Source of the DNA: Massilicoli timonensis
GTDB taxonomy: Bacteria > Bacillota_I > Bacilli_A > Erysipelotrichales > Erysipelotrichaceae
Direction: 5' to 3'
Assembly: GCF_900199515.1 (NCBI RefSeq)
Contig: NZ_LT963433.1
Location: 30,001-62,000, forward strand
DNA length: 32,000 nt
Shown here: positions 1 to 32,000 of the stretch, piece after piece
Numbering within the stretch: position 1 is the stretch's first letter
How the letters are laid out: every line of letters begins with the position of its first letter
Notes under the pieces: model-generated
What the model saw: the letters and a program-made list of their open reading frames with translations, nothing else
What the model was told of the DNA's origin: nothing
Database searches by the model: none
Translations under genes and position numbers: made by a program

Positions 1-308
1 ACGAGATTTATAGCAATTTCTTGAGTTGAAACAATCCAACGAGAATCATCTACTCCCCATCTAACAGGCTTCATATTTACTACTCCGGGAAAATATGAAA
101 TAAATAAATTCTTTAAAGAATTTAGAGGCAAATTGTGAAATTCTTTTATAAATCTTCCAGAAAATCCATTTCCATTTTTAGACAATTCTTCAAGATGGAT
201 CAATTTTTCTTTTATAGAACTTGGCAGCTTTAAATAATAAACTTCAGCTTGAATTTTTTTATCTAATTTTATTACAAGCGGAATAATGTAATTCTTTTGT
301 GTTTGCAT
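1..308 (-). CDS. 5' part (102 codons, runs off the left edge) of the third gene of the nuclease-helicase operon; candidate pPIWI-RE-type protein, otherwise hypothetical
   Basis: Absent from the ORF track because it is truncated by the window edge. ATG at 308-306 directly follows the helicase stop TAA (311-309), with GGAG 8 nt upstream. The reverse-complement frame stays open to position 1 (MQTQKNYIIPLVIKLDKKIQAEVYYLKLPSS...). The family assignment is inferred only from operon architecture. Confidence 0.55.
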   Translation of the reverse strand, partial: MQTQKNYIIPLVIKLDKKIQAEVYYLKLPSSIKEKLIHLEELSKNGNGFSGRFIKEFHNLPLNSLKNLFISYFPGVVNMKPVRWGVDDSRWIVSTQEIAINL

Positions 309-3300
309 TTATTTTTCTCCTTTCTTCAGAGCTTCGTAAAATGGCTCATATAATGTTCTAGCAACAATTCCATTTTTATCATCATCCATTATTTCTTCCA
401 GATATTTTTCCAGTTCTTTCAAAGTGTCAAAACTATTTGGATCAGGAGCATTAAATGCTCCATCTACAAAATATATTTTAGGATACTTATTTTTCAGTGT
501 AGCTCCAATCCTACACAAGCGACCGAATATCTGTTGGATTGTAACAAATAAACTTGCAACAATATCTTTTTTATCCTCATCTAGTAATGTTGAAAGACTA
601 TAGGAAGGATAGTTTAATAATGAATATTTTCCATAAGCTTCTTTTCTCATATCTTCAATGATATTTATTAAATTTTCATATCCTTTGGAAGAAAACTTAT
701 TCATAATATATCCATTGACTCTTTGCACATGAATTTGAAAATCACTTGGATCATTTAACGGACGGACAAGAAAGAATACAGTATCAAATGTTGCATTTCC
801 TAGGGGATCAACAATATTAAAGCCTCTTTCAATTACACAGGCAGGGGCGACTAAAATACCTTCTTTAAAAGAAGTGATGTCTCTTCTTTGAATTACTGCT
901 TGTGCTTCATCTTCTATTTCTGCACTATCCGGATTTAAGCGATAAACATGACAATTTGGCTGCTCATTTTTTAAAATTTTAGATATTTCTTCTTGTGCTA
1001 TTTTGCATTGCTCGTAACTATTAACAATAACAAGAATATTCTCCTCATTTCTTACACATTTTATGAATGTATTTGATTTTTCTTTAATTAGTTTTTTTAA
1101 ATTATCCTCTTTTTTCTTATCATCAAAGATTCCTGAAACTCTTGTTTCGCTCCTTAAATTGATAATTTCAGAGTTTGCGATAAAATCGCGTTTTATTTGC
1201 TCTGCTTCAATAATGTAATCAACAGTATCGCTCACATGAAATTTATTAGATCCGGGGATAAACCCGGTTCCTGACAGCAATAGAACATTGGCACCTAAAG
1301 AAGAACCATCATCATCTAAAACCAAATAAGGCATTTTCATAGCAAGTGCGCGTCCAAAAGCAAATTGTTTTTTAATATATAAGTCATCGTCTCTTTTATA
1401 CTCAATAGATAATGTATTTCCTATTGGCGAACTAGGCAAAATCTTTTGTTGTTGTACAAAGGAACGATTTAATATTTCTCGTAAATCCATTGGAAGATCA
1501 TTTATTTCTCCAACAGAAATTGAAATAGTATGATACACTTGTTCAAAAGCGATTACCTTTAATAAGAAAAGTAATCTTTTTCTCATTTCATTACTAAAAT
1601 CTTCAATTTCTGTTTTAATCTCATTTTCTATTTGTTCTCGCGAGAGTTTTTCCGTTTTATTTGTTGTAAAACTATTTTCAACAATCGCATCCACTAAATT
1701 TTTCTCAATATCGGAGAACTTAACATCTGAATTTTCTACTGTCTTCAATAATTGATATAAACTTGTATTACGATCTGCAAATTTGAAGAAAGAAGATAAT
1801 GAATCCCAAAATATATCTGATAAAGTGTTTTTATCTTTTTTTCTTTCTTCTCGTTTTAGCTTTTGTAATAAACTAAATCCGGAAAAACTTTTTATTGTAG
1901 AGTCTGACCAACCGGTTAGATTTTCGTTTAAATCTGTACCAATTGAAACCATTAAAATTTGAAATCTGTAGAGATTCCAATATAATTCTTTTTGATTATT
2001 GTCAATTTCAATCTTCGATTTTAAAGAGCCTTGTTCAAATTTTTCACGATATTCTTTCGTATTATTTGTGAAATATTCATTTGCCTTCAATACCGGAGAA
2101 AAAATAGAATCTAATTTACACAGAGCATTATCGACTTCGTCAATAATGACTAAATCAAAATTTCTAATTGCATAACTCATAAAAATTTCACGACTATCAC
2201 TAAAACGAATCATGGAAAAACCCTCTAAAGTTGTGATAACAATATCTGCTGCTTTAATTTCTCTATCTTGTTCGTTTCTAGGACAAATATCGTAATAAGG
2301 GCAAAGATAATATTTTTTATTGACATTCCTTTTTTCGTCCATGTTTTCGTATTTTTCATTTGCTTTGGTAAATGAAAAGCATGGTTCTTTTCCATATTGA
2401 AAGGTTACACTGTCATTGGGAAGTAATGCGTTCAATAAACAAGGTTGTTGCAAAACGAAAGATTGATATTCAGGTAAATAATCCTTTCCATTCATTTGAT
2501 GATTTATATGGTCTTTTTTACTAGAATTTCCAATTAGAGGGATACAATTATATCCCATTGAGGAAAACAATTCTGCTTTTTCTAGAACTTGATTGATCGT
2601 TGGTTGAATCATGACGATACGAAATTCTTTATCCATCATCGCAACAGATAGTGCATCTGCAAAAGTTGATTTTCCAGAACCTACTTGACCAGCCATATTA
2701 ATAACACCATCTATAGTATAGGAGTCAATAGCTTGTTTTTCTCCTTTTCGAGTATAGTATATATTATCTTCTAAAATTTTTCTTCTATAATTTTTGTGCT
2801 CAAAAACATCTAGTTTATCTGCCGCGCATAATAACTCTTCTTTTGTAATTTCTATATTTCTTCTTTTTCTTTCTCGTTCTGTGATTTTATTTTCTTTTTT
2901 ATTCAATTTTTCAAGTTTTGGTAAAGGGATCGATTTCCTGTCATAACTGACTATATAGTTATTGTTGTAATCGGCTTTTGGCTTAGGAGTTCTATCAGTA
3001 TTTGTTTTAGTATTAAGTAATTTATCATAATCTTTTACTCTTTCAGTATATACAGTTGGTGGAGTTGGATTACGAAAAATTTTATTGTCTTCAATTTTGT
3101 ATAAACAATATTCAAGATTACTTTTTATTGTATATTCTTTTAATATATCATGATAGTTTTTACTATATGAGAGATAATTCAATAAAATTTTAGCATTTGA
3201 AAGTAAAAAATTATTTCGATCATAATTATTTTCTACAATTATATCTTTTTGTTGTAGAAGAGTGTAAAAAAGGTTCACGCGTTCATTGATTCCTATTATT

Positions 3301-3407
3301 TCACATAATCGGAACAATATCTCAATTTTGACGAAATTTTCCGGACTCAATGATAGATGATCCATCGAATTCTTAACTATTCTAGCTGTTTCTTTTATAC
3401 TTCTCAT
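309..3407 (-). CDS. DinG/XPD-like superfamily-2 helicase with Cys-rich (putative 4Fe-4S) insertion
   Basis: 1032-aa ORF. Walker A is GQVGSGKST. Four Cys lie between motif I and II (PCLL, EPCF, LCPYYDIC, giving Cx5C as in DinG), followed by AADIVITT and Walker B/DExx IIDEVDN. Later motifs are LLSGTG and a motif VI-like QQIFGRLCRIG. The start ATG overlaps the upstream stop (ATGA at 3404-3407). Confidence 0.8.
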   Translation of the reverse strand: MRSIKETARIVKNSMDHLSLSPENFVKIEILFRLCEIIGINERVNLFYTLLQQKDIIVENNYDRNNFLLSNAKILLNYLSYSKNYHDILKEYTIKSNLEYCLYKIEDNKIFRNPTPPTVYTERVKDYDKLLNTKTNTDRTPKPKADYNNNYIVSYDRKSIPLPKLEKLNKKENKITERERKRRNIEITKEELLCAADKLDVFEHKNYRRKILEDNIYYTRKGEKQAIDSYTIDGVINMAGQVGSGKSTFADALSVAMMDKEFRIVMIQPTINQVLEKAELFSSMGYNCIPLIGNSSKKDHINHQMNGKDYLPEYQSFVLQQPCLLNALLPNDSVTFQYGKEPCFSFTKANEKYENMDEKRNVNKKYYLCPYYDICPRNEQDREIKAADIVITTLEGFSMIRFSDSREIFMSYAIRNFDLVIIDEVDNALCKLDSIFSPVLKANEYFTNNTKEYREKFEQGSLKSKIEIDNNQKELYWNLYRFQILMVSIGTDLNENLTGWSDSTIKSFSGFSLLQKLKREERKKDKNTLSDIFWDSLSSFFKFADRNTSLYQLLKTVENSDVKFSDIEKNLVDAIVENSFTTNKTEKLSREQIENEIKTEIEDFSNEMRKRLLFLLKVIAFEQVYHTISISVGEINDLPMDLREILNRSFVQQQKILPSSPIGNTLSIEYKRDDDLYIKKQFAFGRALAMKMPYLVLDDDGSSLGANVLLLSGTGFIPGSNKFHVSDTVDYIIEAEQIKRDFIANSEIINLRSETRVSGIFDDKKKEDNLKKLIKEKSNTFIKCVRNEENILVIVNSYEQCKIAQEEISKILKNEQPNCHVYRLNPDSAEIEDEAQAVIQRRDITSFKEGILVAPACVIERGFNIVDPLGNATFDTVFFLVRPLNDPSDFQIHVQRVNGYIMNKFSSKGYENLINIIEDMRKEAYGKYSLLNYPSYSLSTLLDEDKKDIVASLFVTIQQIFGRLCRIGATLKNKYPKIYFVDGAFNAPDPNSFDTLKELEKYLEEIMDDDKNGIVARTLYEPFYEALKKGEK

Positions 3408-4561
3408 ATATCTATATCCTTTCGTAATACTTTTTCTAATTCATTCAACCTTATACATATTATATTTTCTTTTCTTTTAATAAAATGCTCATTAATTCTC
3501 TTTAAATAGTTTTTGGGTTTTTTATTTGGAACAACATATAGTAACTTAGAGCCTTCTTCCATATGAGGAATACGATCATGAATGATATAATTAACATTTT
3601 CATGATCTTTGGCATCAATTAAATAGACCTTCTCATTTACTAACTTAACTCTGAAATCCCATGTATCATAAGTAGATTGATTTTCTCCAGGATATATATC
3701 ATAATCTAATACAATACTTGATTTTTTTAATTTATCTAATATATTTCTGATATTATTTTCTAAAATTCCCGGTTGATAGATGCATTTTGCGACAAAATCA
3801 TTCATGATCAAAGCTTGAGATATATTTATTTCTTCTCTTTCATCAATCTTTTTATTACACTCTTTAGTAATACATTTAAAGTTTCCTGATTCATCTTGTT
3901 TAAGAACCATTCCACAATTCTTACATAGATATATTTTATTTTTATTGCTGCTATTTTTTGTATAGCAAAGTTTAACTAGATCTTCATATGAATCTATAAA
4001 CTTCTTTTGCTCTTCCGTCTGGTCAATTTTGTTACAAGGAATATAAACATTTGCTTCATTTATAAGAAAAAGTCTTTTAGTAACATAATCTTGTTCAAAC
4101 ATATTTTCGATTATTTTTTGTGAATGATACTCTCTTAATGGGTTCTTATTTTTAACAGATTTGCGTATTTTGATATTATTAGACATAACAAAGTATCCCT
4201 GATCTGTAATAGCAAACCTACATTTCTCTGTATCGATACATTCGACCAAAGCCTCGATGAAATAGAGTTTTGTTTCTTCTTTTATTTCTTTTGAATATTC
4301 AGTAGGTAATTGATCAATAAGTTCAGCTAATGGTATTTCAAATATATTAAACAATTCCCATTCTGTTTGAGGTAGTATGTGTTGACCATTTTGATATAAA
4401 CCAAATTTACAATTCAAAAACGCACCATTCGCACACGCCCTACGCAGTGCAGGAATATCCTCATTCAAATCAACACACTCTTCGTTTGAAAAAAGCCTTT
4501 GATGAAGTCCGATGATTCCCAAAAAAATCATATCGCTAAATTTGTCTGTAAAATCGCTCAT
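3404..4561 (-). CDS. Zn-ribbon plus PD-(D/E)xK restriction-endonuclease-fold protein (first gene of operon)
   Basis: ORF-track ORF 3404-4645. The preferred start is Met29 (ATG 4561-4559), preceded by AAGGAGG (cttttaaggaggattcacATG). It has a CxxC...CxxxC ribbon (CKNCGMVLKQDESGNFKCITKEC). The C-terminal WDFRVKLVNEKVYLIDAKDH fits D...(D/E)xK. Confidence 0.65.
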   Translation of the reverse strand: MSDFTDKFSDMIFLGIIGLHQRLFSNEECVDLNEDIPALRRACANGAFLNCKFGLYQNGQHILPQTEWELFNIFEIPLAELIDQLPTEYSKEIKEETKLYFIEALVECIDTEKCRFAITDQGYFVMSNNIKIRKSVKNKNPLREYHSQKIIENMFEQDYVTKRLFLINEANVYIPCNKIDQTEEQKKFIDSYEDLVKLCYTKNSSNKNKIYLCKNCGMVLKQDESGNFKCITKECNKKIDEREEINISQALIMNDFVAKCIYQPGILENNIRNILDKLKKSSIVLDYDIYPGENQSTYDTWDFRVKLVNEKVYLIDAKDHENVNYIIHDRIPHMEEGSKLLYVVPNKKPKNYLKRINEHFIKRKENIICIRLNELEKVLRKDIDI

Positions 4562-4696
4562 GTGAATCCTCCTTAAAAGAAAAAGCTCAATATATCTGAA
4601 AAATATATCGAGCAAATTTATGGTTTCACAAAAAAACAATAACAATATAACTACCAGTGTTTTATAATGCTGATATAATTTTTCGAATACGCTTTC

Positions 4697-4725
4697 ATTT
4701 TAGTGTTATATTAAAGAATTGTCAA
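4697..4725 (-). promoter_or_regulatory. sigma-70/SigA-type promoter of the nuclease-helicase operon
   Basis: On the minus strand: TTGACA (4725-4720), a 17-nt spacer, then TAAAAT (4702-4697). It lies about 135 nt upstream of the ATG at 4561. Confidence 0.5.
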
Positions 4726-4738
4726 CATTTTTTCGAAA

Positions 4739-4750
4739 AATAATATTTTC
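4739..4750. repeat. left copy of 12-bp target-site duplication of the IS30-family element
   Basis: AATAATATTTTC at 4739-4750 is repeated exactly at 6457-6468. Each copy is separated from the IR by a single C. Confidence 0.7.
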
Positions 4751-4751
4751 C

Positions 4752-4780
4752 CTGAAGTGAAAAGTTTATTTCCACTTTGA
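4752..4780 (+). repeat. IS30-family element left terminal inverted repeat
   Basis: CTGAAGTGAAAAGTTTATTTCCACTTTGA is the exact reverse complement of 6427-6455. Confidence 0.85.
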
Positions 4781-4888
4781 GCAGTGAAAAGTAGATTTTA
4801 GTCTTTCACTTATTTCCACTTCCCTAACCGTTTCATTTAGTCTTACACTTATCCTGTTCGACAGTCGCCGGAAAGGCTGGTATCCATC

Positions 4889-6172
4889 ATGAAAAATTCT
4901 AATGCTTTTTCACATTTGACTTTGGATGAACGACGCATCATCCTCACCGGCATCACTAACGGCTCTTCCAAATCTGCCATTGCTCAGACCATCGGTAAAG
5001 ACAAGTCCACTGTCGCTAAAGAGATCAAACTTCATCGGATCCTCTCCTATAAATGCACTCTCCCTCTGGAATGCATTCATTACCGTAAATGTCTCCACGG
5101 CAGACAATGTACTCTCGACTGTCCCGATTACGGCCCCTTCCGCTGTTCCAGACGAGATTGCTCCCCCGGTGCCTGTAATGGCTGCTCCAACTGGTCCCAT
5201 TGCCGATTCGACAAGTATAGGTATTCTCCGGAACAAGCACATCATGATTACCGAGCCACTTTGTCTGGCTCCCGGGAAGGGGTAAATCTGACAGTACAGG
5301 AAGCCAAAACTATGGCTGCCATCATCGCTCCCCTGCTGAAACAGGGTCACTCCCCCTATCAGATCATCACCAACCATCCTGAACTGGGGATTTCTGAAAA
5401 GACCCTTTACAATTACATCGAACAGGATGTTTTCCATGAAGTTGCCGGTATTACTGTCATGGATCTGCGACGACAGGTATCCCGAAAGCTCCCTAGAAAG
5501 AAAGCAAAGGGCTACAAGAAACGAACTGATAGAAAATATCTGGCAGGAAGAACCTATAAAGATTATAAGGCTTTCCTTTCTGAATATCCGGATGCCTTCA
5601 TCGTGCAGATGGACACTGTCTATAACGATGAAAAAAGCGGACCTTTCCTCCAAACTTTTAAGTTTGTAAAGACAGGACTTCTTTTTGCGCTCTATCATGA
5701 GGAAAAAACTGCTCGCTCCATGTTAAAAGGCGTGAATCTGCTTGAGTCTATCCTTGGGGAAGAACTGTTTCGAAAATATGTCCAGATCATTCTCACAGAC
5801 AGAGGATCCGAATTCTCAGCAGCCGAAGCCATGGAAAACGGAGCTAACGGGACCAGGAGAACACGGGTATATTATTGTGACCCTATGCAGTCCGGACAGA
5901 AAGGAACGCTGGAAAACAAACATATCGAGCTGCGCTATATCCTCCCAAAAGGAACAGACTTGAAAGCCTTGGGGCTGACCGGACAGACTTCATTGAACAA
6001 GGTCCTCTGTCATGTGGATTCTTCTCCTGAAGAATCCCTAGGCGGAAGAAGTCCTCTTGAACTGACAGCGTTTCTGTATCCGGATCTTTATAAAAAGCTA
6101 TGTGCTTTTGGTATTCAGCAGATCCCAAAGGATCAGGTGATCTTAAAACCGTATTTATTAAAAAACAAATAA
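4889..6172 (+). CDS. IS30 family transposase
   Basis: 427 aa. N-terminal HTH (LTLDERRIILTGITNGSSKSAIAQTIGKDKSTVAKEIKLHR). DDE triad context: QMDTV, TDRGSEF, GQKGTLENKHIELRYILPKGTDL. Confidence 0.9.
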   Translation: MKNSNAFSHLTLDERRIILTGITNGSSKSAIAQTIGKDKSTVAKEIKLHRILSYKCTLPLECIHYRKCLHGRQCTLDCPDYGPFRCSRRDCSPGACNGCSNWSHCRFDKYRYSPEQAHHDYRATLSGSREGVNLTVQEAKTMAAIIAPLLKQGHSPYQIITNHPELGISEKTLYNYIEQDVFHEVAGITVMDLRRQVSRKLPRKKAKGYKKRTDRKYLAGRTYKDYKAFLSEYPDAFIVQMDTVYNDEKSGPFLQTFKFVKTGLLFALYHEEKTARSMLKGVNLLESILGEELFRKYVQIILTDRGSEFSAAEAMENGANGTRRTRVYYCDPMQSGQKGTLENKHIELRYILPKGTDLKALGLTGQTSLNKVLCHVDSSPEESLGGRSPLELTAFLYPDLYKKLCAFGIQQIPKDQVILKPYLLKNK

Positions 6173-6426
6173 GTAAGCAACAAAATTAAAAGAAACAACA
6201 GGCGGCTGAGCGGATTTCCATATCAACATCTCAAGTGGAAGTTAGTCTTACTCCCTAAAAAAACGACTAAAATTCACTTCTTTTCGTTATGCCCAAAAAT
6301 TAGTATTCAATGCCATAAACCTGTTGTTTCCTTTGTTATTGTAATACTAAATTCTACTTAAATGAACAAAAAAGTAGCAATTTCTTCGTTTTGTAAGAGT
6401 AATTGCCACTTATTTTTTCCGCTCTT

Positions 6427-6455
6427 TCAAAGTGGAAATAAACTTTTCACTTCAG
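6427..6455 (-). repeat. IS30-family element right terminal inverted repeat
   Basis: TCAAAGTGGAAATAAACTTTTCACTTCAG is the exact reverse complement of 4752-4780. Confidence 0.85.
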
Positions 6456-6456
6456 C

Positions 6457-6468
6457 AATAATATTTTC
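6457..6468. repeat. right copy of 12-bp target-site duplication
   Basis: AATAATATTTTC, identical to 4739-4750. Confidence 0.7.
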
Positions 6469-6589
6469 TCGACAAAATAATACTTTAATAATCATATTTT
6501 TCCATAATAACTATTATCTTTATTTTGTAAATAGACCTTGTGCATATTTAATACATGACTTGATATTATTTAAAAATAGAATTATAGCT

Positions 6590-7975
6590 TTATAAAAATA
6601 AATCATCAATTATTAACAGAACCGCGCCATCTATTTCAGCTTGCCTTTTCACCGGTTCTGTATATCCTGACTTGCTTACAAAATACAAATATTTTTCTTC
6701 AATATCAGGAAATGCTTTTGTTGCATTTACAAGGTCGTTATATTCTTCAAGAGGCATTGGGCTAGATGTGAACTTACACTCCATAAAAATTGCCTTTTTA
6801 CCACTACGATCAATTGCTAAGACATCAACATCATCTTGTGCTTTTATTACAGGATTGTTTCCCCACCATTTTCCTATAGAGAATGGAATAAAAGGAAGTT
6901 TTCTTTTCTTTGCCTGGTGAATTAGATATTCTTTGCAAATACCTTCAAAAACATCTCCCATTAAATTTGATAGATCGCTCATAATCTCACTAGCAGCATC
7001 TTTTGGTCCTAACATTGCATAATAAGCATTATTTGTAAATTCATATCGAAACCAAAACTTTAAGAAGTTATCTTTGATGACATAAATTGATTTTTTAGAT
7101 TTTTCACTTTCACCACATGGAACCCTTTTTTCAATCAAACGTAAAGTTTGAAGTATGGATAAGTATTTAGATACTTTTGTTTGATCCTCATGAATATAAT
7201 CTGCAATTTCAATGATTCTATTTCTGCCGTTTGATATTGCAGAAAGAATGGAATTATACGTATTTGTTTCTCGTAATTCTGCCTTTAATAAATTATCAGG
7301 TTCTTCATGCAAATAAGCACCATTTCGAATAATCTTAGATGTTATATTTTCTTCAATTGATTTGTTCGCATCAAAAGCTTCTAAATATCTTGGAATACCA
7401 CCTAAAATGCCATAAGCAATTAGCTTATCTTCATTACTATAGTTAGGAAAGAAGTTACTACTTTCTAAATAGTCAAAAGGTGTGATTTCTAGAGTAGCAG
7501 TTTGACGATCATGTAATGGACTTTTTCTTCCCATGATTTCATTTTCCATCACACTTACTGAAGAGCCACAAAGAATTAAAAAGATATTTTCATTCTTCCA
7601 GCTATGGTCAATTGCGTGTTGTAGGAGTGATTTTACAGAAGGATTTTCTTCAATGATATATGGAAATTCATCAATAACAAGTGCAGTTCTATCCTGTATC
7701 TTATTACCGATATAAGAAAAAGCATCTTCCCAACTTTTAAATGATGAAATAAATTGCTTGTTGAAGTGAAGTTGTATTGTTTTTGAAAAGTCTTCTAAAT
7801 TTAAGGCATCGTTTTTTTCACGTGCTGGAAAAAAGATTGTATTTGTATTCTTTGAGAATTCTTGTAGTAATGTTGTTTTCCCTACTCTTCTTCTACCATA
7901 CATTACTAGAAATTCAAACTTACTACTTTCGTATAATTCATTTAAATAAGTTAATTCTTCTACTCTTCCTAACAT
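6590..7975 (-). CDS. AAA+ ATPase of the ATPase_2/DUF234 (COG1672-like) family with C-terminal PD-ExK-like motif
   Basis: 461 aa. Walker A GRRRVGKTTLLQEF; Walker B/DExx ALVIDEFPYI. The C-terminal DVDVLAID...AIFMECKF resembles a restriction-endonuclease-fold core. GGAGG lies 6 nt upstream of the ATG. Confidence 0.8.
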   Translation of the reverse strand: MLGRVEELTYLNELYESSKFEFLVMYGRRRVGKTTLLQEFSKNTNTIFFPAREKNDALNLEDFSKTIQLHFNKQFISSFKSWEDAFSYIGNKIQDRTALVIDEFPYIIEENPSVKSLLQHAIDHSWKNENIFLILCGSSVSVMENEIMGRKSPLHDRQTATLEITPFDYLESSNFFPNYSNEDKLIAYGILGGIPRYLEAFDANKSIEENITSKIIRNGAYLHEEPDNLLKAELRETNTYNSILSAISNGRNRIIEIADYIHEDQTKVSKYLSILQTLRLIEKRVPCGESEKSKKSIYVIKDNFLKFWFRYEFTNNAYYAMLGPKDAASEIMSDLSNLMGDVFEGICKEYLIHQAKKRKLPFIPFSIGKWWGNNPVIKAQDDVDVLAIDRSGKKAIFMECKFTSSPMPLEEYNDLVNATKAFPDIEEKYLYFVSKSGYTEPVKRQAEIDGAVLLIIDDLFL

Positions 7976-8098
7976 ATGATTCCTCCGTTCGTATTTATAT
8001 ACGCAAAAGTATTATACTCTAAAGTATAAAAAATATCAATAATCCTCCTATTTTTATAATCCACTCGAGTGTACATATAAGCCATTTAATAAGAAAAA

Positions 8099-8171
8099 CA
8101 CATTTTTCTGAGTTTTCAGATGAATTTCGCACATTTTTCCGTATTTTTTAGCATTCGTTTTACACATTTTT
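8099..8171. repeat. three phased direct copies of CACATTTTT
   Basis: Copies start at 8099, 8130 and 8163 (spacing 31 and 33 bp). They lie in the intergenic region between the recombinase stop (8270) and the ATPase start (7975). Confidence 0.5.
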
Positions 8172-8269
8172 CTAAAAATAATGATTTTCATTTTTATCGT
8201 AAGATTTTTTGAATGCACAAAAATATCCAATCACGATTTAGTATTGAAAACATTAAACAATAATAGGTT

Positions 8270-10111
8270 CTACTCCCTTAGATAAATTGCCTTCTTATTT
8301 TTATGAGGTCTTTTTATCACACCTTCAACTTCTAACTGCTTGATCTGTTTCATAAAAATACCTTTATAGGAATACGTATAACCTTGATCGAGTAAAGCTT
8401 GATGAACACTTTTCAAAGAAAACATTTGATCTACCACTTGTTTTCCAATCTCCTCAATGATTGCTTTACGATATGTTTCTTTTTCTTCATCAACTATCAT
8501 AACATTCGCATCAATTTTATACGAAAAATATCCCTTGAAGTGAAATACAATTCGATTATCATGCACAACAATTTTATGAAATAGTATTTGTAGTTCTTTC
8601 TTACTATAATCCTGTTTATGAATCATTTCATCTATCACATCTAGTGCTGTTGTAAATCGTTCTTCATGCAAAGAGTAACTCTCTATTTCTTTTTCTAATA
8701 ACGATATATTCTCTTCACACTCTTTCATCATTTTTGCTTTTTCATCAATCAAAGATTGATAAGATTCTTGTATAATTTCATAATTCTCAGGTTCAGTCAT
8801 ACTTTCTCTCATCTTATTTTCAATCAACTGTTTGACTTCTAACTTTAACTGAGTAACTTTTGTTTTATGAGAAGTAATCTTTTTAGAAATACGCTTTATA
8901 TCTTCATCTTTTGTATCAGCATGAATCTGTTCTTCTAAAAAATCTTTATATACATCTCTGCATCGCTGCAAGAATATCGTAACTGCTTTTTTTAGTTCAT
9001 GTTCAGTTACAGACTTTGAACTACACGCTGTTTTGCCTTGTTTAAGATAAGTTGAACAGTAATAGTGAGTATTTCCTTCTCGAATATCTTTTATTGTTCT
9101 AGAGGGCTTTAATAGACTGCCACAGTCTGCACAATATAATAAACCATGAAATACATTCTCATGAATTTTTCGTTTTCTTTTAGACCGTACTTTCTTACTT
9201 TCTAACTTTTCTTGACAAATACAAAACAACTTTTCATCAATAATTGCTTCATGATGATGTTGAAAGATTTTCCATTTCTCTTTAGGAAGTTTTTGATATT
9301 TTCCTCTAATCTTCACACATTCTCCTTTATGAAGAATTAAAGTTCCTAGATACGTTTCATTCATTAAAATCCTACGCACACAAGAATCATTCCAAACATC
9401 AGTATATTTACTCTTATCATCTACTCCATTTTTTAAACGAAATTCATGTAAAGAACGAGATGGTGTTGGAATATGTTCTCTTGTTAGTGTACGAGCAATT
9501 TGTAAGATACCATAACCATCCCCATACATTTGAAAGATACGTTTTACTACATTAGCATTCACTGGATCAACTACTAACTGAGCACTTTTCTTACTCACTT
9601 TACGATATCCAAAAGGTGGAGTTGTCATCCATTCTCCATCATCTTGTTTCATGTGAATGACATTCTTTACTTTCTTACTTGCTTCTTTGACATACAGTTC
9701 ATTGTGCCATGTTTTAATACCAATCGTAGAATCATTATCTTGAAAATTAGAATATCCATCATCTAATGCAATGACTTCACAACCATAATCCCTTGCATCT
9801 TCCATAAACAGAAGGGCACGAGCATTATGTCTTCCTAATCTTGACATATCTTTAATTAACAATCGTTTCACTTTACCAGATGCGATATCTTTATTCAAAC
9901 GATCAAATTCTGGACGTTCAAATGAATAACCACTTTCTCCATCATCAATATACCGTTCGCTAATCGCATAATGATTTTCTTTCGCAAATCGTGTTAATAT
10001 CTTATCTTGGTTTTCAATGGATATAGAAAGGCCTTTGTTTCGATCATCTCTTGATAATCTTAAATAAAGAACAACATCACGATCTTTTGTCTCTACCATA
10101 AAATCAATCAT
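8270..10111 (-). CDS. large serine recombinase (TnpX/TndX-like)
   Basis: 613 aa. N-terminal resolvase catalytic motif VVLYLRLSRDDRNKG...ENQ. Recombinase domain and Zn ribbon (CADCGSLLKP...YYCSTY). Coiled-coil region, then an LQILFHKIVVHDNRIVFHFKG segment like the DUF4368 region of TnpX-type enzymes. Confidence 0.9.
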   Translation of the reverse strand: MIDFMVETKDRDVVLYLRLSRDDRNKGLSISIENQDKILTRFAKENHYAISERYIDDGESGYSFERPEFDRLNKDIASGKVKRLLIKDMSRLGRHNARALLFMEDARDYGCEVIALDDGYSNFQDNDSTIGIKTWHNELYVKEASKKVKNVIHMKQDDGEWMTTPPFGYRKVSKKSAQLVVDPVNANVVKRIFQMYGDGYGILQIARTLTREHIPTPSRSLHEFRLKNGVDDKSKYTDVWNDSCVRRILMNETYLGTLILHKGECVKIRGKYQKLPKEKWKIFQHHHEAIIDEKLFCICQEKLESKKVRSKRKRKIHENVFHGLLYCADCGSLLKPSRTIKDIREGNTHYYCSTYLKQGKTACSSKSVTEHELKKAVTIFLQRCRDVYKDFLEEQIHADTKDEDIKRISKKITSHKTKVTQLKLEVKQLIENKMRESMTEPENYEIIQESYQSLIDEKAKMMKECEENISLLEKEIESYSLHEERFTTALDVIDEMIHKQDYSKKELQILFHKIVVHDNRIVFHFKGYFSYKIDANVMIVDEEKETYRKAIIEEIGKQVVDQMFSLKSVHQALLDQGYTYSYKGIFMKQIKQLEVEGVIKRPHKNKKAIYLRE

Positions 10112-10173
10112 AATAATGATACCTGCCTTTCTGTATCACTATTATGTCGTGCTTTCCTTTATTTGACAGCGCC

Positions 10174-10422
10174 CTAATGCTCATATTTTTTATCCATCCT
10201 ACAAGCAATCAGTTCTTTTAATAACTCCTTCATATCCACTGTTCCATTTATAAAATGAACTTCATAAGTGTGTTTACCATTTGTATTTGAAACAACTGAC
10301 TTTGGCTTATCTGATCGCATAGATACATCTCCTACAGTATCATATGAATCAGTAGTGTGTTGTTTTCTCATTCTATGAGAATCCTTTAAATTCAAAGTTT
10401 TATTTTGATTACATAATTGCAA
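10174..10422 (-). CDS. small hypothetical protein immediately upstream of, and co-oriented with, the recombinase
   Basis: The 82-codon ORF begins with TTG. An alternative ATG (Met18, 10371) has an AAGGA about 10 nt upstream. No motif was recognised; position alone hints at an accessory/directionality role. Confidence 0.4.
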   Translation of the reverse strand: MQLCNQNKTLNLKDSHRMRKQHTTDSYDTVGDVSMRSDKPKSVVSNTNGKHTYEVHFINGTVDMKELLKELIACRMDKKYEH

Positions 10423-10454
10423 AATCCCTCCATTCTTCTCTGATATTTTATCTA

Positions 10455-10475
10455 AAATTTCAATATTTGAAATTT
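10455..10475. promoter_or_regulatory. perfect 21-bp palindrome upstream of the small-ORF/recombinase unit
   Basis: AAATTTCAA-TAT-TTGAAATTT, 33-53 bp upstream of the ORF start at 10422. Confidence 0.35.
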
Positions 10476-10847
10476 AGCAGGATAAGAGAATGTAGTGCAA
10501 TGATACACTCATTCTCCTCTTGAACAACTTACTAGAAGTTAGTTTTAAGCTTTGTTCAAAGCATATATTAGACTTTTGTGTCATGTATCATGAATGTCAT
10601 CAACCATTTGATTTAGTAATGCGTTTATTCCATATGATTTTATGTTGTATTGCAATTATTACAATATAGTCGTTTGATACAAAATAACTCATCTTATGAC
10701 ACAAACAACTAGTGTCATTGACACAAAACAATTTCATTTGTATTGCATTTTGCACGACATAAGGAATTGAGTATCGTAAACCTTTTCAGGATATAGATTC
10801 ACGACACAAATTTCACTAAAAATCTTCTAACACTTTTCAATTAAAAT

Positions 10848-11219
10848 CTAATTTGTTTCAAGATCAAATTCTTCGTGCACTATACCGCTAACTTTTCGAT
10901 TAAATTCATCAAAATATCGTTGATATTGGCGTTTTTGATGACGATACCAATCACTATTTGGATTTAAATGTTTCTTAGGATTATCATTCATCTTACTTCG
11001 AATAAGATGATAATAATCATTATACACTTTACCACTTGCACATAAAGTTTCAGAAATATAATAGATCATTATGCAGATTACTTCATTTCCAAATTCTTCA
11101 CATAACCCATATAACTGGATTAAGGGAAGTGATACTCTATTCTCAAATCCTAATGATACTGTATGACCTACATAATCCTTGTATTTTTCTTTTATATTAT
11201 TATGTGAAGCATCACTCAC
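10848..11219 (-). CDS. hypothetical protein; possibly the C-terminal piece of a decayed replication-organiser-like gene
   Basis: 123-codon ORF starting with GTG and lacking a clear RBS. It abuts and overlaps the end of the disrupted reading frames at 11212-11536. Confidence 0.4.
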   Translation of the reverse strand: MSDASHNNIKEKYKDYVGHTVSLGFENRVSLPLIQLYGLCEEFGNEVICIMIYYISETLCASGKVYNDYYHLIRSKMNDNPKKHLNPNSDWYRHQKRQYQRYFDEFNRKVSGIVHEEFDLETN

Positions 11220-11536
11220 TGACTAGGGAAGATATGCAAATAGAATCATCTGTTTCTTTTTTGAAATTGGTATGAACATAAATTCTTCGTTGTGAATAAG
11301 TTCCGTTCTCACTTGGAATTTTTTCAACGGAAATCAAATAATCTCACTTCAATATTTTCAAAGATCGAACAATAGTGCTAGCCGATACATCCATGCTTTC
11401 TTGATAGACGATATAACAATCCAAATAAATTAGATATTTTAAAATCAGCATTCTCATAATCAAATAATTTATCAAAGATTATTATATATCCATTACGTAA
11501 TTTTCCTTGCTTCTCTTTATTCAAATCATCCTCCAT
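11212..11536 (-). pseudogene. decayed HTH / replication-initiator-like gene
   Basis: The ATG at 11536-11534 opens MEDDLNKEKQGKLRNGYIIIFDKLFDYENADFKISNLFGLLYRLSRK, which then hits a stop. A shifted frame continues ESMDVSASTIVRSLKILK, then stops, then DYLISVEKIPSENGTYSQRRIYVHTNFKKE.... That gives at least one frameshift and one in-frame stop. Confidence 0.45.
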
Positions 11537-11550
11537 TCTTAATAAAAAAA

Positions 11551-11690
11551 GGGCGCTTTAACTTTTTGCGTAGCTATTTTAAAGGCGCTTTAAATTGATG
11601 CGTAGGTGTGGAGGACCTTTAACTTTTTTCGTGGCTATTTTCAAACCTATTTAACTTCATGCGTGGATACCCTTTAACACCTTGCGTGGG
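11551..11690 (+). repeat. five direct subterminal copies of TTTAAC(N4-5)TGCGT(A/G)G-like motif at the ISL3 left end
   Basis: The copies are gctttaactttttgcgtagc, gctttaaattgatgcgtagg, cctttaacttttttcgtggc, tatttaacttcatgcgtgga and cctttaacaccttgcgtggg. Confidence 0.6.
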
Positions 11691-11773
11691 TGTCCACTTT
11701 TACTATGAAAAAAATAACCTTCATGTTACTTTTTCTTTGCCGTGAAACTTTAACACGAAGGAGGTATCAACCT

Positions 11774-13093
11774 ATGTATGATTTTATCACAGATCTATTC
11801 AATATCGACAAAAATTTGATTCAATTTTCTGATATCAAATCTTCTCCTGATCTAACCCAACTTTTTATTGCTCTTAAACCCACTAATCCTCCTTGTCCTT
11901 ACTGTAGTGGTATTTTCCACTCCAATGGTTATCATCGTCCTAAATATATCAATCACCCTAAACTTACTGATCGTAAGTGTGTCATCGTTTTCAAAAATAA
12001 TCGTTATCAATGCAACGAATGTCTTCGTACTTTCTCCGGTAAGAATCCTTTTACTTTCTCTACCTTCAAAAACTCTTACCTTGCTTTGAATAACATTATG
12101 AAATCTCTTTCCAATCTCAACTATACTTATTCTATGGTAGCTCAACTCAATCACATCTCCATTACGCAAGTACAGCGTTACTTTGACAGCTTTGTCAATA
12201 TCCCTAGAATTCATCTTCCTGAATCAATTGGTATCGATGAAATCCATTCTAAGATGGCAAATCGTAGAGATTCTGCTTATTTATGCATTATGGTAGATAA
12301 TGTAAATAGATCCTTATTTGAAATTCTTCCTTCTCGTTCTAAGGCTGAATTAAAACGCTATTTCGATAAAATACCTCTTGCAGAGAGAAATAACGTGAAA
12401 TACGTAACGATTGATATGTGGTTGCCTTATAAAGATATCGCTGCTACTTATTTAAGGAACGCTATTATCGCTGTTGATCCTTTCCATGTTGTAAAACACC
12501 TCATGGATTGTTTCACTCGCATTCGTCTTAATATCCTTTATCAAGTGGAATACAACAGTAATAGTTATTATCTCTTAAAAACTTGGAAAGATTTGATCGA
12601 AAAAGATGTTTATTTAGATAATAAACCTGTCTACAACAAACGATTTAATAGAAAGTTGAACAAAAGAGATCTGCTTGATATGATATTGGATATTAGTGAA
12701 AACTTAGCTCTTGCATATCGTTTGAAAGAGATGTATTTACTCTTTAATCAGAAAGCAACTGAAGAAAATTGTGAACAATGGTTTAATTCTATTTATGAGG
12801 CTTTTATAGAGGCACAGATTCCTGAATATCATGAGTTTATTATTCTCCTTAACAATTGGAAAATTGAAATACTCAATTCATTCAAAAGACCTTTTGATAA
12901 TAGAAAGCTTAGTAACTCTCTTTCTGAAAACATCAATGGTCAGATACGTACTTATCTGGCGATTTCTAATGGTGTTACTAATTTCACTAGATTTAGAAAA
13001 AGATGTCTTTTAGCTCTTAATAAAAAAGTTTTCTATTCTATTAATGATCACTTAAAGTCTGATAAAAATTCTAAGAAAAATCATTCATTATAA
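11774..13093 (+). CDS. ISL3 family transposase
   Basis: The ORF track gives 11690-13093. The preferred start is ATG 11774, preceded by GAAGGAGG. It has a zf-ISL3-like CPYCSG...H...C..C and DDE_Tnp_ISL3 motifs IGIDEIH, VTIDMWLPYKD and AVDPFHVVKH. Confidence 0.9.
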   Translation: MYDFITDLFNIDKNLIQFSDIKSSPDLTQLFIALKPTNPPCPYCSGIFHSNGYHRPKYINHPKLTDRKCVIVFKNNRYQCNECLRTFSGKNPFTFSTFKNSYLALNNIMKSLSNLNYTYSMVAQLNHISITQVQRYFDSFVNIPRIHLPESIGIDEIHSKMANRRDSAYLCIMVDNVNRSLFEILPSRSKAELKRYFDKIPLAERNNVKYVTIDMWLPYKDIAATYLRNAIIAVDPFHVVKHLMDCFTRIRLNILYQVEYNSNSYYLLKTWKDLIEKDVYLDNKPVYNKRFNRKLNKRDLLDMILDISENLALAYRLKEMYLLFNQKATEENCEQWFNSIYEAFIEAQIPEYHEFIILLNNWKIEILNSFKRPFDNRKLSNSLSENINGQIRTYLAISNGVTNFTRFRKRCLLALNKKVFYSINDHLKSDKNSKKNHSL

Positions 13094-13180
13094 TCATCTT
13101 ACCTATATTCTCGGCATATAAAAAGCAAATGTTTTTATAAGATTTTTTATCTTATTTTTCATTTGCTTTTCTTCTTATTA

Positions 13181-13233
13181 CCAACGCACTAGTTTATAGC
13201 GTCATTTCCCAAAACCACGCACCAGTTTACATT
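13181..13233 (-). repeat. two inverted copies of the ISL3 subterminal motif at the right end
   Basis: ccaacgcactagtttatagcg and ccacgcaccagtttacatt are reverse-complement versions of the left-end motif. Confidence 0.55.
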
Positions 13234-13250
13234 ACAATTTTTAAATAAAA

Positions 13251-15191
13251 TCATCCACTTCTGCAATCAATTAAATTCCAATCTGAAAAAACACATTTTG
13301 ACTTTATGTAGGTACTTTCTTGTATCGCTAAGCAAAGTAGCTTATTTGGTCTACTCATACCTACATAAACACATTTTCTACTTTGTTCAACTTCCTTGCT
13401 GCTCCCTAACTTGCCAACTCCTAAATAAGGTAAGATGCGTTTTATGTCAGAAGAATTTTTATTTTCAGTTTCCAAATATAACGTAGCATCGTGTGTTTCG
13501 CCTTTAACACCATGCACTGTATCAAAAATAATTTTTCTATTATGCGTTTCATCAAAATAAATATTCAAACCCGATTTACTTGAATCGATTAATTTTGTTT
13601 CATCCATAAAATATAGTGGAACTTTCAAAAATGCATCTGTTTCATTGCATTCTGCACCGACAATATTATTCGCTATTTCTCTAATAACTGCATTCACATT
13701 TTCAATAGTATAACTCTGCAATGAAGATAATCGAAGAAATCCATCAGTATATACATCAAAATATTTTTCAGATAAAATACTTTTTATAGAATGCACTGTA
13801 TATTTATTGCCAGTTGCAGAATCAATACTCCCCGTATAACCAAATAATTTACATAAAAGCCGTCTCACTTCATTTTCTACTGAATATAGTTTTCCTTGTT
13901 GTAAATCCTTTGCTATTTTATCAATATAATTCCAGTATCTATTTGGATTTTTTACATTAATATTAGGATTAAATTTATCCCAGTAATCACCAATTTTTAA
14001 TCCAGCTAATTCTTCTCGTTTTACTAGTCCAATCATTTTATAAATTCCCTTAGAATCATATAATTCATTTTGATTTAACGCAGTAATAAATGCATCAACC
14101 ACTCTATCTCTTGTATCTTCATTAAAAACAATCAAAGTTGGAACATAAGATAAATATCCTTTAGACGAGATAATTTTTCTCTTTTCGGTTCTTAAATTCA
14201 CCAAAACATCAGCAACCTCCTGTCCATACCGATTAGAAGAAGCCATTTCCATGCATTCCTCATTTAGTAACCACTCAGTTTCTTGAGCTTTCTCAGAATC
14301 ATATATAGCTTGATCTGGATCGCCAATATGAAATACGCAAGTTTTGTTTTTATCAAAAATTTTATTTAGAACTTGTCTTTGTATTAAATCACAGTCTTGA
14401 TATTCATCAATAAATACATATTTAAATCGCATTGAAAAGAGTTCCGTATATGCTTCAGATAAATTATCCATAGCTTCCTTAGCATATGAATAAGCATCTT
14501 TGTATCGAATCATACCCTCTTCTTTTAACAAATTTGAAATTAAGTTTTTAAATTGTTCCGTTGATGGCTTATCCGCACCTGCTAGTGCTCTTTTCTGATT
14601 TCCTATGCATAAAGTCCCATTATCACGTATATGTAGTGCCTCTATATGTTCAAGTTGATCGGTGAACTGATTACCCGTTTCAAAATTTTTTTCTACCACA
14701 AATTTCAACGCCCTATACTTTGACCTGCTCTTCATTTTAATCAACATATGATTTGCATATGTACGATTATCAACTACTTGAATATTACGACCTGAAATAT
14801 TGCGTAAATAAGGCATTGTTACAAACTTGTCAACAAATGATTGTATTGTTCCAACATAATTTGGATAATTTATAAGTCTATCTGCATATTCATTTAATTT
14901 TATTTTTATTTCATTAACAGCAACATTCGTATGTGATAAAACACATACTCCAGCTCCATCAGGAAGAGGCATTCTTTCAGCTAATAATTTTAATTTTGCA
15001 AGTAATACCGTAGTTTTACCACTTCCAGGACAAGCAGCAACATCTGATGATTTCCAACAACAGATGACTTTTTTTGCATCATCGGGAAAATGACAAAAAT
15101 CAGGTAAAAGTAGTTTCTCAACTTCTTCTATTTCTTCATCATTAATATGTATCTCACTCATTAAATTATCAGTCCTTTCGCTAATTTTCAA
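13251..15191 (-). CDS. gajB: UvrD/PcrA/Rep-like SF1 helicase, GajB-like (Gabija helicase component)
   Basis: 646 aa. Walker A AACPGSGKTTVLL; motif II VFIDEYQDC; C-terminal HGVKGETHDATLYL and YVGMSRPNKLLCLA. An alternative start Met11 (15161) has GAAAGGA upstream. It sits directly downstream of the OLD-family gene. Confidence 0.75.
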   Translation of the reverse strand: MKISERTDNLMSEIHINDEEIEEVEKLLLPDFCHFPDDAKKVICCWKSSDVAACPGSGKTTVLLAKLKLLAERMPLPDGAGVCVLSHTNVAVNEIKIKLNEYADRLINYPNYVGTIQSFVDKFVTMPYLRNISGRNIQVVDNRTYANHMLIKMKSRSKYRALKFVVEKNFETGNQFTDQLEHIEALHIRDNGTLCIGNQKRALAGADKPSTEQFKNLISNLLKEEGMIRYKDAYSYAKEAMDNLSEAYTELFSMRFKYVFIDEYQDCDLIQRQVLNKIFDKNKTCVFHIGDPDQAIYDSEKAQETEWLLNEECMEMASSNRYGQEVADVLVNLRTEKRKIISSKGYLSYVPTLIVFNEDTRDRVVDAFITALNQNELYDSKGIYKMIGLVKREELAGLKIGDYWDKFNPNINVKNPNRYWNYIDKIAKDLQQGKLYSVENEVRRLLCKLFGYTGSIDSATGNKYTVHSIKSILSEKYFDVYTDGFLRLSSLQSYTIENVNAVIREIANNIVGAECNETDAFLKVPLYFMDETKLIDSSKSGLNIYFDETHNRKIIFDTVHGVKGETHDATLYLETENKNSSDIKRILPYLGVGKLGSSKEVEQSRKCVYVGMSRPNKLLCLAIQESTYIKSKCVFSDWNLIDCRSG

Positions 15192-17097
15192 AATTCACTG
15201 AATATTTTATAGCATCTACTAAATACTTAAGATAAGGATCGGTTAAAATATTATCACTTAATTCTTTTTTCTTAGTTTCATCAATATTAGATTGATACAA
15301 ATCAAGGTCAAACATATCTACTTCTGTAAATCCTTCAGGAAGTATTGAAATATCTAACTTAATTAGAGCAACTAAACACTGAGCAACAATTGCCTTAAGA
15401 CCGCTTTTATCTGATTCATTCAGCATCAGTCGATACATTTCAAATGCTTTTTCCGAATGAGATAATCCTTTCCATTTATCATTGTCCTCCGTTATTTCTT
15501 TTTTAACTTCTTCTATTTTATCTTCTGTAAGTGCATATTTATCGCTATTTTTTATTTTCTTACCATAGCGAATTGCTTTATGAAATTTCTCCTGAAGACA
15601 ACTTAAAGCAATACAATATTCCAATGTCCATCTTGGTGAAGTAAAACCACAAACCGAACCACTTGTGTATTTTTTGTTTTTTTCTTTTTCTACCAGTTCG
15701 GATTCATTTACTTTTTCATTAAACTTTTTTTCTTTTGTTATTGGATCAATATCATATGGTTTTACATCACAATCTGTAACAACAGAAACAGGAATATCTA
15801 TTTTATCTCCATTTTTACGAACAAATATTCTGGAATATCTTAAAAAAGCAGTACTTCCAACATTAACAATAGATACTCCATACTTTTCAAGTGGATAATC
15901 TAAAACCTCTGCCAAAACAGGCAATAAAAGATTCTCCGCATCCCCTTCAACCATTAACACACCTCTTGCAAAGAACAAATTAGCCTTGGTTGCGTCTAAA
16001 AATCTTTGAAGAAATAAATAATCTCCTTTTTCTAGCTCAGTATTTCCATATGTCATATCATAGCCAATTCCATTTTTTAATAAAACTATATTCTTTAAAT
16101 TCACCTTTGAAGCCAAAATCGTACTATGCGTAGATATGATTATTTGAGTACCTGAATTATCATATTCTTTTTGTAAATAATCAATCAATCGAAGCTGAGC
16201 TTGAGGATGTAAATGTGCCTCTAATTCCTCTATCAATGCAAGTCTCAACCCTCCAGATGAATCAGCATTTAATAGCAATAATTCAGCTGCAATAAATAAT
16301 AAATTCAGCTCTCCCAATCCCGGATTTACTTCAGAAACTCTTAGAGATAAGCTCTCTAATATCTTTTTCAACTGAATATCAGCAACTTTTAACTGTGCTT
16401 CAGATGAAGTATTAGAAACATTAAACGCAGATAAATTGTTTCTGATTGTTTCTAATACTTCTTTTCCTTCTTCTTCGGTAAAATATTTTTCAATATCTTC
16501 ATTTGCTTTTGACAATATTTCCTTCAGTCTATGTTCTTCTTTATTCACAAACAAAGAGTGACCTGATAAGATTTGTGCTAATCTTGAATTTCTACCTGAA
16601 CTCATTTCTCGTTCAGCATCTCTAAGTGGTTTTAGATATACTGTTCTTAAAAGTTCTTTTGCCTTGCCATCCAAGATAATATTGTCATCTATGTTACCGA
16701 CTCTCAATTCGGAATATATTCTGTTCTTATCTTTCCAAGCACGATAATGTAGATTCATAGAATATTTGATTGTATCACCATTTTTTTCAAAGCATAAATA
16801 TTCAACAAAGTTTTTAGCTTCATTCTGTGTAAAATCATTAATAGTGCATTTTATACAAAATTCTTTTACCACGTTTCCATCTTCATCAGTATAAAAATCT
16901 TCATCTGTTGGTCGTACATACTCGTTACTTTGCGTAAGAAGAACTATTTTTAAAGCATCAATAATCGCAGTTTTTCCAGAATCATTCTCTCCAATAAGTG
17001 CATTTAAACCTTTATGAAAGCTAATTGATAATCCCGGTAAATCTCCATTGGACTTAAATTGTCTAAAATTATAGAGTTCTAATTTAGATACTATCAT
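15181..17097 (-). CDS. gajA: OLD-family ATPase-Toprim nuclease, GajA-like (Gabija nuclease component)
   Basis: 638 aa. Walker A LIGENDSGKTAIIDALK; Walker B-like LALIEELEAHLHPQ. Toprim motifs VLMVEGDAENLLLP, VVTDCDV and WTLEY. AAGGAGG lies 6 nt upstream of the ATG. Confidence 0.8.
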   Translation of the reverse strand: MIVSKLELYNFRQFKSNGDLPGLSISFHKGLNALIGENDSGKTAIIDALKIVLLTQSNEYVRPTDEDFYTDEDGNVVKEFCIKCTINDFTQNEAKNFVEYLCFEKNGDTIKYSMNLHYRAWKDKNRIYSELRVGNIDDNIILDGKAKELLRTVYLKPLRDAEREMSSGRNSRLAQILSGHSLFVNKEEHRLKEILSKANEDIEKYFTEEEGKEVLETIRNNLSAFNVSNTSSEAQLKVADIQLKKILESLSLRVSEVNPGLGELNLLFIAAELLLLNADSSGGLRLALIEELEAHLHPQAQLRLIDYLQKEYDNSGTQIIISTHSTILASKVNLKNIVLLKNGIGYDMTYGNTELEKGDYLFLQRFLDATKANLFFARGVLMVEGDAENLLLPVLAEVLDYPLEKYGVSIVNVGSTAFLRYSRIFVRKNGDKIDIPVSVVTDCDVKPYDIDPITKEKKFNEKVNESELVEKEKNKKYTSGSVCGFTSPRWTLEYCIALSCLQEKFHKAIRYGKKIKNSDKYALTEDKIEEVKKEITEDNDKWKGLSHSEKAFEMYRLMLNESDKSGLKAIVAQCLVALIKLDISILPEGFTEVDMFDLDLYQSNIDETKKKELSDNILTDPYLKYLVDAIKYSVNFEN

Positions 17098-17143
17098 CGT
17101 TAACCTCCTTAATTCAAAACATTTGAGATTTATAATTATTTAT

Positions 17144-17355
17144 TTAATTTTTCTCTGGTCGTATATCTAAAATATCATCAACACTACATTCTAATGTTCT
17201 ATACATCTTTACTAATACTTCCATTGATACATATTGATTCTTAGAAATCTTAGCCATCGTATTTTGACTGATTCCTGCTTTTTCTGCAAATTCCATTTTC
17301 TTCCATCTTTATCAATTAAAAGTTTAAATAATTTGTTGTAACAAACATCCATCAT
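17144..17355 (-). pseudogene. frameshifted XRE/Cro-C1-type HTH regulator upstream of gajA
   Basis: AGAGGA RBS plus ATG at 17355. Frame 0 gives MMDVCYNKLFKLLIDKD and then nonsense. The shifted frame gives KKMEFAEKAGISQNTMAKISKNQYVSMEVLVKMYRTLECSVDDILDIRPEKN, ending at TAA 17146-17144. This implies a 1-nt lesion near 17300-17308. Confidence 0.6.
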
Positions 17356-17414
17356 AAATTCCTCTTTTCTTTACTTATATTTATTATATAGGCAATATTA
17401 ACTAAATAACAAGT

Positions 17415-17438
17415 TTTTCTGTAAAAATAGAAAGATTT
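17415..17438. promoter_or_regulatory. 24-bp box TTTTCTGTAAA-N5-AAAGATTT, copy A (upstream of HTH/gajA)
   Basis: The same bipartite box occurs at 19693-19716. Copy A lies 60-83 bp upstream of the HTH start. On the minus strand it contains TTTACA. Confidence 0.35.
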
Positions 17439-17774
17439 ACTTGATATTGATTAATTAAATTTAGTAATTGATAATATATCTAATATAATTCATGATTGTC
17501 ATACTGACGTTTTATCTCTGCCTTCCTTTAGATTCCATCTTACGCTGAATAACTATTGTTAGAATAATTGATTTCTTTTGTCATGCAAGTAAATTAAAAA
17601 GTTCATTATTGTTATTAACAATCTTGCAATAGATTTCTAGCATAAGAGCATCCTTGTCAATAGCGTATGTTTTTTCATTCTTACCGTTTATCTCTATCAC
17701 AGTATTAGGAAGCATCTTTATTCGTTTTTTTAAATATGTATATCTATTTAATTTGATATTAGAATTTCTATTTC

Positions 17775-19574
17775 TTATTTATTTTCCTTCGTTTTCCAAA
17801 AACGATAAATTGGATATTTAGTAAATTCCTCTTTTTGATTAGATTTTAATTTGTTAAAATACCTTCTAGCTTGAACATGTTGATCTAATAACAAATATGC
17901 ACCTAATTTACACATATCATTAGTAGTTTTGTTTTCTATAATATTCCATAGGCATAGTTGTTCATCTTCATTTAAAGAACGCATTCTCTTAATCACTTGC
18001 AAATAATTTATTTCATTTATAGCATAATCTGTTTCTATAGCGCTATTTTTTATCCAAGTAGCAAAATTAAATGATGTATTTAACAAATCTTTTCTTTTAT
18101 CATTAGATAAATCATAGGAGTTTAGCAAAGTAAGTAAAAATCGTATAGGTCTTTCAAAATTTGTATCTTTTTGGTATTTTTGAAAATCAATTAGAAAATT
18201 TTCTGTACGAAGATTAGAAATTTCTAATAAATTTCTATCAATTAATAACTCATATTTTGAAACTAAAATTTGTTGTTCATTTTCATCAGTAAACCCAACC
18301 TGCATATCTTTATCAAAAAAATCAAATAGCATATGTTCAATTCTTTCTTTTGATTTATCTCTTTGTAAAACTATAAGAAAATTCAGGTTCCCAATAGGGA
18401 ACAAAGTAATTATAGGAAGATCTTCTCTCAAACCATAAACAGGTTTATTATCTAGCAATGCCACAGATAGGCGAAAGAGATTTCTAGCTTGTTCATCTGT
18501 CAATGTAGATAAATCTAAGTCCGAATTACATTTTAAAATATCAAAAACACGAACCCCTCTACGAATATAATCTAAACGTTGTCTTTGATCTTTTATATTA
18601 AAATTTGAAAAATCTGCATTATTCTCATCAAATGGGAATTTTGTATCTTCAATTTGAAAATATCCATTTTCAATAAATGAAAGCATAAAATCTAAATCTC
18701 TATTTAGAATTCTCATAAAAGATGAATCCTTATATTTTATTCTACATGTATTACTTCCTTTTGTAATAATAATCTTAAAACTATCTCCAAGCTTTATAGT
18801 TGTTTCTATTAATGATTCAGTAACAAAATAGGAGTTATAAAACACTTTGTTATTAATCGTTATTTCTTTGTGTATTTCGTGATGCGTAAATCTCTCTTGA
18901 GGAATTATTTCAATAGGCTGAAGAATATTACATCCTTTTATTTTGGCATATAAATAAACATCGTTTTTTAATAATGCTTCTTGAGGATCATTTATTCCTA
19001 TTCCTGAGAAAGGAATGGTTATTCCTTCTAATAATCCTTTTTTTTCTAATTCTTCCAAAGATTCTAATTTTGTATCTACAAAACTTGCTTGCTTTCTACA
19101 ATTTTGTAAACAATTAAGAAAGATCGTAGTTTTAGAACTCTTGTCCTTTGGAAATTCATATAAAGTAACAGATTTTGTTTTCTTTCCTTTTATATCATTT
19201 AGCAAAAAATTAAGTCTCATTGGTGTCAATTCTCTATAATATATTTTTGTTTCTGATTTTTCATTTACATACACAACAAAAAGAATTGCACCACCATCTT
19301 TTAAATAATTTTTTAAGTCAATAACATTCATAGAATATTTTATTTCTTTATTTGAAAAATTATTAGCAAATTTGCCTTTTACTTGAATTGGTATTCTTCC
19401 CTTTAATGTGTCTTTGGTTTTCTTTTTGTTATCATAAATATATATATTTCCATCCCATGATGGTTCTTTGTCATTATCTGCAACAAATTCATCTAAAAGA
19501 GGACAAACTGTTATACTGTTTCGAACAGCATTTACAGATAAAGTTTCTATTGTCTTGCTATTAAACTTTGCCAT
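17775..19574 (-). CDS. 599-aa protein with DUF4365-like PD-(D/E)xK nuclease N-terminal domain and uncharacterised C-terminal two-thirds
   Basis: AAAGGAG lies 10 nt upstream of the ATG. The N-terminus LSVNAVRNSI...DKEPSWDGNIYIY...GRIPIQVKGK...GGAILFVVYV fits my recollection of the DUF4365 pattern (D-G-x-D/ I ... QVK). No motif was recognised in residues about 170-599. Confidence 0.7.
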   Translation of the reverse strand: MAKFNSKTIETLSVNAVRNSITVCPLLDEFVADNDKEPSWDGNIYIYDNKKKTKDTLKGRIPIQVKGKFANNFSNKEIKYSMNVIDLKNYLKDGGAILFVVYVNEKSETKIYYRELTPMRLNFLLNDIKGKKTKSVTLYEFPKDKSSKTTIFLNCLQNCRKQASFVDTKLESLEELEKKGLLEGITIPFSGIGINDPQEALLKNDVYLYAKIKGCNILQPIEIIPQERFTHHEIHKEITINNKVFYNSYFVTESLIETTIKLGDSFKIIITKGSNTCRIKYKDSSFMRILNRDLDFMLSFIENGYFQIEDTKFPFDENNADFSNFNIKDQRQRLDYIRRGVRVFDILKCNSDLDLSTLTDEQARNLFRLSVALLDNKPVYGLREDLPIITLFPIGNLNFLIVLQRDKSKERIEHMLFDFFDKDMQVGFTDENEQQILVSKYELLIDRNLLEISNLRTENFLIDFQKYQKDTNFERPIRFLLTLLNSYDLSNDKRKDLLNTSFNFATWIKNSAIETDYAINEINYLQVIKRMRSLNEDEQLCLWNIIENKTTNDMCKLGAYLLLDQHVQARRYFNKLKSNQKEEFTKYPIYRFWKTKENK

Positions 19575-19692
19575 ATTTCATCAACTCCTTTTTTTACTTT
19601 CTATTTTCTGTATTAATTCAAAGAACTCTTTAAAACCCTCTTTTTTCTCAACTATATCCATTATACAAGTAATGTAAACTAATGAACAGAGA

Positions 19693-19716
19693 TTTTCTGT
19701 AAATGCACAAAGATTT
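19693..19716. promoter_or_regulatory. 24-bp box TTTTCTGTAAA-N5-AAAGATTT, copy B (upstream of the DUF4365-like gene)
   Basis: Direct repeat of 17415-17438 (11+8 conserved positions, N5 differs). It lies 119-142 bp upstream of the start at 19574. Confidence 0.35.
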
Positions 19717-19791
19717 TCCTTAAAAACAGCATATTTTTCTGAATTTTATATAGAAATCCATTCCCTTAACTTCAATCCAATATGGGTTCAC

Positions 19792-20076
19792 ATGGACAAA
19801 CGCTATGGCACGCCTGCCTGTCGAGCCGGCTATCCATTGCTTAAAAGCGGCAGCCGCGGTGTCTACGTATTAGTCTTACAAGATGCATTAAACGCCTTAG
19901 GCTATTCGACGAGAACTTTAGACGGTGCTTTTGGTGCCAACACCCGCAATGCTTTGATGGCATTCCAGCGCAATAACAACTTAAGTGCAGATGGCATATG
20001 CGGTTGTGCAACATGGACCAGACTAGTAGCAGAAGCAGTCGGTATCGGAAGAACAGACACCGTTATTGATCCATAA
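19792..20076 (+). CDS. peptidoglycan-binding (PG_binding_1-like) domain protein, probably a 5'-truncated remnant
   Basis: 94 aa: GVYVLVLQDALNALGYSTRTLDGAFGANTRNALMAFQRNNNLSADGICGCATWTRL. No RBS precedes the ATG. The GC-rich coding sequence begins exactly where the AT-rich island ends. Confidence 0.5.
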   Translation: MDKRYGTPACRAGYPLLKSGSRGVYVLVLQDALNALGYSTRTLDGAFGANTRNALMAFQRNNNLSADGICGCATWTRLVAEAVGIGRTDTVIDP

Positions 20077-20287
20077 AAATCTTATTCTTATCTTTATCTT
20101 TTTGAATGCTATATTTGAATACTATAAGTGTTATCATTGTGATCTATGCGATAAAACAAATGATACCATTTGCTTTTCCAACGCAAAGAATGCACATGCT
20201 GAAAAGCTTTATCGGATCTGCAACAATAAATAAACATTAGCACATTCACTTAACAGCATAACACACAATAAGTGTGATATAACCAAT

Positions 20288-20335
20288 AAAAACACGGAAC
20301 ATCCCCTGAAACACTCAGGAAATAGACCGTGTTTT
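20288..20335. terminator. hairpin with flanking A/T runs, possible bidirectional terminator (tRNA operon / PG-binding ORF)
   Basis: AAAAACACGG ... CCGTGTTTT with an inner CCTGA..TCAGG stem. T-runs follow on both strands. The loop is long, so this is tentative. Confidence 0.4.
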
Positions 20336-20416
20336 ATTACACTTCCCAACAAACAATTTTCATAAAAACGAAAAATGAGCTTGACATTTCACTGCCAAAC
20401 TCATTCATCTACAAAA

Positions 20417-20492
20417 TGGTGGTCCCGGTCGGAATCGAACCAACGACACAAGGATTTTCAGTCCTTTGCTCTACCGACTGAGCTACGAGACC
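20417..20492 (-). tRNA. tRNA-Phe (GAA)
   Basis: 76 nt. Sense strand ggtctcgtagctcagtcggtagagcaaaggactgaaaatcctt...gggaccacca; anticodon loop CTGAAAA; CCA encoded. Confidence 0.95.
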
Positions 20493-20495
20493 ATT

Positions 20496-20572
<77 letters not shown>

Positions 20573-20593
20573 ATGTATAAAGATTTTCAAAAA

Positions 20594-20684
20594 TGGCGGA
20601 GGAACTGGGATTCGAACCCAGGCGCCAGTTTCCCGACCTACCGGTTTTCAAGACCGGACCCTTCAGCCACTTGGGTATTCCTCC
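20594..20684 (-). tRNA. tRNA-Ser (TGA)
   Basis: 91 nt with a long variable arm; anticodon loop CTTGAAA; CCA encoded. Confidence 0.95.
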
Positions 20685-20697
20685 AGATGTTTTCTAC

Positions 20698-20774
20698 TGG
20701 TGGACCCTGTAGGACTCGAACCTACGACCCACCGGTTATGAGCCGGATGCTCTGACCAACTGAGCTAAGGGTCC
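20698..20774 (-). tRNA. tRNA with CAT anticodon, probably tRNA-Ile2 (lysidine-modified)
   Basis: 77 nt. Loop CTCATAA; acceptor stem GGACC/GGTCC (C4:G69, C5:G68), resembling the Bacillus/E. coli Ile2 type. The Ile2 versus Met identity is an inference. Confidence 0.85.
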
Positions 20775-20788
20775 ATTTTTTATCAAAA

Positions 20789-20865
20789 TGGTGGCTAGGG
20801 TGGGACTCGAACCCACGGCCTTCCGGGTATGAACCGGATGCTCTAGCCAACTAAGCTACCTAGCC
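20789..20865 (-). tRNA. elongator tRNA-Met (CAT)
   Basis: 77 nt; anticodon loop TTCATAC, as in Bacillus elongator Met; CCA encoded. Confidence 0.9.
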
Positions 20866-20872
20866 ATCTAAA

Positions 20873-20949
20873 TGGTCGGGATGACAGGATTCGAACCTGC
20901 GACCCCTTGATCCCAAATCAAGTGCACTACCAAGCTGTGCTACATCCCG
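20873..20949 (-). tRNA. tRNA-Pro (TGG)
   Basis: 77 nt; 5' cgggatg acceptor; anticodon loop TTTGGGA; CCA encoded. Confidence 0.95.
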
Positions 20950-20954
20950 CAGTA

Positions 20955-21031
20955 TGGCGCGCCCAGTAGGAATCGAACCCGCAACCTTTTGATCCGTAGT
21001 CAAACGCTCTATCCAGTTGAGCTATGGGCGC
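20955..21031 (-). tRNA. tRNA-Arg (ACG)
   Basis: 77 nt; anticodon loop CTACGGA; CCA encoded. Confidence 0.95.
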
Positions 21032-21061
21032 ACATTTATCAGCCAGTTATCAGGCTTGTAT

Positions 21062-21090
21062 ATAATACCAAATATCTTTCGCTAACGCAA
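21062..21090 (-). promoter_or_regulatory. promoter of the 7-tRNA operon
   Basis: Minus strand: TTGCGT (21090-21085), 17-nt spacer, TATTAT (21067-21062). It lies about 30 nt upstream of tRNA-Arg. Confidence 0.5.
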
Positions 21091-21257
21091 CCCTTTTTTT
21101 CAACTTTTTTATATTTTCCAATCGATTTCCTTTCTCCGCTCCTTAAGCCACTCTTGCTCATCACTTTCCGTCGCTTTTCCCATCATCCCCTCTTTCCTTT
21201 TCCACATTCTCCTTTTATAATAACAGTGCACATCTCCCTAAAGAAAAGAGGACTGCC

Positions 21258-21893
21258 ATGAAAAAAACAACTGTCATTGAAATGCCGAAGCTCTCAAACG
21301 ATCAGCTGATTCCATACCAAAAGAACCGATTGACAGACAGCTACTACGAACAAACATGCTTTGATCATCTGCACATCGAACAATGTGGAGAACGCCTGCA
21401 TCTTTCATCATGCAAATTTGATCACTGCATCTTTTCCAAGTGCAATTTAGAACGCTTTGACGGTATGGATCTCCTATTTGACCACTGCGATCTTTCCAAT
21501 CTCGATTTATCCCACGCTGTTTTTCATCGCTGCATCTTCATCGACTGTCGCTTGACTGGCGCCGATTTCACCAATACCACTTTTCGCAATACGACCTTTC
21601 AAAATTGCAGCGCAGCCTACTTCAACGGCGCCTGCTCATCCTTCAAGCAATGTGCTTTTATTCAATGCGATTTATCCAACAGCTCTTTTAACGATTGTGA
21701 GCAGCAGCATCTCATCTTTCAGGAATGCAATTTGAATCAGTGTGAATTTCATCATACAAAAATGAATTGTGTCGATCTTTCTACCAGTACCATCGAAGGA
21801 ATTCTCCTTTCACTGGATACCATCAAAGGAATGAAAGTCAATCAGGAACAGGCGATCTCATTGGTCGCTTTGCTCGGCATCGAAATTGTTTAA
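21258..21893 (+). CDS. pentapeptide-repeat protein (Qnr/MfpA-like size and architecture)
   Basis: 211 aa of near-continuous A(D/N)LxX-type repeats (CDLSNLDLSHAVFHRCIFIDCRLTGADFTNTTFRNTTFQNC...). AAGAGGA RBS. Confidence 0.85.
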   Translation: MKKTTVIEMPKLSNDQLIPYQKNRLTDSYYEQTCFDHLHIEQCGERLHLSSCKFDHCIFSKCNLERFDGMDLLFDHCDLSNLDLSHAVFHRCIFIDCRLTGADFTNTTFRNTTFQNCSAAYFNGACSSFKQCAFIQCDLSNSSFNDCEQQHLIFQECNLNQCEFHHTKMNCVDLSTSTIEGILLSLDTIKGMKVNQEQAISLVALLGIEIV

Positions 21894-22405
21894 CATCATG
21901 CGCCCCACTATCCTGCTATATCGGCATTGATCATCAGTATGAGCAGCGCGATCAATTTGCGCCATCAACCGCATCACCAAAAATCCCCTTTCCCTAATAT
22001 ACAGCCAGTCATAAATGAAAAGTATCCATATCGCTCATCACTTATTTCATTTCCCGACATCAATCGTCTTATCAAGAACCATCAATAAACCGATCTGATC
22101 GATCAATGCGCCACCATCTCAATGCCCCTATACGCATCTCCTAACTCAGATCGGCTCTTCTGTTTTTGCTTTTATCCTGCTTTCTATGCCACAGGATGCT
22201 CTTTTTTCACAAAATAAGTGTTTATTCCCACATAGTCAAGCAATCAAAGCGACGCCCTTTTAGGCGCTTCCTACTGTTCACTCATCAAATCTGTTGCATC
22301 CTATCATAAAAATATAACATCATTTCATTTCACACGATCACCGCCATCCGGCAATTATTCATACTATAAGTGTTAATTAGCATTCATCCTTCCTTACTGC
22401 CCATT

Positions 22406-23623
22406 TTATTCAGTCTGCAATTTAGCCATTTCAACTAATAACTTCACACCGGTTTCCATCTGCGAAACTACTACAAATTCATACTTTCCATGGCAATTAT
22501 GATCGCCTGTTCCAATATTGGGACATGGTAGGCCTTCATATGTCAAACGTGCGCCATCCGTTCCTCCGCGAATCGCTTCCACTTCAAAGGCAATACCAAG
22601 CGACGCATATGCCTTTTCCAACAAATCCACACAGCTCATATCCTCTTCTATTTTTTCACGCATATTGTAATAAGAGTCTTCCATTGTCAGCACCGCACAA
22701 TCCGTACCGTATTTAGTATTGATAAAGCCAACTGCCGCTGCCATCAGCGCTTTTTTTCGCTCAAACTTCTCTCTGTCATGATCGCGGATAATGTACTCCA
22801 TCCGTGCTTCTTCCACTGCTCCATGCAGTTCACAAAGATGGAAAAAGCCCTCATAACCATCGGTGGCAGCCGGCGTTTCCAAAGCCGGAAGCAGTTGATG
22901 CAGCTCCATCGCTACCAAAGCCGCATTGATCATCTTTCCCTTTGCACTGCCGGGATGAATGCTGCTGCCGTGAATTTCCACCAATGCCGATGCTGCGTGA
23001 AAAGTCTCATAGCTGATCGTTTGGATTGGTCCTCCATCCACTGTATAAGCAAATTTAGCCCCGAATTTCTGAATATCAAAATGATCGGTGCCGCGTCCGA
23101 TCTCTTCATCCGGTGTAAAAGCGATCGCAATGCGTCCATGCAAAACACTAGGATGATGCACCAGATAATCCAGCGCTTCCATAATGATCGCGATGCCGGC
23201 CTTATCATCACCGCCCAACAGCGTCGTACCATCGGTTACGATCAAATCCTCATTGACATATTCCTTCAGAAAAGGAAATTCGCTTGTTTTCATAACGATC
23301 TGTTCCTTTTCATTCAATAGGATATCTTTGCCGTCATAATCTCGCACAACTCTTGCCTTTACGTTCTTGCCAGACATCTCCGAAGCTGTATCCATATGTG
23401 CGATCCAACCGATCGTTTCCACACCTTCTACATTTCCCTTAAGCCAGGCATACACGATGCCGTATTCATCTAAATGCGCATTTTCAATGCCGAGCGCATG
23501 CAGTTCTTCCACTAGATGTTTGCCTAATGCCAACTGCTTTTCGCTGCTGGGCACAGTATTTGATTTTCCATCAGACTGTGTGTCATATGCGACATAATCT
23601 AAAAATCGTTCCGTTACCGTCAT
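22406..23623 (-). CDS. pepT: peptidase T (tripeptide aminopeptidase, M20B)
   Basis: MTVTERFLDYVAYDTQSDGKSNTVPSSEKQLALGKHLVEEL...IAHMDT...GGDDKAGIA...TPDEEIG is a typical PepT sequence. Start chosen at Met18 of the track ORF, with GGAGG upstream. Confidence 0.9.
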   Translation of the reverse strand: MTVTERFLDYVAYDTQSDGKSNTVPSSEKQLALGKHLVEELHALGIENAHLDEYGIVYAWLKGNVEGVETIGWIAHMDTASEMSGKNVKARVVRDYDGKDILLNEKEQIVMKTSEFPFLKEYVNEDLIVTDGTTLLGGDDKAGIAIIMEALDYLVHHPSVLHGRIAIAFTPDEEIGRGTDHFDIQKFGAKFAYTVDGGPIQTISYETFHAASALVEIHGSSIHPGSAKGKMINAALVAMELHQLLPALETPAATDGYEGFFHLCELHGAVEEARMEYIIRDHDREKFERKKALMAAAVGFINTKYGTDCAVLTMEDSYYNMREKIEEDMSCVDLLEKAYASLGIAFEVEAIRGGTDGARLTYEGLPCPNIGTGDHNCHGKYEFVVVSQMETGVKLLVEMAKLQTE

Positions 23624-23694
23624 ATTTCTACCTCCATTTGCTGCTATTATATCATTTCCGATGTGATTGCACAAAAAGAAAGCAGATGCAGATC

Positions 23695-24138
23695 CTATTC
23701 ATTTGTCAAAACGATGCGATGCAGCCTATGATAGATCGTTTCATAATCATCACCCATTACTTGCAGTAGCTTTTGCAATGCCATCGGTACTTGATAGCGT
23801 TCCTTGAAATCATGAAGTGCCTTTTTTCCCATGTCGATCGCTTTTAATGCCTCATCGGCAATTTCGCGGTCATTGTTCACAACCAGATGTTTTACCATCG
23901 TCATAAGATCCGCAAATCGTTCGTCCATACCTTTTTCATTCGGTGTTTCCTCTCCTAGATCATGCAAATAGCGGATCAGATGTTCCTCATGTCTATGAAA
24001 CAATGCGATTGCTTCACGCATCAGATCCCGCAGTTCTTTGCAATCCGCTTTTTCCAGAAGGTCATCGAACGTAAAAATCCCCATATGTGTTCCTTTCAGC
24101 AGTTTTTCCAGCTCATCTTTCATTTTCTTATCCATCAT
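23695..24138 (-). CDS. small all-helical (four-helix-bundle/ferritin-like, DUF2383-like) protein of unknown function
   Basis: Start at MMDKKMKDE, preceded by AAAGGAG. The sequence is helix-rich and charged. The family call is tentative. Confidence 0.6.
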   Translation of the reverse strand: MMDKKMKDELEKLLKGTHMGIFTFDDLLEKADCKELRDLMREAIALFHRHEEHLIRYLHDLGEETPNEKGMDERFADLMTMVKHLVVNNDREIADEALKAIDMGKKALHDFKERYQVPMALQKLLQVMGDDYETIYHRLHRIVLTNE

Positions 24139-24319
24139 TTTCACTCCTTTGCTTGTAGTATGCGTCATAAGCGACAAGTCAATCCGCAAAGTTCCAAAAT
24201 ACGTTTTGATGGTTTTTCCCACTTCCCTTATACCTTTCCAAATCAACCACTCGATGATGCGCTCTTAATCAGTTATATTCTTGTTCGTATGATCTCTTTT
24301 TTATAGCATGCGCTTTTAT

Positions 24320-24327
24320 CCCCCCCC
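24320..24327. repeat. homopolymeric C8 (G8 on minus strand) tract
   Basis: tatCCCCCCCCagc in the region upstream of the 23695-24138 gene. Confidence 0.6.
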
Positions 24328-24427
24328 AGCCTTTTCGATTTCACACCGCTTTCTCTCCTATTGATTCATACATTGTTCTTTCTACCCTGTTCATCACTAC
24401 TACATCAATCCATTTATCAGCTAAGCA

Positions 24428-24467
24428 TAAAAAACAAAAGGGCGTCCTTGCTATGACCCCTTTTGTC
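24428..24467 (-). terminator. rho-independent terminator downstream of the M20 hydrolase gene
   Basis: Minus strand: CAAAAGGGG-tcatagcaaggac-GCCCTTTTG followed by TTTTTTAT. Confidence 0.55.
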
Positions 24468-24514
24468 TCTATCTGCTTTCCCTTTATTTATTATTTTATC
24501 TCATGGATCACCTA

Positions 24515-24564
24515 TGCTATTTGATTATCCATGTTATCTTGATTATCTGTGCTATTTGATTATC
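24515..24564. repeat. short tandem-like repeats (TGCTATTTGATTATC x2, core TTGATTATC x3)
   Basis: Exact 15-mers at 24515-24529 and 24550-24564. A third TTGATTATC is at 24539-24547, giving spacing of about 17-18 bp. Confidence 0.6.
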
Positions 24565-24624
24565 ATCTATTTTATTTAACATCTAGTCATTTGCAGCGAT
24601 CCCTTTTCCTATTTCGCAAATCTT

Positions 24625-25797
24625 TTAGCACCCCGCTTCTTTTTGCTGCTGAAATTCAGCCTTGACTTCCTCTAACAGACCCTGCTCCGAAAGCAGTCGA
24701 TAACCGATCATCGCCAAAGCGATCGCACCATCCCGCAGTCCCTTTTTTCCTGCTTCACTGATCGTTGCGCTTGCCATTTCCTTAGAATGACCGTTTACAC
24801 CGTGTTCCGCGATCTTTACATAGCCATGCAAAGCCGGACAGATATAGCTTACGATTCCAATATCACTTGATCCAAACGGTTCTTCTTCCACCGGCTCCAC
24901 ATTCATTCTGCCAACCTGATGATATTCTTCCTCTAATAACCGGCATAATGTATAATTGATCCGACAATCCTCATAAGGACACTCATAAGTGGAAACCTCA
25001 TAAGTACATCCGCTTGCCTTGCAGGCTCCTTCCACACAATCAATCGCCCGCTGCGATAATTCCTTCACATAAGCCATTGTCGTGCCTCTGAAATAATACT
25101 CCAATGACGCATAGGCAGGAATTACATTCGCCACTTCTCCCCCTTCTCTGATAATACCGTGAATATAAGTGTGCGGCAATACGTACTGTCTTAGCAGGTT
25201 GATGTTCAAATAACTCAAAACCGCCGCATCCAAGGCACTCTTGCCGTTCTCCGGGGAACAGCCATGCGTATTCACACCATGAAATTCAAATTTCAAAGGA
25301 TTCAAAGCCAGGGTTCTGCCGCCCAATCGATCATCTGTATCCGGGTGAATCATCATCGCTACATCCACATCATCAAAAACATGTGCATGCGCCATGGATA
25401 CTTTTCCACCGAAATTTTCTTCTGCAGGCGTGCCGATGACACGAATTTCCCCGCCGAATTGATCGACAGCATCTTTCAGTGCCGCACCGGCCGCCAATGA
25501 CATCGGTCCGATCAAATTATGTCCGCATCCATGCCCGACTTCCGGAAGCGCATCATACTCGCATAAATAGGCAATGACCGGTCCTTTCTTTTTCCCTTTA
25601 TAAATGCCGATAAAGCCGGTCGGAACAATATAGCCTTCCTGTGTTTGAAATCCTTGTTCTCTTAATCCCTGCGCCAGCATTTTCATAGATTCAAATTCCT
25701 CATTGCCCACTTCCGGGTGCGCATACATCTGTTTTACATAAGACATATACGTTTCTAAATGACTCTCAATTTCTTTTATGATCTGCTCTCTCAACAC
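24625..25797 (-). CDS. M20-family metallohydrolase/amidohydrolase (AbgB-like)
   Basis: 390 aa. YLCEYDALPEVGHGCGHNLIG metal-binding motif, GTPAEE, MIHP. GTG (or adjacent TTG) start after AGGAGGG. Confidence 0.85.
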   Translation of the reverse strand: MLREQIIKEIESHLETYMSYVKQMYAHPEVGNEEFESMKMLAQGLREQGFQTQEGYIVPTGFIGIYKGKKKGPVIAYLCEYDALPEVGHGCGHNLIGPMSLAAGAALKDAVDQFGGEIRVIGTPAEENFGGKVSMAHAHVFDDVDVAMMIHPDTDDRLGGRTLALNPLKFEFHGVNTHGCSPENGKSALDAAVLSYLNINLLRQYVLPHTYIHGIIREGGEVANVIPAYASLEYYFRGTTMAYVKELSQRAIDCVEGACKASGCTYEVSTYECPYEDCRINYTLCRLLEEEYHQVGRMNVEPVEEEPFGSSDIGIVSYICPALHGYVKIAEHGVNGHSKEMASATISEAGKKGLRDGAIALAMIGYRLLSEQGLLEEVKAEFQQQKEAGC

Positions 25798-25953
25798 GAT
25801 CCCTCCTATACTTGATTTATAGTTCTATTGTATCATGCTTTTCTTCTGCTTTCATCTCAGCTGAGCAAAAAATCCTGAAAAAGATGAAAATAATGTAAGA
25901 TGCAATTCCCCCTCTTTTTGAAACAGTCGTAATCCTTCATTCTTATTTGGATC

Positions 25954-25992
25954 AAAAAAAAGCGTATAGAAACTTTTGTGCATCTTTCTATG
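25954..25992 (-). terminator. possible rho-independent terminator
   Basis: Minus strand: ATAGAAAG-atgcacaaaag-TTTCTAT followed by acgcTTTTTTTT. The stem is short and AT-rich. Confidence 0.4.
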
Positions 25993-26167
25993 CTTTCAAT
26001 ATCCTAACCGCTTCCCTATTCGTGTCCCTCATATCCAAAAAGAAACAGGACAGAAAACAAAAAAGAACGATAGTCGCGCCACCGTTCTTCATGCTTCCTT
26101 TTTCATCTCATTTACGCTTTATTTTTAAGATGCGATTCGCTCATTTCATCACAATGCCATATTTGTT

Positions 26168-26332
26168 TCATTTTGTCTCTTTGGTAAAATAGAACGTGAA
26201 CACCATTGTGATGATTCCGGCAGCAGTTTCCGCCTGCAATTTCCCGCTGATTGCCATATATCCAAATACAAATCCGGCAATTAACGTCATAATCGATTTG
26301 ATCTTTAACAGATTTTTCAGTGCTTCCAGCAT
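26168..26332 (-). CDS. 54-aa small hydrophobic (holin-like/membrane) protein
   Basis: GGAGAGG RBS 5 nt before the ATG at 26332: MLEALKNLLKIKSIMTLIAGFVFGYMAISGKLQAETAAGIITMVFTFYFTKETK. It is in a different frame from the 113-aa track ORF. Confidence 0.35.
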   Translation of the reverse strand: MLEALKNLLKIKSIMTLIAGFVFGYMAISGKLQAETAAGIITMVFTFYFTKETK

Positions 26333-26546
26333 ATTGACCTCTCCCCTTTTTCCCTGTTTGATGGTGCATGCTTCCTTTGCTCATGCATACTGCCATGTAT
26401 TTATCTATATGTAAAAAACAGGATCCTGCCACTGCCTTCTTCACATGCCTCACATTTCTTATTCAAATGTATCCTTCCATCTGCCCTTTCCCTTTCCGAT
26501 AAAAAAAAGGAAATCTCCTACTTGCAAGACTTCCACGATAAGCAGA

Positions 26547-26622
26547 TGGTGACCCCTGGGCGATTCGAACGCCCGACCCTTTGATTAAAAGTCAAATGCT
26601 CTACCAACTGAGCTAAGGGGTC
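26547..26622 (-). tRNA. tRNA-Lys (TTT), copy 1
   Basis: 76 nt; anticodon loop CTTTTAA; CCA encoded; identical to 26895-26970. Confidence 0.95.
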
Positions 26623-26634
26623 ATAATAAAAAAA

Positions 26635-26710
<76 letters not shown>

Positions 26711-26717
26711 AAATAAA

Positions 26718-26793
26718 TGGTGGAGGTTAACGGGCTCGAACCGCTGACCCTCTGCTTGTAAGGCAGACGCTCTCCCAACTGAGCTAAACCTCC
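26718..26793 (-). tRNA. tRNA-Val (TAC), copy 1
   Basis: 76 nt; anticodon loop CTTACAA; CCA encoded; identical to 27340-27415. Confidence 0.95.
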
Positions 26794-26812
26794 AAATATA
26801 AAGTGATCTTGA

Positions 26813-26886
26813 TGGAGCGGATGATGGGAATCGAACCCACGTAGTCAGCTTGGAAGGCTGAAGTTCTACCATTGAACTACATCCGC
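26813..26886 (-). tRNA. tRNA-Gly (TCC), copy 1
   Basis: 74 nt; anticodon loop CTTCCAA; CCA encoded; identical to 26975-27048. Confidence 0.95.
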
Positions 26887-26894
26887 ATAAAAAA

Positions 26895-26970
26895 TGGTGA
26901 CCCCTGGGCGATTCGAACGCCCGACCCTTTGATTAAAAGTCAAATGCTCTACCAACTGAGCTAAGGGGTC
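26895..26970 (-). tRNA. tRNA-Lys (TTT), copy 2
   Basis: Identical to 26547-26622. Confidence 0.95.
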
Positions 26971-26974
26971 ATAA

Positions 26975-27048
26975 TGGAGCGGATGATGGGAATCGAACCC
27001 ACGTAGTCAGCTTGGAAGGCTGAAGTTCTACCATTGAACTACATCCGC
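26975..27048 (-). tRNA. tRNA-Gly (TCC), copy 2
   Basis: Identical to 26813-26886. Confidence 0.95.
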
Positions 27049-27053
27049 ATACA

Positions 27054-27129
27054 TGGCTGGGGTAACTGGATTCGAACCAGTGGAATGCAGGAGTCAAAGT
27101 CCTGTGCCTTACCGCTTGGCTATACCCCA
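27054..27129 (-). tRNA. tRNA-Gln (TTG)
   Basis: 5' tggggtatagccaagcggtaagg; anticodon loop CTTTGAC; CCA encoded. Confidence 0.95.
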
Positions 27130-27156
27130 ATTACTTACCAATATAAAATAAAATCA

Positions 27157-27240
27157 TGGTGGGAGAGGACAGATTCGAACTGCCGAACCAAAAGGAACTG
27201 AGTTACAGTCAGCCGCGTTTAGCCACTTCGCTACTCTCCC
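27157..27240 (-). tRNA. tRNA-Tyr (GTA)
   Basis: 84 nt with a long variable arm; anticodon loop CTGTAAC; CCA encoded. Confidence 0.95.
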
Positions 27241-27256
27241 ATGTATGATTTATAAA

Positions 27257-27332
<76 letters not shown>

Positions 27333-27339
27333 AAATAAA

Positions 27340-27415
27340 TGGTGGAGGTTAACGGGCTCGAACCGCTGACCCTCTGCTTGTAAGGCAGACGCTCTCCCAA
27401 CTGAGCTAAACCTCC
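27340..27415 (-). tRNA. tRNA-Val (TAC), copy 2
   Basis: Identical to 26718-26793. Confidence 0.95.
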
Positions 27416-27447
27416 ATCTTTTTAACATCCTTGCTTGGTGCTCATAT

Positions 27448-27476
27448 ATAATATCATGGCACCTATATGGTGTCAA
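27448..27476 (-). promoter_or_regulatory. promoter of the 10-tRNA operon
   Basis: Minus strand: TTGACA (27476-27471), 17-nt spacer, TATTAT (27453-27448). It lies about 30 nt upstream of tRNA-Val. Confidence 0.55.
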
Positions 27477-27639
27477 TAACTTTTTTTATTTTTTTCCACT
27501 TTTTGAACCACTGTATTTTAGCGTATTTTTAGTGTGTTTTTACCCATTTTTACTCATGTTTTTCCTGTCGATCCGCATTCGCTTCCAAGTGCTGTAAACA
27601 AGCGATTTCATATGCAAAACAGGCAGAAATAAGTGTAAA

Positions 27640-27684
27640 GAGAAAACAAGATCAGCAGTGCACCTAATGCCTTTCTGCTGATCT
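27640..27684 (-). terminator. rho-independent terminator of xpt
   Basis: Minus strand: AGATCAGCAG-aaaggcattaggtgca-CTGCTGATCT followed by a T-rich tail (tgttttctcttt). It starts 10 nt after the xpt stop. Confidence 0.55.
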
Positions 27685-27693
27685 GATTCACTT

Positions 27694-28284
27694 TTACTGC
27701 TCCTTCTGATCACGAAATACGATCTCTCCGCTTGTTTCATCCATCGACTCTACGATCGCCAATGATGCAAGGCGATATCCCTGCTTTCGCAAACGATCGC
27801 CGCCCTTCTGAAACCCTTTTTCCACGGCGATGCCGATGCCCTCTACCGTTCCGTTCGCCTGTTTCACCAAATCGATCAGCCCCTCCAGCGCACAGCCATT
27901 CGCCAAGAAATCATCAATGATCAATACGTGATCATCCGCATGCAGATATTGCTTTGACACCACGACCCGATTCATTCGATCATGCGTAAAAGAATGAATT
28001 TGTGTCGCATAGACATCTTCATCCATATTGCTTGTCTGTGCTTTCTTCGCAAACACGACCGGCACATCGAAATGTAGACCTGCCATGATCGCAATTCCGA
28101 TTCCGCTCGCCTCGATCGTTAAGATCTTATTGATCGGCCGATCCGCAAATAACCGTTTGAATTCTGCTCCCATTTCATAAAAGAAAGTAACATCCATCTG
28201 GTGATTCAAGAAACTGTCTACCTTCAAAACCTGACTCGTTTTGACCACGCCGTCTTTACGGATCCGCTCCTCTAATCGTTTCAT
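27694..28284 (-). CDS. xpt: xanthine phosphoribosyltransferase
   Basis: [31 protein letters not shown]...[12 protein letters not shown]...[11 protein letters not shown] closely matches the remembered B. subtilis Xpt. Start chosen at the second ATG (28284); the track ORF starts at 28290. Confidence 0.9.
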
Positions 28285-28412
28285 TGTCATTCACTCCCTT
28301 TTTCACTTCTTGCCGCTTATCTAGTCATTCCCTTTGCATAAATAAAGAAACTACCTTCAACCAGCATACTTCTCTGCTTCATTCACCGTATCATGAGCAC
28401 TTCATCTTCCGC

Positions 28413-28841
28413 TTATGAAGAAAAAGATGAGATCAAGCGAAATACAAAGACATCTTGATCCTCTATCAACACATCATCCATTGCCGGGCACATCCCCGCT
28501 TCCACACAAATACGATTGTTTTCCGATTCAAACACAAGCCATGGTCCTTTTTCCATATCTTGCTTTAACCCGGCTATCTCATTCAGCAGCGAACCGTATT
28601 CACTTTCAACGATTGCCGCATCCAGTTCCTCTTTTTCTTTCAAAAAAGCCGTTAAATTCTCTGTGTCGGTTTGATAGGTTTTCTCCCATACTTGTTTTGA
28701 TGTATCCCCGCTTTCATCCATGACGATGACCGTGATTTGTTTTTCTCCTGTTTCCGCGGATGGCTTCATCCATTCAGATACGATTGCCACACAAAGGATC
28801 AGAAGCAGTGCCATTAGCGCATATACCATTTTTCTTTTCAT
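28413..28841 (-). CDS. DUF4430-domain protein with N-terminal membrane anchor/signal peptide
   Basis: 142 aa. N-terminus MKRKMVYALMALLLILCVAIV, then a beta-rich domain ending GPWLVFESENNRICVEAGMCPAMDDVLIEDQDVFVFRL (DUF4430-like W..f.vNg....g......l.dgD.i.f). AAAGGAGA RBS. Confidence 0.7.
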   Translation of the reverse strand: MKRKMVYALMALLLILCVAIVSEWMKPSAETGEKQITVIVMDESGDTSKQVWEKTYQTDTENLTAFLKEKEELDAAIVESEYGSLLNEIAGLKQDMEKGPWLVFESENNRICVEAGMCPAMDDVLIEDQDVFVFRLISSFSS

Positions 28842-28961
28842 ATCCCAATTCTCCTTTTCTTAAATCCCCCTACCTTGGATGCTCGACCTATCGCTGCTAT
28901 CCGCATAATGTACACATCTTATTTCACTTTTCTTCGCTAGGATCCGCTTACCTGCTCCTTA

Positions 28962-29459
28962 TCAGCCAACCTGCTTTTTGATCCTCGTCAAAACATGAAA
29001 CAGCGGTTCATAAAGGAACAGGGCAGCGATAAAAGTCAATCCTGCCTGAATCAAAGAGGTCTTCATTCCCATCAAAACATAAAGCATCGTAACTCTTGCA
29101 TCAAACAAAAGAAACGGCAGATCGACCAGTTGTCCGCATAAAAACGAAAAACATGCGCAATAAAACGGTATGATTCCCTCATGTTTTCGCAGCCAATTCC
29201 GTGAAAGCGAAAACAGCAGCGCATAAGTGGGAAAGATGATGAGGTATGCGATATTCCACAGCATGATGCCATGAAGCAGCAACTGCAGCAGCGCAAAGAT
29301 CCCCGCCGCAGCGATCACTTCCCTGCGTTCAAATACCAGCGCAAATAACAGCAGTGAAAAGGTGATCAATTCCAGATATAAAATATCCGCAAACATCCGA
29401 AAGATCGCATACAGTACCGCCGCCATGATCGCCGTACGGGTCAGCTGCCTCGTACTCAT
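28962..29459 (-). CDS. polytopic membrane protein, ECF-transporter S-component-like
   Basis: The start Met29 of the track ORF (ATG 29459-29457) overlaps the ygiQ stop as ATGA. About 165 aa with 5-6 hydrophobic helices (LTRTAIMAAVLYAIF...). The family call is tentative. Confidence 0.55.
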   Translation of the reverse strand: MSTRQLTRTAIMAAVLYAIFRMFADILYLELITFSLLLFALVFERREVIAAAGIFALLQLLLHGIMLWNIAYLIIFPTYALLFSLSRNWLRKHEGIIPFYCACFSFLCGQLVDLPFLLFDARVTMLYVLMGMKTSLIQAGLTFIAALFLYEPLFHVLTRIKKQVG

Positions 29460-31303
29460 GTTTTTGAATAGCGCTTCTGTCGATGCGCGCGTTCCTGCTT
29501 GAATGAAGCATTTTGCTTTGGTTTGTTTTTGGGAATCAGGCATTTCGGACCATTCCCGATCAGATCTTCACGATGAGCCTTTTTCAATGCCCGATAAACG
29601 ATTTCATAGTTTTTCGGATAGCTAAACTGCATCAGCGCCCGCTGTTCCAGCTTTTCTTCATAGGTTTTCGCAACATAGACCGGTTTCATATTACGCGGAT
29701 CCAATCCGGTATAATACATACAGGTTGCCAAAGTTCCGGGCGTCGGATAGAAATCCTGCACTTGCTTAGGTGTATGATGGATCTTTTTCAGATAACACGC
29801 CAATTCGATTGCACTGTTGAGATCACAGCCCGGATGTGAGCTCATCAGATAGGGCACCAGAAACTGTTTCTTGCCGAACTGTTTATTTTTCTCATAATAA
29901 CGATCGACAAAACGCAAATACAGTTCTTTACGCGGTTTCCCCATCTTATCCAAAACCGGTGCACTGACATGCTCCGGTGCTACTTTCAACTGTCCGCTGA
30001 TATGATGCTGCACCAAACGATCAAAAAAGGTTTCATCCTTGTCATACATCAGATAATCATAGCGGATACCGGAGCGAATAAATACCTTTTTGACATTTGG
30101 CAGCGCTCTGACTTGATCCAGCATATCGACATAATGACTGTGATTCACTTTCAGATTCGGACATGGCGTCGGCCATAAGCACTGCCGCTTCGCACAGGCG
30201 CCATGTGTCTGCTGCTTATCACAGGCAGGTCGGGAAAAATTAGCACTGGGTCCGCCGACATCATGAATATATCCCTTAAAATTTTTCATCTGTGTGATCG
30301 TTTTGGCTTCCGCTACAACACTTTCCACACTTCGTGTCGAGATGACACGCCCCTGATGAGAGGTAATGGCACAAAATGCACATGCGCCAAAGCAGCCACG
30401 GTTGCTCGTAATGGAAAACTGTACTTCTTCGATCGCCGGCACATAATGATATTTAGGGTGAAAGGTGCGCTCATAGGGAAGTGAATAAGTGAAATCCATC
30501 TGTTCCTGTGTCAATGGCAGCGGCGGCTGATTACAGATCACATACCAGCCCTCATAAGCTTCAATCAGCATTTTAGAATTGATCGCATCCTGATTTTCAT
30601 ACTGGATCATAAAGCTTTTCGCATAGGCGCGTTTATCGGTTCTTACCTGTTCATAGCTCGGCAGCAGAATATAGTCATCAACGATCATATCCAAAGTTTT
30701 GCTTTTCCACACCGTTCCTCTGATATAACAAATATCCTGCACTGCCAAACCGCTGTTCAAAGCATCAGCCACTTCAACGATCGTATTTTCTCCCATCCCA
30801 AACATCAAAAGATCGGCCTGTGAATCGATCAAGATCGACCGCCGTACTTTATCATCCCAATAATCATAATGCGCCAGTCTTCGCAAGCTCGCTTCGATCC
30901 CGCCGATCAGTACCGGCACATCGGGAAATAAGCGTTTTAGGATCTGCGTATAAACGATTGTCGGCCGATCCGGTCGTTTCCCCATGATCCCATCATCACT
31001 GTAAGCATCCTGATCCCTTCTTCGTTTATTCACTGAATAATGATTGACCATTGAATCGATATTGCCGGCGGACACCAAAAAGCCAAGGCGCGGCGTACCG
31101 AATTGTAAAAACTCCTCATCCTTATGCCAGTCAGGCTGCGCAAGAATGGCACAGCTATAACCAAATGCCTGCAAGGTGCGGGTAATGATGGCACAGCCAA
31201 AAGAAGGATGATCGACATAGGCATCACCCAGTACATAGATAAAATCGACCTGTTCATAGCCCTGCTCCTGCATTTCTTCTTTCGTTGTCGGTAAAAAAGC
31301 CAT
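29456..31303 (-). CDS. ygiQ: YgiQ-family (UPF0313) radical SAM protein
   Basis: MAFLPTTKEEMQEQGYEQVDFIYVLGDAYVDHPSFGCAIITRTLQAFGYSCAILAQPDW matches the YgiQ N-terminal domain. CxxxCxxC motif RGCFGACAFCA. Start at Met18 of the track ORF, after AGGAGGG. Confidence 0.9.
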   Translation of the reverse strand: MAFLPTTKEEMQEQGYEQVDFIYVLGDAYVDHPSFGCAIITRTLQAFGYSCAILAQPDWHKDEEFLQFGTPRLGFLVSAGNIDSMVNHYSVNKRRRDQDAYSDDGIMGKRPDRPTIVYTQILKRLFPDVPVLIGGIEASLRRLAHYDYWDDKVRRSILIDSQADLLMFGMGENTIVEVADALNSGLAVQDICYIRGTVWKSKTLDMIVDDYILLPSYEQVRTDKRAYAKSFMIQYENQDAINSKMLIEAYEGWYVICNQPPLPLTQEQMDFTYSLPYERTFHPKYHYVPAIEEVQFSITSNRGCFGACAFCAITSHQGRVISTRSVESVVAEAKTITQMKNFKGYIHDVGGPSANFSRPACDKQQTHGACAKRQCLWPTPCPNLKVNHSHYVDMLDQVRALPNVKKVFIRSGIRYDYLMYDKDETFFDRLVQHHISGQLKVAPEHVSAPVLDKMGKPRKELYLRFVDRYYEKNKQFGKKQFLVPYLMSSHPGCDLNSAIELACYLKKIHHTPKQVQDFYPTPGTLATCMYYTGLDPRNMKPVYVAKTYEEKLEQRALMQFSYPKNYEIVYRALKKAHREDLIGNGPKCLIPKNKPKQNASFKQERAHRQKRYSKT

Positions 31304-31568
31304 CCCATTTCCCTCCTTTTCCTTCCAAGACGATCCTTTCATCGTATTTTTCATCTCATCAATCTATACCAGTAGATTTTAACATGTAAAACCCTAATTG
31401 AAAATATCTAATTAAAAAGCATTTCCTTTCTTTTTCTTACCTCTTTCCATCCGATCAGCGATCATGAAAGATCAGTGATCAAAAAAAACATCTATCGTGA
31501 TGCGCAAGCAAGCCAAACCGCTTTATTATCCATCTGTCTATATCCTAACGGCTATTGCCAAGCAAAGT

Positions 31569-31631
31569 AAAAAAAACACCCTTTGGATAAGGAACACGAT
31601 CGTGCTTTCCACATCTGTCGGGGTGTTTTTC
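31569..31631 (-). terminator. terminator downstream of the desulfoferrodoxin gene (T-runs on both strands)
   Basis: Minus strand: AACACCCC ... (inner palindrome AGCACGATCGTGCT) ... GGGTGTT followed by TTTTTTT. Confidence 0.5.
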
Positions 31632-31651
31632 TTCTTGTTTAGTACGCTTGC

Positions 31652-32000
31652 CTATGCTTCGATTTCGCTCTTCCAAAGACCATGCAGATTGCAATATTCA
31701 TACACAGTGATCGGTCCATGATAATCTCCGATCGGGAATACCGCCTGCGGTTTGTCATCGGCGCTCAGGTTCACTCTTGCCACATGTCCATCATAAGCTA
31801 CCGCGATCCAAGTGATCCAGTGTTCCGGTGTCATCGGATGCTCAACATCCGCAACCTTGACCGAAACAACACCGTTTTCCACACTTGCGACCGGTACATG
31901 CTTTTCCACTGCCGCATCCGTTGTATTTGGTGTCAATTCTTCCATCGGTTTCCCACAGCAGAATACCGGAACCCCTTTATCAAATACTTTTTCCACTACA
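31652..32000 (-). CDS. desulfoferrodoxin / superoxide reductase (N-terminus beyond the right edge)
   Basis: CCGKPMEELTPNTTDAAVEKHVPV...VEHPMTPEHWITWIAV...EYCNLHGLWKSE matches the remembered Dfx motifs. The frame stays open through position 32000, and the track start is only a GTG. Confidence 0.85.
   Translation of the reverse strand, partial: VVEKVFDKGVPVFCCGKPMEELTPNTTDAAVEKHVPVASVENGVVSVKVADVEHPMTPEHWITWIAVAYDGHVARVNLSADDKPQAVFPIGDYHGPITVYEYCNLHGLWKSEIEA

Follow-up and report, generated by a model that had tools for sequence, protein, structure and literature searches.

Three-gene pPIWI-RE modules, which encode a REase, a DinG-like helicase and a PIWI-RE protein, were predicted by Burroughs et al. 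in 2013 (PMC3702460), and the only possible regulators named in that paper are HTH fusions. PADLOC calls the module 'Ppr', and covers it with the PprRE, PprDinG and PprPIWI models; it has been reclassified as 'pAgo type III'. Apart from the prediction, the searchable literature and the PDB contain only one biochemical study of the isolated PsPIWI-RE protein from Pseudomonas stutzeri (Huang et al. 2022, PMC10991935) and no solved structure, in keeping with the view of an earlier note on the present DNA that the mechanism is essentially uncharacterised. No experiment linking the triad to phage or plasmid defence was found in the literature searched. The start of PsPIWI-RE overlaps the upstream dinG gene. 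In vitro, the protein cuts DNA when given RNA guides and RNA when given DNA guides, and its cleavage is abolished by D525A and D610A (PMC10991935). In the DdmDE system of Vibrio cholerae, a guide-loaded and inactive Argonaute-like sensor directs an SF2-type helicase and a PD-(D/E)xK nuclease to degrade the target, and the guides of DdmE are DNA (10.1101/2024.05.10.593530, 10.1101/2024.07.20.604412, PMC11795196).

We analyzed a stretch of 32,000 nucleotides (the window) from Massilicoli timonensis, a gut bacterium of the family Erysipelotrichaceae, and found that three genes at its left end form a complete and intact pPIWI-RE module. The earlier note had described three co-oriented genes with an ATGA and a TAAATG junction and had proposed that they are the triad of Burroughs et al. 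The genes and both junctions lie on the minus strand where it had placed them (Table 1), the TAA of gene 2 (311-309) directly abutting the ATG of gene 3 (308-306), and the proposal is borne out by matches to all three Ppr models and by a REase-helicase-PIWI gene order that recurs in more than 25 loci across several phyla. In the homologous loci, the junctions overlap, abut or sit a few nucleotides apart. We count the locus as a member of the family because its architecture is the same in every point as that described (PMC3702460): the gene order with overlapping or abutting termini; domain Y with its conserved Arg, the Zn ribbon and the PD-(D/E)xK core of the REase; the N-terminal Z domain and the Cys-rich Fe-S insert of the helicase; the PIWI protein's X, MID and PIWI domains and its conserved Arg/Glu pair; and a mobile, patchily distributed context. 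Two details can be added to that description: the PIWI protein of the present clade lacks the catalytic Asp residues, and the leader of promoter, 5′ box and terminator found in Bacillota is absent from the 2013 paper. The system itself is already known as a prediction, and NCBI already names gene 3 pPIWI_RE. The earlier note had missed both the PIWI without catalytic Asp and the conserved, terminator-containing leader before gene 1.

Table 1. Positions of the pPIWI-RE operon and its leader in the window
Feature	Positions	Strand	Basis or remark
Sigma-70-type promoter: TTGACA 4725-4720, 17 nt, TAAAAT 4702-4697	4697-4725	-	read directly
Leader RNA, about 116 nt, three parts	4575-4692	-	sequence and covariance models
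Leader 5′ box GUAUUCGAAAAAU	4690-4678	-	
Leader terminator-like hairpin, 13 perfect base pairs	4613-4585	-	followed by U-run UUUUUCUUUU
Leader U-run	4584-4575	-	ends right at gene 1 SD
Gene 1, pPIWI-RE-associated REase, 385 aa	3404-4561	-	ATG at 4561, stop at 3404
ATGA overlap, gene 1 stop and gene 2 start	3404-3407	-	read from sequence
Gene 2, DinG-like Fe-S SF2 helicase, 1032 aa	309-3407	-	PADLOC PprDinG and residues
TAAATG junction, gene 2 stop and gene 3 start	306-311	-	AAGGAG 8 nt upstream
Gene 3, first 102 codons, N-terminal pPIWI_RE_X domain	1-308	-	Pfam; runs off window

Gene 1 is preceded by the SD sequence AAGGAGG (4574-4568). A TTG start at 4645, given in a mechanical list of open reading frames, was rejected; the record WP_102265918.1 holds the 385-aa form. 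Its N-terminal domain Y is helical, with Y159 and R163 conserved, and is followed by a Zn ribbon (C213, C216, C230 and C235) and a PD-(D/E)xK core (E268, D302 and D316-A-K318). Across 45 diverse homologues, all of these residues are invariant or nearly so; R163, the four cysteines, E268, D302 and K318 are invariant and D316 is nearly so (at least 90%). The Zn ribbon and D...DAK core reported before are present, and the nuclease catalytic residues are intact. PADLOC pPIWI_RE_REase and PprRE each match at 1.2e-5, and Pfam pPIWI_RE_REase reaches 23.3 bits, under its cut-off of 26.1. The AlphaFold model (pLDDT 93.7, pTM 0.88) finds only PD-(D/E)xK nucleases as its best Foldseek matches in the PDB (Can2, MspJI, NucS, VRR_NUC, RecU, AvaII and McrC), but these are weak and not significant one by one (E >= 7e-3).

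The motifs of gene 2 were also as previously described. They include Walker A (GSGKST, with G245/K246), Walker B (DEVD, residues 423-426), the motif VI residues Q959, G962, R963 and R966, and four cysteines predicted to bind an Fe-S cluster (C323, C343, C369 and C375, the last two forming the Cx5C of the insert noted earlier); an N-terminal domain Z spans about residues 19-141. All 25 orthologues compared carry the four cysteines, G245/K246, D423 and E424, whereas D426 occurs in 22 of the 25; all listed residues except D426 are invariant among the 21-25 orthologues from several phyla in which they were compared. The helicase catalytic residues are intact. The assignment to the DinG/XPD group stood only in part: the motifs are present and PADLOC PprDinG matches residues 88-1027 at 6.4e-89, but Pfam DEAD_2 and Helicase_C_2 gave no match at E <= 1. 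Membership of the DinG clade likewise receives no support from sequence and profile searches against solved structures in the PDB, which returned nothing significant, and E. coli DinG aligns only at E = 0.12, across the Cys region. We retain the label because of the family-specific PprDinG match and the position of the Cys cluster. The Z domain was matched by PADLOC pPIWI_RE_Z at 1.2e-6 and by its Pfam counterpart at 24.8 (cut-off 25); Pfam DEAD scored 27.2.

The reading frame of gene 3 does run on for 102 codons until the window ends, and these 102 aa already match Pfam pPIWI_RE_X (30.8 bits, cut-off 30.5) as well as PADLOC PprPIWI. The full gene was taken from contigs carrying an identical gene 2 (L001:13100-15721). 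Its product of 873 aa (WP_102265914.1, 'pPIWI_RE module domain-containing protein' at NCBI) contains pPIWI_RE_X (E = 1.2e-27), MID_pPIWI_RE (2.3e-13) and RNaseH_pPIWI_RE (1.1e-14), and its AlphaFold model (pLDDT 82, pTM 0.81) aligns along its entire length with structures of long Argonautes and PIWI (TtAgo, PIWI, KmAgo) at a Foldseek E of ~1e-14. The suggestion that gene 3 is the pPIWI-RE partner, which hinged on a PIWI or RNase H-like fold, was thereby confirmed. The fold shared with TtAgo, KmAgo and MpAgo extends over roughly 800-950 aligned columns and takes in the MID pocket as well as the RNase H-like PIWI domain. However, identity to long Argonautes is about 10%, the family-specific X domain makes up the N-terminal half, Pfam Piwi and PAZ do not match, the catalytic tetrad is incomplete, and the protein is encoded with obligatory helicase and nuclease partners.

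PsPIWI-RE belongs to the same family and the same triad, although its sequence similarity to gene 3 is only remote. R749 and E820 of gene 3, which are invariant, align with R639 and E718 of PsPIWI-RE, and gene 3 retains both this R/E hallmark of the family and the MID pocket residues for the guide 5′ end. In contrast, His/Ile and Asn stand in place of D525 and D610, and no cleavage is predicted for gene 3. The Asn is N698, the counterpart of the catalytic D610, at a position where 14 of 16 aligned relatives keep Asp. H598 stands where PsPIWI-RE has its first essential Asp; alignments differ by 2 residues in this mapping (H598 or I600), but neither is acidic, and strand beta1 (593-600, LLVGIHVI) contains no acidic residue. 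Therefore, judging from these replacements, the PIWI protein of gene 3 is probably a sensor rather than a slicer.

The locus is part of a low-GC island that measures about 20 kb (28-31% GC compared with 44% in the flanking core). Gabija, a PDC-S27-like ATPase gene, a serine recombinase and three IS elements are found in it as well. This is a horizontally acquired defence island, and the defence-island setting mentioned before is thus supported. An IS30-like element ends at 4742, 17 nt upstream of the -35 hexamer, leaving the promoter and leader outside the IS, and an IS3-family element about 300 nt downstream of gene 3 adjoins a truncated PIN7 gene. The triad is patchily distributed among relatives in several phyla, and one genome has two divergent copies of the system (L017 and L018).

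The near-consensus promoter behind which the earlier note had placed the genes is present, with 11 of 12 consensus positions, the best match on the minus strand. The genes are not simply behind it, since a terminator-like hairpin and a U-run intervene before the SD of gene 1. As a class, promoter-like sites show no excess in the sequence (30 found, 30.5 in shuffles); support for this promoter therefore comes from the geometry conserved in 15 homologous Bacillota loci, namely a -35, a spacer of mostly 17 nt (18 in L028), a -10, and 4-6 nt between the -10 and a GT(A/G)Y box. A hairpin equivalent to that of M. timonensis precedes 14 of 16 REase genes compared with 5 of 117 other ORFs (Fisher p = 4e-13), and 6 of the 12 pairs of the group A hairpin carry compensatory changes. 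Covariance models R1 and R2 match positions 4577-4692, the same sequence (L001) being part of the training alignment. The total length of the leader varies from about 102 to 165 nt across loci, and the stretch from box to terminator shows little conservation, whether of sequence or of length; RNAalifold detected no common structure in it. The leader matched no Rfam family, nor did it show a conserved aptamer, leader peptide, T-box element or tandem RNA repeats. The architecture of promoter, 5′ box and terminator is conserved in Bacillota relatives, and the leader RNA is conserved and previously undescribed.

The first 26 nt of the leader are complementary to its own terminator (-16.0 kcal/mol, z = -4.7). 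Across loci, this pairing averages -14.2 within a locus compared with -8.1 between loci, a difference reached in 0 of 20000 permutations, and the window that pairs best with the terminator coincides with the 5′ box in 13 of 15 loci. Such covariation of the 5′ end with its own terminator suggests that it is an antiterminator. In terminator/antiterminator leaders and ToxIN-type loci, a strong promoter drives a short RNA that ends in an intrinsic terminator before the effector genes. The leader described here has the same pattern, together with an upstream segment able to pair with the terminator, and looks like an on/off switch of the operon; it differs from these loci in that the segment competing for the terminator lies at the very 5′ end of the transcript.

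The complementarity might just as well belong to the structure of a small RNA rather than to an attenuator. In type III toxin-antitoxin loci, the ratio of RNA to toxin is set by the terminator between them, and the leader may possibly be a separate gene of this kind, whose antitoxin-like or scaffold RNA would act with the proteins instead of as an attenuator; we consider this doubtful. The near-consensus promoter, conserved 5′-terminal box and strong terminator correspond to the layout of an sRNA gene, and this arrangement is kept beside the REase gene across divergent loci. Moreover, PIWI-family proteins anchor RNA 5′ ends (PMC3702460), and the MID pocket of the PIWI protein might alternatively bind a defined RNA 5′ end for autoregulation. 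However, an RNA that acts with the proteins fits poorly with the divergent, structurally unshared region between box and terminator, and pairing of the 5′ box with the terminator excludes the terminator hairpin, a mutual exclusivity that is the signature of a switch. The interval from the U-run to the SD leaves no room for a second promoter, and operon transcripts must therefore read through. The strong terminator is also what would be expected before toxic cargo, and target recognition by the catalytically dead PIWI might unleash the REase and helicase on all DNA, the host's included, so that the cell dies or is arrested instead of the invader being selectively degraded. The characterised long-B, short and SiAgo-like pAgo systems act via abortive infection, the usual route for inactive pAgos with associated effectors (PMC11333966), and the REase has no partner methyltransferase and thus no obvious mark of self DNA. 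Nevertheless, we regard abortive infection as unlikely: DdmDE, likewise a pairing of inactive pAgo and helicase-nuclease, degrades plasmids while the host survives, and a processive helicase partner suits the directional destruction of a recognised molecule.

A role outside immunity has also been proposed. For PsPIWI-RE, as for some classical pAgos, a function in chromosome maintenance was put forward, and the sole in vivo data, increased ciprofloxacin sensitivity and a cell-division effect upon deletion of PsPIWI-RE, were taken by the authors as a role in replication (PMC10991935). DinG helicases work on R-loops (PMC3702460), and the triad might accordingly be imagined to resolve R-loops, replication-transcription conflicts or catenated chromosomes. 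We judge such a function quite improbable here, given the island with its recombinase, IS elements, Gabija and PDC-S27-like gene, the patchy spread over several phyla and the two divergent copies within one genome; from a housekeeping machine one would expect neither a dedicated PD-(D/E)xK nuclease nor a leader terminator that keeps expression tightly shut off. The flanking IS elements, the truncated PIN7 gene and the loss of Asp at N698 could also be read as marks of a decaying, non-functional remnant. This is hardly credible, however, since all three ORFs are intact and retain each nuclease, helicase, Fe-S and MID residue that the family holds invariant, neither promoter nor leader is disrupted, 140 indexed blocks of public assemblies contain an identical gene 2 product, and loss of PIWI catalytic residues is the rule in the pPIWI-RE family and no sign of decay.

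We therefore favor, as a reasonably probable reading, a pPIWI-RE module of the defence island that combines a guided, non-cleaving sensor, destruction by helicase and nuclease, and leader-gated expression, with precedents in Burroughs et al. 2013 (PMC3702460) and the DdmDE papers (10.1101/2024.05.10.593530, PMC11795196). The guide-loaded PIWI protein would act as a non-cleaving sequence sensor of invading nucleic acid, the guide being taken as RNA following the 2013 model and the PsPIWI-RE biochemistry. Once bound to its target, it would recruit or license the DinG-like helicase, which would unwind or translocate along the DNA, and the REase partner would then degrade the helicase-processed DNA. 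The inferred logic is the same as that of DdmDE, and the whole pathway would amount to a functionally 'split' DdmE/DdmD handover. The two systems are not homologous at family level: a PADLOC search of the three proteins gave no match to the DdmD or DdmE models, and DdmD is a fused helicase-nuclease, whereas the present system uses two proteins and a helicase with an Fe-S cluster. In M. timonensis, the strong promoter would fire into the intrinsic terminator right before the ribosome-binding site of gene 1, and pairing of the first ~25 nt of the transcript with that terminator may provide a terminator/antiterminator switch that gates transcription of the operon.

Direct reading of the minus strand at the left end of the window confirmed the operon anatomy described in the earlier note, namely three co-oriented genes behind a promoter, joined by an ATGA overlap and a TAAATG junction. 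Promoter-like sites are not enriched in this AT-rich window (30, compared with 30.5 in shuffled sequences), and what makes this promoter credible is that homologous operons are preceded by elements of the same geometry. The 102-aa fragment of gene 3 inside the window matches Pfam pPIWI_RE_X (30.8 bits, cut-off 30.5) and PADLOC PprPIWI. An exact-match look-up provided contigs with an identical gene 2 that extend leftward and supply the whole gene 3 product of 873 aa, in which pPIWI_RE_X (DUF3962; 1.2e-27), MID_pPIWI_RE (2.3e-13) and RNaseH_pPIWI_RE (DUF3893; 1.1e-14) all score over their cut-offs. The suggestion that gene 3 is the pPIWI-RE partner therefore holds for the full-length protein, and the Pfam and PADLOC profile searches place all three genes in the pPIWI-RE system.

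Coordinates of the operon, its leader and neighbouring features (L001 is a contig with an identical gene 2 that continues beyond the window)
Feature	Position	Strand	Description
Promoter	TTGACA 4725-4720, 17 nt, TAAAAT 4702-4697	minus	11/12 match, best on the strand
Leader hairpin	4613-4585	minus	Perfect 13 bp, then UUUUUCUUUU; ends 10 nt before AAGGAGG
Gene 1 (REase)	ATG 4561 to stop 3404	minus	385 aa; Shine-Dalgarno (SD) sequence AAGGAGG 4574-4568
Gene 2 (helicase)	3407-309	minus	1032 aa; ATG overlaps the gene 1 TGA (ATGA 3404-3407)
Gene 3 (PIWI)	ATG 308-306	minus	102 codons open to the window edge; abuts the gene 2 TAA 311-309 (TAAATG 306-311)
IS30-like element	4742-6465		Transposase 4889-6172 (plus), HTH_38; 39-nt inverted repeats, 92% complementary
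PDC-S27-like ATPase (ATPase_2/DUF234)	6590-7975	minus	PADLOC candidate PDC-S27, 1.6e-58
Large serine recombinase	8270-10111		
ISL3 transposase	11690-13093		
GajB (Gabija)	13251-15191	minus	PADLOC 2.5e-164
GajA (Gabija)	15181-17097	minus	PADLOC 1.4e-208; Gabija pair complete
DUF4365 protein	17775-19574	minus	599 aa, N-terminal DUF4365 27.6 bits; adjoins Gabija
PIN7 fragment	L001:15732-15920		62 aa, 10 nt after gene 3; first half of PIN7 domain only
IS3-family element (rve)	L001:16035-17650		Beyond the left edge of the window, after the PIN7 fragment

The triad is already a known kind of system, and this exact PIWI is named in RefSeq: the gene 3 product of Massilicoli timonensis (Erysipelotrichaceae), WP_102265914.1, is a "pPIWI_RE module domain-containing protein", and the products of gene 1 (WP_102265918.1) and gene 2 (WP_102265916.1) are listed as hypothetical. 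GTDB was scanned with a single genome for each species, a set from which the host species is absent; this returned 38 loci, with the closest PIWI 45% identical, and a metagenome scan using an alignment of close REases returned five. The order REase, helicase, PIWI with tight junctions is also found in the homologous loci L007-L044; wherever enough flank is available, a REase-like gene of ~375-430 aa and a helicase precede the PIWI gene, and the gene termini overlap or abut. Two contigs of Clostridium sp. SM-530-WT-3G carry two divergent triads (L017 and L018), whose PIWIs share 38% and 31% identity with the query.

The AlphaFold model of the PIWI protein, obtained from a 24-sequence alignment (pLDDT 82, pTM 0.81), resembles long Argonautes. 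Foldseek matched it to TtAgo, KmAgo, MpAgo, Siwi and MILI at E ~1e-14 over ~800-950 columns with ~10% identity. The opposite outcome envisaged in the earlier note, a third gene that does not encode a PIWI, did not occur. Searches of solved structures (PDB) by sequence, profile and fold found no PIWI-RE protein. We took the sequence of PsPIWI-RE from Pseudomonas stutzeri, the sole family member characterized so far, from the supplement of PMC10991935 and aligned it to the gene 3 product. R749 and E820, the "RE" arginine and glutamate on the extension of the PIWI beta-sheet, align with R639 and E718 of PsPIWI-RE; both are invariant in the 17- and 24-sequence alignments, and 21 of the 26 orthologues taken from the loci retain the pair. 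Four actinobacterial orthologues are missing the arginine of the pair, and one of these is also missing the glutamate.

By alignment and model, the catalytic aspartate pair of the PsPIWI-RE type is absent from the window PIWI. N698 occupies the position of D610, and D525 maps to strand beta1 (593-600, LLVGIHVI), a strand devoid of acidic residues, where its partner is H598 in one alignment and I600 in another. Because D525A and D610A each singly abolish cleavage by PsPIWI-RE (PMC10991935), we predict that the window PIWI binds but does not cut. Binding of the guide 5′ end is probably retained, as suggested by the MID-pocket motifs D525-P-K527, R531, R539, Q542-F543, D570 and R573-Q574 (in the numbering of the window protein), which are invariant in the family alignments. 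One or both catalytic aspartates are missing in most sampled relatives, in agreement with the 2013 description of catalytic members as only a subset of the family (PMC3702460). Unlike most Bacillota relatives, the PIWIs of the clostridial loci L026 and L028 have aspartate at both catalytic positions (AIDV, SGDG), and therefore active and inactive forms coexist in the clade that bears the leader described below.

Gene 2 is matched by PADLOC PprDinG (6.4e-89) and pPIWI_RE_Z (1.2e-6), and Pfam pPIWI_RE_Z scores 24.8 at its N terminus (cut-off 25). The helicase motifs and the four-cysteine insert described in the earlier note are present, and the Fe-S cysteines C323, C343, C369 and C375 sit between Walker A K246 and Walker B D423-E424, a position that agrees with the DinG/XPD clade. 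All 25 orthologues compared share the cysteines, K246 and D423-E424, and 22 of them have D426; the wider set of G245, K246, D423-E424, the motif VI residues Q959, G962, R963 and R966 and the four cysteines occurs in all of 21-25 orthologues, drawn from Bacillota, Chloroflexota, Cyanobacteriota, Actinomycetota, Verrucomicrobiota and Spirochaetota. As to the clade label itself, neither Pfam DEAD_2 nor Helicase_C_2 matched gene 2 at E <= 1, the only match being to DEAD (27.2 bits); the match to PADLOC typeIV_DinG is weak (E = 0.022); and a PDB search with the gene 2 family profile reached E. coli DinG at no better than E = 0.12, in the cysteine region. We regard the "DinG" label as less secure.

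The profile matches of gene 1 are weak (Pfam pPIWI_RE_REase 23.3 bits, cut-off 26.1; PADLOC PprRE and pPIWI_RE_REase 1.2e-5). The Zn ribbon and D...DAK nuclease core first noticed in the sequence are nevertheless present and conserved across 45 homologues with identities down to 15-20%. Invariant positions are the domain-Y arginine R163 in the N-terminal helical domain, the Zn-ribbon cysteines C213, C216, C230 and C235, and G265, E268, D302 and K318; D299 and D316 come close to invariance. The structure model has a pLDDT of 93.7, and its best PDB fold matches are all PD-(D/E)xK nucleases (Can2, MspJI, NucS/EndoMS, VRR_NUC, SfsA, RecU, AvaII, McrC, Card1, MunI and MUS81), the best at E = 7e-3 and none individually significant. 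None of the three proteins has a relative in the PDB by sequence or profile search.

We provide a putative mechanism for the system. By analogy, we infer that the guide-loaded PIWI would act as a sensor; upon target recognition, it would recruit or activate the helicase and the nuclease, and the recognized DNA would be destroyed. The R-loop and RNA-guide proposal of 2013 is a precedent (PMC3702460). The proposed scheme also parallels DdmDE, whose mechanism has been established by experiment: the inactive pAgo DdmE, carrying a DNA guide, passes plasmid DNA to the helicase-nuclease DdmD (10.1101/2024.05.10.593530, PMC11795196). However, helicase and nuclease are fused in DdmD, whereas they are separate proteins in the pPIWI-RE operon, and the helicase there has a predicted Fe-S cluster. 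At E <= 1, none of the three proteins was matched by a DdmD or DdmE model in PADLOC, and the resemblance to DdmDE would be functional only.

Between the promoter and gene 1, at 4575-4692 on the minus strand, the transcript is predicted to begin with a leader made up of a 5′ box at 4690-4678, a variable middle and a strong terminator-like hairpin, whose U-run abuts the SD. In 14 of 16 Bacillota loci, a hairpin of different sequence occupies the equivalent position, 10-35 nt ahead of the REase start, compared with 5 of 117 other ORFs of those loci (Fisher p = 4e-13). In group A, the closest set of leaders including that of the window, the stem has 12 pairs, six of them with compensatory double changes. 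Fifteen leaders share a -35 element (TTGACA in 10), a 17-nt spacer (18 nt in L028), a -10 element and, 4-6 nt further on, a conserved box, which reads GUAUUCGAGAAAAU in group A and GU(A/G)Y...AAAA in general; this distance from the -10 element places the box at the predicted 5′ end of the transcript. The first 26 nt of each leader are complementary to the terminator of the same locus and co-vary with it; the mean duplex energy is -14.2 kcal/mol, versus -8.1 kcal/mol when box and terminator come from different loci. The mean for self box-terminator pairs stayed unmatched (0 of 20000 permutations), and z against shuffled boxes ranged from -1.5 to -5.0. When a 26-nt window was slid from -60 to the terminator, the box was the best terminator partner in 13 of 15 loci. 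In L022 and L024, folding the entire leader to minimum free energy yields the pairing of box and terminator instead of the terminator itself.

Neither the window leader nor those of nine other loci have a match in Rfam. The covariance models R1 and R2, built from group A, match the window leader and match the leaders of other groups weakly (E 0.0085 to 0.84), always at the same position; across groups, the case is therefore carried by the position statistics and the duplex energies rather than by the models. Leader equivalents are found in L007, L008, L009, L014, L015, L017, L019, L021-L024, L026, L028, L045-L047 and L050. Of the two triads in Clostridium sp. SM-530-WT-3G, L017 has a leader hairpin near the REase start, and none was found there in L018. 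L051 lacks the leader hairpin, and its REase start overlaps with an HTH_3 (XRE-type) gene of 311 aa (L051:73-1008) that may represent an alternative, protein-based mode of regulation.

Several explanations of the leader were considered. We rejected the idea that the hairpin merely terminates an upstream gene: it is positioned after the promoter and directly against the SD, and it is found again in loci with other upstream neighbours; in the window, the upstream neighbour of the operon is an IS in divergent orientation. A metabolite riboswitch is unlikely, as the segment between box and terminator shows no conservation across groups. For group A, RNAalifold returned the terminator alone, and it returned nothing for the mixed group, where MAFFT had misaligned the hairpins. 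Candidate small hairpins in group A, picked out by eye only, are ATCAG/CTGGT and TAGC/GCTA versus ATCCTT/AAGGAT, with shifts in alignment register.

At the sequence level, the anatomy of an attenuator is present, comprising a promoter-proximal terminator before gene 1 and a mutually exclusive pairing. We read the leader as a putative terminator/antiterminator switch in which the 5′ end of the transcript itself would be the competitor. The rival explanation is that the leader is a small RNA in its own right and that the extent of read-through fixes the ratio of RNA to protein, as it does in type III toxin-antitoxin loci. If the leader is a terminator/antiterminator switch, capture of the 5′ box by PIWI might select between terminator and antiterminator, which would amount to Argonaute-mediated autoregulation or to sensing of the free versus the guide-loaded state; alternatively, the ~115-nt RNA might be a functional subunit of the complex. 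The MID pocket of PIWI-family proteins holds the 5′ ends of RNAs (PMC3702460). We rate these readings as improbable. We found no earlier description of a pPIWI-RE leader in the literature searched.

The defence-island setting proposed for the operon was borne out by the complete Gabija pair and the PDC-S27-like ATPase in the same low-GC region. The GC content of positions 1-20000 is 28-31% (~40% in one IS), and that of the remainder of the window, which encodes peptidases, a radical-SAM enzyme and a desulfoferrodoxin, is 42-45%. This sharp boundary, with pPIWI-RE, Gabija, the recombinase and IS on the low side, points to horizontal acquisition of an island that spans at least 20 kb and whose left end lies past the window. 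The IS30-like element is inserted 17 nt upstream of the -35 of the operon, and the PDC-S27-like ATPase sits between this element and the serine recombinase. In the metagenomic variant L002, the transposase gene of the IS30-like element is split. The DUF4365 protein has no PADLOC match. Downstream of gene 3, the 62-aa ORF on L001 probably stems from a PIN gene that the IS3-family element cut short; we rejected PIN7 as a fourth gene of the system, as no PIN gene follows PIWI in any other locus. A Clostridiales-3 RNA (Rfam RF02942, 249 bits; L008:10028-10296) lies ~400 nt downstream of the PIWI-RE gene of L008 from Lachnospiraceae, the single occurrence in nine loci scanned.

The view that the mechanism of pPIWI-RE is essentially uncharacterized agrees with the literature searched, in which we found no published mechanism; together with the PDB copies searched, it also yielded no immune phenotype or complex structure. 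Within that scope, pPIWI-RE is the one major prokaryotic Argonaute-like branch lacking a published immune phenotype, and the present locus is a compact, intact example from a cultured human-gut bacterium. The helicase, nuclease, Fe-S and guide-pocket residues are all kept and the slicer residues of the PIWI are lost, which yields the testable prediction that PIWI senses and its partners execute. The leader would explain how a nuclease operon without a methylase could stay silent, and its presence or absence in a cloned operon would alter the outcome of a defence assay. We suggest that the leader is a candidate new class of cis-regulatory RNA linked to a defence system.

Follow-up and report, generated by a model that had tools for sequence, protein, structure and literature searches.

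The reading frame and its surroundings

The window, meaning the whole stretch of DNA analysed here (32,000 nucleotides of Massilicoli timonensis contig NZ_LT963433.1), carries on its minus strand an open reading frame for a protein of 599 aa that begins with ATG and lies beside a complete Gabija system. The features of this region are the following.

17775-19574, minus strand: 599-aa open reading frame (DREN/DUF4365 nuclease head and uncharacterised 430-aa body), stop codon at 17775-17777
19585-19589, minus strand: Shine-Dalgarno sequence AGGAG, 10 nt from the ATG, read from the sequence
19651-19678, minus strand: promoter-like TTTACA-16-TATAGT, 10/12, a consensus match only
13251-17097, minus strand: adjacent, complete Gabija system (gajA 15181-17097, gajB 13251-15191)

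The sequence 5′ of the start reads AAGGAGTTGATGAAAT-ATG. At the local base composition the probability of meeting no stop over 599 codons is ~4e-27, and the GC content by codon position is 36/27/15%, which supports coding status since this is the pattern expected for coding AT-rich DNA. The open reading frame is a real gene. The GC content of the window changes from 0.25 across 17-19 kb to 0.43-0.45 from ~20 kb, and a tRNA array starts at 20417; the 599-aa gene is thus the final gene of the AT-rich island, where two IS elements and a large serine recombinase also occur. The first-pass annotation, which had described a long reading frame with a ribosome-binding site next to Gabija at the island edge, was therefore right in this respect.

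The genes downstream match the PADLOC models for GajA (E 1.4e-208) and GajB (E 2.5e-164), and the 599-aa protein matches none of the Gabija models in PADLOC. The 677 bp between gajA and the 599-aa gene contain promoter-like sites and a small HTH ORF. Gabija is a neighbour of the gene and no part of that protein's own system.

The N-terminal nuclease head

An Mrr-like nuclease domain of the DUF4365 type had been proposed for the N-terminus from three short motifs, which were located at residues 40-47 (WDGNIYIY), 61-68 (IPIQVKGK) and 97-103 (ILFVVYV). The proposal held: Pfam assigns residues 11-144 to DUF4365 (PF14280; E 3.4e-6) with 27.6 bits, a small margin over the gathering score of 24.3, and the D...QxK site is intact. 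The head and its predicted catalytic residues map as follows.

19080-19574, minus strand: PD-(D/E)xK nuclease head (DUF4365 = DREN), residues 1-165, from Pfam, the AF2 model and Foldseek
19452-19454, minus strand: codon of D41, predicted metal-binding catalytic Asp at the start of β2, 121/121 conserved
19377-19385, minus strand: codons of Q64-V65-K66, predicted QxK catalytic motif in β3, Q64 121/121 and K66 120/121 conserved

An AlphaFold2 model of the 599-aa protein was built on 47 sequences (pLDDT 87.7, pTM 0.68). In this model the head consists of a helix (6-22), three strands (43-47, 57-69 and 77-83), a short helix (84-92) and a further strand (96-103), an order that fits the PD-(D/E)xK fold. 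The best solved matches returned by Foldseek are SPARDA DREN-APAZ chains, at marginal significance (9qcc_M, E 3.6e-3, prob 0.89; 9jsz_J, E 3.8e-3) and with low TM values, the query having several domains. Weaker matches followed with Hjc, DpnI and PvuII. A sequence profile of the head alone did not reach SPARDA in the PDB and returned two chance-level matches.

Conservation was assessed in 121 full-length representatives, each from a different 50%-identity cluster. D41, G42 and Q64 occur in all 121, K66 and G67 in 120 and E10 in 114, and the region around Q64 and K66 agrees with the DUF4365 motif DxGxD...QxK. The catalytic residues of the SPARDA DREN domain are D41, Q60 and K62 (NbaSPARDA; PMC12205087), and those of the DUF4365 toxin EAT16 are D42, D46, Q66 and K68, where toxicity was abolished by mutating any one of three of these four (PMC11297309). 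Matched by motif, D41, Q64 and K66 of the 599-aa protein are the equivalents of these residues. Across the representatives the predicted D41...Q64-x-K66 site is shown by its conservation to be under strict purifying selection. Because this site is conserved and has counterparts in EAT16 and SPARDA, the head is very probably an active nuclease, the Pfam and Foldseek scores for it both being marginal.

The body of the protein

Residues 166-599 were divided into three sub-domains by DSSP on the models, in which the all-helical part spans 446-593.

18720-19079, minus strand: β-rich sub-domain, residues 166-285, with no solved analogue
18240-18719, minus strand: α/β sub-domain, residues 286-445, the most variable part (27% mean identity)
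17778-18239, minus strand: all-helical C-terminal sub-domain, residues 446-599, with conserved polar residues

The mean identity of the family representatives to the window protein is 44% in the head, 31% in the β-rich, 27% in the α/β and 33% in the helical part. In the last of these, N454 is conserved in 99% and D488, N523, Q526 and R530 in 100% of the 121 representatives, and K529 and R532 are invariant among 47 close homologues. This pattern suggests that N454, D488, N523, Q526 and R530 form a candidate ligand-binding or interface site.

No match to the body was found in Pfam, NCBIfam, PADLOC or among the solved structures of the PDB. The 599-aa protein lacks a Walker A motif, and searches of Pfam, NCBIfam and PADLOC revealed no NTPase, helicase or TPR/repeat family in it, in agreement with the earlier observation that the body has no recognisable catalytic or NTPase domain. 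Neither Pfam nor Foldseek found an SRA, EVE, YTH, winged-helix or other reader fold in the body. A full-length sequence profile returned nothing from the PDB at E ≤ 10, the viral structure library BFVD gave no significant match, and the helical-repeat or TPR-like Foldseek matches of the helical part are weak and non-significant.

Foldseek aligned the full-length model with SPARDA DREN-APAZ over ~460 columns, which raised the possibility of an APAZ-like middle region. To test this, residues 166-456 were modelled on their own (pLDDT 86.5). The best PDB match of that model had E 0.1 and prob 0.05, and its matches included no SPARDA, SPARTA, SPARSA or APAZ chain, so that the possibility was rejected.

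A large family of fixed architecture

The first-pass annotation had called the protein an orphan, and here it was mistaken. A word-indexed search yielded at least 350 full-length relatives, and the best 120 of these are nearly all ~600 aa long, with ~99% query coverage and, the query's own cluster excepted, 43-53% identity. When a profile restricted to body residues 169-599 was searched against 1.84 billion cluster representatives, it matched 2086 of them at E ≤ 1e-3, 1589 at E ≤ 1e-10 and 734 at E ≤ 1e-30. Among the best 150 of the 2086, the body starts at about residue 162-200 in proteins of 580-633 aa; shorter matches look like fragments. PHROG 9827, of unknown function, matches the 599-aa protein end to end (E 1.8e-75).

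Ten divergent members were searched with Pfam. Seven have a DUF4365 head at E ≤ 0.01, two above and five below the gathering score, and apart from one weak chance-level match no other Pfam domain was found in their bodies. Members of ~593 aa on a Lacticaseibacillus plasmid and on a plasmid of Rathayibacter (Actinomycetota) align with the body profile at an hhalign probability of 97-99%. Viral contigs seldom carry the family, the patterns used having recovered four IMG/VR loci. Taken together, these comparisons show a large, unnamed family of ~600-aa proteins whose architecture appears fixed, the 430-aa body always being fused to a predicted DREN/DUF4365 head.

RefSeq labels the plasmid copies 'DUF4365 domain-containing protein' or 'hypothetical protein', and no description of, or experiment on, any member was found in the literature searched. 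A paper on an enterococcal type IV enzyme was set aside, as its subject is GmrSD, which is unrelated to the family. The view that the protein stands outside every named defence system is borne out by zero matches in PADLOC-DB 2.0.

Genomic context of the homologues

Seventy-seven loci were fetched, one genome per species, together with contigs carrying individual homologues, and were labelled with phmmer from 18 verified seed proteins, a procedure that gives a lower bound. A recognised R-M or defence gene lies within 5 kb in at least 29 of the 58 species-level loci, a lower bound taken without a background control; the defence neighbourhood expected for homologues was thus found.

Neighbour clustering, with the genes identified by Pfam and PADLOC, revealed a recurrent operon in the order SNF2 helicase (~1080 aa), DUF4391 protein (~200 aa), family gene, type III Mod (~650 aa), a variable gene that is small or AbiJ-like, and Res (~1040 aa). 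The family gene lies inside this SNF2-DUF4391-type III Mod-Res operon in 21 of the 58 species-level loci that have a full-length copy. Packing can be tight, as in locus L085, where the genes are co-directional and the gaps measure 3 nt and 0 nt. In plasmids, the matches to DUF4391 were only weak and partial.

Other copies lie directly after BrxL (L008, L019) or beside MmeI-like enzymes (L009, L034, L083) or type I R-M genes (L010, L069). One copy is found upstream of the CRISPR-Cas I-C genes cas3/csd1 (L052), another adjoins an E1-E2-JAB fusion (L026), a third follows an ATPase_2/DUF234 PDC-S27 gene (L078), and on a C. botulinum plasmid-prophage (L088) the neighbour is a SEFIR protein. Among 123 neighbour proteins, the 25 commonest Pfam families include HTH, YhcG/DUF1016, BrxL, MmeI, GmrSD_N, DpnII and PBECR4; the Piwi family is absent from these 25 and from the contexts examined. 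Neighbour clustering of ~59 loci found no partner gene conserved across contexts, and none outside the type III operon set, nor did it find a conserved antitoxin or immunity neighbour.

Gabija adjoins the family gene in two independent cases, one in the window, of which L087 is a 100%-identical copy in ENA, and one on a Priestia megaterium plasmid (L089), where the homologue is 22% identical. Two such cases are too few for a linkage between the family and Gabija to be claimed.

Plasmids also carry copies of the gene, as do integrative or conjugative settings in which TnpV, HTH_17, FtsK, ArdC and serine recombinases occur. Ordinary genes surround a few of the copies (L082, L021, L028).

Exchange within the type III operon

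Contigs of the same chromosomal locus as L085 were found by starting from the DUF4391 protein. L085 and L092 share 90-97% nucleotide identity through the flanks, SNF2, DUF4391, Mod and Res. Their homology ends at the end of DUF4391 (L085:7986 = L092:7592) and restarts at the start of Mod (L085:9777 = L092:8471). The slot between these points holds a 596-aa family member in L085, a 291-aa TIR-domain gene in L090, L091, L092 and L093, and a small 23S_rRNA_IVP gene in L094 and L095. A TIR domain is the NADase effector of SPARTA (PMC12205087). Since orthologous operons hold the family gene, TIR or 23S_rRNA_IVP in the same slot, the family gene is exchangeable cargo of the operon and not a fixed subunit. 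Across the loci it is shown to travel as an exchangeable cassette, within defence operons as well as next to them.

Discussion

Proposed function

That the 599-aa protein is a defence-related nuclease we regard as likely. The fuller explanation, namely that it is an autonomous sensor-effector nuclease in a single polypeptide and a candidate immune protein, is the one we favour, with a confidence only a little above even. Autonomy is suggested by the lack of a partner conserved across contexts among ~59 loci. What counts against this explanation is that some copies lie among ordinary genes (L082, L021, L028), that the Pfam score is just above threshold and that the Foldseek match to SPARDA (E 3.6e-3) is marginal.

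In the mechanism we have in mind, the body would keep the DREN nuclease inactive and would sense an infection cue, possibly a phage protein or nucleic-acid structure. By analogy with SPARDA, the cue would drive a self-association that assembles active DREN sites. The idea of self-association comes from SPARDA, where DREN needs assembly into tetramers or filaments for its collateral nuclease activity (PMC12205087) and is active only after oligomerisation. The outcome would be indiscriminate degradation of DNA, and perhaps RNA, which would stop the phage and probably sacrifice the cell. Oligomerisation, trigger and abortive infection are in this protein pure analogy, and the specific switch, with the body as sensor or autoinhibitor and activation by self-association, seems to us doubtful.

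A wider proposal, which we put forward tentatively and hold to be rather less probable than the favoured explanation itself, is that DREN, a collateral nuclease hitherto known as the effector that Argonaute controls in SPARDA, is also used by an Argonaute-free family of more than 2000 clusters at 50% identity, found from Bacillota to Actinomycetota, in which a body of a fold not seen before would act as sensor or assembly switch, and that the SNF2-DUF4391-type III R-M operon offers a hot-swap slot in which this family gene and TIR effectors are exchanged. If such a DREN/TIR slot exists, restriction systems would obtain from it a built-in, interchangeable abortive-infection back-up. Confirmation of the family's function would add a large, taxonomically broad single-gene defence family for which PADLOC-DB 2.0 and NCBIfam give no match, would make DREN a portable effector that is used with a sensor other than Argonaute, and would provide a new sensor fold to study. 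Otherwise the 599-aa protein stays one more uncharacterised 'DUF4365 domain-containing protein'.

Alternative explanations

The strongest alternative is that the protein is a type IV-like restriction endonuclease that acts directly and depends on DNA modification or structure; its body would read DNA or a modified base and guide the Mrr-like head to foreign DNA, with no abortive infection and no need of a protein trigger. The head, being a PD-(D/E)xK domain of the Mrr/Hjc kind, is consistent with such an enzyme. It is favoured by the embedding of the family in R-M and BREX operons, as seen for the type IV enzymes BrxU and GmrSD (10.1101/2024.01.29.577857), and by the weak fold similarity to DpnI, whose catalytic domain is also N-terminal (4esj_A, E 0.2; 4kyw_A, 219 columns aligned). 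The conserved basic and polar residues of the helical domain, namely K529 and R532 among the 47 close homologues and R530 among the 121 representatives, would be in keeping with it. However, Pfam and Foldseek found no reader fold in the body, although the PDB holds many such structures, and the characterised DREN domains are collateral, non-specific nucleases (PMC12205087); both facts disfavour the type IV-like reading, as does the absence of an NTPase motor. We consider it unlikely, and the two remaining explanations are less likely still.

One of these is a role in the service of mobile elements, as an addiction toxin, a weapon between elements, or a junction-resolving or recombination nuclease serving the carrier element. 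Copies on plasmids, on the C. botulinum plasmid-prophage and in integrative or conjugative contexts would agree with it, as would the large serine recombinase and two IS elements in the island of the window, the fold likeness to the Holliday-junction resolvase Hjc and the use of a DUF4365 domain as an injected eCIS toxin (PMC11297309). Against it, no conserved antitoxin or immunity gene adjoins the family gene in ~59 loci; the commonest context is a chromosomal R-M operon with co-directional, tightly packed genes, and viral contigs carry the family rarely, at four IMG/VR loci with the patterns used. Such a role therefore appears improbable. The other is that the protein is an accessory subunit of the SNF2-DUF4391 type III R-M operon or of Gabija and is inactive alone. 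Tight operon packing with DUF4391 and Mod and the two independent Gabija adjacencies (the window with its ENA twin L087, and the Priestia megaterium plasmid L089) would be expected of such a subunit, whereas the same operon slot is filled elsewhere by a TIR or a small 23S_rRNA_IVP gene, and most family members have neither system nearby. In the window, moreover, Gabija is complete by the PADLOC models and 677 bp with promoter-like sites and a small HTH ORF separate the 599-aa gene from gajA, so that we regard an accessory subunit as very improbable.

Comparison with known systems

Returning to the favoured sensor-effector nuclease, its closest parallel is the DREN-APAZ protein of SPARDA, with which it shares an N-terminal DUF4365/DREN PD-(D/E)xK domain, the order of secondary structure elements and, by motif, the D...QxK residues. 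Unlike that protein, it has no APAZ-like region, the model of residues 166-456 finding no APAZ chain, and no gene for an Argonaute or short pAgo (MID-PIWI) lies near it, its neighbours in the window being Gabija and small ORFs. The presumed sensor would be the 430-aa body without a known fold, in place of APAZ and pAgo. By analogy, then, the 599-aa protein may work most like a SPARDA DREN effector, yet it lacks the APAZ and pAgo that define SPARDA.

Divona, a single-gene DUF4365 defence cassette from the chromosomal integron of Vibrio cholerae with demonstrated anti-phage activity, resembles it in being one protein, in which a further domain is joined to a DUF4365 nuclease at the N-terminus, and in residing on a mobile cassette. 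The partner domain of Divona, compared here by description only, is in contrast crr6 (PF08847), for which the 599-aa protein gave no match at E ≤ 0.01. Avs/STAND proteins with an N-terminal Mrr-like nuclease likewise have the effector first and the sensor last in a single polypeptide, with a nuclease presumed to be activated by assembly, but the 599-aa protein has no STAND or other NTPase and no Walker A, and its C-terminal TPR-like matches are non-significant. EAT16 shares the DUF4365 head, and its toxicity in E. coli depends on the D, Q and K residues of that head (PMC11297309); it is, however, a secreted effector in an eCIS locus, whereas the family of the 599-aa protein is cytoplasmic, is found in defence operons and has a different body. 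What is new is best described as a new body joined to a known effector domain, in a large family missed by current tools.

The exchange of cargo is comparable to the 'guilt-by-embedding' that Payne et al. defined in a 2024 preprint for Hma, BREX, DISARM and type I R-M operons (10.1101/2024.01.29.577857). The supplements of that study do not mention DUF4365, the host operon of the present family is mostly SNF2-DUF4391-type III Mod-Res, which lies outside that survey, and the family matches no PADLOC-DB 2.0 model. The likeness lies in the co-directional nesting of an unrelated defence gene, as exchangeable cargo, in a multi-gene DNA-modification system. The interchange of TIR and DREN cassettes between type III R-M-like operons that are otherwise near-identical carries 'guilt-by-embedding' over to a kind of operon outside that survey, and constitutes a natural experiment on the combination of restriction systems with suicide effectors.

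Genomic neighbours: Gabija and an ATPase_2/DUF234 protein

On plasmid p6 of Priestia megaterium (L089, 6001-11656), a family member of 22% identity and a GajB/GajA pair face each other in convergent orientation, and two DndB-like genes directly precede the family member. Besides the adjacency in the window, the family therefore has an independent second one to Gabija. In the window itself, a small ORF with promoter-like sites in its vicinity was found 46 nt upstream of gajA:

17144-17296, (-), small HTH ORF of 50 aa
17502-17473 and 17412-17383, promoter-like sites

The ORF matches transcriptional-regulator families of PHROG, carries the label HTH_26 in L087, an identical contig from ENA, and is possibly a Gabija regulator.

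A further gene, PADLOC candidate PDC-S27, shares the island with the window family gene:

6590-7975, (-), ATPase_2/DUF234 protein

A homologue of this protein with 41% identity is encoded on an unrelated contig (L078, 8567-9979), where a family member follows it after 22 nt. The co-occurrence of the two genes has been seen twice, in the window island and in L078, and may be coincidental.

Composition of the island and its surroundings

Three mobility genes are present in the island, which looks like a mosaic mobile element:

4889-6172, (+), transposase (PHROG 4646; HTH_38), on a patch of GC-rich sequence (0.47) within AT-rich DNA
8270-10111, (-), large serine recombinase
11690-13093, (+), ISL3 transposase, between Gabija and the remainder of the island

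Two adjoining genes at the left end of the window belong to a pPIWI-RE system:

309-3407, (-), PprDinG-like helicase with pPIWI_RE domain Z (PADLOC E 6.4e-89)
3404-4645, (-), weak pPIWI_RE_REase-like protein

Because no pPIWI gene was seen within the window, this component may be located past its left edge.

The following features lie beyond the opposite edge of the island, the 94-aa ORF and the first tRNA array being just outside it:

19792-20076, (+), GC-rich ORF of 94 aa with a peptidoglycan-binding domain only
20417-21031, (-), array of seven tRNA genes
21258-21893, (+), pentapeptide-repeat protein
26547-27415, second array, of ten tRNAs

The 94-aa ORF is possibly a gene fragment remaining from island insertion. 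With 43 bits, where the cut-off is 250, the pentapeptide-repeat protein showed a weak, far sub-threshold match to HalA, the effector of Hailong, and this likeness probably reflects repeat similarity alone.

Split genes and operon variation

The family gene is split in Faecalibacterium prausnitzii L059 (9992-11748) and in an Oscillospiraceae MAG (L040, 2373-4101), head and body being encoded in both by separate ORFs, of about 150 aa and 443 aa respectively; in the Faecalibacterium prausnitzii strain of L054 the gene is intact. The two-ORF form is either naturally split or a pseudogene produced by a frameshift.

Variation was also observed within the SNF2 helicase-DUF4391-type III Mod-Res operons. 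In those of L080 and L090-L095, small genes of the 23S_rRNA_IVP family (PF05635), up to three per operon, lie between the core genes, and the gap between Mod and Res forms a second variable slot, occupied by AbiJ/PDC-S32 or by unknown genes of 118-242 aa. In some operon copies (L084, 9792-11675; L092, 8487-10570), the reading frame of the type III Mod gene is interrupted, leaving two or three ORFs, but Res is intact; phase variation or decay may be the cause.
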